A stretch of 64,000 nucleotides of DNA from an uncultured Prevotella sp. (GCA_947164965.1 CAMUYR010000009.1:8072-72071); one strand, 5' to 3'; positions 1-64,000 are shown, counted from the stretch's first letter. Notes: generated by a model not told the origin, from the sequence alone. Translations and numbers: made by a program.

Positions 1-165
1 TTCCAGATAGACACTTTCTATACGCCTGTGAATAATCTCGTGTTGTTGGAGACAAAGGGCGTGGCAGAGCAGGAGAGCGTCAATTTCCCGCCTTTCATCA
101 AGGTTATTAAAGATGTGACGGGTAATCCTGAGTACTACAACTACAACATTGCGTTGAAGAGGTAA
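1..165 (+). CDS. 3' end of a CYTH-domain protein (partial, runs off the window)
   Basis: Frame 1 reads FQIDTFYTPVNNLVLLETKG...FPPFIKVIKDVTGNPEYYNYNIALKR*, resembling the CYTH C-terminus. Confidence 0.55.
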   Translation, partial: FQIDTFYTPVNNLVLLETKGVAEQESVNFPPFIKVIKDVTGNPEYYNYNIALKR

Positions 166-195
166 GATGGCTGATGTCTGATGGCTGATGTTTGA
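166..195. repeat. Heptamer array GATG(G/T)(C/T)T x4, intergenic
   Basis: GATGGCT GATGTCT GATGGCT GATGTTT directly after the stop codon. Confidence 0.85.
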
Positions 196-259
196 AGCCA
201 TTTTGCTGAATAAAACTAACCGTTCGCTGAAACCTTTCGGTGGACGGTTAAACTTTTCG

Positions 260-267
260 TACCTTTG
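260..267 (+). promoter_or_regulatory. Bacteroidota -7 promoter box TACCTTTG
   Basis: Matches TAnnTTTG upstream of the ATG at 336. Confidence 0.65.
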
Positions 268-335
268 TAACGTCAAAGAATCGAACATTAGAAAAAAACT
301 TCATTTAGTAATAAACAACTTAAAATTTAAAAGGT

Positions 336-842
336 ATGAAAAAGATTGTAATGACAATGGTAGCCCTGCTGACAATGACAGCAGCTGTAGCACAGGACAA
401 CGAGAACCGTCAGCGTCGAGAGTTCAAGAAGCCAACCCCCGAGGAGATGACCAACCGTATGGCTGAGAATCTGAAGTTGGATGACAAGCAGAAGTCAAAA
501 GTGCTTGAGCTGAACAAGGAATATGAAAATGTGCTGATGGGTGGTCCTGGCATGGGCAGAGGCTTTGGCAAAGGTATGGGCCGTGGTCCTCGTCCTGATG
601 GTGAGACAGGTGCCACAAAGGGTAACGATCAGCAGAAGCAGCGTCCTCAGCGTCCAGAACTGACTGACGAACAGAAGGCACAGATGAAGCAGCATATGGA
701 GAAACGCCAAGAGTACGACAAGAAGCTGAAGAAGATTCTTACCGACGAGCAGTATAAGAACTATCAGGAACAGCATCGTCGTCATGGACACGGTCCACGT
801 GGTCCTCGCGGTCACCGCGGTCCTCGTCCAGACATGCAGTAA
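336..842 (+). CDS. DUF4890-like (Spy/CpxP-like) exported helical protein
   Basis: Signal peptide ending AVA-Q; PEEMTNRMAENLKLDDKQK and LKKILTDEQYKNY motifs; G/R/P-rich low-complexity stretches. Confidence 0.7.
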   Translation: MKKIVMTMVALLTMTAAVAQDNENRQRREFKKPTPEEMTNRMAENLKLDDKQKSKVLELNKEYENVLMGGPGMGRGFGKGMGRGPRPDGETGATKGNDQQKQRPQRPELTDEQKAQMKQHMEKRQEYDKKLKKILTDEQYKNYQEQHRRHGHGPRGPRGHRGPRPDMQ

Positions 843-2932
843 ACCGTTTCCTTGTTGCTGTCGATGGGCAAGCGCTGGTTATCAATGACAAGCCAGCCTT
901 GCCCATCGCTGGCTTTTATCTTAATCTGTTCACGGTTCATCTCGATATGGATGAGTCCGTGTGGTGTAGGCACATCACCTTCCAGCCATTCCAGATCGCC
1001 CAGGTTAGGCCTTACTTCATATTCCTCATAGCCAGGCTTCGTAGGCTGTACGCCCAGATAATATTTGCCTAACAGATAGACGGGCGATGCTCCCCAGGCA
1101 TGACACAATGATTTGCCATAGGGACGTCCGTACATCGCCAGATGCTGGGTGCCGGATTCCGATGGGACGTATTTTTCCCAGAACGAGGTAGCACCCTCAC
1201 GTAGCATTCCACCCCAGTAGTCGCGCATTTCCTGAAGCACTTGGGTATGCAAGCCGTCAATGCAAAGCGTCTCCAGTTCGTAGAAACGCATGTATGGCGT
1301 CGTGATAGGATCGATATCAGGATTGAGCATCACACTTTGCATAATCTCCCGTCGCTCTTCTTCGTAGGCTAGTCCGTAGAGGATGGCAAACATATTGGGG
1401 AACTTGGTGATCTGTTTGTTCATCACACCTTCCTCAATGGCATGATAATATGCTTTCTGTTCGTAGCTCCAGAAGGTCTGCTTAATCTTATTGCGCAACT
1501 CTTCTGACTTCACACGATAGCCGTTCTTGATGCCTAGCAGTTTGGCACAGATAGCCATCGTCTCCATAGCCTTCATAAGCAGTATCTGCTCGAAGCACAG
1601 CGTGCCACGTTTGTGCATGGGGAAATCCACCCAATCTACGAAAATCCAGTCGTCAGGTTGTCCCTCGGCCATACCGTTTGCATTCAGACGCCCTTCTACA
1701 TAATCCATCAGCGTCACCATGCGTGGCCACATCTCACGTACAAAGTCAATATCAGCAGTATACTGGTAGTAGTCGAGGATAGACTTAAACCAGTAGAACG
1801 TATAGTCCATGATGGTATTGACATGAGCCGTCACAGGGTCCTTACCGCGTAGCTGACGGATGGTACGCTTCACGCACTCCGTATCGAATCGCAGGTAGTA
1901 GTTCATCAGATACGACTGGATGGCATCACCGCTCCACGTCCAACGGTCTCGTTTAATGCCATCCATGAAAAACTCACGGGTGGTGAGGTCCATGGTGTAG
2001 GCTGCCACATCCCAGATGCGGTTTATCTCGTCGTCAGAACAACGGAACGAACCACTATGCTGTGGATTATAAGGCGTGTATTCGTAGTCCATCAGCACCT
2101 CGTCGTAGCTGGCGTCGCCGTCCTTTTCGATATAGACAAATCGAAAGGCTTTGCTGCTACACACGGAGACAGTCCCCCTGTGCTGAATCGCACACGGGGA
2201 CAGTCCCCCTGTGCTAAGTCCCCCTGTGCTAAGAACGTCGAGCGTTTCGCAATGCTCTTTGTCAAGGGCTTCCTCGCGGCTCTCACCATAATAAATATGG
2301 ATGGTTCCGTGCAGGCCTTTTATCTTCAGATAGCCGAAGGTCTCTTTCCCGAAATCGTAGAGGGTGCCGTTGGTTGCGATGACATCGCTACTTATAGGGC
2401 AAAGCTCTTCGCGCTCCAGACGGTAGCTGGAGGGTGGGGTGTCAGGACTGTCGAAATGCCAGGAAGCAGCAGGCACGTAGATGCCAGAACCATGCGCCAC
2501 GCCGTTTTCGTCTATCCATAGCTTGTCTTCATACGTGGCGAGCCAGGTAGAGTCGGTATGGATGGTGCTGCCTTCTATGTAGAGGGCTGGTGGTGTGGCT
2601 TGATTCCATACTTTCAGGTTGAGCTTATGTTCTCCTGCAGGTATACGATAAGTAGATGCAGGAAACTGCAACTTACCATCGAGTGCAAAGTTATACTGTC
2701 CCTCGCAGGCAATGGTGATCGTCTCCTCCTGCTCAAGGGTAAAAGCCTTCGAGAATTCTACCGTCACATAGTGTGAATCCTGTTTCCAGAACGGTGGAAA
2801 CATAGCACCACGTTCCGTCCTGCGGTTATTGAAAATATTACCTAGCCATATCTCGAAGTCGCCAGGATACCATATCCAGGTAGCCTTTTGGCTGTTAGCC
2901 ATTAGCTGTTGGCTATTATTTGATGCCTGCAT
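812..2932 (-). CDS. Alpha-L-rhamnosidase, GH78 family (BT1001-like)
   Basis: FRCSDDEINRIW, DGIKRDRW.WSGD and SLCHAWGASP motifs; TWIWYPGDFEIWL N-terminus; no signal peptide. Confidence 0.85.
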   Translation of the reverse strand: MQASNNSQQLMANSQKATWIWYPGDFEIWLGNIFNNRRTERGAMFPPFWKQDSHYVTVEFSKAFTLEQEETITIACEGQYNFALDGKLQFPASTYRIPAGEHKLNLKVWNQATPPALYIEGSTIHTDSTWLATYEDKLWIDENGVAHGSGIYVPAASWHFDSPDTPPSSYRLEREELCPISSDVIATNGTLYDFGKETFGYLKIKGLHGTIHIYYGESREEALDKEHCETLDVLSTGGLSTGGLSPCAIQHRGTVSVCSSKAFRFVYIEKDGDASYDEVLMDYEYTPYNPQHSGSFRCSDDEINRIWDVAAYTMDLTTREFFMDGIKRDRWTWSGDAIQSYLMNYYLRFDTECVKRTIRQLRGKDPVTAHVNTIMDYTFYWFKSILDYYQYTADIDFVREMWPRMVTLMDYVEGRLNANGMAEGQPDDWIFVDWVDFPMHKRGTLCFEQILLMKAMETMAICAKLLGIKNGYRVKSEELRNKIKQTFWSYEQKAYYHAIEEGVMNKQITKFPNMFAILYGLAYEEERREIMQSVMLNPDIDPITTPYMRFYELETLCIDGLHTQVLQEMRDYWGGMLREGATSFWEKYVPSESGTQHLAMYGRPYGKSLCHAWGASPVYLLGKYYLGVQPTKPGYEEYEVRPNLGDLEWLEGDVPTPHGLIHIEMNREQIKIKASDGQGWLVIDNQRLPIDSNKETVYCMSGRGPR
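2160..2233. repeat. Palindromic GGGGACAGTCCCC element, about 2.5 copies, in frame in GH78
   Basis: cacacggagacagtccccctgtg / cacacggggacagtccccctgtg / gtccccctgtgctaag; encodes LSTGGLSTGGLSPCAIQHRGTVSV. Confidence 0.85.
2886..2917. repeat. Heptamer array (GCYAAYN family) forming the GH78 N-terminus
   Basis: TTTTGGC TGTTAGC CATTAGC TGTTGGC; encodes NSQQLMANSQK. Confidence 0.8.
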
Positions 2933-5900
2933 TGTTTTTGATTTGTTCGTTTACTTGTGGTCCGTTATTCTCCCAGATGTTGCCAGGACCATTGGCATTC
3001 TTCAGGAATTTCTCTGCTGGTGTCCAGTTGTCACGGATGGTGATGTTCGAAGATCCCTCGTCGGTATACAGATAGAACCAATGGTTGGGGGCGTGGACGT
3101 AGCTGGGTGTAGCAATGTCGCGTACCACATTCTCACTAATCAGCGTTCCTGGCTGATTTCCCAGCGTATAGATACCTGCACAGTCGTACATGTGTTGGGC
3201 GTAGTTGTAGATGAGATTTGCGTGCACCTTATTATCCTTCATACATACCAGGTCACGGTTCCAACCCCAACCCAGCGAGATACCCGTGTATGAGACATCG
3301 TGGATGGTGTTATGCTCGATATTGATGCCCGAAACATAGCCCGCACAGATGGCCACACAGCCCCAGTCTTCATTGGTGACGTTATAGAAGAGGCTCTGCT
3401 CCACCGTCTGGTTGGTACATACCTCCCGAAAGTCTGTGGGCTGATAGGGCAGGTGAGTCTCTAATCCTTCTGGCGAGAAGGAACCACACACATAGCCATT
3501 CATCGCGATATCCGTAAACGTACAATGTGTCGTCTTGCCACCACGACAGCCCACGACATAATCAAGACCAGAGCCACCCAAGTGTTCAAAGCGGCAATTC
3601 TCGAAATTGATGTTCTCCGTATGGCGTAGTTCCACAGCGGCATCAGCACGTCCCAACCATCCCTGATTGTCCAGTTTGTGATTGTTCGGACGGTCTATCT
3701 GTGGGCGCAGCTTATAAGCTTCCGTCAGATACATGCCAGCCTGCAAGGGCACATGACCTTTTTCCGATGGGCGCATCCAAGTCGTATGACTGAAGGTGAC
3801 ACCTTTTATCTCTATATTCCGCACAGGACGTTCTGCTGTACCTATTACCTCCACCAACGTTTCGAGAACAGGAACGACGGCAGTAAATTGTTCACTTTTC
3901 ACGTTTAACTTCTCACTTTCCCGTGGCATGTAGTATAGCTTGTGCTCACGGATGTCGTGATACCACTCGCCAGGTACATCCAGCAGCTCTTTGGCATTTG
4001 TCAGATAGAATGGTGACGGATGTCCTGTATTGGGTGTCATAGGCGAAGGCCAGGGATGCTCAAACTGCAGCTTAGCTTCCGGGTTGTGAAATCTCACAGC
4101 TACGGAATCGCCCTGTGCTGTCAGACTCTTGATGCGCAGGTTCGATGTGCACCACATCTCGTGCAGTACCATCTCAGCGTATGGCGCCTTCATGATTGTC
4201 TCCACCGCTTTCTTTGGTACCCACAGAATATGGTTCTTCTTGTCGTAGGTGCGTATGCGGTTCATCTCTTCAAAGTCCTGTATGTCACGTGCTCGGATGG
4301 CTTTCTCTCCGTTTACCCATAACTGCCTGAAATCCAGAGGTCGCCCGTTGAAGTCTGGCACATCTGCCACCATCAGTTTCCCTTGGCGCTTCCAGTTCTT
4401 AATCGCCACTCCTCCGCTGATTACCGCATTCTCTCCTTCTATGCGCAACCCGCTATCTTCCGGACGCAGACGGATAGGTTCGTAGAGCCAGTAGGTGCCA
4501 GCACCGAGATGGATGGTGACATCAGTGGCTTGTCCTAATCGGCGCATTTCGCGAGCCTTCCTGATGGCATCCGTCAGCGATGAGTCGGGTGTGATGTTGA
4601 TATCTGCAGCCTGGATGGGCAGATACGAGAAGAGGAAGAATAGCAATATGCCTACAAACTTCTTAAAGTGAATAGAAAGCATCGTCAGGTCGTCACTCTG
4701 TTCTGCCTCTCCTACAAATGTGTGTACAGCTTCAGTCATATTATCAATCAGTTGCTTGGGATCTCTGCTTGATGTCTCAGCCACCTCGTTGATGCGCTCC
4801 TCCTGGAACTGCTCGTGGTTGATATTCTCAGCCTCCGTCAGTCCGTCTGTATAGAGGAAGATGGTTGTCTGGTCGTCAATCTCTGTTTCCTGCAGCGTAA
4901 AGTCCCAACCACCCATCACACCTGCAGGCAGGTTCGGATCGCAGGGTAATAAGCCGATGCCTCGTTCACCTATCAAGAGTGGCGCATCGTGTCCCGCATT
5001 ACAATAGCTCATGTGTCCGGTCTTGAGGTCTAGCACACCCACAAACAGAGTTGCAAACATGTTCGAATCGTTGCCTTCAGCCATAGCGTCGTTGATGCGT
5101 CTGACTATCAGGTTGGGTGCTGTCTCATGCATTGAGATAGTACGGAACTGGGCCTGTGTCACAGCCATCACCAAGGCTGCAGGCACACCCTTTCCCGATA
5201 CGTCGCCAATACAGAAGAAGAGGTTGTTGTCGCGGAAATAGAAATCAAACAGGTCGCCACCTACCGCTTTGGCAGGTTTCAGTCGTCCGTAGATGTCCAC
5301 CTCTTGGTGATCGGGGAATGGCGAGAATGCCTTGGGCAACATCGACATCTGGATATCGCTGGCAATATGCAACTCACCTTCTATCATTGCCTTCGAGGCT
5401 GTTGTCTTTTGCAACTGGTCGATATATTGCGTCAGTGATATCTGCATGTTCTCAAACGAGTCGCGCAACTCGCGTATCTCGTCTTCTGTCTTAATATTCG
5501 GCAGTTCCGCATTAAAGTCGCCCTTTGCCACTTCCGATGCCGAATTTGCCAGAGTCTTCAGTGGGAACAGCTGCGAATGGATGACAGTCTTCAGCACCAC
5601 ACCTATCGTCAGCAAGAGCACAATGAGCAGAATCAGCATGTGCATTCGCAACCTGTTAGGCTGCTCCATCACTTTCTCTTCCGGGATAGTGAAGCAGACA
5701 GACCATTGTACTCTCGATACTGGTGCATAGAATACCAGCGAGGTTCCTTGTTTCTTTTTCGATGCGTTCGATGTGAATAGCGCCAGGTCGTTGATAGTGT
5801 CTACGCCCTTTTCCCATCTCAGCATCTTGTTGGCCAACAGCGATGCTTCATTGTCTTTTATCTTTCTCAGTTGTGTGACGGCATTAGCCGTTTGTATCCA

Positions 5901-6617
5901 TTGAATATCAGGATGGCACACAAACTGAGAGTCGCGCCCCAGGATGAACACCTCCGAATAGTCGTAAGGCTTGGCACCTTCCACAATCTGCTGCACCCAG
6001 CGCAGGTCTACGTCGGCACACAGAATGGCATAGGTCTCTCCCTGCTCGTCGTGTAAGGGTACAGAGTATGACACCATCGCACGTTTCGTCGACATCGAGT
6101 CGATATATGGCAAGCACCAGTAGCCTTTGTCCAGCTTGTTGGTGTATATCCAGTTGCTGTCCGTCTCCAGATAGCAGAAGTCGTTTTCCGGACCGCCTAT
6201 CTCGTCCTCAGTCAGTTCACCGGTCATGGGATCGCGCGAGATGGTTGGTGCATAGTAGCGTCCTTGATCGGGAAAATAGTCGGCTTTATACATCAGTGTC
6301 ACGGCGGCGATGTCTTCGTTGGCTTCTATCAGTCGTTGCAGTAGTGTGTTTGCCAGCATCTCGTGAGGCGCCATCATGTAGGCATAGCTGGCTGCTGTCT
6401 TGACTGCCGTCTCAACTGTCGACACACGGTTATCTATCACCTTGATGGCATTCTCCATCGAACGGCTAGCCTGACGGTGTGTCTCTTCAGCAACGATGCC
6501 GCGTGTGTAGTTCATCTGCCATAATCCTCCTACCAGCGTGATAATCGTCACAATACCCAGCACCATGATGGTAGTACGTATCGCAACCGATCTGTTCAGA
6601 ATCCCAGGAAGTTTCAT
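2916..6617 (-). CDS. Fusion: TM-Cache-TM-HAMP-SpoIIE/PP2C phosphatase + hydrophobic linker + GH141-like beta-helix glycosidase
   Basis: Single 1233-aa ORF. PP2C motifs VGGDLFDF, IGDVSGKG, NAGH, LYTDGLTEA, SDDLTML; then FVGILLFFLFSYLPIQA; then BT1002-like LDFRQLWVNG, HVPLQAGMY, DNQGWLGR, YLYTDEGSS, NANGPGN. Confidence 0.85.
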   Translation of the reverse strand: MKLPGILNRSVAIRTTIMVLGIVTIITLVGGLWQMNYTRGIVAEETHRQASRSMENAIKVIDNRVSTVETAVKTAASYAYMMAPHEMLANTLLQRLIEANEDIAAVTLMYKADYFPDQGRYYAPTISRDPMTGELTEDEIGGPENDFCYLETDSNWIYTNKLDKGYWCLPYIDSMSTKRAMVSYSVPLHDEQGETYAILCADVDLRWVQQIVEGAKPYDYSEVFILGRDSQFVCHPDIQWIQTANAVTQLRKIKDNEASLLANKMLRWEKGVDTINDLALFTSNASKKKQGTSLVFYAPVSRVQWSVCFTIPEEKVMEQPNRLRMHMLILLIVLLLTIGVVLKTVIHSQLFPLKTLANSASEVAKGDFNAELPNIKTEDEIRELRDSFENMQISLTQYIDQLQKTTASKAMIEGELHIASDIQMSMLPKAFSPFPDHQEVDIYGRLKPAKAVGGDLFDFYFRDNNLFFCIGDVSGKGVPAALVMAVTQAQFRTISMHETAPNLIVRRINDAMAEGNDSNMFATLFVGVLDLKTGHMSYCNAGHDAPLLIGERGIGLLPCDPNLPAGVMGGWDFTLQETEIDDQTTIFLYTDGLTEAENINHEQFQEERINEVAETSSRDPKQLIDNMTEAVHTFVGEAEQSDDLTMLSIHFKKFVGILLFFLFSYLPIQAADINITPDSSLTDAIRKAREMRRLGQATDVTIHLGAGTYWLYEPIRLRPEDSGLRIEGENAVISGGVAIKNWKRQGKLMVADVPDFNGRPLDFRQLWVNGEKAIRARDIQDFEEMNRIRTYDKKNHILWVPKKAVETIMKAPYAEMVLHEMWCTSNLRIKSLTAQGDSVAVRFHNPEAKLQFEHPWPSPMTPNTGHPSPFYLTNAKELLDVPGEWYHDIREHKLYYMPRESEKLNVKSEQFTAVVPVLETLVEVIGTAERPVRNIEIKGVTFSHTTWMRPSEKGHVPLQAGMYLTEAYKLRPQIDRPNNHKLDNQGWLGRADAAVELRHTENINFENCRFEHLGGSGLDYVVGCRGGKTTHCTFTDIAMNGYVCGSFSPEGLETHLPYQPTDFREVCTNQTVEQSLFYNVTNEDWGCVAICAGYVSGINIEHNTIHDVSYTGISLGWGWNRDLVCMKDNKVHANLIYNYAQHMYDCAGIYTLGNQPGTLISENVVRDIATPSYVHAPNHWFYLYTDEGSSNITIRDNWTPAEKFLKNANGPGNIWENNGPQVNEQIKNNAGIK
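3891..3918. repeat. Heptamer array (TCACTTT family), in frame in the GH141-like domain
   Basis: TTCACTT TTCACGT TTAACTT CTCACTT; encodes SEKLNVKSE. Confidence 0.7.
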
Positions 6618-6639
6618 GTTCTATCTCTGTTTCTCTTGC

Positions 6640-7899
6640 TTATTTCACATTCAGTTTAGCGTATGCTTCTCCCATCAGCAGCAGGTCTTCATGATGCAAA
6701 AGGCTCACCTCGACACCCTTCTGGAATATCATCACGATGTCGCTGCCGCCAAACTGGAAGAATCCCATCTCGTCGCCCTGCTTCAACTCTTGTCCTACGT
6801 GCAGCGATGGAATCCAGTTGACGCTGCATATCTGCGACATGCCCACAGGCAACATCGCCACGAGTCCGTAGTCCTTCGTTTCGATGATGGCACAGGCACG
6901 TGTCTCTACCATCTGGAATCCTAAGTTGTTCTGATAGTAGTACAGCTTCTGCTCGTCGTCCCACAGCGTATAGCCACCACCTGCTGCAACACCAGGAATG
7001 CGTCGCAGCTCCAGCAGTTTGCCGCTGACGGGGGCATGGTAGCGGTGATAGCAGTTGACGTCCAGGAAGGTATGTGTCAGCGTACCGCCGGCAAAGGCAT
7101 TCTTATAGGCTGAATCATCACCTATCAGCTGTGCGATGTCGCTGAGTTTGGCAGTCTTGATCTGCAGGTCGTCGTAAACCAGTTGGTTGTTGTCGTCGAT
7201 AGCCCATGTCTTCTTGGGCCATGAGTCGGCAGGTGCTATCACATCCGCATCAGCAATGGGTCGCATCTCAGGTGACGCCAGGCTGCGGGCAAAAAACTCG
7301 TTGAAGGTCTTCCATTGGTTGCCCTCGCCATACCATCCTTTCGTCAGTCCCCAGTCGGGGTCCGATGCCAACATCTCGTAGTATGTGTCGTTCCAACTCT
7401 CTTCGGTTTCCAGAAAATCGCCCCACGACTGCGCATAGGTGGTAAGCCACGATGCAAAGGGCTCCACGAATTCGACTGTAGGATAATAGAAGCCTCGGTC
7501 TTTGAGTGCCTCCAACGGCTGGTCTACCACAAACCAGAAGTAGCCGATACCCTGATCTACTCTTCCGTAGAGCGACTGCCCGTAAGTGCCTGGGGCAGGG
7601 TAGGGCATCACGTCCCAAGGCAGACAGCGTATGTTACGGTCTACGAAATCGCAGAACTCGTCGAAATTCTGTGCGGGATTATAGCGTCTGTCGGGATTGA
7701 TGACTGCTGCCTGGCTGATAGCCTGTTCCAACAATTGGCGCACCTCCGTGTTTTCGTTGCAGATGCGAATCAGTTCGTTGACAGCCTCCGTATGTTGTTT
7801 CTGTGGTGGTACTACGGGATTGTCTTCCACACTACACGAGGTGTAGAAGAAGCAGAGTAACGTGGTGAAGACCAGAAGCCTCAGTGTTTTCTTGTTCAT
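6640..7899 (-). CDS. Phosphatidylserine-decarboxylase-family (pyruvoyl) enzyme with a lipoprotein signal
   Basis: FNEFFARSL, PADS, YHRYHAP and FQFGGSD self-cleavage motifs; N-terminal hydrophobic stretch ending YTS-C. Confidence 0.75.
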   Translation of the reverse strand: MNKKTLRLLVFTTLLCFFYTSCSVEDNPVVPPQKQHTEAVNELIRICNENTEVRQLLEQAISQAAVINPDRRYNPAQNFDEFCDFVDRNIRCLPWDVMPYPAPGTYGQSLYGRVDQGIGYFWFVVDQPLEALKDRGFYYPTVEFVEPFASWLTTYAQSWGDFLETEESWNDTYYEMLASDPDWGLTKGWYGEGNQWKTFNEFFARSLASPEMRPIADADVIAPADSWPKKTWAIDDNNQLVYDDLQIKTAKLSDIAQLIGDDSAYKNAFAGGTLTHTFLDVNCYHRYHAPVSGKLLELRRIPGVAAGGGYTLWDDEQKLYYYQNNLGFQMVETRACAIIETKDYGLVAMLPVGMSQICSVNWIPSLHVGQELKQGDEMGFFQFGGSDIVMIFQKGVEVSLLHHEDLLLMGEAYAKLNVK

Positions 7900-8603
7900 T
7901 GGGGAATGCTTAATGTTAGTCCGACAACAAAGTAACCTTTTTGCGAGCAGGGATTACCTATCAGCTGTGCATAGATGGGCACTGAGAAGTGCTCGGTAAT
8001 CTTGATATCCTTGGTGGCTTTCACGCTGACGTTGGTCACCGCAAAGCCGTTGGTTTCATAATAGGTGGTGGCATAGGGTACAACGCCTACCGTTGCCTCC
8101 CAGTTGCAGGTAGCCAGTTTGAAGGGTGCTGTCACTTCAGCATACGACGAATAGGCGCGCTTGTCACTTTTGTTCACACCGTCGCCTCCTGCAAAGATCG
8201 TCTGCCACGAAGCAGTGAGAATGCCGAAGTCGTAGGCAATGAACCCTTCAAACGCATGATAGGTCGAGTGGGCATTGTAGTCGAAATATTTCGTGTCCGA
8301 GTATCCGCTCCAGTAGTCTACGACACCAAGCGTCAGTCCTCCTGTGGTGTACGATGCCGTCAGGTCAAACTCCCTGGCGTCTTCCGATGTTGTCAGACTC
8401 ATCGAACCCCATGCCGAGAGGCTAAATCCCTTCCAGCTGACGCCCAGATTCGGCTGCACACTGGCGTGACCTAATTCCATACCGCGCCAGATATACTGGC
8501 TGACAAAATCTGCGGAGAGGGTTGCTTCCACCTTCTCCTGAGCATTCACTGCAGACCATCCTGCAGATACTAAAAGCACTATGGCAAATAAATAGTTGCG
8601 CAT
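7896..8603 (-). CDS. Outer-membrane beta-barrel, TorF/Gcw_chp-like putative porin
   Basis: Signal peptide ending VNA-Q; ADFVSQYIWRG motif; alternating beta strands. Confidence 0.6.
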   Translation of the reverse strand: MRNYLFAIVLLVSAGWSAVNAQEKVEATLSADFVSQYIWRGMELGHASVQPNLGVSWKGFSLSAWGSMSLTTSEDAREFDLTASYTTGGLTLGVVDYWSGYSDTKYFDYNAHSTYHAFEGFIAYDFGILTASWQTIFAGGDGVNKSDKRAYSSYAEVTAPFKLATCNWEATVGVVPYATTYYETNGFAVTNVSVKATKDIKITEHFSVPIYAQLIGNPCSQKGYFVVGLTLSIPQ

Positions 8604-8694
8604 GGTTATATATAATATATCTTATATATAACGACGACGAAGCCCGGATATTGTCATCATTACAAAATAATATGTTGTTCGTCATACTAATACT

Positions 8695-9450
8695 ATGAAG
8701 GTAGCTATCATACAAAACTGTATTCGTACGAAGCAGCTGGACTGGACGCTCCAGTTTGCCACCGACCTGATTAATCAGCAGCCTGGTGCCGACCTCTACG
8801 TGTTGCCAGAGACTTTTGCCACAGGGTTTATGGTCGAAGGCACTACACAACAGGCACATGTGCAAGGTCCGCAGATCCTCCTTTGGATGCAGCAACAGGC
8901 CCGTCGCCTGAATGCCGCAGTAGCAGGCAGTATCGCCATTTTCGACGATGAAGGACTCTTGCGCAACCGCCTCTTCTTCGTCCGTCCTGATGGCAGCTAT
9001 GATTATTACGACAAGCACCATCTCTTCACCTATGCTGGCGAGACGAAGGATTATGTCGCAGGCCAGCGTCGCGTCGTGGTTGAATGGCGAGGCGTGCGGT
9101 TCCTGCTGCAGGTGTGCTACGATCTTCGTTTCCCTGTTTTCTCGCGCAATCGTGGCGACTACGATGCCGTTATCTATGTGGCCAATTGGCCGCTTAGCCG
9201 TAAGGATGTGTGGCATACGTTGCTCCGTGCACGCGCCTTGGAGAATCAGTGTTTTGTCATAGCGACTAATATCTCTGGCGACGATGCAGGCGTTTGTTAT
9301 CATGCGGGCGACTCTGCCATCATCGATGCCTATGGCCACACCCTTGCCGAGTGTATCACGGGTCGTGTCGAGTCAGCCTCCGCCGAGCTCGATATGGAGT
9401 CGCTGCAGCGCTTCCGCCAGAAGTTTCCCGTCCTCGCTGATGCCGATTGA
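8695..9450 (+). CDS. Nitrilase-superfamily amidohydrolase (YafV/omega-amidase-like)
   Basis: VLPETFATGF, YDKHHLF and VCYDLRFP (Glu-Lys-Cys triad). Confidence 0.85.
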   Translation: MKVAIIQNCIRTKQLDWTLQFATDLINQQPGADLYVLPETFATGFMVEGTTQQAHVQGPQILLWMQQQARRLNAAVAGSIAIFDDEGLLRNRLFFVRPDGSYDYYDKHHLFTYAGETKDYVAGQRRVVVEWRGVRFLLQVCYDLRFPVFSRNRGDYDAVIYVANWPLSRKDVWHTLLRARALENQCFVIATNISGDDAGVCYHAGDSAIIDAYGHTLAECITGRVESASAELDMESLQRFRQKFPVLADAD

Positions 9451-9590
9451 ATCACATACCGTTTTTTTGCCGAATGTCGCAGTTCATGGTATAAAAACGG
9501 GGATTCGTTGAAAAGATTTGGGGAAATGGCGATTTGTGTCTATCTTTGCGCCATGTTAACAAGCTACATGCTATAAAAAGGTAAAAGGAT

Positions 9591-11378
9591 ATGAAAAAGA
9601 TGACAATGGTGATGCTCATGGCATCGATGGTGGGCGCAACAGCCTGTTCGAGTGAAGACCCGATTAATGATTTGTATAACGAGATGGATAATTTCGGCGG
9701 TGGCGGCATGGCTGGCGGCATGGGTTCGGCTACGGCTGGCAGCGGCGAACTGACGACGTTTACGATTGCTCTGGACAAGACGACAGCTGAGCCCAGCAGT
9801 GTGGCAGATGAGTATTTCCCTGACGAGGAGGACTTGCTGGAGAACAACGAGTTTACGACGGAAGTGAACATCGACCTGTCGAACCCAACGGCATCGACGG
9901 AGAACGGTGTGGAGATTACCGTCAACGGCGGACACATCACAGCCAATCACGGATCGACGAAGAAGATATGCTACGTGGTGAGCGGCAAGACGGAGAACGG
10001 CTCGTTTACTGTTGTGGGCGACAAGAAATACGAGGTGAAGCTGAACGGCGTGGACATCACGAATCCGGACAGTGCCGCCCTGAATCTGCTGAGTGGCAAA
10101 CGGGCTTACATCGTGCTGGCTGACGGTACGACGAACAAGCTGGCGGATGGCACCACGTCGCAGAACAACCACAAGGGTGCGCTGTACTGCAAGGGTAAGC
10201 TGCTCTTCAACGGCAACGGGGCACTGGAGGTGTATGGCAACTACGCAAACGCCATTCATACGGCCGACTATATCGTGTTCCGCAAGGGTAATAACATCTA
10301 TGCCAACTCGACCATCAAGAACGGTATCAAGGCCAACGACGGCGTATTCATCAACGGCGGCATCATCAACGTAGAGGTATCGGCAGCAGGTGCCAAGGGT
10401 ATCAACTGCGAGGACGACATCATCATCAACGGAGGACGTACGACGGTGGTGGCCACAGGTAATGGCACTTGGGACTCTGACGATCAGGAGACCAAGGCGG
10501 CTGCCGGCATCAAGGCCGACTCGATCATCACTATCAATGCGGGTGAGGTATACCTGAAGGCTACAGGCAGCGGCGGCAAGGGTCTGAAGGCCGACTGGGA
10601 GGCTTACATCAACGGCGGTAAGCTGCGCGTCATCACGGAAGGCGGTCTCTATTACAGCAACGGATCGTCGGAAAACCACAACTATACGGGGAATACCGAT
10701 AATTTGAACGACGACTACACATCGTCGCCAAAGGGCATCAAGGTAGGTACGAAGAATGTACACGGCGTGCTGGACATCACGGGTGGCGACATCATGGTAC
10801 GCACAAAGGGCACCAACGGCGAGGGTATCGAGTCGAAGGGTACGCTGACCATCACGGACGGCAGAGTCATGGTGGCTGCCTACGACGATGCCATCAACTC
10901 CAGCAGCGACCTGACCATCAGCGGCGGCAACGTCGTGGCAGTAGGCATCAACAACGACGGTCTGGACACCAACGGCAACCTGTACATTAAGGGTGGCACG
11001 CTGATAGCCATGGGTGCTGGAGGTGCTGAGACGGGTATCGACATCGACGAGCAGCACAAGCTCTATATCACCGGTGGTAACATCTTCGGAATAGGTGGAC
11101 GCGTAGACGGCAGCATAGGAAGTACCTCACAGGGTATTGCCACCACCAGCGGATCGGTAGCTGCCAACGCCACAGTGACCGTCAGCAATGGCAGTACGAC
11201 ACTGGCCTCGTTTACCATGCCTCCATACTCTTACAATAACGGCACCATCATGGTGAGTGCGCCAGGCATGAGCAGCGGCAACAGCTATACGCTGAAGCTG
11301 GGCTCTACGTCGCAAAGCATCACAGCATCGAACAGCATCAACAGCTCGATGGGAGGCGGTCCTGGCGGACGCAGATAA
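9591..11378 (+). CDS. Carbohydrate-binding lipoprotein, DUF4353/Cthe_2159 family
   Basis: Lipobox ATA-C; repeated beta-helix motifs (GIKAND...INGG, DDAINS, DGLDTNGNLYIKGG); promoter TATCTTTG at 9541. Confidence 0.8.
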   Translation: MKKMTMVMLMASMVGATACSSEDPINDLYNEMDNFGGGGMAGGMGSATAGSGELTTFTIALDKTTAEPSSVADEYFPDEEDLLENNEFTTEVNIDLSNPTASTENGVEITVNGGHITANHGSTKKICYVVSGKTENGSFTVVGDKKYEVKLNGVDITNPDSAALNLLSGKRAYIVLADGTTNKLADGTTSQNNHKGALYCKGKLLFNGNGALEVYGNYANAIHTADYIVFRKGNNIYANSTIKNGIKANDGVFINGGIINVEVSAAGAKGINCEDDIIINGGRTTVVATGNGTWDSDDQETKAAAGIKADSIITINAGEVYLKATGSGGKGLKADWEAYINGGKLRVITEGGLYYSNGSSENHNYTGNTDNLNDDYTSSPKGIKVGTKNVHGVLDITGGDIMVRTKGTNGEGIESKGTLTITDGRVMVAAYDDAINSSSDLTISGGNVVAVGINNDGLDTNGNLYIKGGTLIAMGAGGAETGIDIDEQHKLYITGGNIFGIGGRVDGSIGSTSQGIATTSGSVAANATVTVSNGSTTLASFTMPPYSYNNGTIMVSAPGMSSGNSYTLKLGSTSQSITASNSINSSMGGGPGGRR

Positions 11379-11394
11379 AAAGCGAAGAAATAGC

Positions 11395-11433
11395 AAATAT
11401 CCGGGCTTACATTTGGTGAGTCCGGATATTTTT
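11395..11433 (+). terminator. Intrinsic terminator
   Basis: AAATATCCGGGCTTAC-loop-GTGAGTCCGGATATTTTT. Confidence 0.75.
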
Positions 11434-11480
11434 CTTATCTTTGCAGCACAATAACGAACAAACTTTATTCTACAAACGAT

Positions 11481-12920
11481 ATGAAACAGATTATAGCTAT
11501 TTTAAGTTTCCTGCTTATCCCGATGTGTGCGTCGGCTCAAACACCTGCAGAGCTTTTTACGAAAGGTTTATCTGCATTTAACACTAAGGATTATGACAAT
11601 GCGCTCAAACTATATGAGCAGGCAGCATTTCAAGGACACGCTGGTGCACAATGCAATCTCGGGTTTATGTATGCAAACGGCAAAGGCGTAAAGAGAGACT
11701 ATAAGAAGGCTATGGACTGGTATATGGAAGCTGCAAATCAAGGCAATACCATAGCCCAATTTAACCTTGCTACGATGTATAATACAGGCAAGGGATGCAA
11801 GGTGGATTATAGCCAAGCCTACCTGTGGTTTCTGAAGGCTGCACAGCAGGGACATGATGGCGCGCAGACGAATCTTGGATATATGTATGAGAAAGGACGT
11901 GGCGTCAACAAGAACCTGAGCAAATCACTGGAATGGTATATGAAAGCTGCAGCGCAGGGTAATGAGCAGGCAGCAAACTGCGTGACGATATTAAGGAACA
12001 AGAATCCCTATCTGAATGAAAACGCGAATGCTGCCAGTCAGCCTCAGGTGGCCTATGCACAGCAACAAGCCCCAGTTCAGAATGTCCAGCCGCAGGCTCC
12101 TGCACCTGTTACCCAGCCTGTTGCTCCGATGAAGAACAGGGATATCATCGACACTGAGATCCCAACTGTCAAGGACGTCAACAGCACTACCTTTGCCATC
12201 ATCATTGCCAACGAAGACTACCAGAAGGAAACAAAGGTCGACTATGCGCTGAACGACGGTGATATATTCAAGACCTATTGCCACAAGACCTTAGGTCTGC
12301 CTGAGAAGAATATCCATTATGTCCCCAATTCTACGCTCAACAATCTTATTGATGAACTAGAATGGCTCAGACAGGTATGCGAGGCTTTCAATGGCGAGGC
12401 AAGTTTGATATTCTATTATGCAGGTCATGGTGTACCCGACGAAAAGTCTGGCTCTGCTTATCTGCTGCCTACCGATGGTAACAGCCGCATCATGCGTACC
12501 TGTTTCAACATGAATGAGCTTTATGAGACCCTGGGAAAAATGCCTGCCAAGAAAGTGACGGTATTCATGGATGCCTGCTTCTCGGGCAGTCAGCGAAGCG
12601 GTGAGATGCTAGCAGCAGCCCGTGGTGTGGCTATCAAGGCTAAACCTGCCGCACCCAAGGGTAACATGGTGGTTTTGACAGCAGCACAAGGCGACGAGAC
12701 GGCCTATAAATACGAAAAAGGTCAGCATGGTCTGTTCACCTATTTCCTCCTGAAGAAACTGAAAGAAACCAAAGGAAATGTGACGTTCGGCGAATTGAGC
12801 GAATATATTGAAACTGAAGTGAAACGTTTCTCTATCGTAGAAAACGGCAAGAGCCAGACACCGAGTGTCATGACATCAGGTAATCTTTCCGATAATTGGA
12901 AGAACATCAAGTTTAATTAA
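11481..12920 (+). CDS. Secreted Sel1-repeat + caspase-like (peptidase C14) protein
   Basis: Signal peptide ASA-Q; about 4 Sel1 repeats; Q/P linker; YYAGHG and FMDACFSG dyad. Confidence 0.85.
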   Translation: MKQIIAILSFLLIPMCASAQTPAELFTKGLSAFNTKDYDNALKLYEQAAFQGHAGAQCNLGFMYANGKGVKRDYKKAMDWYMEAANQGNTIAQFNLATMYNTGKGCKVDYSQAYLWFLKAAQQGHDGAQTNLGYMYEKGRGVNKNLSKSLEWYMKAAAQGNEQAANCVTILRNKNPYLNENANAASQPQVAYAQQQAPVQNVQPQAPAPVTQPVAPMKNRDIIDTEIPTVKDVNSTTFAIIIANEDYQKETKVDYALNDGDIFKTYCHKTLGLPEKNIHYVPNSTLNNLIDELEWLRQVCEAFNGEASLIFYYAGHGVPDEKSGSAYLLPTDGNSRIMRTCFNMNELYETLGKMPAKKVTVFMDACFSGSQRSGEMLAAARGVAIKAKPAAPKGNMVVLTAAQGDETAYKYEKGQHGLFTYFLLKKLKETKGNVTFGELSEYIETEVKRFSIVENGKSQTPSVMTSGNLSDNWKNIKFN

Positions 12921-12943
12921 GTGGTTAGAAGCAATCCTGACTC

Positions 12944-13318
12944 ATGAAGCGGAAGGTGCTGTTCATTTTCGCTATCGTTGTGGTGATAGTCCTGGCTACA
13001 CTGGCTATGACGAAACCAGATAGGGCTGCTCATTATGAAGCAGTGAAGGCGATGGCGTTGAAAACGGTAGACCACGAACTGTCTAAGAATCCGCAGACCG
13101 CTGAATATGCGGCAATAGGTACGGCGAAAGCGCTGAACATGATAGACGAATATCTGCAGAGAAATCTTTTGGTATACGAGCATACATTTTATTCATCTGG
13201 AGTACTGATTTACAACGATAGGTTTATCCCCATCTCGGTTGGCGTCTTTAACAAGGTCTATCTCACCGTCGGTGAAGAGGACGTCAAGCGAGTGGTGGAA
13301 ATTCCGGATCCCTTTTAA
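12944..13318 (+). CDS. DUF4359-like membrane-anchored protein
   Basis: N-terminal TM followed by MTKPD..AHYEAV. Confidence 0.55.
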   Translation: MKRKVLFIFAIVVVIVLATLAMTKPDRAAHYEAVKAMALKTVDHELSKNPQTAEYAAIGTAKALNMIDEYLQRNLLVYEHTFYSSGVLIYNDRFIPISVGVFNKVYLTVGEEDVKRVVEIPDPF

Positions 13319-13357
13319 GCTTTTAATTAAGCTAGTTTTACTAAAAACTATCCGAAA

Positions 13358-13423
13358 ATGAAAACAAGACAATTATTCTTAATAGTGTTCCTTTCCATTT
13401 GGAAAATAACCTTGGGTTATTGA
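13358..13423 (+). other. Small hydrophobic ORF MKTRQLFLIVFLSIWKITLGY (peptide or gene remnant)
   Basis: ATG after an A-rich leader; signal-peptide-like 21 codons. Confidence 0.3.
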
Positions 13424-13463
13424 TTGATAAGCGGCACTTACTGAAAAATTTTATTTTTGCGAT

Positions 13464-13552
13464 TTATCTGCCATACTGCCACCAGCTCTCTGAATTGCTT
13501 TTGTACAAAGGGGTTGTCTGGTGGTGGCAGATTTGAAATTGATGGCAGATAA
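13464..13552. repeat. Nested inverted repeat
   Basis: TTATCTGCCAT/ATGGCAGATAA outer arms, CTGCCACCA/TGGTGGCAG inner arms, central TTTGTACAAA. Confidence 0.75.
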
Positions 13553-13726
13553 GGCTTCTTTTGGTGGTTTTAAAGGCTAATATGTGGTATTCTGAAGGCT
13601 ATTTTGCCTCGTTCTAAAGGCTGTTTTTGGTCATTTTGAAGGCTACTACGGGTTGTTCCAAAGCCTTCTTAGGGTCATTCTAAAGGTTTCTATGGGTCGT
13701 GCTAAAGGCTACGATGGGGCATAGAG
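13551..13726. repeat. Degenerate 22-bp tandem array (AAGGCT-anchored), 8 units
   Basis: AAG(G/C) anchors at 13551, 13573, 13595, 13617, 13639, 13661, 13683 and 13705. Confidence 0.85.
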
Positions 13727-13809
13727 AGCTTTACCATCAGGCAAAGGAAACTTCAGGATGAGGCATCATGTATGTTTATACACATATAGAAACGACGTAG
13801 CAAGCGGGG

Positions 13810-13875
13810 AGTTTGAAGTAAGCAAACTAGGAGTTTAGTTACGGCAAACTGCCAGTTTAGTGCCGGTAAACTCTG
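13810..13875. repeat. 22-bp palindromic-unit array AGTTT-N9-AAACT x3
   Basis: AGTTT at 13810, 13832 and 13854; same family as the array at 63386. Confidence 0.85.
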
Positions 13876-13930
13876 AAGGGGTAGAGAAATCGAGTATTTA
13901 TGCATTTCCTGCATGGATATGCAAGAGCGC

Positions 13931-14012
13931 AATGGAATTGCTTCCATCAATAGGTGCAATTGCTAGATTTAATGGTAACAATTGCTACCATTAATGGAAA
14001 CAATTATCAGAT
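13931..14012. repeat. 22-bp palindromic-unit array (AATGGTAACAATTGCTACCATT), about 3.5 units
   Basis: CAATT at 13957, 13979 and 14001. Confidence 0.75.
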
Positions 14013-14033
14013 TATCGAAAAAAGGCGCATTCG

Positions 14034-14315
14034 AAAATATCCCTCCCTTCCTCCCGTAACCCATCGCAAATGCCGATAAATAAAGGGATGAAGACACGGG
14101 AGGGATAAGCAATGCCCCTCCCGTCTCCCTCCCGTTTTTATCAAAACGGCCTCCCAGCAAAAAATGTCAACACTCGTTAGGAATAGCAGAAAAAGTGAGT
14201 GAATGAGACCTCAAAGGGAGGGTAACGGGAGGGTGAAAAGATATCCCTCCCGTGCTTTAAATGCCCTGTACATAAGGGGTTGAGGCCTGTGACGGGAGGA
14301 AGGGAGGGATGTTTT
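14034..14315. mobile_element. MITE-like non-coding element with 27-bp terminal inverted repeats
   Basis: AAAATATCCCTCCCTTCCTCCCGTAAC versus the reverse complement of the right end AAAACATCCCTCCCTTCCTCCCGTCAC; internal CCCTCCCGT/ACGGGAGGG pairs. Confidence 0.6.
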
Positions 14316-14323
14316 GAGAATCT

Positions 14324-14482
14324 CTATTTCTTGTAATTCAGCGCAGCACCAATGGCTGTACAGAACTCGACATGTTTGGGGATATGGAAATGGACACCGT
14401 ATAGTTTCTCCAACATGGGGTAGACGTCCTTGCACTGGGGAAGGAGCGTCAGGTTGCCAATGAGCACGAAGTCCTCAGCAAA
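14324..14482 (-). pseudogene. 3' remnant of a type II pantothenate kinase-like gene
   Basis: Reads FAEDFVLIGNLTLLPQCKDVYPMLEKLYGVHFHIPKHVEFCTAIGAALNYKK*; no own start; a GGGACAGTCC element sits at the breakpoint. Confidence 0.6.
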
Positions 14483-14515
14483 AGTGGACTGTCCCGCTGT
14501 GTCCGTTCGGTGGGC

Positions 14516-15007
14516 TCATTCTATCTCCATTTGTCCGTTATAGCTGATTGGTTCCCGCTCTCTGGCCATGACGTCGACACTCGTCTTGCCATTCGAGAAG
14601 ATGTCGAGGGTATAAGTCAGGATATCCTCTTCGTTGTCCACCTTGATAATCACCTGCGTACGGCCCTTGCTGTCCTTAGCAGCCTGATAGTCACGGATTG
14701 GTGCCGCGAAGTTTAGACCCTTACCGCCGCCATACGGCACGTTATAGGCTCTGCCGAAGTAGGGCAGGTAGGAAATAAGTGTGTCGCCCTTCACCTGCAC
14801 AGAGTAATCTGACGACACATGCACCGCTCTGCCCCGTCGCGGAAACATCATGTCTACGTTGATGGTGTACTGCCGTTCAGCCAGTGCCGTCTCCACTTTC
14901 TGTGCCAGTCTCGCCTCCCGTTCTGCCCGTTCTGCGCTCGACAGTGAGCTGCAGGCAGTAAAAAAGCCCACCATTGTGATCAGAGTTATTATTACCTTAT
15001 TTCTCAT
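14516..15007 (-). CDS. DUF4251 lipoprotein
   Basis: Lipobox FTA-C; SYLPYFGRAYNVPYGGGKGLNF. Confidence 0.8.
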   Translation of the reverse strand: MRNKVIITLITMVGFFTACSSLSSAERAEREARLAQKVETALAERQYTINVDMMFPRRGRAVHVSSDYSVQVKGDTLISYLPYFGRAYNVPYGGGKGLNFAAPIRDYQAAKDSKGRTQVIIKVDNEEDILTYTLDIFSNGKTSVDVMAREREPISYNGQMEIE

Positions 15008-15179
15008 ATTTAAATGCCAATGTCTTCATCTGACCGCTTAATTAACTTGATGCTGCAAAGATAAAAAAAATGACTGGACTCGCCAAATGTGGGTCCGACT
15101 TTTTTTGCTTTTCTTTTGGCGGTTTACAAATAATTCATTACTTTTGCGCCCGAAATGATGACCAAATGATTTAGAAACA

Positions 15180-15815
15180 ATGAAAAAGATTTTGACTTTG
15201 ATAATGGCTGCGGCTCTTGCCCTGCCAACATTCGCACAGTTTGAAAACACCGGTAAGCGCAACCGCTTTAACCATAACAATACTGAACAGTATTACGGAC
15301 TGAGGCTCGGTTTGAACATTGCCGCGCTGTCGAGCGACGCCGTAGAGCTGGACCTTGGCAGCCGCACGGGTATCAGCGTGGGTGCCGTGTATGGCATCCA
15401 GCTGGCTAATTCGGCTCCTGTATGGTTGGAGACTGGTCTGTTCTATTCGGAGAAGGGTGGTAAGGAGACGATCCAGGGCATCAAGTATAGCGCACGTCTG
15501 TCGTACTTCCAGGTGCCGGTAGTCTGCAAATACGCTATCGATATTGCCGACGACTTCTTTCTGACGCCGTTCTTTGGCGGCTATATGGCCTTGGGTGCGT
15601 TCGGAAAGATTAAGGACTACGGCCTGCGCACGTCGGAGAGCTCGTGGGACACCTTCAACCGCTTTGATGCCGGTCTGCGTCTGGGTTGCGGCTTCGAGTA
15701 CGATATGGTGTATGCTGAAATAGGTTACGATTGGGGTCTGACCAATATCAGCAAGAGCGATTTTGATGCTACCCACACTCGTAACCTATTTATCAACGTC
15801 GGCGTAAACTTCTAA
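15180..15815 (+). CDS. Outer-membrane beta-barrel (porin family)
   Basis: Signal TFA-Q; YYGLRLGLN, FQVPV, terminal GVNF. Confidence 0.8.
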   Translation: MKKILTLIMAAALALPTFAQFENTGKRNRFNHNNTEQYYGLRLGLNIAALSSDAVELDLGSRTGISVGAVYGIQLANSAPVWLETGLFYSEKGGKETIQGIKYSARLSYFQVPVVCKYAIDIADDFFLTPFFGGYMALGAFGKIKDYGLRTSESSWDTFNRFDAGLRLGCGFEYDMVYAEIGYDWGLTNISKSDFDATHTRNLFINVGVNF

Positions 15816-15825
15816 AAGAAACGGC

Positions 15826-17898
15826 TTATTGCCACAGCTTGATGACTCCTCCGACGACAAGCATGCGTCCGGGGGAGTAAAGGGCGTATTTGCGAGTAGA
15901 CGAGTCTATCCGCCTGTCGACCTTATCGAAGATGTTGTCGATACCGATGACGGGCTTGAACACAACCCATCGGCCACACTGGATGGTGTGGGTGGTATGC
16001 AGGTTCCAGACGCCGAAGCCCGGGGCATCCTCGTAGTCGGGATAGTAGGTCTTCGACTGCAGACGTCCGTTCAGATTGACATTCAGCGCATAGCGACCCC
16101 AAGAGTGATGATAGTTGGCGGCGATGGTGGCGGCATGACGGATGCTGCGCTCCAGTAGCGTCCACTCGTCGCCACTCTTGGTGCGGGCATAGGTGTAGAC
16201 GTAGTTGGCAGAGAGGTTGAAGCCTGGGAAGATGTTGGCTGACACATTGAGCTGCAGGCCTTTGACGTCGCCCTTGTCGCTGTTCTGATAGAGCGCATAG
16301 CTCACCATCTTGCTGGCCTGATCCTGCGTCATCTCAGGGAATTCTTGCATGAGCATCGTCCGGCTGGCATCGTCGATACTGATATTCTGTTTGATGACCA
16401 TATCGTTGATGCGGTTCAGATAGCCCGTCACGCTCACAGCGATCACCTCGTCGCGATATTCGGCGTTCAGCGAGAAGTAGTTGCTCTTCTCAGGTTTCAG
16501 ATTCTTATTGCCAAAACTGATTTGTGCCTTACCGCGATTCACGCTGAAGTAGTGATAGTATAACTCATCAAGACCTGGGGCGCGGAATCCGGCAGAGTAG
16601 GTGGCACGGAAACGGAAATTGCCTGGGGCATACATCAGCGTCACCTTAGGCGTCAGGTGGTTGTTGAACGTCTCGTGGTGCGTCAGACGGAGACCGAGGG
16701 TGGCTGTGAAGTCCTTGAACAGCTTCTGCTCGTGCTGGGCATAGGCTGCAAGCGAATAGACGTGCTGATTGATATTTCCGCTGGTTGCCGTCAGATAGTC
16801 CTTACGCCAGTCGGCACCAAAGATGGTGGTAGAATGGCCTGTCAGTCCGAGGATGGCCTTCAGTTCGCCGTCCATAGAGCGCTGCTTCTTCGACTGGACA
16901 TAATCGCCAATGGCATTGCTCTTAGTTTCTACATCGTATTCCTTGCCATAGCGGAAACGGTCGACGGTGAAGTCGGCCTGCAACGAATTCTTGCTGTTGA
17001 ATTTATAGATGCCGCCCAGGTTCCAGCGGAATCCCTTATAGCGCATCTCGTAGTCGGTACCGCCTGTGACGTCGTTTCTGGTCTCAGGGCGGTCGGTTAT
17101 CTTATATGAATAGTCTAAGCCTGCATTGAGTGCAATGTGTTGGTTGGGGGTATAGGTGAATTTCTGTCCGATAATGTTTGAACGATAGCCTGTAAAGAAA
17201 GGGGCTATGGTCTGTTGTGTCTCTGTGTCGGAGCCTTTCTTATACTCTAAATCGGTGGTCTGATAGCTGTCGGCACGGTCGTGGGTAAACGACGTGTAGG
17301 AGCCGAAGCCATTCTTATAGATGTCGAGCGTGACGGCCTCTGTCAGCACGCCGTGACCGCTCACCTTGGTGTCGCTGGTAACGCTGACGAGATTCTGTGT
17401 AGGCTGGTCGGTGATGATGTTGATGACACCCGCAATGGCATCCGATCCATAGAGCGATGACGCTGCCCCATCGAGCACCTCGATACGCTTGACGCGCGAC
17501 ATGTTGATGCGGTTGAGGTCGACATTGTTGGAGATGTCGCCAGTGAGTTTCTGACCATTGATCAGAATAAGGATATACTTGTTGCCCAATCCGTTCAGAC
17601 GCAGGAAGGTACCCATGGAGTTGGGCGCCATAGAGGCCTGTGGCATCATGCGTGTCAAGGCGGCATCGAAGGTTGCTATGCCCTGTTCGCTGATTTCCTG
17701 CGAAGAAAGTACACGGACGGGTGTGGCGGTCGACTTGAGACGCTGGTGATGGCCTGAGCCGGTGACTACCACTGGGTTGAGATTATACGTGCGACTGGTC
17801 ATCGACGAGTCGCGATGTTCCATTTGATGGATTTGGGAAAAAGCGGCACCCCCCGAGAGGAGTGCCACTGCTAATACAATTAGCTTTAAATAACGCAT
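15826..17898 (-). CDS. TonB-dependent receptor (second in the riboswitch operon)
   Basis: VVVTGS TonB-box region; RIEVLDGAASSLYGSDAIAGVINIIT plug; NLKPEKS. Confidence 0.9.
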   Translation of the reverse strand: MRYLKLIVLAVALLSGGAAFSQIHQMEHRDSSMTSRTYNLNPVVVTGSGHHQRLKSTATPVRVLSSQEISEQGIATFDAALTRMMPQASMAPNSMGTFLRLNGLGNKYILILINGQKLTGDISNNVDLNRINMSRVKRIEVLDGAASSLYGSDAIAGVINIITDQPTQNLVSVTSDTKVSGHGVLTEAVTLDIYKNGFGSYTSFTHDRADSYQTTDLEYKKGSDTETQQTIAPFFTGYRSNIIGQKFTYTPNQHIALNAGLDYSYKITDRPETRNDVTGGTDYEMRYKGFRWNLGGIYKFNSKNSLQADFTVDRFRYGKEYDVETKSNAIGDYVQSKKQRSMDGELKAILGLTGHSTTIFGADWRKDYLTATSGNINQHVYSLAAYAQHEQKLFKDFTATLGLRLTHHETFNNHLTPKVTLMYAPGNFRFRATYSAGFRAPGLDELYYHYFSVNRGKAQISFGNKNLKPEKSNYFSLNAEYRDEVIAVSVTGYLNRINDMVIKQNISIDDASRTMLMQEFPEMTQDQASKMVSYALYQNSDKGDVKGLQLNVSANIFPGFNLSANYVYTYARTKSGDEWTLLERSIRHAATIAANYHHSWGRYALNVNLNGRLQSKTYYPDYEDAPGFGVWNLHTTHTIQCGRWVVFKPVIGIDNIFDKVDRRIDSSTRKYALYSPGRMLVVGGVIKLWQ

Positions 17899-17907
17899 GA
17901 GAGAGGG

Positions 17908-19068
17908 TTATTCTTCAGGATTCTTTGAGTGGTAGTATTCAAGAGGAGCACCGTTGATGGCATCCTGGGTGTGGTTTATCCAGATCTGACGGATCTTAGG
18001 CAATTCGAGCAGACCGTACTCAATCATCGTCGAGTTGTCGCACTCGTAGCCCAGGTGATGGAAGTACATCTTCCAAGAAGTGTCCTCGACCTCGCCCTCT
18101 TCGTTAGGTGTGAAGCCTACGCCTTCCTGCCAGTTGTCGTCATCGTCGCCAGCCATATCGTTGTGACCGTGGTCGCCATCGATAGACATGAGCGGTGTGC
18201 AATATACCTTACCACTGGTGATGCCAGCAGCCACCATACGGGCATAGACATTGGTCTTGAAGTTGTCCATCATATCAACGGTTCCTACGAAGTAGTTCTT
18301 GCTGTACTTCTGCAGCTCGGTCTCCAGTTCGGTGTAGCGAACGTTAGCCTTATAGGTGTCGTACTCATCGGGGTTACCATGACCCATGAAAGCGACAACA
18401 GCATTGGCTGCCTTGTCACCATAGAGTGCATCGAGCTCCTTGGCAACAGATTTCACATCTTCCTCAGCATCCTGCAACAGGGGCACACCGAGCTTCAGGG
18501 TTACACCAGCCAGATAGGCATCGTCGAGGTCGCCATTGGCATTGTTGGCGAAGTCCTTGATGTAGTTGATAACGCGGGTGTACTCCTCGCCGGGAATCAC
18601 CTGCAGCGACTGGACAACAATCTCCTCATACTGCACACCCTCGGCAGCAAAGGCGTTGAGCCAGAAGGGAGGTGCATAGTAGTTGCGGGAAACACCGTTC
18701 TCACCGGCAGCGGCACGGTTGATACAGATGGCTGATGAGTAGCTCAGGAATACGTCGTAGCCGGCGAATGCATTCTTGTAGGCATCAATCGTTGTGTCGA
18801 ATGCATTGAAGCCCTGTTCCCATGTGCAACCGAAGGCAACGAGCAGAATAACCTTCTTGTTCTTCTTGTTAGCTTTCACGTGATCGGTAACAGCTTTCTG
18901 ATAGCGTGACCAGTTATTGTCCTGTGGCACTTCCACAACGACCTCTACTTCCGTCTCGACAGGAACTTCTACGATTTTCTCCACTTCTTTTTCCTTTTCG
19001 CAGGAAGCGAGACCCATGGTGAGGCAAACGGCTGCGAATGCCATCACGAAATACTTAATCTTCTTCAT
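17908..19068 (-). CDS. cbiK: CbiK-family chelatase lipoprotein
   Basis: Lipobox LAS-C with acidic residues after the Cys; ILLVAFG, MGHG and PLM..GDH..NDM motifs; start placed at MKKIKY. Confidence 0.8.
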   Translation of the reverse strand: MKKIKYFVMAFAAVCLTMGLASCEKEKEVEKIVEVPVETEVEVVVEVPQDNNWSRYQKAVTDHVKANKKNKKVILLVAFGCTWEQGFNAFDTTIDAYKNAFAGYDVFLSYSSAICINRAAAGENGVSRNYYAPPFWLNAFAAEGVQYEEIVVQSLQVIPGEEYTRVINYIKDFANNANGDLDDAYLAGVTLKLGVPLLQDAEEDVKSVAKELDALYGDKAANAVVAFMGHGNPDEYDTYKANVRYTELETELQKYSKNYFVGTVDMMDNFKTNVYARMVAAGITSGKVYCTPLMSIDGDHGHNDMAGDDDDNWQEGVGFTPNEEGEVEDTSWKMYFHHLGYECDNSTMIEYGLLELPKIRQIWINHTQDAINGAPLEYYHSKNPEE

Positions 19069-21208
19069 TGTTACTTGATTTAAAATTAGACTTATTGTTA
19101 GTAAACTTAAGTTTCTTGCCTTGTGCAAAGCGAATGGTCAGCGTGCCATAGACGGTGCGACCTGGGGTGGTAGTGCCCAAGTGCAGACCATGAGGCGTGC
19201 GGTCGACATAGTTGAAGATATTGTCGATGCCTGCCTCAAGACGGAACAGCCACTTCTTGCTGACGGGGAACTCGTGGTTGGTGGATATGCGCCACGTCTG
19301 ATAGCCCTTGCCATCGCCATTTATCTGATAATAGCGCTTCGACGACATGCGACCATAAAGACCAACACCCATGTGATAGGCCGACGAGAAGTCGTGGTTC
19401 CACGTGAGCAGCCAGCTGCCCTTATGGTGGGCCATACCATCGATGACGACATCGATAAGACGGTCGTGGTTGGTGTCGTACTTCTTGGCATCGGTATCCA
19501 GATAGCTATAGCTGGCACCCACCATCCACTCGCGGTTCAGACGATAGCGAATGCTGACGTCGATGCCCTTGGTCTCGGCTGTTTCCAGATTCTGATACTG
19601 GCGTGTCTTCCTGGGGTCGTACTTCACGATATACTCAGCGGGAGCCTGACTGTTGGGGATGGTGACAAGCGTAATCATATCCTTCACCTTGTTGATATAT
19701 CCCGTCACCGTGACGTTCAGTCCCTGCCAGTTGTATTCGCCACTCACCGCATAGTAGTTGGAGGTCTGAGGCTTCAGATTCTCGTTGCCCAGATAGAGAT
19801 AGGTGGCATTCATGTATTTCACATAGCGATAATACAATTCCTTGGGGGTAGGGGTCTTGAAACCCTGACTCCACGTGGCACGCAGACGGATATTGTCGCC
19901 CAGCGAGAGCATGCCGGATATCTTAGGCGAAAGGTTGGTGCCGAACTGTACGTTATGGTTCAGACGCAGACCGCCAGTGATGTTCATAGCGACCTTCGGA
20001 CTGAAGGTATAGCTGAACTCATCCTGCACGTAGGTAGCCTCGGTATTGTCTCTGGCTACACCGCCTTCCACACGCATGGGAGCCTCCAGATAGTCGTAAC
20101 GCCATTCTAAACCCGCACTCAGACGATTGTTGTAGGGTAGGGTGAAGATGCCCTTCATATGGGCCATCATACGGCGCTGATCGCTCTGCAGCTCTTCATC
20201 GCCAGGGAAGTAGGGATAGTAAGGGGTGAAGTTGCCATGAGGGTCATAACCATCAGTCAGTGTGGTATCCGTATAATTATAATAGTACGCGTGACGATCC
20301 CAGTTGACGTCGAGTGTCACCTGGTCGTTCTTGTTCAGTTTCCACTTACCACCAGCAGCCAGACTCTGATTGCGATAAGCCATATCGTAGGTCTTCACGT
20401 CGACGGCAGCATACTTACCGCTGGGGCGATAGATACGTTTCCAATACGTTGAGCCCTCGGCATAGAGTTCCAGACGCTTCGTGGGTTCGTAGGTGAGACG
20501 CTCGGACACTTGCCAACTGGTATGCCTATTGACCGTCATATTACGGGAGTCTTCTATCAGGAACTCCGTCTGCTTGGGGTCTTCCGTAGCGGTGTTCTGC
20601 CAACCATCGGAGTGCTGCAATTGGAAATTGGTATAGCTCTTCACCTTGCCAATGGCAATGCCTATGCCGTTGTGCTGGCGGATATCGCCGTAGCTGCCAC
20701 CACGTGTGCTGTTTTCGAAGAGCAGTCCCTCGTTGTGCTTTTTCGTGATGATGTTTACCACACCGGCAATGGCATCGGAGCCATAGAGGGCACTCGAGGC
20801 ACCCTTGACAATCTCAATCTTCTCAATGTTCTGGGGATCGATGAGCGAGAGGTCGTTCTGTCCACCCACATCGCCATGAATGCGCTTGCCGTCGATGAGC
20901 ACCAGGATATAGTCGTTCCCTAAGCCGTTCATCTGCATCTGCGAGCCCATGTCGTCCTGCGAGAAAGCAAACGACGCCGTAAGACCTGCGAGGATATCCT
21001 CCAGACTCTTACCACCATAGTTGCGCAGCATCTTCTGCGTGATGACCTCCGTTTGCACAGGGGCATTCTTCAGCAAGTGCTGGGTACCAGTACCCGTCAC
21101 CACTACTTCTTGCAAACTGTCGGAGCGCCAAATGTCGCTTTGTGCCTCGACAGACGCGACTGCACATAAAGCCAGCAATCCTACTGTCAGTAATCTTTTC
21201 ATTAGCAT
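19055..21208 (-). CDS. btuB: BtuB-like TonB-dependent receptor
   Basis: EVVVTGTGT; KIEIVKGASSALYGSDAIAG; first gene after the cobalamin riboswitch. Confidence 0.85.
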   Translation of the reverse strand: MLMKRLLTVGLLALCAVASVEAQSDIWRSDSLQEVVVTGTGTQHLLKNAPVQTEVITQKMLRNYGGKSLEDILAGLTASFAFSQDDMGSQMQMNGLGNDYILVLIDGKRIHGDVGGQNDLSLIDPQNIEKIEIVKGASSALYGSDAIAGVVNIITKKHNEGLLFENSTRGGSYGDIRQHNGIGIAIGKVKSYTNFQLQHSDGWQNTATEDPKQTEFLIEDSRNMTVNRHTSWQVSERLTYEPTKRLELYAEGSTYWKRIYRPSGKYAAVDVKTYDMAYRNQSLAAGGKWKLNKNDQVTLDVNWDRHAYYYNYTDTTLTDGYDPHGNFTPYYPYFPGDEELQSDQRRMMAHMKGIFTLPYNNRLSAGLEWRYDYLEAPMRVEGGVARDNTEATYVQDEFSYTFSPKVAMNITGGLRLNHNVQFGTNLSPKISGMLSLGDNIRLRATWSQGFKTPTPKELYYRYVKYMNATYLYLGNENLKPQTSNYYAVSGEYNWQGLNVTVTGYINKVKDMITLVTIPNSQAPAEYIVKYDPRKTRQYQNLETAETKGIDVSIRYRLNREWMVGASYSYLDTDAKKYDTNHDRLIDVVIDGMAHHKGSWLLTWNHDFSSAYHMGVGLYGRMSSKRYYQINGDGKGYQTWRISTNHEFPVSKKWLFRLEAGIDNIFNYVDRTPHGLHLGTTTPGRTVYGTLTIRFAQGKKLKFTNNKSNFKSSNNEED

Positions 21209-21257
21209 GTCTTGTCTTCCGCTACCGCATAATCCTGTACGGGCGTACTCATCGTTA

Positions 21258-21425
21258 TCAGGCAGGTATTCTGGCTCTCCCCAATCTGCTTTACCTTCCC
21301 GAGCTTGTGCTCAGTGGCGTTATACAAGCAGACCTTTCAAAGGGGGATTACAGCTGCAGGTACAGCTCCGGATTTGCACCGGATTCCCTTACATCATGGC
21401 GGCATCGGCCACCAGATTGCCATTT
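21258..21425 (-). ncRNA. Cobalamin (B12) riboswitch
   Basis: Minus strand reads AGGGAATCCGGTGCAAATCCGGAGCTGTACCTGCAGCTGTAA...GCCACTG...GGGAAGG...GAGCCAGAATACCTGCC; promoter TATCTTTG at 21441-21434. Confidence 0.9.
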
Positions 21426-21509
21426 TATTGCGGCAAAGATACAACTTTTTTCTGTTGATTGTGCATAATTAACGGATTTTTTTTAATTTTGCACAAAAAT
21501 CATCTCAAG

Positions 21510-22169
21510 ATGGCATCGAAAACAGCATTTCTGATAGCAGCACCAACCAGTGGCTCAGGCAAAACGACGATTGCCCGAGGACTGATGAAACTGTTGACGG
21601 ACAAGGGTTATCGGGTTCAGCCTTTCAAGTGTGGACCTGATTATATCGACACCAAATTCCACGAGGCAGTATGTGGACGCCCTTCTGTCAATCTCGATAC
21701 GTTTATGGCAACGCCAGAACATATCAGGGAATTGTTTCATCGCTATGGCGACGATGCTGACGTGTGTATCGTAGAAGGTATGATGGGACTCTACGATGGC
21801 TACGATCGTGAACGGGGCTCGTCGTACGAGATAGCCCGCGAGCTGGATATCCCCGTGGTGCTGGTGGTCGATGCGAAGTCTGCCGCCTATTCTATGGCAG
21901 CACTCATTGCCGGATTCGTCAATTACAGGAAAGACGTCCGCATCAGCGGTCTTATATTTAATAAGGTGGGGAGCGAGCGCCACTTCGCCATGCTGCAACA
22001 GGTATGCGACGATTTAGGTATAGCCTGTCTGGGCTATCTGCCGAAGCAGGCAGCGCTGGAACAAGGCTCGCGCTATCTGGGACTCGATTTTTCGCAGAGA
22101 CCTGAAACCCAGCAACTTGTAGAACGCTTAGAACAGAACGTAAGATGGGAGAAACTGCTAGAATTGTAA
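21510..22169 (+). CDS. cbiA: Cobyrinate a,c-diamide synthase, N-terminal synthetase half (gene split)
   Basis: SGSGKTT, FKCGPDYID, VEGMMGLYDG; stops before the GATase domain. Confidence 0.8.
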   Translation: MASKTAFLIAAPTSGSGKTTIARGLMKLLTDKGYRVQPFKCGPDYIDTKFHEAVCGRPSVNLDTFMATPEHIRELFHRYGDDADVCIVEGMMGLYDGYDRERGSSYEIARELDIPVVLVVDAKSAAYSMAALIAGFVNYRKDVRISGLIFNKVGSERHFAMLQQVCDDLGIACLGYLPKQAALEQGSRYLGLDFSQRPETQQLVERLEQNVRWEKLLEL

Positions 22170-22738
22170 TAGCCCGCAATGCGGAGGCGTTCTCCTTTAT
22201 CTATCAGGAGAATATCGACCGATTTGAGCATGTCTCGTTTTTCGATCCCGAGACGGATGTGCCTTGTCTTGACGATGCCGATCTGTTATACCTGCCTGGA
22301 GGCTACCCTGAGAAACATCTGGAGGCGCTGGTGGCTAACGAGGCTTGCCGCAAAACTATCAGGGACTATGCTGAGCGAGGTGGAAGGATTCAGGCTGAAT
22401 GCGGAGGTATGATGTATCTCTGCGAGAAGATAGTGACTGACGACGGTGAGTATCCGATGTGTGGCGTGCTGCCTTACGCTATTACGGCCCGCAAGGCTGA
22501 CAGGAAGCTGTCGCTGGGTTATCGCAGGTTTATGCTGGATGGTAGGGAATATCGTGGACATGAGTTTCATTATACGCAGTTCCTCACCCCACCCCTTGCC
22601 CATCCCCTTCAAGGGGAGGGGAATGGGGAGGGGTCAGTTACGCAGGTCTATAACGCCAAGGGCGAGCCTGTTGACACCCCTGTGTTGAAGTATAAGAATG
22701 TGCTGGCGAGCTATACGCATCTGTATATTATTGGATAA
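22145..22738 (+). CDS. cbiA: Cobyrinate a,c-diamide synthase, C-terminal glutamine amidotransferase half (-1 frame)
   Basis: ARNAEAFSFIY, YLPGGYPE, AECGGMMYL, RGHEFHY, ASYTHLY. Confidence 0.75.
   Translation: MGETARIVIARNAEAFSFIYQENIDRFEHVSFFDPETDVPCLDDADLLYLPGGYPEKHLEALVANEACRKTIRDYAERGGRIQAECGGMMYLCEKIVTDDGEYPMCGVLPYAITARKADRKLSLGYRRFMLDGREYRGHEFHYTQFLTPPLAHPLQGEGNGEGSVTQVYNAKGEPVDTPVLKYKNVLASYTHLYIIG
22582..22633. repeat. CCCCTCCCC/GGGGAGGGG-type palindromic element in frame in cbiA-C
   Basis: cctcaccccaccccttgcccatccccttcaaggggaggggaatggggagggg; encodes LTPPLAHPLQGEGNGEG. Confidence 0.75.
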
Positions 22739-22784
22739 TGGATAATTCTTTGACCTAAAGGTACAAAGCGACCAGAGGTCGAGC

Positions 22785-22812
22785 GGACAATGGACAATTG
22801 ATAATTGAGAAT
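22785..22812. repeat. Heptamer array just upstream of the cbiP ATG
   Basis: GGACAAT GGACAAT TGATAAT TGAGAAT. Confidence 0.75.
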
Positions 22813-22813
22813 T

Positions 22814-24247
22814 ATGAAGTTGCTTCATCCCATTATGCTGGCAGGTACAGGCAGTGACGTAGGAAAAAGCGTCATTGCAGCAGCATTGTGTCGTATCTTT
22901 AAGCAGGACGGCTATCATCCCGCTCCCTTCAAGGCCCAGAATATGGCACTCAACTCGTATGCCACACCCGAGGGTTTGGAGATAGGTCGTGCCCAAGCCG
23001 TGCAGGCAGAAGCCGCAGGAATTGCGTGCCATACGGATATGAATCCGCTGTTGCTGAAACCTCAGAGCGACCATATATCACAAGTGGTGCTGAACGGTAA
23101 ACCATTAGGCAATCGCGATGCCTATGATTACTGGAGACGAGGAACATCAGATATCGATTTCCGTAAGGAGGTATGTGATGCTTTCGATCGTTTGTTGGCA
23201 CGCTATAATCCCATCGTGATGGAGGGTGCTGGCAGCATTTCAGAAATCAATCTGAGGGATACGGATTTGGTGAATCTTCCGATGGCGCGACATGCCAAAG
23301 CCGATGTGATTCTGGTGGGCGATATTGATCGTGGCGGTGTGTTTGCTTCCGTCTATGGCAGCATCATGTTGCAGACGCCTGAAGACCGCCAACTCATCAA
23401 GGGTATCGTCATCAATAAGTTTCGTGGCGATATGCGGCTCTTCGACAAAGGGCGTAAGATGTTGGAGGATATCTGTGGTGTTCCCGTCTTGGGTGTCGTC
23501 CCTTATTACAAAGATATCTATATCGAAGAAGAAGATTCGGTGAGTCTTGAGAAAAAGCAGCGCGAGTTGGCAGAAGGCAAAGTAAACGTCGCTGTAGTGC
23601 TGTTGCGGCATATCTCTAACTTTACCGATTTCGATAGGCTGGAGCGCGACCCTCGCGTCAATTTGTTCTATACGAATAACGTCAGCGATATAAACCATGC
23701 AGATATTATCATCCTGCCTGGTACCAAAGCTACACTGGACGATCTGCTGGAGTTGCGTCGTAATGGTTGTGCACAGGCTATTATCCGTGCACATCGTGAC
23801 GGAAAGATGGTGATAGGAATCTGTGGTGGCTATCAGATGCTGGGACAGATGGTTAGCGACCCGGATGGCATCGAGGGCACTATTACCAGTTTGCCTGGTC
23901 TTGGCCTTCTTCCTATACAAACCACGATGACTCCTACGAAGACGACACGCCAAGTGACGTTCCAATTTGAAGGCGAGACTTGTCAGGGTTACGAGATACA
24001 CCAGGGCGTGAGCGATACTGATGAGGCTATCATACAGACAGACCATTGCTTGGGCACCTATATTCACGGTTTCCTGGATAATGCTCCCGTCATTGAACAC
24101 CTGCTAAAAGCTAAGAGCCAAAAGCCAATAGCCAATAGCATCAGCTATGCTGCCTTTAAAGAAGAACAATACGACAAGCTGGCAGCGCATGTGCGTCAGT
24201 ATGTAGACATTCCACAACTCTATCAGATTCTACAGAACCATGAATGA
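22814..24247 (+). CDS. cbiP: Cobyric acid synthase
   Basis: GTGSDVGKS, FKAQNMALNS, EGAGS, GICGGYQMLG, GTYIHG. Confidence 0.95.
   Translation: MKLLHPIMLAGTGSDVGKSVIAAALCRIFKQDGYHPAPFKAQNMALNSYATPEGLEIGRAQAVQAEAAGIACHTDMNPLLLKPQSDHISQVVLNGKPLGNRDAYDYWRRGTSDIDFRKEVCDAFDRLLARYNPIVMEGAGSISEINLRDTDLVNLPMARHAKADVILVGDIDRGGVFASVYGSIMLQTPEDRQLIKGIVINKFRGDMRLFDKGRKMLEDICGVPVLGVVPYYKDIYIEEEDSVSLEKKQRELAEGKVNVAVVLLRHISNFTDFDRLERDPRVNLFYTNNVSDINHADIIILPGTKATLDDLLELRRNGCAQAIIRAHRDGKMVIGICGGYQMLGQMVSDPDGIEGTITSLPGLGLLPIQTTMTPTKTTRQVTFQFEGETCQGYEIHQGVSDTDEAIIQTDHCLGTYIHGFLDNAPVIEHLLKAKSQKPIANSISYAAFKEEQYDKLAAHVRQYVDIPQLYQILQNHE
24103..24139. repeat. Heptamer array GCYAA(A/G/T)A x5, in frame in cbiP
   Basis: Encodes LKAKSQKPIANS. 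Confidence 0.85.
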
Positions 24248-25178
24248 ATGGTTGGTCATATTACCTTTGTTGTTAGGATGGTTGCTCGACCTGGTGTTGG
24301 GCGATCCCACGTGGCTTCCGCATCCCATTGTGTGGTTTGGCAAAGCTATTGCCTTCTGTGAGCATCATCTGAACAAGGGTCAGCACCGGAAAGTGAAAGG
24401 GGCTCTTGTGGCCATAGGACTCATCGCGATAACCTTCGCCATAGGATTAATTATCAATTGTCAATTATCAATTATCAATTTTGTAATAGTCTTCTTTTGT
24501 TTAGCAGGCACCACACTGATTAGGGAAGTAAGAGAGGTGTTCCGTGCCGTAGACCGTTCGCTGGAGGAGGGTAGGCGACAGGTGGCTCGCATTGTAGGTC
24601 GTGATACATCAGAGCTCTCTGCTCAGGAGATTCGCACAGCAGCACTGGAGACGTTGGCAGAGAATCTGAGTGACGGTGTGATAGCCCCCTTATTCTGGCT
24701 TGCTATACTGGGTGTTCCTGGCATGCTGGCATATAAGATGGTGAATACCCTCGACTCGATGATAGGCTATCGCACAGAACGCTATAAGGACTTTGGGTGT
24801 TGGGCAGCTCATATCGACGATATCGCTAATTATATTCCTGCCCGTCTCACGGCTCTGCTCATGATAATTGGCTATAGGCTATTAGCCATTAGCGATTGGC
24901 CAAAAGCCAAAAACCAAAAGCTAATAGCTTTCGTGTGGCGTTATGGTCGCAATCATGCTAGTCCTAATAGCGGATATCCTGAGGCGGCATTAGCAGGTAT
25001 TCTCAACTGTCGTTTTGGTGGTCCACACTATTACTTTGGCGAACTATTCGATAAACCGTATATCGGCGAGAATGATCGTGAACTGACGACTGACGACATG
25101 AAAAAAGCCGTTCTCATTAATCGAACGGCAGAAGTCATGATGGTAATACTGACAGGCTTGTGCCTGTGGTTTATCTGA
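24240..25178 (+). CDS. cbiB: Adenosylcobinamide-phosphate synthase
   Basis: GDP.WLPHPIVWFG, IVGRDT, ETLAENLSDG, SPNSGYPEAA. Confidence 0.95.
   Translation: MNEWLVILPLLLGWLLDLVLGDPTWLPHPIVWFGKAIAFCEHHLNKGQHRKVKGALVAIGLIAITFAIGLIINCQLSIINFVIVFFCLAGTTLIREVREVFRAVDRSLEEGRRQVARIVGRDTSELSAQEIRTAALETLAENLSDGVIAPLFWLAILGVPGMLAYKMVNTLDSMIGYRTERYKDFGCWAAHIDDIANYIPARLTALLMIIGYRLLAISDWPKAKNQKLIAFVWRYGRNHASPNSGYPEAALAGILNCRFGGPHYYFGELFDKPYIGENDRELTTDDMKKAVLINRTAEVMMVILTGLCLWFI
24447..24481. repeat. Heptamer array TCAATT(A/G) x5, in frame in cbiB
   Basis: Encodes LIINCQLSIINF. Confidence 0.85.
24867..24928. repeat. Head-to-head pair of heptamer arrays, in frame in cbiB
   Basis: ATT(A/G)GCN units followed by GCYAA(A/T)A units; encodes IGYRLLAISDWPKAKNQKLIA. 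Confidence 0.8.
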
Positions 25179-25956
25179 TAACAGCACAGACGACCAAGCA
25201 AACAGCTAACTCTACCAACAGACAGACGGCGCCACAACAGTCACCAGTATAGCCACGCAGCCGGTTCCATATCAGCAGATAGAGGAAATACATGACGATG
25301 CAAGGCAGGAAGATAACCATCTCCCAAGGCAGTCCTGTGTACCAGAGAAAGGCAGCCATCGGTAACAACCCCTGGATGGCAAGACTGACGCCTGCCTTCC
25401 AATCCATTTTCCGATAGACGGTCTTATTCTTGGCTGTTTCTTCTGTACGGGCATAGGGCATCATAAGAATCAGCTGACTAGCCACCATCTTGCTATAAGG
25501 GTCGGCAGCCAGAATAGTGAGTGCAGCCATTTCTGCCGACATCGAATAAAGGGTAGCTCCTAAAAGCAGTTCATACATGATAAGGCCCAACACACCATAA
25601 GTGCCGATATGCGAATCCTTCATAATGTCGAGGATGCGTTGGCGATCTTTACCACCACCTCCGAAGCCATCGAGGAAATCGGCTAATCCGTCTTCGTGAA
25701 GAGCTCCCGTAATAAGCAGGCGTACTACGATGGCAGCAACGACAACGACGGGGTATGAGATCACCATACTGCCGAAGTAAAGTGTGGCAGCCATTGCACC
25801 ACCCGTCAGCCATCCCGTCAAGGGCCAGTGTTCTACAACTGTTTTGTAACAATCCTTTGATGGTTCATGCAGTCGCCAGAAGGGCAGACGGGTGAAGAAG
25901 ATGAAGGCTGCCCATATACGGTCGTACCAGTGTGTCTGGTCTAATTTTATTTCCAT
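25171..25956 (-). CDS. cobS: Adenosylcobinamide-GDP ribazoletransferase
   Basis: FFTRLP, TGALHEDGLADFLDG, IMKDSHIGTYG, GYTGDCCGA. Confidence 0.95.
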   Translation of the reverse strand: MEIKLDQTHWYDRIWAAFIFFTRLPFWRLHEPSKDCYKTVVEHWPLTGWLTGGAMAATLYFGSMVISYPVVVVAAIVVRLLITGALHEDGLADFLDGFGGGGKDRQRILDIMKDSHIGTYGVLGLIMYELLLGATLYSMSAEMAALTILAADPYSKMVASQLILMMPYARTEETAKNKTVYRKMDWKAGVSLAIQGLLPMAAFLWYTGLPWEMVIFLPCIVMYFLYLLIWNRLRGYTGDCCGAVCLLVELAVCLVVCAVIR

Positions 25957-25959
25957 CGT

Positions 25960-27009
25960 TCAGAAGTATTTCGTGATGTTTGCATTATCGAAATTGTTCA
26001 TTTCATTGATCATACGGATAGCAGAGTCAATGATAGGATAAGCACAAAGCGCTCCTGTTCCCTCGCCAAGTCTTAATCCTAAGCTCAGCAACGGTTTGGC
26101 ATCAATAATATCCAGCATCTTCCGATGTCCACTCTCGTCGCCACAATGGGTGAAAATCATATAGTCTTGCGAGGCAGGATAAAGTTGGATAGCAGCGAGT
26201 GCACAAGCCGTCATGATAAAGCCGTCAACCAATATCACCAGATGGCATTCTGCAGCCCGCAACATAGCTCCGATAGCAGCAATCATCTCGAAACCGCCGA
26301 AGATTATTAGAGGTGAGAGAGGAGAGGTGAGAGGTGAGAGATATGATTGGTGGTGGGATAGCGCTCTGGAAAGAATCTCGTATTTATGTCTGATTCCGTC
26401 ATTGTTAAGTCCAGCTCCAGCACCAATACAATCTTTTAAAGGAATATTGCCAAACAGATGCATCCAGATGCTGGAGGGTGAGGTATTGCCAATACCCATC
26501 TCACCAATACACAGAATCTTGCAACCCTCGGCGATACAGTCGTCGACAAGTTGGACACCTGTTTCTATCGCCTTGTCGTACTCTTCTTCCGTCATCGCGG
26601 GTTCATAGAGAAAGTTCTTAGTGCCACGAGCAATCTTACGATTGATAATGCCATCGATATGACTCAAATCGTAATCCACTCCTACATCGACAATACGAAG
26701 TTTAAAACCATGCTGACGACAGAACATGTTCACGCCTCCACCACCATGGGTAAAGTTAATCATTTGTTGCCATGTCACTTCGCGTGGCGATATGCTGACA
26801 CCTTCACGTTCGATGCCATGATCTCCACCCAGCAACAGATGGCAAGGGTGGGATAATTCAGGGCTAAGCGTCTGCTGAATCAGACATATCTGCGTTGCCA
26901 GTTCTTCCAAACGTCCCAGTGAGCCTTTGGGCTTATTCAGATTGTCTATCTTCGTCTGAATGGCAGAGTGTAGTGTCCTGTCAGGTGTTTCTATCTTAAA
27001 CGTTCTCAT
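25960..27009 (-). CDS. cobT: Nicotinate-nucleotide--dimethylbenzimidazole phosphoribosyltransferase
   Basis: KPKGSLGRLEE, GEMGIGNTS, LRLGEGTGA. Confidence 0.95.
   Translation of the reverse strand: MRTFKIETPDRTLHSAIQTKIDNLNKPKGSLGRLEELATQICLIQQTLSPELSHPCHLLLGGDHGIEREGVSISPREVTWQQMINFTHGGGGVNMFCRQHGFKLRIVDVGVDYDLSHIDGIINRKIARGTKNFLYEPAMTEEEYDKAIETGVQLVDDCIAEGCKILCIGEMGIGNTSPSSIWMHLFGNIPLKDCIGAGAGLNNDGIRHKYEILSRALSHHQSYLSPLTSPLSPLIIFGGFEMIAAIGAMLRAAECHLVILVDGFIMTACALAAIQLYPASQDYMIFTHCGDESGHRKMLDIIDAKPLLSLGLRLGEGTGALCAYPIIDSAIRMINEMNNFDNANITKYF
26309..26343. repeat. Heptamer array AGAGGTG x5, in frame in cobT
   Basis: Encodes YLSPLTSPLS. Confidence 0.85.
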
Positions 27010-27039
27010 CACTTTTCACTTGTCACTTTTCACTTTCAC
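27009..27039. repeat. Heptamer array TCACTT(T/G) x4 spanning the cobU stop and cobT start
   Basis: Encodes VKVKSDK*. Confidence 0.85.
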
Positions 27040-27534
27040 AGCTATGCCACTAACCATGAGTATTACCTCATCGGCTTTTGAAGCGATATACTGATTCATC
27101 CAACCTTCAAGATCGGTGAATTTTCTTTGGATGGCGTTGTCGCTCACACCGCCACTGCCTATCTCGTTGGTTACGAAGATATAGGTGGCATCTTGAGCTG
27201 TGAAACGGTCGAACTCAGCTTTGACAGTTTCTAGTGTCTTCTCAACATCTGATGTCTCGAAAAAGAAATTAGTCAACCAGAGCGTCACACAATCAATGAC
27301 CACCACACGTCCTGTGAGGTCGTGTCTGCTCAAGTATTTCTCTTCTTCAATATTCGTCCATTGAGGGCCTCGCCGTTCCTGATGTTTTCGCACCCGTTCA
27401 CGAAACTCATCATCCCAGATATGTGCCGTAGCCACATAGACGGGATGGTCCGAAAGACTGAGCGCAAGATGCTCTGCCTGACTGCTCTTGCCTGAGCGTT
27501 GCCCACCTGTTATGAGAATGATTTTTCTCTCCAC
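27016..27534 (-). CDS. cobU: Adenosylcobinamide kinase/guanylyltransferase
   Basis: GGQRSGKSS, RVRKHQERR, IDCVTLWLTN, VTNEIGSG. Confidence 0.95.
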   Translation of the reverse strand: MERKIILITGGQRSGKSSQAEHLALSLSDHPVYVATAHIWDDEFRERVRKHQERRGPQWTNIEEEKYLSRHDLTGRVVVIDCVTLWLTNFFFETSDVEKTLETVKAEFDRFTAQDATYIFVTNEIGSGGVSDNAIQRKFTDLEGWMNQYIASKADEVILMVSGIAVKVKSDK

Positions 27535-27559
27535 TTTCGTTTTTTTATGATTTATGCTG

Positions 27560-27586
27560 CAAAGTTAATCATTTTTTGTAACTTTG
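27560..27586. promoter_or_regulatory. Back-to-back TAACTTTG promoter boxes (cobU-T-S and cbiH operons)
   Basis: CAAAGTTA at 27560-27567 and TAACTTTG at 27579-27586. Confidence 0.7.
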
Positions 27587-27594
27587 CAGCAGTT

Positions 27595-28995
27595 ATGAAG
27601 AAAATAATTGTTGCAGGCATAGGTCCAGGTAGTCGTGAGGATATCACACCTGCGGTTTTGGAAGCAGTCAAAGAGGCTGATGTGGTAGTAGGTTACAAGT
27701 ATTATTTCCAGTTTGTGGATCAATACCTGAGACCTGGCTGTGAGTGTGTGGATACGGGTATGAAGAAAGAACGCGAACGTGCAGAGCAGGCTTTCCTCTT
27801 AGCAGAGCAAGACAAAACTGTCGTTGTGATTTCTTCTGGCGATGCAGGCATCTACGGCATGGCGCCACTCATCTACGAGATGAAGCAGACACACCAATCG
27901 GATGTAGAGATAGTCACCCTACCAGGTATCTCCGCTTTTCAGAAAGCTGCCTCACTATTAGGCGCGCCTATTGGCCATGACCTGTGCATTATTTCTTTAT
28001 CCGATTTGATGACACCTTGGGAGGTGATAGAAAAGAGGATCAAGGCTGCTGCCGTTGGCGACTTCGTGACAGCTATCTATAATCCCAAGTCGCATGGTCG
28101 CTATTGGCAGTTATATCGTACGCAGGAGCTGTTCCTGAAGTATCGTTCTGCAGAAACACCTGTAGGCTATGTGCGACAGGCTGGACGCGAAGAACAAACT
28201 ATCAACATCACCACGCTGGAAACTTTCGATTCTGAAGATGTTGATATGTTCACCGTCATCCTTATTGGTAATTCGCAATCATACATAGCTGATGACAAGA
28301 TGATTACCCCCAGAGGGTATTATCGTGAAGAGAACGAGGAGGCCGTCAAGCCTGGACAGCAGATTATGATGAATTCTTTCCGTACGATAGAAAGCGAGTT
28401 GCGTAATAAGGATATTCCGTTAGGACGCAAGTGGGCTCTGCTGCATGCCATCCATACAACTGCTGATTTTGATATGGAACGCATTCTCTATACGGACGAC
28501 AATGCTGTAGAAACGTTATATCAAAAGGTGTGCGATGGCAGCCTGAAGACTATTATCACTGATGTGACGATGGTAACCAGTGGTATTCGCAAGGGCGCAC
28601 TCCAACGTCTGGGCATAGAGGCAAAATGCTACTTGGGCGATGCTCGTGTGGCAGAATTTGCCTCCGCCAATAATATCACTCGTACACAGGCAGGCATCCG
28701 CTTGGCTGTCGAGGAACATCCTGATGCCCTCTTCGCCTTTGGCAATGCACCAACGGCACTGATGGAACTCTGCGATCTGATTCGTAAGGGGAAAGCTCAT
28801 CCTGCAGGTATCATAGCTGCTCCTGTAGGTTTTGTGCATGTTCGTGAATCGAAGCATATGGTGAAACCCTTCAGAGATATTCCAAAGATCATCATTGAGG
28901 GCCGTAAGGGAGGTAGCAATCTGGCTGCTACACTTTGTAATGCCATCATGACTTTCGATGATGCTGCTCAACTTAAACCTGGACGCGACCTTTAG
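27595..28995 (+). CDS. cbiH: CbiH (precorrin-3B C17-methyltransferase) fused to CbiC (precorrin-8X methylmutase)
   Basis: GIGPG, SSGDAGIYGM, YNPKS; then IHTTADFD, GNAPTAL, GRKGGSNLAA. Confidence 0.9.
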   Translation: MKKIIVAGIGPGSREDITPAVLEAVKEADVVVGYKYYFQFVDQYLRPGCECVDTGMKKERERAEQAFLLAEQDKTVVVISSGDAGIYGMAPLIYEMKQTHQSDVEIVTLPGISAFQKAASLLGAPIGHDLCIISLSDLMTPWEVIEKRIKAAAVGDFVTAIYNPKSHGRYWQLYRTQELFLKYRSAETPVGYVRQAGREEQTINITTLETFDSEDVDMFTVILIGNSQSYIADDKMITPRGYYREENEEAVKPGQQIMMNSFRTIESELRNKDIPLGRKWALLHAIHTTADFDMERILYTDDNAVETLYQKVCDGSLKTIITDVTMVTSGIRKGALQRLGIEAKCYLGDARVAEFASANNITRTQAGIRLAVEEHPDALFAFGNAPTALMELCDLIRKGKAHPAGIIAAPVGFVHVRESKHMVKPFRDIPKIIIEGRKGGSNLAATLCNAIMTFDDAAQLKPGRDL

Positions 28996-28996
28996 G

Positions 28997-29026
28997 TAAT
29001 TGATAATTGACAATTGAAAATTGATA
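28997..29026. repeat. Heptamer array (T/C/A)AATTGA x4 forming the whole intergenic spacer
   Basis: TAATTGA TAATTGA CAATTGA AAATTGA, then ATG at 29027. Confidence 0.85.
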
Positions 29027-30253
29027 ATGAGATTTATCGTAATAGGTATCACAGACCATCCACAACCTTGGTTCCCACCAGAAGTGATGGAAATCATCAG
29101 GCAGGGTAGAGTGTTCTCAGGAGGCAAGCGCCACCATGAGATTGTAGCATCCTTACTGCCAGAGAATGCAGAGTGGATAGATATCACTGTTCCACTTGAT
29201 GCTGTCTTTGAACAGTATCAGCTAATAGCCAACAGCCAACAGCCAAAAGCCTCACTCATCGTCTTCGCCTCTGGCGATCCGTTGTTCTTTGGCTTTGCCA
29301 ATACCATCAAGCGTAAGATGCCTGAGGCAGAAATCGTCGTCTATCCGACATTTAATTCTTTACAGATGCTGGCCCATCGGCTTGTGATGCCTTATCACGA
29401 TATGCGTATTGTATCGTTGACAGGACGCCCTTGGGCTGAGTTTGATAGATCCCTTATAGAGAGAGCAGAGAAGATAGGTGTTCTTACAGATAAGGAACAC
29501 ACGCCAGCTGCTATTGCCCAGCGAATGATAGACTTTGGTTATACCCATTATCAGATGTGCGTAGGCGAACATCTGGGTAATCCTTCTCACGAAAAAGTGA
29601 CGACGCTTACCCTCGACGAAGCAGCGCATCGAAATTTCTCAATGCCCAATTGCGTGATAGTAGAAGCCAATAGCCAACAGCCAATAGCCAACAGCCAATA
29701 CGGTATTCCTGACAGCGAGTTTACACTACTCGATGGTCGCGAGAAGATGATTACCAAGATGCCCATCCGATTGCTGGCGCTGCAAGCGCTTCATCTTCCT
29801 AAGAAAAAAGTGCTTTGGGATATCGGATTTTGTACAGGCAGCATCTCTATCGAGGCTCGTCTCCAGTTCCCTCATCTGCAGATTGAAGCCTTCGAGATTC
29901 GTCCTGAATGTGAAGCAATCATCCACGAGAATGCTCGCAAGTTTAGGGCTCCAGGCATCAACATCCACATGGGTGATTTTCTTTCAGTATGCTGCGATAC
30001 TATAGCTGCTCCTGATGCTGTATTCATAGGAGGGCATGGTGGTCACCTGAAGGAAATCATGGGAAAGGTATTACGATATCTTGCTCCTGATGGCTGTATC
30101 GTGATGAACAGCGTAAAGGCTCCCAAGGTGCTTACTGATAGCCATCAGCTATGGGATGAGGCCTGTTTGGAATTAAGCCTTCAGCAGGAGCCCTCTCTCA
30201 GAATCCAACTCAACGATTATCATCCAATAGAAATACTTAAAGCTTACAAATGA
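29027..30253 (+). CDS. cbiE: Bifunctional CbiE/CbiT precorrin-6Y methyltransferase/decarboxylase
   Basis: ASGDPLFFG, MITKMPIR, LWDIGFCTGSISIE, AVFIGG. Confidence 0.9.
   Translation: MRFIVIGITDHPQPWFPPEVMEIIRQGRVFSGGKRHHEIVASLLPENAEWIDITVPLDAVFEQYQLIANSQQPKASLIVFASGDPLFFGFANTIKRKMPEAEIVVYPTFNSLQMLAHRLVMPYHDMRIVSLTGRPWAEFDRSLIERAEKIGVLTDKEHTPAAIAQRMIDFGYTHYQMCVGEHLGNPSHEKVTTLTLDEAAHRNFSMPNCVIVEANSQQPIANSQYGIPDSEFTLLDGREKMITKMPIRLLALQALHLPKKKVLWDIGFCTGSISIEARLQFPHLQIEAFEIRPECEAIIHENARKFRAPGINIHMGDFLSVCCDTIAAPDAVFIGGHGGHLKEIMGKVLRYLAPDGCIVMNSVKAPKVLTDSHQLWDEACLELSLQQEPSLRIQLNDYHPIEILKAYK
29221..29250. repeat. Heptamer array GCYAANA x4, in frame in cbiET
   Basis: Encodes LIANSQQPKA. Confidence 0.85.
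29666..29700. repeat. Heptamer array GCCAA(T/C)A x5 (strictly alternating), in frame in cbiET
   Basis: Encodes ANSQQPIANSQY. Confidence 0.9.
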
Positions 30254-30254
30254 T

Positions 30255-30527
30255 ATGAAAACAAAACATGTACAGTATGAAACAAAGGGCACGTGCTCAA
30301 AACTGATTGACGTGACAGCTGATGAGAATAATGTTATTCAGCAGGTATTCTTCCTTGGTGGTTGCAATGGTAACCTTCAGGGTGTTAGTCAGTTAGTACG
30401 CGGACAACACATCGACGATGTCATCAAGCGTCTCGATGGTATTCGCTGTGGCACTAAAGTGACTTCGTGTCCAGACCAGTTGTGTAGGGCATTGGAACAG
30501 TTGAAACAGGCTCCGATTGACGATTAA
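30255..30527 (+). CDS. TIGR03905/TSCPD-domain protein
   Basis: KGTCSK, GGCNGNL, GIRCG.K.TSCPDQL. Confidence 0.8.
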   Translation: MKTKHVQYETKGTCSKLIDVTADENNVIQQVFFLGGCNGNLQGVSQLVRGQHIDDVIKRLDGIRCGTKVTSCPDQLCRALEQLKQAPIDD

Positions 30528-30542
30528 TAACGACAGAAGAAG

Positions 30543-32327
30543 ATGAATATTGCCATCATACAAATCAGTGAGACAGGTAAGGATATTGCCATTTTACTAC
30601 AGCAGGAACTCGGCGCTACTATCATTAAACGTAGCAATGTCGGGATACAATGGAAAAAATATGATGCCTTTGTGTTTATAGGTGCTATGGGCATCTGCGT
30701 GCGTACTATTGCTCCTTATGTGAATGACAAACACGAAGACCCTGCAGTGGTGTGTGTTGATAGTATGGGGCTGAATGCTATCTCTGTACTATCTGGACAT
30801 ATCGGAGGTGCGAACAATCTGGCTCACGAGGTAGCTGCTCTCATAGGGGCACGAGAGGTGATTACCACTCAAAGTGACAATGCAGGATTATGGGCACTCG
30901 ACACTTTTGCAGAGCGATTCCATTGGAATATCGCCAGCGATGACGATATGAACGAATGTATCTTTGCATTTGTCAGTTGCAAGCCGACAGCCCTGTTGAT
31001 GGATATCTGCGACGAGGGTACTGACTATCTGGAGAAGACATTGCCAGAACACGTGACAATCGTCAAGAGTCTTGAAGAGGTAGACCCTGAGAAATTCAGT
31101 CTGTTCATCATGGTGACGCCATACAATCTTTGTGCTCCCTATGGTGTGCTTGAGTTGCATTTCGTACCTATGATAGCCTCGTTAGGTTTTGGTTTAGCCC
31201 ATCATCCTGATGACTATGAGTACATCTACGATGAGATTGACGAGGCGATGAGTCAGATAGGTGTTTTGCCTTGCTACAAGCGCTATTGTACTATTGATGT
31301 GAAGCAAGACGAGGAGTTCTGTGAGATGCTCGTTGATGATTTAGGTGAAGAACTAGTATTCTACACAGCAGAGCAATTGGCTAAGGTTGAAGTGCCTAAT
31401 CCCAGTACGACAGTAGAGAAGCATGTTGGCACACCAAGCGTATGTGAGGCTGCAGCAATTCTGGGTTCCAATAATGGTAAATTGATTGTACCCAAGATGA
31501 AGGGGAAAAATTGGACTGCAGCTTTGGCCATTCCCTATGAGAACCTGAGGGAGAGAACTGGTCATATCGAGATTGTTGGTGCTGGTCCTGGAGACCCTGA
31601 TCTGGTTAGCGTGCGAGGTCGCAAGATGTTGGAACGTGCAGACCTGATTCTTTATGCAGGTTCTTTGGTTCCTAAGACGCTCACAGAGTGTCATAAGCCA
31701 GGAGCCGTCGTGCGTTCTTCTGCTGATATGAATCTTGAGGAACAGTGTGCGCTGATGAAGCAGTTCTACGACCAGGGAAAGTATATCGTCCGTCTGCATA
31801 CAGGCGACCCTTGTATCTTTGGTGCCATACAGGAGCAGATGGCATTTTTCGATCAGAACGGCATGCACTATCACATTACGCCAGGCATCTCGTCGTTTCT
31901 CGCTGCAGCCGCTGAATTGCAGAGTCAGTTTACGATTCCAGAGCGTTGTCAGACTATTATCCTGACACGAGGTGAAGGTCGTACGCCGATGCCTGAGAAA
32001 GAACAGTTGCATCTGTTGGCTAAGAGCCAGAGTACGATGTGTATCTTCCTCTCAGCCTCCATTGTCGATGACGTTCAAAAAGAATTGTTGATGGAATATC
32101 CAGAGGATACTCCCGTAGCTGCCTGTTACCATTTGACGTGGCCTGATCAGAAGATCTATCGCGGAAAGCTTAAAGACCTCGCCAAGATAGTTCACGACAA
32201 TCATCTCACCCTTACCACAATGCTGGTGGTGGGCGAAGCTATTGACAACCGCCAAGGCTTGAGCGAACTCTATTCGAAGCATTTCACTCATCTCTTCCGT
32301 CAAGGTGACGATGAGCAGGCTTCTTAA
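30543..32327 (+). CDS. cbiF: CbiG fused to CbiF (precorrin-4 C11-methyltransferase)
   Basis: DPAVV..D, LSGHIGGAN, SVCEAAA; then VGAGPGDPDL, RLHTGDP. Confidence 0.9.
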   Translation: MNIAIIQISETGKDIAILLQQELGATIIKRSNVGIQWKKYDAFVFIGAMGICVRTIAPYVNDKHEDPAVVCVDSMGLNAISVLSGHIGGANNLAHEVAALIGAREVITTQSDNAGLWALDTFAERFHWNIASDDDMNECIFAFVSCKPTALLMDICDEGTDYLEKTLPEHVTIVKSLEEVDPEKFSLFIMVTPYNLCAPYGVLELHFVPMIASLGFGLAHHPDDYEYIYDEIDEAMSQIGVLPCYKRYCTIDVKQDEEFCEMLVDDLGEELVFYTAEQLAKVEVPNPSTTVEKHVGTPSVCEAAAILGSNNGKLIVPKMKGKNWTAALAIPYENLRERTGHIEIVGAGPGDPDLVSVRGRKMLERADLILYAGSLVPKTLTECHKPGAVVRSSADMNLEEQCALMKQFYDQGKYIVRLHTGDPCIFGAIQEQMAFFDQNGMHYHITPGISSFLAAAAELQSQFTIPERCQTIILTRGEGRTPMPEKEQLHLLAKSQSTMCIFLSASIVDDVQKELLMEYPEDTPVAACYHLTWPDQKIYRGKLKDLAKIVHDNHLTLTTMLVVGEAIDNRQGLSELYSKHFTHLFRQGDDEQAS

Positions 32328-32352
32328 TCATATGATATTTGTATAGAACGAT

Positions 32353-34062
32353 ATGATGCTGATGAAAACGAAATTAATACTGGCTATTTGTCTGCTGATG
32401 ACAATAGGAGGATATGCGGAGAATATAGATTCTACGCAGTGGAGGATTGACTCGTTGGAACGTGAGTTACGTGACATGCAAGCCAAGGAACTCGTGCTGA
32501 GAACAAAACTGGAGGAGTCAGGGCGTAGTTTGCTGGAGGATTCCATCGAGGCTGCCAATCAGAAGCAGCGTATCGATTCGTTGCGACGTATCGTTCCAGG
32601 AGTACCTGTGGTGGTCGAGGAGGATACCTTGTTTAATATCTATGCCAGCATAGGTGGCGAGGATGCTACTCACAGAGCAGCAGAACTGCAGCGACGCATC
32701 ACGCAGATTGGTAAGAGCCTGAAGCTGACGACAGACACGATGCATATCTTCGAGAGTGACTTTACAGCGGATATCATGTGTGGCGAACTGGTCATTATGC
32801 GAGTGAGCGATTTGGATGGCCTATGGAATGGTATGACGAGAGACGAGTTAGCTAAGAGTCATTTGAAGGTGATATCCGCAGAGATAGAGAAGCTGCACAA
32901 CGAATACGGCCTCACAGCGAAACTTCAAGGCTTTGGTTGGGCAGTATTCCTGATCGTCGTGCAGATTGTGTTCTTTGTGTTGACGGTTCGTTTCATCCGC
33001 CATCTGCGCAGAAAGGTGATTGACGGATTCAGTGGCAAGCTGCATCCCTTGGTCATCAAAGGCTACGAGATATTAAATCTGCATCAGCTGAAGCGTATCT
33101 TCCTGTTTCTCACTCGTGTGCTGCAAGTGTTGTTGGTCATTGCCCAGCTCCTCGTCTCGTTGCCCCTTCTCTTCTCCATCTTCCCTGAGACTGAGAAGTT
33201 TACCTGGAACATGATTAACTTTGTGTGGGAACCCTTGCGCGACATTATGGTGTCGTTTGTCAAATTCTTCCCCAATCTGGTTAAGATTATTGTGATACTC
33301 ATAGTAGTACGCTGGTTGCTACGAGGCATCCGTCATGTGACAGACGAGATAGGGGCTGGAAGACTGAAGATAGAGAAATTCTATCAGGACTGGGCTCAGC
33401 CTACCTATCACATTATCCGTATCTTCGTCATAGCCTTTACGTTGATTGTGATATGGCCCTTGTTGCCAGGCAGTGAGTCAGGTGTCTTCAAGGGTGTCAG
33501 TATCTTCGTTGCAGCTATCTTCTCGTTGGGTTCTACCACCACTATCGGCAACTTGATATCAGGTATCATCATCACCTATATGCGCCCATTCCTGGTAGGC
33601 GACTTTGTACGCATTGGCGATAGCGAGGGAACGGTGGTAGAGAAGAATGCATTTGTGACGCGTCTGCGTGACATCAAGGACAATCTGGTGACGGTACCCA
33701 ATAATTCGATACTCTCCATGCAGACTGTCAACTACACCTCGGCAGCAAGAGACTACGGCGGAAGTATCGTACATAGCGACTTTACGTTTACCTATAAGGT
33801 ACCTCGCAGCACCATCGAGTCTTATCTTTTAGAGGCTGCGGCTCGTTCGACGCTGTTGTTGAAAGAGCCAGCTCCCTTTGTGCTGGTTACGCAGCTGGAG
33901 GATTTTTATACGCGCTATCAGATTAATGCCTATACGTTAGAGACCAATCGCCTGTTCGATGTGTATAGCGAGATGCATAAGAATATTCTCGACGTATTCC
34001 GTGAACATGACCTTGATCCTACCTCGTCGCACTTTGTGGCTGTTAAGGAAAATAAATCATGA
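32353..34062 (+). CDS. MscS-family mechanosensitive channel with a large N-terminal extension
   Basis: NLISGIIITYMRPFLVGDFVRIG, VTVPNNSI; several TMs. Confidence 0.85.
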   Translation: MMLMKTKLILAICLLMTIGGYAENIDSTQWRIDSLERELRDMQAKELVLRTKLEESGRSLLEDSIEAANQKQRIDSLRRIVPGVPVVVEEDTLFNIYASIGGEDATHRAAELQRRITQIGKSLKLTTDTMHIFESDFTADIMCGELVIMRVSDLDGLWNGMTRDELAKSHLKVISAEIEKLHNEYGLTAKLQGFGWAVFLIVVQIVFFVLTVRFIRHLRRKVIDGFSGKLHPLVIKGYEILNLHQLKRIFLFLTRVLQVLLVIAQLLVSLPLLFSIFPETEKFTWNMINFVWEPLRDIMVSFVKFFPNLVKIIVILIVVRWLLRGIRHVTDEIGAGRLKIEKFYQDWAQPTYHIIRIFVIAFTLIVIWPLLPGSESGVFKGVSIFVAAIFSLGSTTTIGNLISGIIITYMRPFLVGDFVRIGDSEGTVVEKNAFVTRLRDIKDNLVTVPNNSILSMQTVNYTSAARDYGGSIVHSDFTFTYKVPRSTIESYLLEAAARSTLLLKEPAPFVLVTQLEDFYTRYQINAYTLETNRLFDVYSEMHKNILDVFREHDLDPTSSHFVAVKENKS

Positions 34063-35786
34063 TACTGGTATTCGGAGGAACGACGGAAGGTCGCCAAGCA
34101 GCAGAGGTGTTGGAGGAGGCGGGTAGTGCCTATTACTACAGCACCAAGACGGGTGAGCAGGACATCACGCTGCATCACGGACAACGCATTGATGGTGCAC
34201 TCGATGCTGGGGCGATGCTAGCTTTTTGTAAAGCGCATAGCATCCGTCTGATTGTTGATGCCGCTCATCCCTTCGCTTCGCAACTCCACCAGGCCATTGC
34301 CCACGTGTCGGAGGCGCTAGGTATCCCTGCTGTTCGTTATGAACGCATTTTTCCGCCTCGCGATAAAGAGATTACGTGGATAGACGATTACAGCCAGATA
34401 CCTCGTGACATCCACAGCTTGTTGGCTACCACAGGTGTTCAAAGTATTGCCAAACTGAAACCCTTAGAGTCAGAAGGCATCAGTATCTATTATCGCATAC
34501 TCAATAGGGAGTCGTCGATAGCCCTTGCCCAAAAGCAAGGGGCTGCTCTTGAACAACTATGCTATTATAATGATCCAAAAGATATTCCCATCAAGACAGA
34601 TGCCATCCTGTTGAAGGAGAGTGGCATTTCTGGTGGTTTCCTGGAGAAAGTAGAGGCTGCCAAAGCACACGGTATGAGAATCATAGCCCTGAAGCGCCCC
34701 CAATTATCAATTATCCATTGTCAATTATTCATTGTCAACGGTCCTTACGGCTTGCGTCGTGCCATTGAAAAGCTGTTGACTGAATTCTACCCCTTGCATA
34801 GCGGACTAACCACTGGCACTTGTGCTACGGCAGCGGCTGTGGCTGAAACACTAAGAATGACGAAAGGTGAGATGCCTCACGAAGTGCCTGTCGTCCTACC
34901 CAATGGCGAAACAATCAGCGTGTCTGTGACTTATGGCAAAGGCTATGCTTCTGTGTTTAAGGAAGCTGGTGACGACCCCGATGTGACCAATGGACTGGAG
35001 ATTCGTGCTACAGTAGAACCTGCAGCGACCTTCGAGATACTTGGTGGCGAGGGTGTGGGTACTTTCACCCTTCCTGGTTTCGACTATCCCCCTGGCTCTC
35101 CCGCTATCAACAAGGCACCACGTGAGATGCTTCGCAATAATATCAAGGAGAACGTAAGAATTACCATTTCTGTGCCTCAGGGTGCAGAGATAGCCCGTCG
35201 CACCTTCAATCCTCGCTTGGGTATCGAGGGCGGCATCTCGATTATTGGTGTCTCAGGCATTGTCAAGCCCTTCTCTGAGGAAGCCTTTATTAAGAGCATC
35301 CGCAAGTGTATGACGGTGGCAAAGGCCAGTGGCAGCAAGCGGGTGGTGATTAACAGCGGAGGCAAGAGTGAGCGTTTCGTCAAGGCACTCTATCCAGACC
35401 TGCCCCAACAGGCGTTTGTGGAGTATGGCAACTATATTGGTGAGACATTGAAGATAGCCAATGAATTGGAAATTGAACATGTTACGCTGGGTGTGATGCT
35501 AGGCAAGGCGGTTAAGTTAGCTGCAGGCCATCTCGACACCCATAGCCGTAAGGCGGTGATGGACAAGACTTTCATCGAACAGCTGTTACACGAGTCAGGC
35601 ATCTCGATAGACATCAGCGATATGACACTGGCCAGAGAGCTTTTGGAGCGAATTCCTGAAAACCAACTCGCGGCTTTTGCCCATACCGTCATCCGTCATT
35701 GTGCGGCATACTGCAATCCTGTTCTCCCCAATGGAAATCTGACGATATTACTGATTGATGATAATGGCAAAATATATGAAGTATAA
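34059..35786 (+). CDS. cbiD: CbiJ (precorrin-6x reductase) fused to CbiD
   Basis: VFGGTTEG, VDAAHPFA, LKESG; then SGLTTGTCATAAA, AGDDPDVT, GGISIIG, GKAVKLAAG. Confidence 0.9.
   Translation: MILVFGGTTEGRQAAEVLEEAGSAYYYSTKTGEQDITLHHGQRIDGALDAGAMLAFCKAHSIRLIVDAAHPFASQLHQAIAHVSEALGIPAVRYERIFPPRDKEITWIDDYSQIPRDIHSLLATTGVQSIAKLKPLESEGISIYYRILNRESSIALAQKQGAALEQLCYYNDPKDIPIKTDAILLKESGISGGFLEKVEAAKAHGMRIIALKRPQLSIIHCQLFIVNGPYGLRRAIEKLLTEFYPLHSGLTTGTCATAAAVAETLRMTKGEMPHEVPVVLPNGETISVSVTYGKGYASVFKEAGDDPDVTNGLEIRATVEPAATFEILGGEGVGTFTLPGFDYPPGSPAINKAPREMLRNNIKENVRITISVPQGAEIARRTFNPRLGIEGGISIIGVSGIVKPFSEEAFIKSIRKCMTVAKASGSKRVVINSGGKSERFVKALYPDLPQQAFVEYGNYIGETLKIANELEIEHVTLGVMLGKAVKLAAGHLDTHSRKAVMDKTFIEQLLHESGISIDISDMTLARELLERIPENQLAAFAHTVIRHCAAYCNPVLPNGNLTILLIDDNGKIYEV
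34701..34738. repeat. Heptamer array CAATTAT/CCATTGT x5, in frame near the CbiJ-CbiD junction
   Basis: Encodes QLSIIHCQLFIVN. Confidence 0.85.
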
Positions 35787-36504
35787 AGACCTGTTTCTCG
35801 ATTTCGACGACACGTTGTACGACACCCACGGCAATGCCGTGATAGCACTGAAGGAAACGTTTGATGCATTTCACCTAGAGCGTTATTTCTCTGACCCACA
35901 GGTATTCTACGATGCCTATTGGTGGACTAATATCGACCTTTGGACTCGCTATTCGAAAGGTGAGATAACGCGCGACTATCTTATTGTTGAACGCTTCCGT
36001 CGTCCCCTTATGGTCAGCGAAAAGTTCAAAGCGGAAGCCTCTCATCTCTCACCTCTTACCTCTTACATCTTAAACATGAGCGACCGCTTTCTCGACTTCT
36101 GCTCTTCGAAGCCTGGCGTGATAGAAGGGGCGCACGAACTCATGGACTATCTCAAGGGCAAGGGCTATCGTATGCACATGACGAGTAATGGGTTCCACGA
36201 GGTGCAGTATAAGAAGTTGGCAGCCTGTGGCTTGCACGACTATTTCGATACCATCATTCTCAGCGAAGATGCAGGTGTCAACAAGCCGTCGTCCCTTTAT
36301 TTCGATTATGCGCTTAAGACGTCTGGTGCCCATCGCGACAGTACCCTGATGATTGGCGATAATCTGCAGACTGACATCATGGGAGCTCTCTCGTCAGGTA
36401 TCGACGCAATGCTCTTCAACCGTTGGGATGTAAAGACCGACGATTGCCCACAGCAGCCCACATTCATTGTGAACAGCCTGAAGGATATTATCAGTATTCT
36501 GTGA
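35776..36504 (+). CDS. YjjG-like HAD pyrimidine nucleotidase
   Basis: FLDFDDTLYD, TSNG, GVNKP, MIGDNLQTDI. Confidence 0.85.
   Translation: MKYKDLFLDFDDTLYDTHGNAVIALKETFDAFHLERYFSDPQVFYDAYWWTNIDLWTRYSKGEITRDYLIVERFRRPLMVSEKFKAEASHLSPLTSYILNMSDRFLDFCSSKPGVIEGAHELMDYLKGKGYRMHMTSNGFHEVQYKKLAACGLHDYFDTIILSEDAGVNKPSSLYFDYALKTSGAHRDSTLMIGDNLQTDIMGALSSGIDAMLFNRWDVKTDDCPQQPTFIVNSLKDIISIL
36039..36070. repeat. Heptamer array CTCT(C/T)A(C/T) x4, in frame in the HAD gene
   Basis: Encodes SHLSPLTSYI. Confidence 0.85.
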
Positions 36505-37539
36505 TTACTCACCCACTTCGTTCTTCCTGCGTCCGAAGATAACGGCAGCAATAACAGGCGCACCAACAAGTGCTGTGACACTATTAACGGGTAGTGCGCC
36601 CTCGAAGCCAGGCATACGGGCTATCAGGTTGCAAACCAGTGCCAATGCAGCACCACATAATGCTGTTGCAGGCATGAGCACGCGGTGGTCGCTGGTACGG
36701 AAAATAGCTCGTGCCAGATGGGGAACGGCCAGACCTATAAACATGATAGGACCACAGTAGGCTGTGACGATAGCCACCAGCACACCAGAACTGATGATGA
36801 CTAGCATACGGGCCTGCTTGACGTTCAGTCCCAGGTTCGATGCATAACGGTCGCCCAACAGCAGGATGTTCATAGGTTTCACCAACAGACAGGCCAGCGG
36901 CAACAGGATGCACATCAGCACCACGAAGAGTATCATCTCGTCGCCCGATACCCTTGAGAACGAGCCCAATCCCCACACCACGAAGGCCTTTACGTCCTCC
37001 TCTGGCGACAGGAATTTCAGCACGCCGATAATGGCATTGGCCAGATAGCCTATCATCACACCAATAATCAGCAGGGTGACATTACCCTTCACCTTCTGTG
37101 CTATCCATACGATCAGCATCATCACTGCCAATGCGCCGATGATGGCTGCTACACTCATGGCAGCATCGCCCAGATAGCCTAGTCGGCTCAGAGCCACACC
37201 GCCTATTTTGCCTGACAGCAACACCACGAAAGCCACGCCCAGTGCCGAACCGTTAGAGATACCCAGCACAGAGGGACCTGCCAACGGATTGCGGAATACC
37301 GTCTGCATCTGCAGTCCGCTTACTGCCAGACCAGCGCCTGCTACGATAGCCGTCAGTGCCTGAGGCAGTCGTGACTTCCAGATAATGTTCTGCCATATTT
37401 CTGATTCTGACTCGTCACCCGTAAGGATGCGGCAGACATCCTTCAGAGGAATACCGACAGAGCCCAGCAGCAGGTTGACAACCGCCAGCACGACGATTGC
37501 CACTATCAGGATGATGATGATCGGGAGCGTCCGTCTCAT
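36505..37539 (-). CDS. btuC: BtuC/FecCD-family ABC permease
   Basis: SRLPQALTA, QTVFRNPLAGPSVLG, CGPIMFIGLAVPH. Confidence 0.85.
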   Translation of the reverse strand: MRRTLPIIIILIVAIVVLAVVNLLLGSVGIPLKDVCRILTGDESESEIWQNIIWKSRLPQALTAIVAGAGLAVSGLQMQTVFRNPLAGPSVLGISNGSALGVAFVVLLSGKIGGVALSRLGYLGDAAMSVAAIIGALAVMMLIVWIAQKVKGNVTLLIIGVMIGYLANAIIGVLKFLSPEEDVKAFVVWGLGSFSRVSGDEMILFVVLMCILLPLACLLVKPMNILLLGDRYASNLGLNVKQARMLVIISSGVLVAIVTAYCGPIMFIGLAVPHLARAIFRTSDHRVLMPATALCGAALALVCNLIARMPGFEGALPVNSVTALVGAPVIAAVIFGRRKNEVGE

Positions 37540-37540
37540 G

Positions 37541-38653
37541 TTATTTCAGCAGATAATAGAATGTTGGCTGATAGTCTTTTTCCACCAGTTCCGGATGGAA
37601 GATAGCCACGAAATCCTTCAGCAGTACGTCAGGCTCTACAGGCGATATCTCGTAGTACGGTGTCTGCTTCATGTTGCAGTAAATGACTTTCTTCTCCTTA
37701 TAGGCCTTGAAGAGCTCGTTGCGAGGCTCCGATGCCTTCAGTGCTTCATACGAGAAGTCGTCAGGATAGCTGTTCAGGATGCGCCAGTAGTCGGCATTGG
37801 CAGCCAGCGAATACATCTTCTCAAACTCCAGGTCCTCACCGCCTGTCTCTTCGTCGTTGATGACGTATTCGGCTCCAGCGTCGCGGAATATCTGTGCCAG
37901 ATAGTTCTTGCCGCCTACCGCATGCCAGTTGCCGTAGTGCATCTCACCGCTCAGCACCGTGGGGCGCTCTTCGGGTTTGAGGTTTGAGGTTTGAGATTTG
38001 AGGTTTTGATATCGGCTCTCAATGCCTGCAAAAAGCTCATTGGCTTCCTTCTCCTTGCCAATAAACAACCCTACAAACTTAATCCACTCAGCCTGACCCA
38101 GCGGATCGAGTTCCTGATATCCCAAGTGGGGCACCAATGTGATACCCGTCTCCTTGATGGCATCGTAGCCACCACGTTTCGATGGCGATATGAAGATGAC
38201 GTCAGGATTAGCTGCCAGCACCATCTCAGTATCGAAATTTCCCTCCATGCCTATTTTGACAATGCGTCCGTCCTTTACTCTTGCCAGGATATCCTTGTTG
38301 TAGAGGTTCTTCGTACCCGTGATACCTTTCACCACGTCGTGAGCGTCCAGAATGGTGAAGTTCGACAGCTGCAGCGCCGTCATACAGATGGTGTTCTTAA
38401 TGGGAACGCGTACTTTCGTATAGCCATCAGGCACATCCACCTCATCATCATTTGTAACCAATGCGAAGTGGTAGCCCTTACCCACGTCTACTAGTCGCAC
38501 GCCATTGCTGTCTCTCACCTCATAGCCCGTTGCGTACTTGGGGTTCATCGCAGAGTCGGCCTCTGCCTGTCCCGTTGCTGTTGTCTTTCCCTTGTTGCTG
38601 CACGAAAAGCATAAGCACAATCCAATCATGCATATGGCATATATCTTCTTCAT
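37541..38653 (-). CDS. btuF: BtuF-like ABC substrate-binding lipoprotein
   Basis: Lipobox CFS-C; YQELDPLGQAEWIK, EPDVLLKDF. Confidence 0.8.
   Translation of the reverse strand: MKKIYAICMIGLCLCFSCSNKGKTTATGQAEADSAMNPKYATGYEVRDSNGVRLVDVGKGYHFALVTNDDEVDVPDGYTKVRVPIKNTICMTALQLSNFTILDAHDVVKGITGTKNLYNKDILARVKDGRIVKIGMEGNFDTEMVLAANPDVIFISPSKRGGYDAIKETGITLVPHLGYQELDPLGQAEWIKFVGLFIGKEKEANELFAGIESRYQNLKSQTSNLKPEERPTVLSGEMHYGNWHAVGGKNYLAQIFRDAGAEYVINDEETGGEDLEFEKMYSLAANADYWRILNSYPDDFSYEALKASEPRNELFKAYKEKKVIYCNMKQTPYYEISPVEPDVLLKDFVAIFHPELVEKDYQPTFYYLLK
37974..38008. repeat. Heptamer array GGTTTGA x5, in frame in btuF
   Basis: Encodes QNLKSQTSNLKP. Confidence 0.85.
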
Positions 38654-38666
38654 AATTCTCTTCCTG

Positions 38667-40691
38667 TTATTTAATGATTGCCGTCCATCCGCCACCACTG
38701 CTCAGTCGGATGGTTAGATGGTCTTTCGCACTGACTGTTTGGCGCGTGTGCTGATAGTCGGTAGCCTCTTTCGTGGCATTCTTGCCATCAGCGAAGATAT
38801 CAGCCTGATGCTGTCCTGCACTGAGGAACGAGAGGTCGACGGTCAGCTCGCGTGACGTCCAGTCGGTCATTGCTGCCAGATACCAGGTGTCGCCCTTCCT
38901 GCGGGCTATCAGCGTATAGGCTCCCAGCTGTCCGTCGAGTGCTATTGTCTCGTCAAACGTGGTGGGAATCTGGGCGATGAAGTCTGTACACTCCTGATTC
39001 TGCATGTACTTTGTGGGGCTGTCTGCCAACATCTGCAGCGGCGCCTCGAAGGTTGTATACATCGCCATCTGGTGTACGCGCGTGCCCTGACTCATGGGGT
39101 GGTTGTTGTTTCCGAAGAAACTGTCTTTCATAGCGTTCGACATAGCACCAGGCGTATAGTCCATAGGACCTGCCAGCATGCGCAGATAGGGTGCCGTCAC
39201 ATCGTAGTGGGGCTGGTCGTGCAATGGTCCGTCGCCTATGCGTGGCTCCCACTTCGAATTCTCCAGACCCTTCACACCCTCGAAGTTGAAGATGTTGGGG
39301 TAGGCGCGCTGGATGCCGAAAGGCTTCAGTCCGTGATAGTCGAGCACCAGATGATGGCGTGCAGCACATGCTGCCAACTCGTAGGCTGAGGCTATCACCT
39401 GTTGGTCGTCACGATCAAAGAAGTCTACCTTGAATCCCTTGATCCCCATCTCGGCATAGTGCTTCATCACCTGTTCGCTGACGGTGTTGTCGCCCAGCGG
39501 GTCGCTGCCTATCAGATTGCGCCAGCTCGACCATAGGATGATGCCCACACCCTTCTTCTGTCCGTAGGCTATCAGCTGCTTCAGGTCTATCTCTGGATTC
39601 AGGTCGCTCATCAGCGACTCCTTGCCGCTCCATCCTTCGTCTATAATGATGTATTCCAGATGGTTCTTAGCCGCAAAGTCGATGTAGTATTGATAGGTCT
39701 TGGTGTTCATGCCCGATGCGAAGTCGACACCAGTAATATTGGTGTTGTTCCACCAGTCCCAAGCCACCTTGCCAGGATGTATCCACGACGTGTCGCTGAT
39801 GCGGCATGCTGGAGCCAGTCGCTGTGCCATATCGCAGTTCAGGATGTCGGCATCGTGCTCTGTGATGACAACAACTCGCCAGGGGAGTGCCTGTCGTCCG
39901 TTCATCTTGGCGATATAGTCAGCACGCTTGGTGGGTACCAAATTCAGACGGTCGTAACCGCCAATCACCTGTTCCAAAGGGTAGGGGGCAAACTCCGCAA
40001 CTAAGGCATTTCTCTGACCTCTTACCTCTGACCTCTTACCTCTAATAAACATGCCAGGGTAGTTTTCGACGCTAGCATCCATGACGATGCATTTCATGTC
40101 GTGAGGCAGACAAACGGCTAGCGGTGTGATAGCCAGCGAGTCGCTGAACATCTTCGACAGAGGCTGCTCGTCGTAGTACGACTCAAACGAGTAGCAGTAG
40201 CGCTCGCCACCTCGATTGTCGTTCACGTAGGGCATGAATGCCTGATAGTCTTTCTCGAAGCAGTATTCCACCGTCTCGTTCTTCACTAGCGTCGGCTTCG
40301 TGTGCCCGCTGATGAGGCGGTAGGCAGCACCGTCGTTGTAGGCACGTACCTCGATGGTTATCTTCTGGTTGGTATACATCAGCAGCTGTCCGTAGTCGTC
40401 TCTGATGGTTGCCCGCTTGTAGAAGGGGTTCTCGAAACTGCTCTCTATCTGCTTCTTGGCCACCTTGCCTATCTTGCCCAGCCCCAGCGTCTTGCTGCCC
40501 TGTTGCAACTGTATGTTGATCTCTGAAGGCAGCAGCACTGTCTTCCCGTCGTAGGTCACCGACCATCTGACGGCATCGTCAGCAGTCACCGTTACTTTCA
40601 CCTTTCCGTTAGGCGAACTCACCTCGTAATTGGCTGCCGACAGGCTCATGGCCATCAGGCAGAACAGACTCATGATTAGTTTTTTCATCAT
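38667..40691 (-). CDS. Glycoside hydrolase family 97
   Basis: PGKVAWDWW, YIIIDEGW, GFKVDFFDRDDQ, NFEGVKGLE, GPMDYTPG. Confidence 0.9.
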   Translation of the reverse strand: MMKKLIMSLFCLMAMSLSAANYEVSSPNGKVKVTVTADDAVRWSVTYDGKTVLLPSEINIQLQQGSKTLGLGKIGKVAKKQIESSFENPFYKRATIRDDYGQLLMYTNQKITIEVRAYNDGAAYRLISGHTKPTLVKNETVEYCFEKDYQAFMPYVNDNRGGERYCYSFESYYDEQPLSKMFSDSLAITPLAVCLPHDMKCIVMDASVENYPGMFIRGKRSEVRGQRNALVAEFAPYPLEQVIGGYDRLNLVPTKRADYIAKMNGRQALPWRVVVITEHDADILNCDMAQRLAPACRISDTSWIHPGKVAWDWWNNTNITGVDFASGMNTKTYQYYIDFAAKNHLEYIIIDEGWSGKESLMSDLNPEIDLKQLIAYGQKKGVGIILWSSWRNLIGSDPLGDNTVSEQVMKHYAEMGIKGFKVDFFDRDDQQVIASAYELAACAARHHLVLDYHGLKPFGIQRAYPNIFNFEGVKGLENSKWEPRIGDGPLHDQPHYDVTAPYLRMLAGPMDYTPGAMSNAMKDSFFGNNNHPMSQGTRVHQMAMYTTFEAPLQMLADSPTKYMQNQECTDFIAQIPTTFDETIALDGQLGAYTLIARRKGDTWYLAAMTDWTSRELTVDLSFLSAGQHQADIFADGKNATKEATDYQHTRQTVSAKDHLTIRLSSGGGWTAIIK
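40012..40043. repeat. Heptamer array CTCT(G/T)AC x4.5, in frame in GH97
   Basis: Encodes RGKRSEVRGQR. Confidence 0.85.
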
Positions 40692-40770
40692 CCCTTTGAA
40701 GAATTATTTTTGCAAAGATACGAATAATTGGGGGATTTTCGCTAAATTTGCATCGATTTTTAAATAGTTT

Positions 40771-42390
40771 ATGAAGAAAAGTAGTATTTTTTCAGCCTTG
40801 CTCATCGCGATGATGCTGGTTTCACCCGCTTCTTTGAGGGCCGACAACAAGTCTTCGCAGCTACAGCCCCTGATGATTCTTGGTGGCGAGTTAAGCAATT
40901 CGGCAGCGACGTCGGTAGCTGATATCGACGAGGTGTTGCCACGCATGAAGTCGTTAGGACTCAACACCGTGCTGGTGCCTGTCTATTGGGAACTCATGGA
41001 GCCCGTCGAGGGTCAGTTCGATTTCACCCTTGTCGACCGCACCATCGATGTTGCCCGTCAGCAGCAATTGAAGATAGTGCCCTTGTGGTTCGGTGCCTGG
41101 AAGAATTCTATGTCGTGCTATGCGCCAGCATGGTTCAAGCGCGATGTCAAGCGTTTTCCTCGTGCAGTGACCAAGGAAGGCAAGCCTCTGGAGATAGCCT
41201 CCTGCTTTAGCAACAATGTGCTGCAGGCCGATCTGAAGGCCTTCTCAGCCCTTATGCAGCATATCGCCGAACGCGATCCTCAGCGCCAGGTGGTCATCAT
41301 GATGCAGATTGAGAATGAGATAGGTATGCTTGAGTCTGCTCGCGACCATTCGCCACTTGCTGAAAAAGCCTACAAGTCAGAGTACTGGGCTGAGCGCTAT
41401 GGTACTGACGACTATGCCGACGAGAAGTTTATGGCCCTCTATTATGCTCGCTATGTCGAGCATCTCGCCAAAGCAGCCCGTCGCATCCACGATATGCCGC
41501 TCTACGTCAATGCCGCTATGAACAGTCGTGGGCGCAAGCCTGGCGAATATCCCTCCGCAGGACCGTTGGCCCATCTCGTCGACTTCTGGCAGCAGGGTGC
41601 CCCCAGCATCGACATTCTCGCTCCCGATATCTACGATACAGGCTTCAAGTCGTGGGCATCACAATACGCCATGCCCCTCCGACCACAGGATAGTGGCAAA
41701 GTGAAGAACCGTCTGTTTATTCCTGAGAGCCGTTGCTGCGAGAACAGTGGCGTGCGAGCCCTCTATGCCTTTGGCGAGCATCAGGCCCTCGGCTTCTCGC
41801 CCTTCGCCATCGACCAGGCATCGCCCAAAGAGACGGAATCAGTCACCCAGGCATACAGCCTCTTGCACCAGATCAATTCTCTCACCTCTTACCACCCACC
41901 TCTTACCTCTTATGGCCTTCTGTTCGATCAGCAGGATCGTGAGCGTGTTATCGACGATGAAGGTGTCATCATGACCTGCCGCCATTACTTCACGCTGCCT
42001 TGGGACCCTCGCGCCACCGACGGCTCTACATGGCTTGAAGGTGGTGCTATGCTCATCCGTTTGGGCAAGTACGATTACCTGTTGGCAGGTAGTGGTGTCG
42101 TTGTCGATTTCAAGACGCGCACTGAGAAACAACAGGAGCAGCAGAAGAAGCTGGGTGAAGACGGCTTTGCAGAAGCAGGCAACGAACCTTCAACCCTCAA
42201 CCCTCAACCCTCAACCTTCAAAGGCTCCCGTCTCGGCCTCCTCTCCGTCGACGAGGTAACCATCGATGCCCAAGGTCAGATGCACTACCTGCGTCGTCAT
42301 AATGGCGACCAGAGTCATCAGGGACGTCATGCCCGCATCAGCATTGGCGAGTGGAAGATGTTGCACATTCGTCTCTACGAATACAAATAA
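40771..42390 (+). CDS. GH35-like beta-galactosidase with a DUF5597-type C-terminus
   Basis: GGELSNS, WFGAWKNSMS, MQIENEIG, FIPE, GFSPFAID. Confidence 0.8.
   Translation: MKKSSIFSALLIAMMLVSPASLRADNKSSQLQPLMILGGELSNSAATSVADIDEVLPRMKSLGLNTVLVPVYWELMEPVEGQFDFTLVDRTIDVARQQQLKIVPLWFGAWKNSMSCYAPAWFKRDVKRFPRAVTKEGKPLEIASCFSNNVLQADLKAFSALMQHIAERDPQRQVVIMMQIENEIGMLESARDHSPLAEKAYKSEYWAERYGTDDYADEKFMALYYARYVEHLAKAARRIHDMPLYVNAAMNSRGRKPGEYPSAGPLAHLVDFWQQGAPSIDILAPDIYDTGFKSWASQYAMPLRPQDSGKVKNRLFIPESRCCENSGVRALYAFGEHQALGFSPFAIDQASPKETESVTQAYSLLHQINSLTSYHPPLTSYGLLFDQQDRERVIDDEGVIMTCRHYFTLPWDPRATDGSTWLEGGAMLIRLGKYDYLLAGSGVVVDFKTRTEKQQEQQKKLGEDGFAEAGNEPSTLNPQPSTFKGSRLGLLSVDEVTIDAQGQMHYLRRHNGDQSHQGRHARISIGEWKMLHIRLYEYK
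41879..41913. repeat. Heptamer array CTCT(C/T)AC x5, in frame
   Basis: Encodes SLTSYHPPLTSY. Confidence 0.85.
42185..42221. repeat. Heptamer array AACC(C/T)TC x5, in frame
   Basis: Encodes EPSTLNPQPSTF. Confidence 0.9.
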
Positions 42391-42402
42391 GTGGGGGTGT
42401 AG

Positions 42403-43221
42403 TTACTGATTTTTCTTGTAGCTCCAGATGGCCCAGCTACCAGCCGCAAGGGCAAAGATACTCAGACGAAGGAAGTAAGGAACCAGTTCACTGGCAGAGC
42501 TGCCTTTAATGTAGATCATTCGCATGGGCTCGATAAAGAAGCGCAGGGGATTGATCTCCGTGATAATCTGCGCCCAGCGTGGCATGCTAGCAACGGGTGT
42601 TAGCAAACCTGACAGCAACAGGAAGATAACGAGGAAGAAGAACATGACAAGTGCTGCCTGCTGAATCGTGTTGGAGTAGTTGCTTACCACGAGAGCCAGC
42701 GAAGAGATGAGCAACAGATAGATGGTGGTGAGGGCTAGGATAGTGCCTATGGAACCGGCAGGTGCGATGCCATGAATGGCGCGCCCCATCGCCATGCCGA
42801 GGAAAAGGATGAAGATACCAACCACCCAATAAGGTACCAACTTGGAGAGAATGAACTCCATACGCGAGATGGGGGTAACATTGATTTGTTCGATGGTGCC
42901 TTTTTCTTTCTCCATCACAATGTTCAGCGCAGGCAGGAAGCCGATGAGCAGTGTCAGAATCATAGCAATGATGGCAGGAATCATGTAGACCTTGTAGTCA
43001 AGATTCAAGTTGTAGAGATAGCGAGGACTGATGGTGACAGCCCCATTATTTTGTGCAGCTCCCGACTCTGAAACCATCTCAAGGGCAAAGTCCTGGATAA
43101 TCTGAGTGATATAGGCTGAGCCAAGACCTGATTTTGTGCCGTTAGTGGCATTGGCTGACACTTGGACATCAGCCACATGGTCGCTCACGAGATGACGTTC
43201 AAAATCAGGTTCTATCTCGAT
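42403..43221 (-). pseudogene. 5'-truncated ABC-2 permease (YbhR/YbhS-like)
   Basis: YLYNLNL, EKEKGTIEQINVTP, LSGLLTPV, NPLRFF; similarity begins abruptly at IEIEPDFERHL with no N-terminal TM; 261-aa ORF from GTG 43188. Confidence 0.6.
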
Positions 43222-43396
43222 ATTGTAAAAGATGCAAACTTTTTCCTGTTTTTTTGCTATGTTTTGTCAACTCAAGGTGGCAAAATATAGGTGCCTAATT
43301 AAAAAATAGTACGCGCGCGTTGATATAAATCAAGAAACGTATGGATTTTCTATAAAAATGCTTGCAGCATATACGAAAAGTTCCTACCTTTGCAGC

Positions 43397-43532
43397 AGAA
43401 AGGTTAAAAACCCTGTTAAGAAAGTAGAGAATTTAACAGAAAAGAGATATTTTTTTGATTTGTTTTAGTAGATTAGTTTTTAAGTAGTTTGTTTAAAAAA
43501 CCGTTCGTCGTGATGACGAACAGTTTTTTTTT
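43397..43532 (+). ncRNA. Candidate sRNA (promoter-to-terminator unit with no ORF)
   Basis: TACCTTTG at 43385-43392 with a TTG about 20 nt upstream; hairpin GTTCGTC/GACGAAC plus T9 at 43501-43532. Confidence 0.45.
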
Positions 43533-43547
43533 CGTATATTTGCACCC

Positions 43548-45518
43548 ATGAAACAGATAATCGTAGTCATTTTCATGCTGTTATCACTCTGTGCGACAGC
43601 CCAAGACAAGGATGCTAGGCGCCCGCAGGTGCAGTTTGCGATAAATGGTGTCGTGCTGCAGCAGCCATCGCAGGCCATGCGGCGCTTCGAGGCAGGTGTG
43701 CATAGCTATTCTGTGCGCCACGAGCGGTGGGGTAACGATGCTATGGTGCACGTCAAAGAGGTGGAGGGTGTCGACGACGAGAGTGTCGTGTGGCGTTTTC
43801 TACTTGTGGGTTTCCGCGATGGCGTACAGCTGGAAACGGTGGTGGGTGCAACGGATAAACCCCAGCAGCGACTGACGCAGAAGGCTACGGACTTGGCCTA
43901 TGTGATGTACGACGGCAAGGCGTTCAAGACGCTTGGGACGGAGCAGGGTGATGCGCTGTTTGCTGATTACGAACAGGCCATGCGGGAGGTGACCGACGCT
44001 GTGACGCTCCGTACGCCAGACGATTTTGTCAACACGCTAGGGGGACTGGTGGCGATGACGCTGAAGGAGGAACAAGAAATGTATGTCAAAAATGTATCAG
44101 TCGACCTACCTCAACCGATACTTGCTCATCATCAGCATGCCAAGCGCAACGAGCTTCAGAACGACTTCAGAAAATGGATGAAAACGACAGACTTCATGGC
44201 TCCGACAGACGAGCTGCCGACGCTGTGGGCTGCGCTAAAAAAATATCTGGCGTGGGAGAAACAATGCTTTGACGCTGACGGCGACCATCTTTACGATGCC
44301 TTTTACTGCTGGAACTATGGCCACGACACGCTGTGCTATCAGGGTGGGGCAGTGACCTACAGTTCGGCTGCGAACTACGAGCTGAACCGATGGGCTGCAC
44401 AACTGGCACCGCTGATGGGCGAATCAGCACAACCCTACGAACAGGAGGCTGCAGCCATCAGACAGGCGATGAACAGTCGGCTATGGCTAGTTGATAAGGG
44501 CCACTGGGCTGAGCGACAGGATACAGCAGGACTGCGCAGACAGCACGAATATGCCGCCCTATGGACGGTGTGCGAGACGATAGACGCAGAGATAGGTACA
44601 CCCCAGCAGAATTTACTGACGACACGATATCTGGACGCTGAGTTGCCGCAGATGTTGAAGGGCGGACGCGAGGCTCAGAAAGGTTTATGGGCCGCGTTGG
44701 CATATATGAAGGCAGGACGACAGGAGAAAGGCTACGAGCTGATGCTGCGCTATGCAAGGGAGAATACGGACAGACGGCTGCTGAGCCGCGTGCTGCTTGA
44801 GGGACTGTTTGGCATCAGACCGCAAACCATGCAGGGAGAACTGTGCCTGCAGCCATCATTCCCTGAGACTTGGGATTCGGCAACAGTGCACACGCCTTAT
44901 ATAGACTACAGCTTCCGCCGGCTGGGTAGAGTAGTGGAATACGACATCACGCAACATCTGGAAAAACCTATGCAGGTCATCGTACGTCTGCCGATAGGAC
45001 ATGGACAATACCAAGAGGTGAGGGGCAACAGCAACGCTTATCAGACCATCCGACTGAAGACACCTCTGAAGCTACCAGAGGTGCACTGGATGGAAGCCTA
45101 CGTTGCTGAGCCTGCCATGCAGCATGCGGATACCATCGACCTTCAGCGGGGTAAACCCAAGGTATTGAATCTTCGCAAGCTGATGAACGGTGACGGCATC
45201 ATCCTGACATCGCTAGCCGACAACTATCCCGACTCCGTCTCGATACCTGTGGGCACATATGCCTCGAAGGCCCTGCTGCTGATGGACGGTACGACCAACG
45301 TGATGGAGATGCGAATAGCCAACGGCGAAGTAGTGGCACACTATAAGGACGGCACGCAGGACACGCTGCAGTTGGTGAACCCAACGAACTGGAAACCGAC
45401 AGGACAGCCGCTGACACTCTGCATGCCGTTGGACAGGCAGAAGAAGCTGCAGACCATCATGCTGCGGGCGCTGAGCAACGGCGTGCTGATAGGACTGAAG
45501 GGCATTACACTGCAATAG
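43548..45518 (+). CDS. DUF4450-like exported six-hairpin glycosidase-type protein
   Basis: Signal ATA-Q; WEKQCFDADGDHLYDA, RLWLVDKGHWAE, LLEGLFGIRP. Confidence 0.6.
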   Translation: MKQIIVVIFMLLSLCATAQDKDARRPQVQFAINGVVLQQPSQAMRRFEAGVHSYSVRHERWGNDAMVHVKEVEGVDDESVVWRFLLVGFRDGVQLETVVGATDKPQQRLTQKATDLAYVMYDGKAFKTLGTEQGDALFADYEQAMREVTDAVTLRTPDDFVNTLGGLVAMTLKEEQEMYVKNVSVDLPQPILAHHQHAKRNELQNDFRKWMKTTDFMAPTDELPTLWAALKKYLAWEKQCFDADGDHLYDAFYCWNYGHDTLCYQGGAVTYSSAANYELNRWAAQLAPLMGESAQPYEQEAAAIRQAMNSRLWLVDKGHWAERQDTAGLRRQHEYAALWTVCETIDAEIGTPQQNLLTTRYLDAELPQMLKGGREAQKGLWAALAYMKAGRQEKGYELMLRYARENTDRRLLSRVLLEGLFGIRPQTMQGELCLQPSFPETWDSATVHTPYIDYSFRRLGRVVEYDITQHLEKPMQVIVRLPIGHGQYQEVRGNSNAYQTIRLKTPLKLPEVHWMEAYVAEPAMQHADTIDLQRGKPKVLNLRKLMNGDGIILTSLADNYPDSVSIPVGTYASKALLLMDGTTNVMEMRIANGEVVAHYKDGTQDTLQLVNPTNWKPTGQPLTLCMPLDRQKKLQTIMLRALSNGVLIGLKGITLQ

Positions 45519-45648
45519 CTGCACGCGTACATTAATATATATTTAAAATATTTGCAAGAAATAACATAAAAAAGTGTTGTCGTTACAAATTTTTTTTGTA
45601 CCTTTGCACTCGTCATTGACTAAACATTACTTTATATAACATTAATTT

Positions 45649-47145
45649 ATGAACAACGTACCTAAAATTAAAGTCGGAATCGTCGCTGTATCGCGCGACT
45701 GTTTTCCTGAGTCACTGGCTGTTAACCGCCGCAAGGCCGTGATCGCCGAGTATGAAAAGAAGTTCGATAAGGCCGACATCTATGAGTGCCCCATCTGCAT
45801 CGTTGAGAGTGAGATTCACGCTCAGCAGGCTTTGGCTGATGTGCAGAAAGCTGGATGTAACGCCCTCGTTGTATATCTTGGCAACTTCGGTCCTGAGATT
45901 TCAGAGACCATGATTGCTGACTGGTTCCAGGGACCAACCATGTTCTGTGCTGCTGCTGAGGAGACTCAGAACAACCTGATTGACGGTCGTGGCGATGCTT
46001 ACTGCGGTATGCTGAACGCCAGCCAGGCTCTGTCGCTGCGTAAGACTCGCGCTTACATCCCAGAGGAGCCCGTAGGCGATGCTGCCCAGTGCGCTGAGAT
46101 GATTCACGAGTTCCTGCCTATCGCACGTGCTATCGTAGGTCTGCAGAACCTGAAGATCATCAGCTTCGGTCCACGTCCTAACAACTTCCTGGCTTGTAAC
46201 GCTCCTATCCGTGCACTGTATGACCTCGACGTTGAGATTGAGGAGAACTCAGAGCTCGACCTCTTTGAGGCTTTCAAGAAGCACGAGGGCGACCCACGCA
46301 TCGACGATGTTGTGAAGGATATGGCTGCTGAGCTCGGCACTGGTAACAAGATTCCTCAGGTACTGCCTAAGCTCGCACAGTATGAGCTCACGCTGACCGA
46401 CTGGATCGAGGCTCACAAGGGTAGCCGTCAGTTCGTAGCTATGGCTAACAAGTGCTGGCCCGCATTCCAGACTCAGTTCGGTTTCGTTCCCTGCTATGTG
46501 AACAGCCGTCTGACCAGCCGCGGTATCCCCGTAGCTTGCGAGGTTGATATCTATGGCGCTCTCAGTGAGTTCATCGGTACCTGCATCACTCAGGATGCCG
46601 TTACGCTGCTCGACATCAACAACTCTGTACCTCGCGACATGTACGAGGAGAGCATCAAGGGCAAGAAGTTCGAGTGCGACAGCTATACCGATAAGGAGAT
46701 CTTCATGGGCTTCCACTGCGGTAACACCGCTTCTTCAAAGGTTTGCAACTGCCAGATGTGCTTCCAGCGTATTATGGCTCGCGCTTTGCCTGTTGAGGTT
46801 ACAAACGGTACACTGGAGGGTGACCTGAAGCCAGGTAAGGCTACTGTATATCGTCTACAGTCTACCGCTGATACCAAGCTCCGCGCTTATATTGCTCAGG
46901 GTGAGATTCTGCCAGTAGCTACACGCTCATTCGGCAGCATCGGTACCTTCGGTATCAAGAACATGAGCCGCTTCTATCGTCACGTCCTGATTGAGAAGCA
47001 CTACCCACACCATGCTGCCGTTATGTTCGAGCATGCAGGTAAGTACATGTGGGAGGTTCTGAAGTATATGGGTATCCCCGTTGAGGAAATCGACTACAAC
47101 TTCCCGAAGGGTGACTACTATCCCACAGAGAATCCATTCGCATAA
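45649..47145 (+). CDS. L-fucose/L-arabinose isomerase family protein
   Basis: VYLGNFGPE, GDAYCGMLN, ACEVDIYG, FHCGN, HYPHH. Confidence 0.8.
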   Translation: MNNVPKIKVGIVAVSRDCFPESLAVNRRKAVIAEYEKKFDKADIYECPICIVESEIHAQQALADVQKAGCNALVVYLGNFGPEISETMIADWFQGPTMFCAAAEETQNNLIDGRGDAYCGMLNASQALSLRKTRAYIPEEPVGDAAQCAEMIHEFLPIARAIVGLQNLKIISFGPRPNNFLACNAPIRALYDLDVEIEENSELDLFEAFKKHEGDPRIDDVVKDMAAELGTGNKIPQVLPKLAQYELTLTDWIEAHKGSRQFVAMANKCWPAFQTQFGFVPCYVNSRLTSRGIPVACEVDIYGALSEFIGTCITQDAVTLLDINNSVPRDMYEESIKGKKFECDSYTDKEIFMGFHCGNTASSKVCNCQMCFQRIMARALPVEVTNGTLEGDLKPGKATVYRLQSTADTKLRAYIAQGEILPVATRSFGSIGTFGIKNMSRFYRHVLIEKHYPHHAAVMFEHAGKYMWEVLKYMGIPVEEIDYNFPKGDYYPTENPFA

Positions 47146-47170
47146 TAAGCGGAAGGCAATAATAAAGAAT

Positions 47171-47198
47171 GAGGCTGTAATTAATACAGCCTCTTTTT
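47171..47198. terminator. Terminator between convergent genes
   Basis: GAGGCTGTA-ATTAA-TACAGCCTC-TTTTT. Confidence 0.75.
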
Positions 47199-48491
47199 CT
47201 TTTCGAAGTTATTGATTTTTTGCATATAGTATCGACGGAAATCGCGCCAGTGGTAATAGGGCGCACAATCAGTGGGGATAGGCAGACGGGCCTCCTGCTC
47301 GTTGAGCAGCACCTTGAAGAGGATATCCTTGTCGTTCTGATGGCTGCGATAGAAGATAAACTGCAGGTTGGAGGCCATAGGGAAGATGTCGGAACACCAC
47401 CAGCCCTTGCCCTCGATCTCTTCAAGATTGCTGGTCTGCAGGTCGTAGCCATTGATGCCTAGCAGGCAGACCAATGGCAACAGAACGGTCTCGTGGCCAA
47501 AGCGCAACTGGACACCGTGACGCGCCAAGTGGATGCAGCTGTCGGCATCGTTGATGATCTTGCGCAGCAAGTGGCGCTGCACGTAGGGATAATCTCCATT
47601 ATTGTTGAGTTTGTAGTGGGCATATTGCGCAAACCATAGGGCATTGTCAATCTGCCACAAGCGATAGAGCTCTTCAGGTTCGAAGATATCGATGAGAAAC
47701 GTGTTCTGATAGAGGTGGGTATTCAGCTGGAAAAGTCCCATCTTCATGAGGTAATAGTTGAAGTCGGTCTCGTCGACAGTCTCCTTCACAATATCCGGAT
47801 TCTTGAAAATCATCTCCATCAGACGGCTGTTGCCCAAGCGGGTGGAGATATACTTGTCGTAGGCTTTCTGTGCCTCAGGCGACAGCTTGGCACGTTTCAG
47901 CACAGGGTCTTGGTGATTCATATACCACATGTGCTGATTGGAGGCCTCTTGGGTTATTTCCAGATTGGGATTGCCCTGTGTCAGTTCTATGAGCTCGGCA
48001 CCCATCGACACGATGCAACGAGGCACAACGGTGCTGCGAGCCTGTATCCAGGCGTTGCCCTCGAATACCTCAGGAAACTGCTGCATCATGTGGCGGGCTA
48101 TCCATTGGTGCTGCATGCGCCCGTATTCAGCCAGCTCACCCCAGCGGTTTTCTGAACTGTTCAGAATGGTTGTCATCTCTCTGAGAACCTTCTTTCCCAT
48201 TGGTGTCAGCTCGTCGATGCGCTCAGCTTGAATCATCATGGCATAGGGAATGTTATAGCCCTTAGGACTGTTGATATAGCGCGAACCGTGACGTCCGTAG
48301 TGGGAGATATAGAAGGGATGCTTGCCCTTAGGAGCAGGCGTCAGCTTGTAGAGACTGTCAGAATAGGTATTGTAGTTGCAGGCTGCAAAGGCAGGATGCT
48401 GCTTGATAATCTCCAAGACAGGCTGAGCATCCAGATGCAGGAAACAGGAGGTGAGAAGGAAGAGGAAAAGATATCTTGTTTTCATCATCAT
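47181..48491 (-). CDS. Exported histidine acid phosphatase (branch 2, MINPP/phytase-like)
   Basis: FYISHYGRHGSR and LRFGHET catalytic motifs; signal peptide. Confidence 0.9.
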   Translation of the reverse strand: MMMKTRYLFLFLLTSCFLHLDAQPVLEIIKQHPAFAACNYNTYSDSLYKLTPAPKGKHPFYISHYGRHGSRYINSPKGYNIPYAMMIQAERIDELTPMGKKVLREMTTILNSSENRWGELAEYGRMQHQWIARHMMQQFPEVFEGNAWIQARSTVVPRCIVSMGAELIELTQGNPNLEITQEASNQHMWYMNHQDPVLKRAKLSPEAQKAYDKYISTRLGNSRLMEMIFKNPDIVKETVDETDFNYYLMKMGLFQLNTHLYQNTFLIDIFEPEELYRLWQIDNALWFAQYAHYKLNNNGDYPYVQRHLLRKIINDADSCIHLARHGVQLRFGHETVLLPLVCLLGINGYDLQTSNLEEIEGKGWWCSDIFPMASNLQFIFYRSHQNDKDILFKVLLNEQEARLPIPTDCAPYYHWRDFRRYYMQKINNFEKKKRLY

Positions 48492-48500
48492 AGGCGTTGG

Positions 48501-49841
48501 TTATTTCTTCTGTTTCTTGGTCTCGTTTTCGTATTTCAGCCGTTCGTAGGCATAGAGCTTACGCAGATAGTAGCGCTTGGCGTCCTGCCAATGGTAATAG
48601 GGGGCACAGTCGGACTCGATAGGCAGACGCGTCTCCTTGCCGTTGAGCAGCACCTTGATGAGGATGTCGTCGTCGTCCATATCCTTACGATAGTGGATGA
48701 CCTGAACGCTGGCACCAAAGGGGGCGATACGGTAGTCGGCCCATCCCTGCTTGTCGAGCTGGTCGAGATCGGCAGTGACGAGTCCGTAGCCATTGAGCTC
48801 CATCAGACAGATGAGCGATGTCAGCATGCCTCGGGTGGTATAGCGCAGATGAACCACAGGATGTCCGATGTTCTTAACGCTGTCGCCCATATGCAGCAGG
48901 TTCCAGAGTGGGGCACGCTGCGAGTAGGCCTGATAGGTACCGTTCAAGGCGAACCGTCCGTAACTGATATAGGTTCTGGCATTGTGGATGCGCCAGTGAC
49001 GATAGATCTCATCAGGCGTGAAGAGGTCGTAAAGTGTCACTTGATCAGCCAACGGCGTGTCCTGAATAGTGTTTGCAACCACGAAGAGCTGGTCACTCAG
49101 TATGATGGGATCGACATGCTTCTTGACATAGTCGGCATCGGTAAATAGCAGGTTCATCAGTCGATCGTCGTCCTTATTGGCCATCCGGAAAGCCTGATAG
49201 CTGGCTTCCGTCTCTTCGTTGTAGCGATCGGCTTCCAGATCCTTATCTCTCACGTACATCCATGCGTCGTTGCTATGTGACGACTTGATGCGCAGGTCCA
49301 TAGGAGTACAGGCTCTTGAGATTTGTATCATGGCTTCCTGCATAGACAGGATGTTGTGATTGCGCACAATGCTGCGGCCATCGACAATGCTGCCTTTGAC
49401 GAAGACTTCAGGAAAGCGGTCGACCATCTGCTGTGCCAGCTGTCGCATCTGCTGGGCACCCTTCTCCGTCAGTTCGCCAACTTTGAGCTTGGCATCCTTG
49501 TAGATTAACTCCAGACGGTGCAGCACGTCCTGACCCAGAGGCGTCAGCTTGTCGAGACTGTCGGCCTTAGCCATTGTCGAAAGAGGACCTGTATAGTCTT
49601 TGGTATTGTCCAGATAGTAGGCTGCCGAGCTGCCGTAATGGGAAATATAAAAGGGCTTCTTGCCATCAGGGACTGGCGTGTCTGTCAGCTGCTCATTAGT
49701 GGGCAGCGAATAGCGTATGCCTGCTGAGCGCTGGGGAATAAGCTCTATTTCCTCCCTTATGCTTTGAGCCGTTGCCGACATACAAATAGCCAGCAACAGA
49801 GGCATTGTCCATTGTCGTATATGTCTTGTTACGTGCATCAT
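48501..49841 (-). CDS. Histidine-phosphatase paralogue lacking the catalytic motifs
   Basis: FYISHYGSSAAY replaces RHGSR; LRYTTRG replaces LRFGHE; shared C-terminal ILIKVLLNGKE...APYYHW. Confidence 0.8.
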   Translation of the reverse strand: MMHVTRHIRQWTMPLLLAICMSATAQSIREEIELIPQRSAGIRYSLPTNEQLTDTPVPDGKKPFYISHYGSSAAYYLDNTKDYTGPLSTMAKADSLDKLTPLGQDVLHRLELIYKDAKLKVGELTEKGAQQMRQLAQQMVDRFPEVFVKGSIVDGRSIVRNHNILSMQEAMIQISRACTPMDLRIKSSHSNDAWMYVRDKDLEADRYNEETEASYQAFRMANKDDDRLMNLLFTDADYVKKHVDPIILSDQLFVVANTIQDTPLADQVTLYDLFTPDEIYRHWRIHNARTYISYGRFALNGTYQAYSQRAPLWNLLHMGDSVKNIGHPVVHLRYTTRGMLTSLICLMELNGYGLVTADLDQLDKQGWADYRIAPFGASVQVIHYRKDMDDDDILIKVLLNGKETRLPIESDCAPYYHWQDAKRYYLRKLYAYERLKYENETKKQKK

Positions 49842-49962
49842 ACGTATTACAATTTGTCTGCAAAGATAATAATAAGTATTCAAAATTCCAAATATAATTG
49901 ACGCTTTGTTTGGCTTTTTATTCGTTTTTTCATACCTTTGCAGCCGAAATCTAAAAAAGACA

Positions 49963-51504
49963 ATGCAGAAATTAGTTGAGTTATATCGTCAATGGAATGG
50001 TGAAGAACCACAGAATGTGCAACAGTTGACAGCTGGTGGCAGCAATCGTGAATATTACCGTATGACCTCGAAGGAGGGGAAGAGTGTGGTAGGTTGCGTG
50101 GGCACCAGTCGTGATGAGAATCATGCCTTTATCTATCTGGCTAAGCATTTTACAGATTGTCAGTTGCCTGTGCCTACGATACTTGCTGTCAGCAACGATG
50201 AATTGCGATACATACAGACAGACTTGGGCTCTGTGTCGCTGTTTGATGCCATACGTGGCGGACGAGAGGCTGGCGGCCGTTATACGCTGAAAGAGCAGGA
50301 GTTGCTGCGTCGTACCATCCGTGAGCTGCCCAGAATCCAGATAGCTGGTGCTGATGGGTTAGACTTTGCCAACTGCTATCCGCAGCCTGCCTTCGACAGC
50401 GATTCTGTGCTCTTCGACCTCAACTATTTCAAATACTGCTTCCTGAAGGCAACGGAGATAGACTTCCATGAGTTGAAGCTTGAGGCTGACTTCCGCTTGC
50501 TGGCGAAAGACCTGACGAATGCCGACGATGCACAGGGGTTCCTCTATCGCGACTTTCAGGCACGCAACGTGATGCTGAATAGCGAGGGTCGTCCGTTCTT
50601 TATTGATTTCCAAGGTGGACGTAAGGGTCCGTACTATTACGACCTGGCGTCGTTCCTCTGGCAGGCGTCAGCCAAGTATCCCTATAAGGTACGTCGAGAA
50701 TTGGTCTATGAATACTATAATGCCATGAAGCAGTTTGCGGAGGTGCCTTCGCCCCATCATTTCGTTGACCGTCTGTCGCTCTTTGTGCTGTTCCGTCAGT
50801 TGCAGGTGTTGGGTGCTTATGGTTTTAGAGGCTATTTCGAACGCAAGCTCCACTTTATCGAGAGTATCCCACCCGCCATGCAGAATATACGTGAGTTGCT
50901 GGACGAGCGCAACTTCCCATATCCTTATCTGACCAGTATTCTGCGCCAGCTGACGGAGATGCCTCGTTTCCAACAGGTTCAGACCACCGTCAGTCGTGCC
51001 GACGGCTATAAGACGACAGATAAGAACCCATATAAGCAACACCCGCAAGATGGACCTGCTACGTTCTCGAAATATGACGCACAGGGTCCGCTGGTGGTCC
51101 GCGTCTTCAGCTTCTCGTTTACGAAGGGTATCCCTGAGGATGAGAGTGGTAATGGTGGTGGTTACGTGTTCGACTGCCGCTCAACCCATAACCCAGGTCG
51201 TTACGAACCATATAAGAAACTGACGGGATTGGACGAGCCTGTTATCCGCTTCTTAGAGGATGACGGAGAGATTCTGACTTTCCTAGACAGCGTCTATAAA
51301 CTGGCTGATGCCCACGTACGCCGCTACATTCAGCGTGGCTTTACCTCACTCATGTTCTGCTTTGGCTGTACGGGTGGGCAGCATCGCTCCGTATATAGCG
51401 CCCAGCATTTGGCAGAGCATATCCACGAGAAATTCGACATTGAGGTGCGTATATGCCATCGTGAACAGAATATTACCCAGACATTAATTCCCCAAAACAA
51501 ATAA
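49963..51504 (+). CDS. APH/AmgK-like sugar phosphotransferase fused to a RapZ C-terminal domain
   Basis: GSNREYYR, RDFQARN, IDFQGGR; then FDCRS..NPG, FGCTGGQHRSV. Confidence 0.85.
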   Translation: MQKLVELYRQWNGEEPQNVQQLTAGGSNREYYRMTSKEGKSVVGCVGTSRDENHAFIYLAKHFTDCQLPVPTILAVSNDELRYIQTDLGSVSLFDAIRGGREAGGRYTLKEQELLRRTIRELPRIQIAGADGLDFANCYPQPAFDSDSVLFDLNYFKYCFLKATEIDFHELKLEADFRLLAKDLTNADDAQGFLYRDFQARNVMLNSEGRPFFIDFQGGRKGPYYYDLASFLWQASAKYPYKVRRELVYEYYNAMKQFAEVPSPHHFVDRLSLFVLFRQLQVLGAYGFRGYFERKLHFIESIPPAMQNIRELLDERNFPYPYLTSILRQLTEMPRFQQVQTTVSRADGYKTTDKNPYKQHPQDGPATFSKYDAQGPLVVRVFSFSFTKGIPEDESGNGGGYVFDCRSTHNPGRYEPYKKLTGLDEPVIRFLEDDGEILTFLDSVYKLADAHVRRYIQRGFTSLMFCFGCTGGQHRSVYSAQHLAEHIHEKFDIEVRICHREQNITQTLIPQNK

Positions 51505-51509
51505 ATATT

Positions 51510-51755
51510 ATGACTCAAGACGAACGCTGGCATTGGCATTATGATCAGATTATGTTCTTCATGCGAAAGAATCGTCGTTGCCCCTCTAAGTATTACGCAG
51601 AGGATATTGCTATGCACAACTGGATAAAATATAATAAGAAGGTATATCATAAAGGACTGCTTCCTGCAGACAGAGTAAAGAAATTTGAAACTCTGCTGAA
51701 GAAAGCAGCCCAGTATCGTCGAATTAATCAGTTCCAGTATTTAGAGGAACAGTAA
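51510..51755 (+). CDS. Stand-alone helicase-associated (HA) domain protein
   Basis: W...Y..I..F.....R.PS ... NW.KYNK ... L..DRVK.F..L pattern. Confidence 0.6.
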   Translation: MTQDERWHWHYDQIMFFMRKNRRCPSKYYAEDIAMHNWIKYNKKVYHKGLLPADRVKKFETLLKKAAQYRRINQFQYLEEQ

Positions 51756-51765
51756 GGCGTGGTGA

Positions 51766-54234
51766 TTATTTCACCAGCACCTTCTGTGACTGTCCATTAT
51801 CGTAAACAATGATGTTTACGCCCTTTTGCAGTGCCTTCTGCTGAACACCCTGCAGGTTGTAGATAGCTTTGACATTCTGTCCTTCAACAAACATCTCTTT
51901 GATGCCTGATGATACACCAACGATGGGGCTGATTGCTAACTGCTTGCAGTTGGGCATATCCAGAGTTAGGGTAGCACCAGTCTCCTCGCTTTCTGAACCG
52001 TCCTTCACAATCTTCCAGCCCTTTACTTCCTGGCCTTCCTCAGCAACACCACTCAGTTGGATGCTGCGGCCTGCGAAGAATTTACCGTCGAAAGTGTTCT
52101 TTGACAACTTGATGTCGTTGAAGGTGATAGCTACATTCTGATTCTCCTTATTGATGGTCAGAGGAATGGCGGTGCCGAGTTTCCACTGATTGCCAATGAA
52201 ATTGTAGAAGTAATCTGTGCGAGATTTGTAGGTGGTACTTTGGCCCCAGCCTTGTTCGGTATATCCTGTGAGCCATTTCTTGGCATTTTCGAATTTGTCC
52301 TCAATGTCCTTACGGTTATCGGGCTTACCCCACCATCCACCACCGCTATTGTACTTGTCGCGATGAGCAACGAATTCCTCCATAGCTTCTGCCTTGATGA
52401 GGTCTATTATCTCGCCAGTACCTTTTCCGTTCATGAAGTCACCCATGAAGATACAGCTCTTATCAAGGAACATATCCAACAGGTCCTTGTCTTCCAGCAT
52501 GTTCTTGAGCAGACGGGTTGCAGGCTCGGTGAAGGCCCAGTTGTCATTAGGATATTTGTTGGGATTGTAAAGCAGATCGATTGTATTGTAGTCGGACTTT
52601 CTGCCATAGAGTCCAAGTCCGAAGTCAGTATCCTTCACGATAACGCGCCAGATCTTGGGCAGGCCTGAATCCTTGTCGTCATCGTTGGGACGCCAGAATA
52701 CGGTGTTGTTACCAGGCCAGTCGATATTGCCATAAAAGAGATTCATGACTACGATGTTCATATATTCGTTGACATCCATCCACTTCTCGTATTCAGCTTT
52801 GGTGTGGCCCTTTTCGCTGTAGAAAGCCTTGAAGTCATTATAGAATTTATCGTCGCCTTCTTTCAGCTCCTCTTCAAACAGATTGACGCCATTGACTTGC
52901 TCGTGTCCGATCTCAATCATGTCGAGATCCTCAAGACCATTGTAGTTGCTGTAGATGTTGTCTTCGTTGGAACGCTCGCGAATGTTAAGCATACCCATAT
53001 ATTCACCATTGATATAGAGAACTGCTGAGTGGCCTGCCTGCCAGTCGAGGTCTGCGTGGCCTGCCATTGTGCGCTGGATGATGAGATCGCGAAAGTAGAG
53101 ATCGCCGAAGTCGTTACCACCATCGCGCAGGGAGAATGACTTGAACTCTGTTATGCCAGGCTTCTGGTCTGGGAAGAACTCGTAAGAGAAACGCTTGTGG
53201 TCAGGGTCAAAGCGCTTGTTGGCATAGAATACCATCGACTTCAGGGCATTCGCACGCGATGCTCCCCCCTGAATACGTGTCTCACCAAGCTGGTTGAAGG
53301 CACTTTCTGCACCCTCAGTGGGGAAGAACTCAATGTTGACAGGACGACGCCAGTCGTGAGTCTTCTTGTCTTCCTTGCTATGATTGTTGGCGAAAAGACC
53401 AATCGATTTGTCGTTCAGATACTTGTCGTTGGTCTGAACAGAGAAGATGGGGAGCGTCATCGTTCTTGGGTGGAAGATATACGACTGAGCAGTAGATACG
53501 GGCGACAGATAGCCGTCGCAGAATACCTTAGCGCGAATCACCGTTGTCTTGTTGATACTGATGGCGCTTGTGTATTTTTTGCTGTCAGTTGTAGGCTCGC
53601 TACCATCGGTGGTATAGGCGATATAGGCACCCTCAGGGGCACCCTCTGGCAGACTCAGTTCGAGGTTGAGCGCTGTATTGCCCACGCGACCCTTCTCGCT
53701 GAATACGGGAGCACCCAGAATGTTCTTTGTGGTCTTGCCGCAGTTCGCCTTACCTGGTGTTGGGGTGAGCTGATAGCCCCATTTGTCTTCACCATCCGTC
53801 TTACGACCGTAGGCGATATCAGGAGCTGGCATCTTCTTCAGAGCTTCATTCAGACTGTCGACGGGCTCCTTGTCATTGCCTTTGAACAGATACACCTGAC
53901 ATCCCTTGCCTGACTCCAAACGGAAATTGGCATGGAGACGATTGTCCTCCTTACCTTCCTTGTCGCAGTAGATGATGGCATAGCCACCAGCAGGAACAGT
54001 CTGGTCTGGCAATTGCCAAGCCTTGCTGGCTTTGTTCTTGTTGCTGATTTTGTAGTCCTTCAGATTGACGCTTTCTGAACCACCATTGTAGAGCTCTACC
54101 CAAGAATCGGGGAATTCTTTGATGTCATCCATGATGCACTCTACATTAGACTGCATGATTTCGTTAATTTTCAGCGTTTGTGCTGATGCGGTTCCACCTA
54201 ACATGGTGGCTACTAAAATTGTGAATAGTTTCAT
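51766..54234 (-). CDS. Secreted CotH-kinase-family protein (LTD + FN3-like + CotH + T9SS-type CTD)
   Basis: INEIM/DSWVELYN, YTTDGSEP, RIQGG.SR, NIDWPGNN, DTDFG, IYNLQG...KGVNII. Confidence 0.85.
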   Translation of the reverse strand: MKLFTILVATMLGGTASAQTLKINEIMQSNVECIMDDIKEFPDSWVELYNGGSESVNLKDYKISNKNKASKAWQLPDQTVPAGGYAIIYCDKEGKEDNRLHANFRLESGKGCQVYLFKGNDKEPVDSLNEALKKMPAPDIAYGRKTDGEDKWGYQLTPTPGKANCGKTTKNILGAPVFSEKGRVGNTALNLELSLPEGAPEGAYIAYTTDGSEPTTDSKKYTSAISINKTTVIRAKVFCDGYLSPVSTAQSYIFHPRTMTLPIFSVQTNDKYLNDKSIGLFANNHSKEDKKTHDWRRPVNIEFFPTEGAESAFNQLGETRIQGGASRANALKSMVFYANKRFDPDHKRFSYEFFPDQKPGITEFKSFSLRDGGNDFGDLYFRDLIIQRTMAGHADLDWQAGHSAVLYINGEYMGMLNIRERSNEDNIYSNYNGLEDLDMIEIGHEQVNGVNLFEEELKEGDDKFYNDFKAFYSEKGHTKAEYEKWMDVNEYMNIVVMNLFYGNIDWPGNNTVFWRPNDDDKDSGLPKIWRVIVKDTDFGLGLYGRKSDYNTIDLLYNPNKYPNDNWAFTEPATRLLKNMLEDKDLLDMFLDKSCIFMGDFMNGKGTGEIIDLIKAEAMEEFVAHRDKYNSGGGWWGKPDNRKDIEDKFENAKKWLTGYTEQGWGQSTTYKSRTDYFYNFIGNQWKLGTAIPLTINKENQNVAITFNDIKLSKNTFDGKFFAGRSIQLSGVAEEGQEVKGWKIVKDGSESEETGATLTLDMPNCKQLAISPIVGVSSGIKEMFVEGQNVKAIYNLQGVQQKALQKGVNIIVYDNGQSQKVLVK

Positions 54235-54342
54235 TTGTTTGGTTATGATTTTGGATTTCTGGCTGCAAAGATATAAAATAATTACGATAGACTATTGATT
54301 ATTGATAAATAATTCGTAACTTTGCAACCCAGAATAAAGAGT

Positions 54343-55101
54343 ATGAAACAAACAATGATATTGGCAGCGGGTCTTGGAACTCGTTTGAAACCACTCACTG
54401 ACACTATGCCTAAAGCGCTGGTGCCTGTTTCTGGAACGCCTTTGCTCGATTTAAACATCCGCAGACTGCAGTCACAGGGGTACGACAGGTTCGTGGTCAA
54501 TATCCACCACTTTGCCCAACAGATTGTCGACTATGTGGCTCAGCAGGACTATGCTCCTCTGGTGCATTTCAGCGACGAGACCACCCAGTTGTTGGAGACG
54601 GGTGGGGGACTGAAGAAGGCACAGCATCTGTTTCGTGACGATGAGCCTATCCTGATTCATAATGTCGATATCTTGGATAATGTCGACTATGCATGGTTCT
54701 CTCGCCAGCATCAGCCAGACGAGGATGCTGTGCTGCTGGTTTCCCGTCGTCAGACCAAGCGATATCTGCTCTTCGACAATGCCATGCATCTCATGGGATG
54801 GAAGAATATAGAGACAGGCGAGATTAAGTCGCCTTTCGAATATGTTCGTCGTACGGGTCTTTCGCAACACGGTGAAGCGCTGAACATGTTTGCGTTCTCT
54901 GGTATCCACAGCTTCTCGCCTCGTCTGTTTCCTCTGATGGATCGTTTTCCTGACAAGTTTAGCATCATCGACTTCTATCTCTCCGTGTGCCATCGCTCGC
55001 ATATCGTAGGATTGGTGAAAGACGATCTCCGTCTGATGGATGTTGGCAAGCTTGATACGCTTCATGAGGCAGAAGATTTTCTGAAATTGATCAATCAATA
55101 A
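54343..55101 (+). CDS. MurU-like sugar-phosphate nucleotidyltransferase
   Basis: ILAAGLGTRLKPLTDTMPKAL, LETGGGLK, DVGK. Confidence 0.85.
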   Translation: MKQTMILAAGLGTRLKPLTDTMPKALVPVSGTPLLDLNIRRLQSQGYDRFVVNIHHFAQQIVDYVAQQDYAPLVHFSDETTQLLETGGGLKKAQHLFRDDEPILIHNVDILDNVDYAWFSRQHQPDEDAVLLVSRRQTKRYLLFDNAMHLMGWKNIETGEIKSPFEYVRRTGLSQHGEALNMFAFSGIHSFSPRLFPLMDRFPDKFSIIDFYLSVCHRSHIVGLVKDDLRLMDVGKLDTLHEAEDFLKLINQ

Positions 55102-55119
55102 ATAAGTAATAGTATTAAG

Positions 55120-56685
55120 ATGCAAAAGATTATTATTCTCGATTTTGGTTCGCAGACTACACAGCTCATAGGCCGTCGTGTTCGCGAGCTCGACACCTTT
55201 TGCGAGATTATGCCCTACAACAAATTCCCCAAGGATGATCCTGAGGTCATTGGTGTCATTCTGAGTGGTTCGCCCTACTCGGTACACGATCCAGAGGCCT
55301 TTCAGGTAGACCTCTCGCAGTTTGTAGGCAAGATTCCCGTATTGGGCATCTGTTATGGCGCTCAGTTTATCTCGCACACTCTGGGAGGAAAGGTGGAAAA
55401 GGCTGACTCTCGCGAGTATGGTCGTGCCAACCTTCAGACAGTTGATACGACGAATCCTCTCTTTAAGGGCTTTGACCAGAACTCGCAGGTGTGGATGTCA
55501 CATGGTGATACCATTACTGCTATTCCCGAAGGCTTTGAGACAATCGCTTCTACGAAAGATGTGAAGCAGGCTGCCTATTGGTCTCCATCTCCCCTTGGAG
55601 AGGGTCGGGGTGAGGCTCCCATTTGGGCTGTTCAGTTTCATCCTGAGGTGTTCCACTCTTTGCAAGGAAAGACCTTGCTGCAGAACTTTGTGGTCGATAT
55701 CTGTGGTTCTCGTCAGGAGTGGAGTGCGGCTTCATTCGTTGACAGCACAGTAGCAGAGTTGAAGGCTCAGCTGGGACAGGATCGCGTCATCCTTGGTCTC
55801 TCAGGAGGTGTTGATTCGTCTGTTGCCGCTGTGTTGCTGAATCGCGCCATTGGTGATCGCCTGACCTGTATCTTCGTCGATCATGGTATGTTGCGTAAGA
55901 ATGAGTTTACGCAGGTGATGGACGACTATCGTTGTCTGGGTTTGAATGTGATTGGTGTCGATGCCTCAGAGAAGTTCTTTGCTGATTTGGCTGGTGTGTC
56001 GGAACCTGAACAGAAGCGTAAGATCATAGGTCGCGACTTTGTGGAGGTGTTTAATGCTGAAGCCAAGAAGATTACTGATGCCAAGTGGCTTGCTCAAGGT
56101 ACTATCTATCCGGACCGTATCGAGTCGCTGAATATTACAGGTAAGGTTATCAAGAGTCACCATAATGTGGGTGGTCTGCCTAAGGAGATGAATCTGCAAC
56201 TCTGTGAACCGCTCAAGTGGTTGTTCAAGGATGAAGTTCGTCGTGTGGGACGTCAGTTGGGTATGCCCGAACACCTCATTACCCGTCATCCGTTCCCAGG
56301 ACCAGGACTGGCTGTCCGTATTCTTGGCGACATCACGCCTGAGAAGGTACGCATCTTGCAGGATGCTGATGATATTTACATTCGTGGCCTTCGTGAGTAC
56401 GTCGACACTGATGGTGAGACATTATATAATAAGGTGTGGCAGGCTGGTGTCGTTTTGCTTTCTACGGTTCGCAGCGTAGGTGTGATGGGCGATGAGCGTA
56501 CTTACGAACATCCTGTGGCCCTGCGTGCTGTGACAAGTACCGATGCTATGACGGCCGACTGGGCACATCTGCCTTATGACTTTATGGCTAAGGTGTCTAA
56601 TGAGATTATTAATAAGGTGCGTGGTGTCAATCGCGTCTGCTACGACATTTCTTCAAAACCACCCGCAACGATTGAGTGGGAATGA
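55120..56685 (+). CDS. guaA: GMP synthase (glutamine-hydrolysing)
   Basis: [43 protein letters not shown]. Confidence 0.98.
55583..55616. repeat. CCCTCTCCC/GGGAGAGGG-type palindromic element in frame in guaA
   Basis: ctccatctccccttggagagggtcggggtgaggc; encodes [12 protein letters not shown]. Confidence 0.75.
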
Positions 56686-56699
56686 TAAACAATTGTGTT

Positions 56700-57338
56700 A
56701 TGACCCCTACAGAACTTAGAAATGAACGGTTGGGCCAGAAGATGGTGAAGCTCATGGAGCGTCGCCACTTCGAGGCTTTTTATTGTGCGACGGCTGAAGA
56801 AGCCAAGCGTAAGGTGAATGAACTGATTGTTGATGGCAGCAGTGTCACCTGGGGTGGTACTATGACTGTTCGCGACTTAGGTATCCCTGAGATGCTAAAG
56901 CAGCGTGGCACCCTGCAGGTGTGGGATCGTGATCTCGTGACCACACCAGAAGAGAAGGAAGAGATGTATCAGCGTGCCTTCCGTGCTGACTACTACCTCT
57001 CGTCAGCCAATGCTGTTACAGAGGATGGCGTCATCGTCAACATTGACGGCAATGGTAATCGTGTGGCTGCTATCACATGGGGACCTAAGCATGTGATTTT
57101 TGTGATAGGTATGAATAAGGTAGCGCAGGATGCTGAGGCTGCTCTCAAGCGTGCTCGTAGCACGGCATCGCCCATCAACGCTGCCCGCTTCGACATTCAG
57201 ACACCTTGTCAGTTGGACGGTCAGTGCCATAATTGTAATTCGCCTCAGAGCATCTGTAACTTCATTCATTTCCTACGTAATTCCAGCAAACCTGATCGTA
57301 TCAAGGTTGTGCTTGTAGGAGAATCTTTGGGATATTAA
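56700..57338 (+). CDS. LUD-domain (lactate utilisation) protein
   Basis: SVTWGGTMT, ADYYLSSANA, NIDGNGNRVAA, VIGMNK. Confidence 0.8.
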   Translation: MTPTELRNERLGQKMVKLMERRHFEAFYCATAEEAKRKVNELIVDGSSVTWGGTMTVRDLGIPEMLKQRGTLQVWDRDLVTTPEEKEEMYQRAFRADYYLSSANAVTEDGVIVNIDGNGNRVAAITWGPKHVIFVIGMNKVAQDAEAALKRARSTASPINAARFDIQTPCQLDGQCHNCNSPQSICNFIHFLRNSSKPDRIKVVLVGESLGY

Positions 57339-57374
57339 AATGAAAAAGCCTCGCATTTGCGGGGCTTCTTCATT
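57339..57374. terminator. Bidirectional terminator
   Basis: aatgaaaaagcctcgc-attt-gcggggcttcttcatt. Confidence 0.75.
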
Positions 57375-58842
57375 ATTCTAGTGTTCCTAATGCCTTTTGC
57401 AGTTCAACCTGACTCAGCTTCACTTCTATTTCTGCGTCAATCCTCTGCGATTGTGCCTTCAGCCAGGCTGTCTGAGCCTCCATAATGGTTGTGGCAGAAA
57501 TGACACCTTCCTTAAAACCTAAGTTGGCTGTACGCAGGTTTTCTTCTGCATGTTCGATATTCGACTGTGCCATTGCCAGCTTCTTGTTGGCTTCATTCAC
57601 CATAAATGCCTTTTGGTTCACCTGAAGTTCTATTTTTTCGCGAGCCTCGTCAAGTTCCAGACTGGCAATAGTGGTGGCACCTTTTGCTGCACGTACCTTA
57701 TATCTTACGTCACCCCAGTTCCAGATGGGTACTCGCATGAGTACGCCCACATTCCAGAAACCGGCAAACTTCTTTTCGAAACCGTTGAAGACGTTGGGAT
57801 TGCTTACTGCATAACCACCTGTCAACAGCACCTGAGGCAGATTACCAGCCTTCAGCAAGTTGGTAGCTTGACGCGACAGGTCGACGGTATTTTGTAACAT
57901 CTTCAGTTCCGGACGATGCAGCGTTGCCATCTCAACATCAGGTTGGGCATTCATGTCCATCACAGCAATATTGTCTGATTCCTCGTCAGCCAATTTTACC
58001 TGTTCACTGACGGGGAGTCCGCAGAGTTGGCAGAGAAGCATTTTTGAAAGTACCAGTCCGTCGGTAACCTTTTGGAGTGACATTTGTGCCTCGTTGACCT
58101 TGACGCTCACGCTTAGCTTGTCGCTCCTCGTAGCCACGCCTTCGTTTACCATCTTCTGCACATCGCTTTCCAGTTTCTTCACCAGTTCGACGTAGCTTTC
58201 AGCCAACTTCTCCTTATGGCGAAGAGATACTACTTGCCAATAGGCCTGATCGATGCTGAACAGGGTGTTCTGACGCATGGATTCCAGTGAGTTTTCGGCC
58301 ATGTGTTCGCTAATGTCTGCCATCTTGTTCAAAGCAATAATGGCACCACCCATGAATACAGGCTGTGTCACCATGATAGCACCAGCAAACGTGTTACGAG
58401 TATCTGTTCTAAAGGCATTTACTACGCCTGCTCCAGTCTGATTCAGAGCACCGGCAAACTGCGCCATATTTTGAGCCAGCTGTGCTTGGGCAGCAGCAGG
58501 AAGCAATGAAATGATGCCTCCCAGTCTGTCTTGCAGACCAGTCACAGCCGTCGTACCAAGATTGTTCAGTCCTGATTTCTGGTCATCGTTCAGGATTGAT
58601 GCCTCTTTGCTCATCCACATATATCCACCTACTGCACTGACATGAGGAAGATACTTTGTGCGAGCTGAACGGCGCATATTGGCAGCGACGTCCTGCTTAG
58701 CTTTAGAGACGCTGATCTGTTTGTTGTTTCTCAGCGCCATCGCCCTACAGCTGTCGAGTGTCAGCAGTCGTTGCGCATTGGTGCTCAACGGCAGCAGGGA
58801 GAGCAGAATGAGTATTTTATTTATTTTTACTTTCAGTCCCAT
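57373..58842 (-). CDS. TolC-family outer-membrane efflux protein
   Basis: LTLDSCRAMALRNN, QPVFMGG, PIWNWG. Confidence 0.9.
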   Translation of the reverse strand: MGLKVKINKILILLSLLPLSTNAQRLLTLDSCRAMALRNNKQISVSKAKQDVAANMRRSARTKYLPHVSAVGGYMWMSKEASILNDDQKSGLNNLGTTAVTGLQDRLGGIISLLPAAAQAQLAQNMAQFAGALNQTGAGVVNAFRTDTRNTFAGAIMVTQPVFMGGAIIALNKMADISEHMAENSLESMRQNTLFSIDQAYWQVVSLRHKEKLAESYVELVKKLESDVQKMVNEGVATRSDKLSVSVKVNEAQMSLQKVTDGLVLSKMLLCQLCGLPVSEQVKLADEESDNIAVMDMNAQPDVEMATLHRPELKMLQNTVDLSRQATNLLKAGNLPQVLLTGGYAVSNPNVFNGFEKKFAGFWNVGVLMRVPIWNWGDVRYKVRAAKGATTIASLELDEAREKIELQVNQKAFMVNEANKKLAMAQSNIEHAEENLRTANLGFKEGVISATTIMEAQTAWLKAQSQRIDAEIEVKLSQVELQKALGTLE

Positions 58843-58944
58843 GATTCTTTGTTTTTATCATCAGTCTGCAAAAGTAGGAAAAATACAGCGCAAAACGTCG
58901 ATAGTCACGATAAATATATGTTTTGTTTAGCTTCTTTAATAAAT

Positions 58945-60672
58945 TTACACAGTCATGTTACTAACGATTTCATTTGCACGGGCAAGAGCAAGGTCGATAT
59001 GGTTACAGATGTTCTTCTCGCCAACCAATTGCTGGAAATTATTGCGGATAAGCACATCTTCAACCTTGGAATTGACACCAGAAAGAACAATGGTGATGCC
59101 CTCCTTCTGACTCATCAGCACCATGTTTTCAAGATTGTGCAGACCTGTAGAGTCGATGAATGGTACTTTACGCATGCGGATGATGCGAACACGAGGACGA
59201 CGACCGCCATAACGTGCCATAATATCCTCGAAACGGTTACCGGCGCCAAAGAAGTAAGGACCATTGATTTCATAGACCTCAACACCCTCAGGGATGGTCA
59301 GGTGTTCCAAGTTGCCAGCCTGCATATCGGCATCTTCATTGAGATCTATCTCGTTGAGCACAGCATGAACCTCCGTCGTCTCAGCCATACGGCGCATAAA
59401 GAGCAGACAGGCACAGATGAGTCCGAACTCGATAGCAACGGTGAGGTCGAAGATGATGGTCAGGAAGAACGTGAGCAGCAGGACTGTGACATCGCTTTTG
59501 GGATTACGCATCATAGCTAGGAAAGAGCGCCAGCCACTCATACCGTAGCTGACGATGACCAATACACCAGCCAGACAGGCCATGGGGATATACTGAGCCA
59601 GAGGCATGAGAAACAGGAAGATGAGCAGTAGGACGACCGCATGTATGATGCCGGCAATAGGTGTGCGTCCGCCATTGTTGATATTAGTCATCGTGCGGGC
59701 AATAGCTCCTGTGGCAGGGATACCACCGAACAGGGGCGATGCAATATTGGCAATACCCTGTCCAATCAGCTCTGTGTTAGAATTATGGTGGTCGCCTATC
59801 ACACCGTCAGCCACTGTAGCAGAGAGCAGACTCTCGATGGCTCCTAATACGGCTATAGTGACAGCGGGACCGACGAGTCCTTTGATCACTTCCCATGAGA
59901 GTGCAGGAACTGTGGCACCAGGCAGTGTGGAGTTGATGCTAAAGCGATCGCCTATGGTTTCGACGCTTGTAACACCAGCATACTGCTTGAGCAGCAACAC
60001 ACCAATAGTCATGATGATGATGGCCACAAGTGAACCGGGAATCTTCTTAAGAATAGATAAATATGAATTGATGAACGAGTTCTTGGTGAGTGAAGGCCAT
60101 AAGCCGATGAGTGCTACACTAAGGATACCCACTAAAGCGCTCCACAGGTCGATGGAACCCAAGTGTTGGATATAGGCAATCCACTTCTCTATGAAATCGC
60201 TGGGCACATGGTCCATCGTCAGTCCAAGCAAATCCTTAATCTGCGTCGTAAAGATAGTGACGGCAATACCAGAGGTGAAACCAACCACAATGGGGTAGGG
60301 GATATACTTAATGATAGTGCCTAAACGCAAGACACCTAATAGAATAAGGAAAACACCCGCCATGAGGGTTGCTACAGTAAGTCCCTGCATGCCATACTGC
60401 TGGATAATGCCGTAGACAATGACGATAAAGGCACCTGTAGGACCACCTATTTGCACCTTTGAACCACCAAAGAGTGAAATCATAAGTCCTGCGACGATGG
60501 CTGTGATAATACCCTTCTCGGGCGATACACCGCTGGCAATACCGAAGGCTATGGCCAAGGGTAATGCTACGATTCCTACAATGATTCCGGCCATGAGGTC
60601 GGCCATAAATGTCTGTTTGTTGTAATTCTTAATGGCCGAAAAGAACTTCGGCTTAAAATCTAAAGTCTTCAT
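58945..60672 (-). CDS. SulP/SLC26 anion permease with STAS domain
   Basis: DLMAGIIVGIVALPLAIAF, GGPTGAF, GAIARTMTN, INGPYFFGA, DSTG. Confidence 0.92.
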   Translation of the reverse strand: MKTLDFKPKFFSAIKNYNKQTFMADLMAGIIVGIVALPLAIAFGIASGVSPEKGIITAIVAGLMISLFGGSKVQIGGPTGAFIVIVYGIIQQYGMQGLTVATLMAGVFLILLGVLRLGTIIKYIPYPIVVGFTSGIAVTIFTTQIKDLLGLTMDHVPSDFIEKWIAYIQHLGSIDLWSALVGILSVALIGLWPSLTKNSFINSYLSILKKIPGSLVAIIIMTIGVLLLKQYAGVTSVETIGDRFSINSTLPGATVPALSWEVIKGLVGPAVTIAVLGAIESLLSATVADGVIGDHHNSNTELIGQGIANIASPLFGGIPATGAIARTMTNINNGGRTPIAGIIHAVVLLLIFLFLMPLAQYIPMACLAGVLVIVSYGMSGWRSFLAMMRNPKSDVTVLLLTFFLTIIFDLTVAIEFGLICACLLFMRRMAETTEVHAVLNEIDLNEDADMQAGNLEHLTIPEGVEVYEINGPYFFGAGNRFEDIMARYGGRRPRVRIIRMRKVPFIDSTGLHNLENMVLMSQKEGITIVLSGVNSKVEDVLIRNNFQQLVGEKNICNHIDLALARANEIVSNMTV

Positions 60673-60792
60673 TTGCAATTCTTGCTATCCTTAAAATTCA
60701 TTTTCGATTTTCAGTGTGCAAAGATATACAAAAAATATAAGGTGGCAAAAAGTTACCACCTTATATTATTAATAAGAAGCGATTTTCTTGAT

Positions 60793-61215
60793 TTACTTCG
60801 TCTTCAGCAAGTCGCGAATCTCAGCAAGCAGCTCTTCCTGAGTGGGACCCTTTGGAGCCTCTGGCTCTGCTGGCTTTTCCTTCTTCAACTTGTTCATAGC
60901 CTTGATCATCAGGAAGATACAGAAGGCGATGATGAGGAAATCGAGGATGTTCTGAATGAACTGGCCATAGGCAAAGACGGAAGCACCAGCCTCTGTAGCT
61001 TCTTCAAGTGTCTTATACTTTGTGTCATCGCTGAGGTTGACAAAGAGGTCGACAAAACTAACGCCACCAGTTGCTACACTGATGAGAGGCATGATGATGT
61101 CGCTAACCAGACTCGACACAATTTTACCAAAGGCACCGCCGATGATTACACCGACAGCCATGTCCATCACGTTGCCCTTCATGGCAAACTCTTTGAATTC
61201 TTTAATAAATCCCAT
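60793..61215 (-). CDS. mscL: Large-conductance mechanosensitive channel
   Basis: [23 protein letters not shown]; [11 protein letters not shown]. Confidence 0.97.
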
Positions 61216-61219
61216 AACC

Positions 61220-61268
61220 TTTAATCTTTAATGTTTAATGTTTAATGTATTATGTTTAATCTTTAATG
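61220..61268. repeat. Heptamer array TTTAAT(G/C) x7 in the mscL leader
   Basis: Seven units ending 4 nt before the mscL ATG. Confidence 0.85.
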
Positions 61269-61320
61269 TAAAAATTGCAATCTGCGTTTAGCAATCTTGG
61301 ATATTCTTCCTTGATTTATC

Positions 61321-61355
61321 TCACTTTTCGCACCGTTGTTCTCACTTTTCACTTT
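61321..61355. repeat. Interrupted TCACTTT heptamer array
   Basis: TCACTTT at 61321, 61342 and 61349 (in 7-bp phase). Confidence 0.5.
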
Positions 61356-61495
61356 AATTAAGACTGAAATCAGATGCAAATATAGATATTTTTTTGTAAC
61401 TTTGCGCTCGAAAACAAGAAAAAGTGTCCAAAAGGCATAAAAATCTTGTAAAAGTTGGATTTTTTTTAAACCATTTAATAAAAAGTTTAGTAATT

Positions 61496-62521
61496 ATGAC
61501 AAAAGTAGCAATTAACGGTTTTGGCCGTATTGGTCGTCTCGCATTCCGTCAGATGTTCGAGGCTGAAGGTTATGAAGTAGTAGCAATCAACGACTTGACC
61601 AGCCCGAAGATGCTGGCTCATCTGCTGAAGTATGACACCGCTCAGGGTGGTTTCTGTGGCAAGTTCGGTGAGAACAAGCACACTGTAGAGGCTGGTGAGG
61701 ACTACATCGTTGTTGATGGCAAGAAGATCACTATCTACGCTATTCCTAACGCTGCTGAGCTTCCTTGGGGTAAGCTGGATGTAGACGTTGTTCTGGAGTG
61801 CACAGGTTTCTACACATCTAAGGAGAAGGCTTCTGCTCACCTGACAGCTGGTGCTAAGAAGGTTGTTATCTCTGCTCCTGCCGGCAACGACCTGCCTACT
61901 ATCGTTTACAATGTAAACCACAAGACTCTGACTCCTGCTGACACTGTTATCTCAGCTGCTTCTTGTACAACAAACTGCTTGGCTCCTATGACCAAGGCTC
62001 TGAACGATTTCGCTCCTATCCAGAGCGGTATCATGACAACTGTTCACGCTTACACTGGCGACCAGATGATTCTCGACGGTCCTCAGCGCAAGGGTGATGT
62101 TCAGCGTGCTCGTGCTGGTGCTCAGAACATCGTTCCTAACTCAACTGGTGCTGCTAAGGCTATCGGTCTCGTTATTCCTGAGTTGAATGGTAAGCTGATC
62201 GGTGCTGCTCAGCGCGTTCCAACTCCTACAGGTTCTACCACTATCCTGCACGCTGTTGTTAAGGGTGAGGTAACTGTTGAGGGTATCAACGCTGCTATGA
62301 AGGCTGCTACCAACGAGAGCTTCGGTTACACTGAGGAGAAGCTCGTTTCTAGCGACATCATCGGTATGAAGTTCGGTTCACTGTTCGACGCTAACCAGAC
62401 TATGGTTTCTAAGATCGGTGATGGCAACTCTCTCGTACAGGTTGTTGCTTGGTACGACAATGAGAACTCTTACACTTCTCAGATGGTTCGCACCATTAAG
62501 TACCTCGCTGAGCTCAAATAA
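61496..62521 (+). CDS. gap: Type I glyceraldehyde-3-phosphate dehydrogenase
   Basis: [24 protein letters not shown]. Confidence 0.98.
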
Positions 62522-62546
62522 GCTATAAGCATTTAACAAATAAAAT

Positions 62547-62577
62547 AGCCACTCGATTCTATCGGGTGGCTTTTTTT
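62547..62577 (+). terminator. Intrinsic terminator
   Basis: AGCCACTCGAT-TCT-ATCGGGTGGCT-TTTTTT. Confidence 0.85.
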
Positions 62578-62601
62578 CTGTGTTCCAAGGATGTTTGAAC
62601 C

Positions 62602-63207
62602 TTAGTCACCCTCACCAGGTTCATCACCATTGTTGGTGGGTGTAGAACTTTGGCTTGAGCCGCTGCCGCTACCGCTTCCGTTGGTGCCTGCTGGCGACAG
62701 GATGAAGCTGATGGGCGTCTTGTTCTGGAATCGCTTCTCCTTACCGTCTACGGTTTGCTTGATGCTCTCCACCACATAGCCGGCATCGAACACACATGCG
62801 TCCTTCAAGGCTCGCGAGGTCAGCTTCTCACCCTTGGTGTTCTCGGGGGTGAAGTTCATGTGAACACCCTCAATCAGGTTGACCAATCCGGTCTCCATAG
62901 CTGCCTGCACCGAATTGGCACCACCCTTCACTCCCTCGATGGAAGGGCCGAAGGTGCCCAAGCCTTCCAGCTTGACAGGCTGACCTTGGAGCACCAGCTC
63001 CTTCATGCACTCCACCACCTGCTGCACCACCAGCACAACCATCTGATAGTCGGCCAGCTTGCCGTGTTCCGTCATGTGGGCGCAGAATCCCTTCAGGTCC
63101 AGAGGCTTCTTCTCGTCCACCTCAGGATACCACTTACCGAAGTAAGTAGACGTCTCATTCTTGTTCTGTCGCAGATTCACGACCATTGCAATTTTTCTTA
63201 CTGCCAT
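62602..63207 (-). CDS. HU-related DNA-binding protein (Bacteroidota HU_rel type) with a G/S tail
   Basis: KELVLQGQPVKLEGLGTFGPSI; F.PE; low-complexity tail; promoter TAACTTTG near 63300. Confidence 0.8.
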   Translation of the reverse strand: MAVRKIAMVVNLRQNKNETSTYFGKWYPEVDEKKPLDLKGFCAHMTEHGKLADYQMVVLVVQQVVECMKELVLQGQPVKLEGLGTFGPSIEGVKGGANSVQAAMETGLVNLIEGVHMNFTPENTKGEKLTSRALKDACVFDAGYVVESIKQTVDGKEKRFQNKTPISFILSPAGTNGSGSGSGSSQSSTPTNNGDEPGEGD

Positions 63208-63385
63208 AATCTTAGTCTGGTATTACATTATTAAGGCGAACTTGTCAGTCGGGCCGCCTCTTTCCGACATCTTTATCATCTCTTGATTGATGCTACAAAG
63301 TTACGAAATATTTCTGAATTATCCAAACATTTTCGCAATTATTTTTCAAAAAATCATTCTTTTTTATACTTACCTGCGACCAATG

Positions 63386-63451
63386 AGTTTAGTTAGGGTA
63401 AACTCCGAGTTTAGTTAGGGTAAACTGGGAGTTTAGTAGGGGTAAACTGCA
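63386..63451. repeat. 22-bp palindromic-unit array AGTTTA-N7-TAAACT x3
   Basis: Units start at 63386, 63408 and 63430. Confidence 0.9.
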
Positions 63452-63538
63452 AAGGGAATGTAGACAAGTCTGCACCCCAAATACAGTCTGGGGGTTACTG
63501 AGGTTTCCGACACTTACGCCCCGCAATCAGACTCTTTT

Positions 63539-63587
63539 GTCCAACCATCCAAAACACTACATAAAGTAGCGTTTTGGATGGTTGGAC
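63539..63587. repeat. Long inverted repeat (17-bp perfect arms)
   Basis: GTCCAACCATCCAAAAC-actacataaagtagc-GTTTTGGATGGTTGGAC. Confidence 0.85.
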
Positions 63588-63594
63588 TATTAAG

Positions 63595-64000
63595 TCAGGC
63601 TGTAGGCTCGTTTTGGCTCTCTGAGGGCGAGAGACAAACCTTACCGTCAACCATTCTGAGCTCAGATTTCAAACACATTCGGATAATCTCTTGAACAGTA
63701 CTATCGCCCAGTTCCAGTTTTGCCATCAGCTTCTGTTTCAGTTCATCACGAGTGATACTACCTCCGTTGTTACGTACTATCTGGACGGCAGCATCCTTAC
63801 GCTTACGCTCGCGCTTTTCCTTCTCAGCTTGTTGGCGTTCCTTCTGACTCATCTGTTTTAGGAGCTTTTCCTTCTGGGCTTGTTCGTCAGCATCAACGAT
63901 ACAATCATCGTCATATCTGACACTCCAGTCAGGCATCGGGGCATGTCGCGCCTCAGAGTTCTTAGCCGTGATGGTTCCGTTGTTACTCTTCACGCACTGA
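63595..64000 (-). CDS. C-terminal part of an unknown protein (open to the window edge); possible winged-helix tail of an AAA/RepA-like ATPase
   Basis: Frame is open to the end of the window; ARHAPMPDWS.RYDD, charged coiled region, wHTH-like end. Confidence 0.4.
   Translation of the reverse strand, partial: QCVKSNNGTITAKNSEARHAPMPDWSVRYDDDCIVDADEQAQKEKLLKQMSQKERQQAEKEKRERKRKDAAVQIVRNNGGSITRDELKQKLMAKLELGDSTVQEIIRMCLKSELRMVDGKVCLSPSESQNEPTA

Follow-up and report, generated by a model that had tools for sequence, protein, structure and literature searches.

An exported CbiK-fold lipoprotein and its TonB-dependent receptors behind a cobalamin riboswitch in a Prevotella genome: a candidate uptake front end for a truncated B12 pathway

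Background

Why should a bacterium carry a homologue of the cobalt chelatase CbiK outside its cytoplasm, between two TonB-dependent receptors and behind a cobalamin riboswitch? The question is raised by an operon found within a 64-kb stretch of Prevotella DNA, analysed as a whole and referred to here as the window; the host is a rumen Prevotella-type bacterium. A preliminary description of the locus had interpreted the three genes as a surface module for the capture of cobalt or tetrapyrroles, in which the chelatase works with both receptors. The operon is made up of the following elements:

21434–21441, minus strand: Bacteroidetes-type -7 promoter box, TAtcTTTG, read from the sequence, just 5' of the riboswitch
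21244–21431, minus strand: cobalamin riboswitch aptamer (RF00174, 88.5 bits, E 1.6e-20, full model)
19055–21208, minus strand: TBDT1, TonB-dependent transporter of 717 aa, IhtA-like partner of the lipoprotein (Plug and barrel Pfam domains)
17908–19068, minus strand: CbiKL, long-form CbiK-fold lipoprotein of 386 aa, from MKKIKYF (PF06180, 135 bits)
15826–17898, minus strand: TBDT2, second distinct TonB-dependent transporter of 690 aa, a clade-specific accessory (Plug and barrel domains)

Results

The aptamer, scoring well above the Rfam gathering score of 31.5, is the sole Rfam match anywhere in the window, and lies on the strand of the three genes and upstream of them, ending 36 nt 5' of the TBDT1 ATG. 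The layout originally described, a riboswitch ahead of two distinct receptors flanking a CbiK, is thus correct, coordinates included: TBDT2 is only about 28–30% identical to TBDT1-type receptors. The 36-nt stretch is devoid of T-runs, and minimum-free-energy folding (z -1.4) revealed no clear expression platform in the leader. The box preceding the aptamer is one which we take to fit the TAnnTTTG consensus of the Bacteroidetes -7 element. The three genes are tightly packed, TBDT1 and CbiKL overlapping by 14 nt and CbiKL and TBDT2 being separated by 9 nt; a scan for sigma-70 and terminator sites, whose count was no higher than in shuffled sequences, found no terminator-like site between them on the minus strand, and a weak one at the TBDT2 stop codon. 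The operon is probably switched on when B12 is scarce, and would then equip the outer membrane with two importers and the cell with an exported chelatase copy anchored by a lipid.

CbiKL matches PF06180 far above the Pfam cutoff of 26.2 bits, and is composed of a signal (residues 1–22), Cys23, an acidic disordered stalk extending to about residue 50, and a chelatase fold spanning residues 50–380. The AF2 model has a pLDDT of 85, with values below 50 at residues 15–47 and good folding from around position 50 onwards. The top PDB matches of the protein are 9b86 (FetB), 2xvx and 1qgo; Foldseek ranks 9b86, 2xvz and 1qgo highest for the model, with target-normalised TM scores of 0.87–0.88. Both His motifs, invariant among 24 relatives, are present, FMGHG (H230) and GDHGHND (H300), so that, along with lipobox and stalk, all the features initially assigned to the protein were found. 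The positions equivalent to His145, Glu175 and His207 of the S. enterica enzyme are H230, D265 and H300, all invariant in the long lipoprotein form; by sequence comparison, the middle ligand is an Asp (GTVD) and not a Glu, a conservative change. On NF047852, the NCBIfam equivalog for sirohydrochlorin cobaltochelatase CbiK, CbiKL scores 97.3 bits, below the cutoff of 400: this low score and the lipoprotein signal with Cys23 place it outside the biosynthetic, cytoplasmic CbiK equivalog.

The lipobox, LAS-C23, is followed by EKEKEVEKIVEVPVETEVEVVVEVPQ. The residues from the cysteine onwards, CEKEKE, are acidic, as had been noted, but are not of the canonical CS(D/E)2 type, while most relatives carry CSDDDD at this place, which fits this export signal. 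Both CS(D/E)2 and K-(D/E)2 are tested signals for surface export in Bacteroidota (PMC6222051); since CEKEKE departs from both, CbiKL could face the periplasm. All CbiK homologues of the family with a readable N-terminus bear a signal-like N-terminal segment, as assessed by eye, and none was seen without one. Low-scoring CbiK matches of 290–330 aa in related genomes were considered as possible cytoplasmic enzymes, and discarded because of their signal-like N-termini and the loss of both His motifs. A third, periplasmic class of CbiK has lost both motifs, which the long lipoprotein form retains, so that these residues decay where they are dispensable.

The survey of synteny extended this picture to other genomes. 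A TBDT1 orthologue (36–81% identity) lies directly 5' of a CbiK-like gene in 20/20 and 57/57 loci, and the core formed by riboswitch, TBDT1 and CbiKL is found in all 31 Bacteroidia loci tested, among them those of Porphyromonas levii, P. somerae, Alistipes, Tannerella, Saccharicrinis and Xylanibacter ruminicola, the riboswitch being located about 2.2–2.6 kb 5' of the CbiK homologue, on the same strand, in every one of them. TBDT2 orthologues (65–87% identity) are found directly 3' of CbiKL in just 5/20 and 20/58 related loci, where cbiHC usually comes next. Thus, the earlier notion of a capture module is sustained by the lipoprotein motif, the strict pairing with TBDT1, the riboswitch and the lack of any other chelatase homologue, while cooperation with two receptors is limited to this clade. 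Both receptors score 122–148 bits on TIGR01779, a model of TonB-dependent B12 receptors with a cutoff of 599.7, and TBDT1 shares just short, weak local matches with the genome's own BtuB.

The module is a variant of the P. gingivalis Iht system (ihtABCDE), which comprises the IhtA receptor, the IhtB lipoprotein, identical to FetB (PDB 9B86), and the IhtCDE ABC importer. Order is the same, riboswitch, receptor and CbiK-fold lipoprotein, and the core is shared by the P. levii and P. somerae loci; FetB is the best match of CbiKL both in sequence (E 8e-26) and in fold (TM 0.88 on target), and in CbiKL relatives, too, a binding protein and a permease lie beside the receptor/lipoprotein pair. According to PMC3764172, which cites Hirano 2012, a B12 riboswitch is located upstream of ihtA; the layout as such is, therefore, not new. 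FetB, a CbiK homologue of the outer membrane, has been described as active in chelation, with its product building up at the cell surface (PMC13065792). There are also differences: CbiKL is about 30% identical to FetB, is longer (386 aa against about 290), has an acidic stalk of about 30 residues and inserts near 316–331, carries Asp where the Glu ligand would be, and is followed by a second receptor. Moreover, P. gingivalis Iht has been read as a system handling iron, haem or Mn-porphyrin, whereas the present module is linked in the genomes to corrin-ring genes.

Other known systems share only some of these features. The exported class II chelatase of D. vulgaris, CbiK(P) (PDB 2XVX/2XVZ), has the same fold (TM 0.88), and the short signal-peptide CbiKs of Prevotellaceae, which tend to co-occur with cbiL, resemble it. 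Unlike CbiKL, CbiK(P) is a soluble, unlipidated protein of the periplasm that lacks a TonB receptor partner. D. vulgaris reportedly possesses a cytoplasmic CbiK as well. The gene of the periplasmic form is placed under a B12 element that it shares with cbiL and btuCDF (PMC545781). CbiK of S. enterica (PDB 1QGO), the sirohydrochlorin cobaltochelatase, has fold and both catalytic His in common with CbiKL, but is cytoplasmic, has no signal peptide and is only about 25% identical. Bacteroides BtuB-BtuG(-BtuH) loci likewise feature riboswitch-controlled receptors, a surface lipoprotein and an ABC importer; their lipoprotein, however, is a beta-propeller or a DUF4465 protein rather than a chelatase fold, and a chelatase is unmentioned in the literature searched on these loci.

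On the other side of the riboswitch, starting with the divergent cbiA, lie further cobamide genes of the window and a putative inner-membrane transport pair:

21510–22738, plus strand: cbiA, as two overlapping ORFs (21510–22169 and 22145–22738; NF002204)
22805–27534, mixed strands: cobQ and cbiB (plus), cobS, cobT and cobU (minus), late cobamide steps (NCBIfam equivalog matches)
27499–35786, plus strand: corrin-ring genes cbiHC, cbiET, cbiGF and cbiJD (NCBIfam matches)
32353–34062, within the plus-strand cluster 27499–35786: MscS-like gene inserted among the corrin-ring genes
36505–37539, minus strand: FecCD/BtuC-type permease, partner of the binding protein (BtuC-like match in NCBIfam, below cutoff)
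37541–38698, minus strand: periplasmic binding protein, IhtC/BtuF-like (43% identity to the binding protein directly 3' of CbiKL in locus L041)

The two halves of cbiA match positions 3–210 and 234–419 of NF002204 in two frames; an assembly error was rejected as an explanation, since three further species (L094, L108 and L109) show the identical arrangement of overlapping ORFs.

Neither cbiL, nor SUMT, nor a cytoplasmic cbiK was found among the corrin-ring genes at 27499–35786. The absence of a cytoplasmic chelatase from the cbi cluster, already remarked upon from the window, holds for the genome in its entirety (3.80 Mb, completeness 93%), in which CbiKL is the only match of PF06180, and PF01903 has none, leaving no second CbiK and no CbiX. 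Similarly, genome-wide searches for SUMT and CbiL with TIGR01467, TIGR01469 and PF00590 yielded only CbiH, CbiF and RsmI; the last of these, a fourth TP_methylase match on contig 4, was examined as a hidden CbiL or SUMT and turned out to be RsmI (249 bits on TIGR00096). The route to uroporphyrinogen III is present (hemA::C, hemD, hemB, hemL), and the haem pathway is full, from hemA to hemG/Y and hemN, with hemA::C, hemD, hemB, hemL, hemE, hemN and hemG/Y on contig 18, a finding upon which the idea of a tetrapyrrole auxotroph was dropped. A CbiM-type cobalt transporter was not found in the genome. In the genus, CbiL accompanies CbiH in 8 and SUMT in 4 of 52 CbiH-positive genomes, and several of those lacking both are 99% complete. 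The SUMT/CbiL gap is thus lineage-wide, and falls exactly at the chelatase step.

Presence of the exported chelatase and of ring genes was compared in genome samples and named genome contigs. In a sample of the family (151 genomes), exported CbiK was found in 57, CbiH in 53 and both in 51; in a sample of the genus (201 genomes), 46 have CbiKL and CbiH, 2 CbiKL only, 6 CbiH only and 147 neither, so that CbiKL is present in 46/52 CbiH-positive against 2/149 CbiH-negative genomes, counts which overstate the support, as the sampled genomes are related and not independent. Exported CbiK often shares an operon with cbiHC, which is located 3' of the module, on the same strand and within the fetched flank, in 27/58 loci; in one genome (G038) the order is riboswitch, TBDT, cbiL, TBDT and CbiKL, cbiL lying between the receptors. 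Co-occurrence ties the module to ring synthesis rather than to salvage.

Differently from Iht, the ABC parts in the window lie 17 kb away from the module, outside its operon, and no ATPase gene was found beside them at 36505–38698. A homologue of the binding protein adjoins the module in many related loci, and both binding protein and permease do so in L077, L078, L080, L110 and L116; the former shares just 30% identity with the BtuF that the host also encodes. The pair is probably the inner-membrane leg of the module. A separate locus on contig 21 of the host genome (G000), ordered riboswitch, BtuB, DUF5074, DUF4465, BtuF and BtuC, already covers cobamide uptake; neither a DUF5074 nor a DUF4465 gene is found in the riboswitch-TBDT1-CbiKL-TBDT2 operon.

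Discussion

Since the sole chelatase copy found is exported, and the ring pathway is without its first steps, the operon is the best candidate for importing a half-made ring. The reading that we prefer, giving it an even chance of being right, is that of an Iht-type outer-membrane uptake front end, which supplies a truncated anaerobic B12 pathway with a ring precursor of external origin, into which cobalt has probably been inserted before the cytoplasm is reached. To judge from the known behaviour of the riboswitch family, low adenosylcobalamin would permit expression. CbiKL would be lipidated at Cys23, probably flipped to the surface and held there on its flexible acidic stalk, where it may capture a tetrapyrrole from other organisms, such as a sirohydrochlorin/factor III-type isobacteriochlorin or an early cobalt-precorrin. 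CbiKL belongs to the class II chelatases, which need no ATP, and its His-Asp-His site is intact; insertion of Co2+ is therefore the most likely reaction, and would take place outside the cytoplasm. The product would be handed to the fixed partner TBDT1, and in this clade also to TBDT2, for TonB-driven passage, and be brought to the cytoplasm by the BtuF/IhtC-like binding protein and the permease; CbiH, CbiF, CbiG, CbiD, CbiJ, CbiET and CbiC could then continue to cobyrinate. In genomes without CbiL, the host included, the imported compound would have to be already methylated at C20, or another methyltransferase would have to exist. The preferred reading is further weakened by the CEKEKE motif, by the Asp at the Glu175 position, by the low score on NF047852, by the 7% of the genome that is missing and by the lack of an ATPase gene next to the permease.

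An alternative that we regard as unlikely takes CbiKL as a non-catalytic surface binder, in the role of BtuG/BtuH, for finished cobamides, cobinamide or late intermediates, for instance cobyrinic or cobyric acid, its His residues binding cobalt axially and TBDT1 and TBDT2 acting as alternative BtuB-type importers. The combination of riboswitch, TonB-dependent transporters and BtuF-type binding protein is indeed that of B12 importers; a PduO-type adenosyltransferase gene is contained in some related module operons, IhtA of P. gingivalis has been referred to as homologous to BtuB (PMC3764172), and both receptors are recognised by TIGR01779, but at scores far under its cutoff. Such a scavenger would be needed most by non-producers, and yet the module is nearly confined to genomes with ring genes; the host, moreover, already owns a locus of the BtuB/BtuG-like/DUF4465/BtuFC type, and the full chelatase triad is invariant.

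Somewhat less probable still is a device for cobalt only, in which CbiKL would bind Co2+ at a surface His-Asp-His site and deliver it to TBDT1, as happens with metal-piracy receptors, and chelation would be left to an unrecognised enzyme in the cytoplasm. The genome search found no cytoplasmic chelatase, SUMT or CbiL to make use of this cobalt, the whole tetrapyrrole-binding fold, needless for an ion carrier, is kept at high model confidence, and the binding protein is of the BtuF/haem/siderophore type: these points outweigh, in our opinion, the invariance of the metal ligands, the B12 feedback to which cobalt importers are commonly subject (PMC7689651), the missing CbiM-type transporter and the co-occurrence with the ring pathway, which would equally suit a producer's need for cobalt.

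It is distinctly improbable that the operon is a haem or iron system, as held for P. gingivalis Iht, with CbiKL removing iron from haem or metalating protoporphyrin, and the receptors importing iron or porphyrin. The closest solved relative is indeed FetB/IhtB, to which haem binding and an activity as reverse ferrochelatase or Mn-PPIX chelatase have been ascribed (PMC12094164, PMC13065792), but identity to it is low, control by a B12 riboswitch is universal in the loci tested, and the host, owning a full haem pathway, has less need of haem piracy; co-occurrence and operon fusion with corrin-ring genes, the module tracking cbiH, favour capture of a tetrapyrrole or of cobalt over that of haem. 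Least credible of all is that ring genes and module are relics of a once complete pathway, making nothing and simply retained with their riboswitch, as the split cbiA and the three or four consecutive early steps missing might suggest, since every ORF is intact, dozens of species maintain these genes, again without SUMT and CbiL, at 40–80% identity and with invariant catalytic residues, and the cbiA split is itself conserved.

The import of a half-made ring may be taken one step further, in a proposal that is tentative and more doubtful than the uptake front end itself. In Prevotellaceae and their relatives, ring synthesis would be shared out among cells and between the two sides of the envelope, with other members of the community carrying out the first methylations and an exported CbiK inserting cobalt outside the cytoplasm, before entry through the receptor; the long form would act on a C20-methylated ring of the factor III type. 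If true, this substrate would explain why CbiL is usually absent with the long form and present with the short periplasmic one.

Conclusion

Bacteroidota have been counted almost wholly as users of B12, and that P. gingivalis has a partial corrin pathway is a puzzle acknowledged since 2000 (PMC6461909). In Prevotellaceae of rumen and gut, the ring genes are accompanied by an exported chelatase and its receptor behind a B12 switch, and hardly ever by the enzymes that start the ring. In the light of this arrangement, corrin metabolism may be the primary task of the Iht/FetB system, which has been investigated for its handling of iron and haem. The arrangement also suggests a concrete, testable route, by which abundant bacteria of gut and rumen could finish B12 from intermediates released by others, a route bearing on who supplies B12 to ruminants and to gut communities.

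The riboswitch operon and its conservation

The following features were located in the window:

21434-21441: -7 box, TAtcTTTG, read from the sequence
21244-21431, minus strand: cobalamin riboswitch (Rfam, full-length, 88.5 bits against a gathering score of 31.5)
19055-21208, minus strand: TBDT1, a TonB-dependent transporter of 717 aa
17908-19068, minus strand: CbiKL, the CbiK-family lipoprotein gene, 386 aa counted from MKKIKYF
15826-17898, minus strand: TBDT2, a second TonB-dependent transporter, 690 aa

The order given in the preliminary description, a riboswitch ahead of a receptor, a CbiK and another receptor, was borne out: three minus-strand genes lie downstream of the riboswitch, the sole Rfam family matched within the window, and TAtcTTTG is a -7 box of the Bacteroidetes type. 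TBDT1 overlaps the CbiKL start by 14 nt, CbiKL and TBDT2 are 9 nt apart, and a terminator scan of the minus strand found no terminator-like sites between the operon genes, a weak one being located at the TBDT2 stop. The TBDT1 frame extends 23 residues beyond the usual C-terminal barrel Phe (…TLTIRF, then AQGKKLKFTNNKSNFKSSNNEED; 19055-19126, minus strand), and this extension overlaps the start of the CbiKL gene. A small outer-membrane beta-barrel gene, TDE1717-family-like but below cutoff, converges on the operon end (15180-15815, plus strand).

A synteny survey, proposed in the same description, confirmed the arrangement around the chelatase gene. In 31/31 loci, 20 from the family sample and 11 named ones (including the culturable Xylanibacter ruminicola at L106, Tannerella, Porphyromonas levii, P. 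somerae, Falsiporphyromonas, Alistipes, Dysgonamonadaceae and Saccharicrinis), a same-strand cobalamin riboswitch precedes the CbiK homologue by 2.2-2.6 kb; immediately ahead of this homologue stands a TBDT1 orthologue in 20/20 and 57/57 loci. The claimed pairing with two receptors thus holds for TBDT1 but is restricted for TBDT2, whose orthologue (65-87% identical) follows CbiKL in just 5/20 and 20/58 loci, usually with cbiHC, cbiET and cbiGF behind it. Elsewhere, the genes downstream of CbiKL encode instead a periplasmic binding protein and an adenosyltransferase of the PduO type.

CbiKL and the exported CbiK homologues

CbiKL had been accurately described as carrying a lipobox, which ends at Cys23 and is followed by EKEKEVEKIVEVPVETEVEVVVEVPQ, and both catalytic His motifs. 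Its AlphaFold model (pLDDT 85) is disordered up to residue 47 and confident from about 50 to 380; the best solved relatives, by sequence and fold, are FetB/IhtB of P. gingivalis (9b86), the periplasmic CbiK of D. vulgaris (2xvx/2xvz) and CbiK of S. enterica (1qgo). Homologues number 3375 in a large protein collection. We infer from its sequence that CbiKL is probably exposed on the cell surface: the experimentally tested Bacteroides surface-export signal CS(D/E)2, acidic residues after the lipid Cys (PMC6222051), is matched in most relatives, and only loosely in the window protein.

All family CbiK homologues with a readable N-terminus show export-type signal features (basic start, hydrophobic core, cleavage or lipobox motif, as judged by eye), so that every one inspected looks exported. 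They fall into three classes:

Short, high-scoring: about 270-340 aa, ordinary signal peptide, His motifs kept
Long: 345-420 aa, lipoprotein, post-lipobox sequence mostly CSDDDD, His motifs kept
Degenerate: about 290-330 aa, ordinary signal peptide, loss of both His motifs

H230, D265 and H300 are invariant among 24 long-form sequences (identity down to 33%); since both His motifs are lost in the degenerate class, these residues are not retained by default. Degenerate members, probably periplasmic pseudo-chelatases or binding proteins, were found at loci L152-L155 and L157 (Prevotellaceae genomes G077, G123, G142, G052 and G080). Both exported forms occur in tandem in one operon (L039; G038 chromosome, 1459000-1474000), in the order riboswitch, receptor, cbiL, receptor, long lipoprotein CbiK, CbiK with ordinary signal peptide, cbiL being placed between the receptors.

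A corrin pathway lacking its front steps

Divergent from the riboswitch promoter are cbiA, cobQ and cbiB, then cobS, cobT and cobU; beyond cobU lie cbiHC, cbiET, cbiGF, a 569-aa MscS-like mechanosensitive-channel gene (32353-34062, plus strand), standing within the corrin cluster, and cbiJD. Past cbiJD, the opposite strand encodes a BtuF-like binding protein together with a BtuC-like permease; as the former is 43% identical to an operon-embedded relative and just 30% to the genome's own BtuF, we regard this distant pair as probably forming the module's inner-membrane leg.

The cbiA gene (21510-22738, plus strand) consists of two overlapping ORFs in different frames, an ATPase half (21510-22169) and a glutamine amidotransferase half (22145-22738). 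Three other species (L094, L108, L109) share this split, their two halves overlapping by about 21 nt, and an assembly error was rejected for that reason; the halves are in different frames also at L085, L087 and L104, and in a single frame at 16 other loci. This appears to be a natural gene split that has been conserved.

Whole-genome searches (3.80 Mb, 81 contigs, 93% complete) found no second PF06180 protein and no CbiX, in keeping with the earlier failure to recognise a cytoplasmic chelatase in the window's cbi cluster, and no CbiL, SUMT or CbiM; the only tetrapyrrole-methylase domains found are those of CbiH, CbiF and RsmI. A complete haem cluster is present on contig 18 (L151, 22000-38000: hemN, hemG/Y, hemE, a 510-aa hemA::hemC fusion, hemD, hemB and hemL), and therefore uroporphyrinogen III can be made by the cell. 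Near it lies a radical-SAM/SPASM gene weakly matching the AhbD and NirJ families. Judged by gene content, the pathway gap is a specific one: C2/C7 methylation, C20 methylation and cytoplasmic cobalt insertion.

Two further cobalamin riboswitches were detected in the genome. One of them governs a B12 uptake locus of the classical Bacteroidota kind (BtuB, DUF5074 protein, DUF4465 protein, BtuF, BtuC). The other (L069, contig 39, 15624-15808, minus strand) is followed by a 136-aa ORF that lacks any Pfam match and, further downstream, by pectate lyase, rubrerythrin and beta-helix protein genes, a set unusual under B12 control.

Exported CbiK and the corrin-ring marker CbiH largely occur together, as shown below.

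Co-occurrence of CbiK homologues and CbiH. Counts come from related, non-independent genomes and describe a pattern, not a statistical test.
Family sample, 151 genomes (PF06180): CbiK homologue 57, CbiH 53, both 51, CbiK only 6, CbiH only 2, neither 92
Genus sample, 201 genomes (CbiKL): CbiKL 48, CbiH 52, both 46, CbiKL only 2, CbiH only 6, neither 147

Downstream cbiHC in the same orientation is found at 27/58 named loci. Among CbiH-positive genomes, SUMT is found in 3/53 of the family (one below the curated cutoff) and 4/52 of the genus, CbiL in 26/53 and 8/52, respectively. Both are missing from several genomes at 97-100% completeness: the gap is thus taken as a lineage trait, and an assembly hole was rejected. 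The short CbiK form occurs in 18/26 CbiL-carrying CbiH-positive family genomes versus 4/27 without CbiL; the remainder of the latter mostly have the long form alone.

Proposed function and alternatives

We give about an even chance to a role in which the module feeds an externally made ring precursor, likely loaded with cobalt outside the cytoplasm, into the front-truncated corrin pathway. Class II chelatases do not require ATP and are therefore able to function outside the cytoplasm. In P. gingivalis, FetB acts extracytoplasmically, and the Mn-protoporphyrin that it makes builds up at the cell surface (PMC13065792). The module would capture the precursor, cobalt would probably be inserted before entry, and the product would be imported via TBDT1 (in this clade via TBDT2 also) and then by way of the binding protein and permease, to meet CbiH and the later enzymes; in genomes without CbiL, C20 methylation would have to be supplied in some other way. 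Control of the operon by B12 through its riboswitch is consistent with an input to biosynthesis. The earlier interpretation, a cobalt or tetrapyrrole capture module, is in part supported by the CbiK-CbiH co-occurrence and the cbiHC linkage, while the TBDT2 partner is clade-limited.

A general corrinoid scavenger seems unlikely, the module being almost missing from genomes without ring genes and a BtuB/BtuG-type locus being already present. Somewhat less likely again is the capture of cobalt alone, as the genome searches found no cytoplasmic chelatase to use that cobalt. A role in haem or iron acquisition is highly doubtful: it fits poorly with the B12 switch and the cbi operon fusion, and the genome has its own haem pathway. 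Pathway decay, the least probable, is at odds with intact genes and catalytic residues conserved over many species.

Comparison with known systems

The locus is a variant of the Iht kind, whose riboswitch-receptor-lipoprotein layout is already known: taken with or without the ABC importer, it matches that of P. gingivalis ihtABCDE, where a coenzyme-B12 riboswitch has been reported ahead of ihtA (PMC3764172). In D. vulgaris, a B12-regulated periplasmic CbiK adjoins cbiL and btuCDF (PMC545781). Compared to Iht, the window locus has the lipoprotein in its long form, with stalk and Asp ligand, carries an additional receptor, has its ABC parts dispersed and shows a documented link to a corrin pathway truncated at the front. 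Our literature search found no paper linking Iht-type modules with corrin-pathway feeding; Shelton et al. mention only that the steps leading to precorrin-2 are missing in P. gingivalis (PMC6461909). If true, the proposed route would mean that abundant bacteria of the rumen and gut insert cobalt outside the cytoplasm and live on cross-fed ring intermediates for this pathway, a sharp and testable hypothesis.
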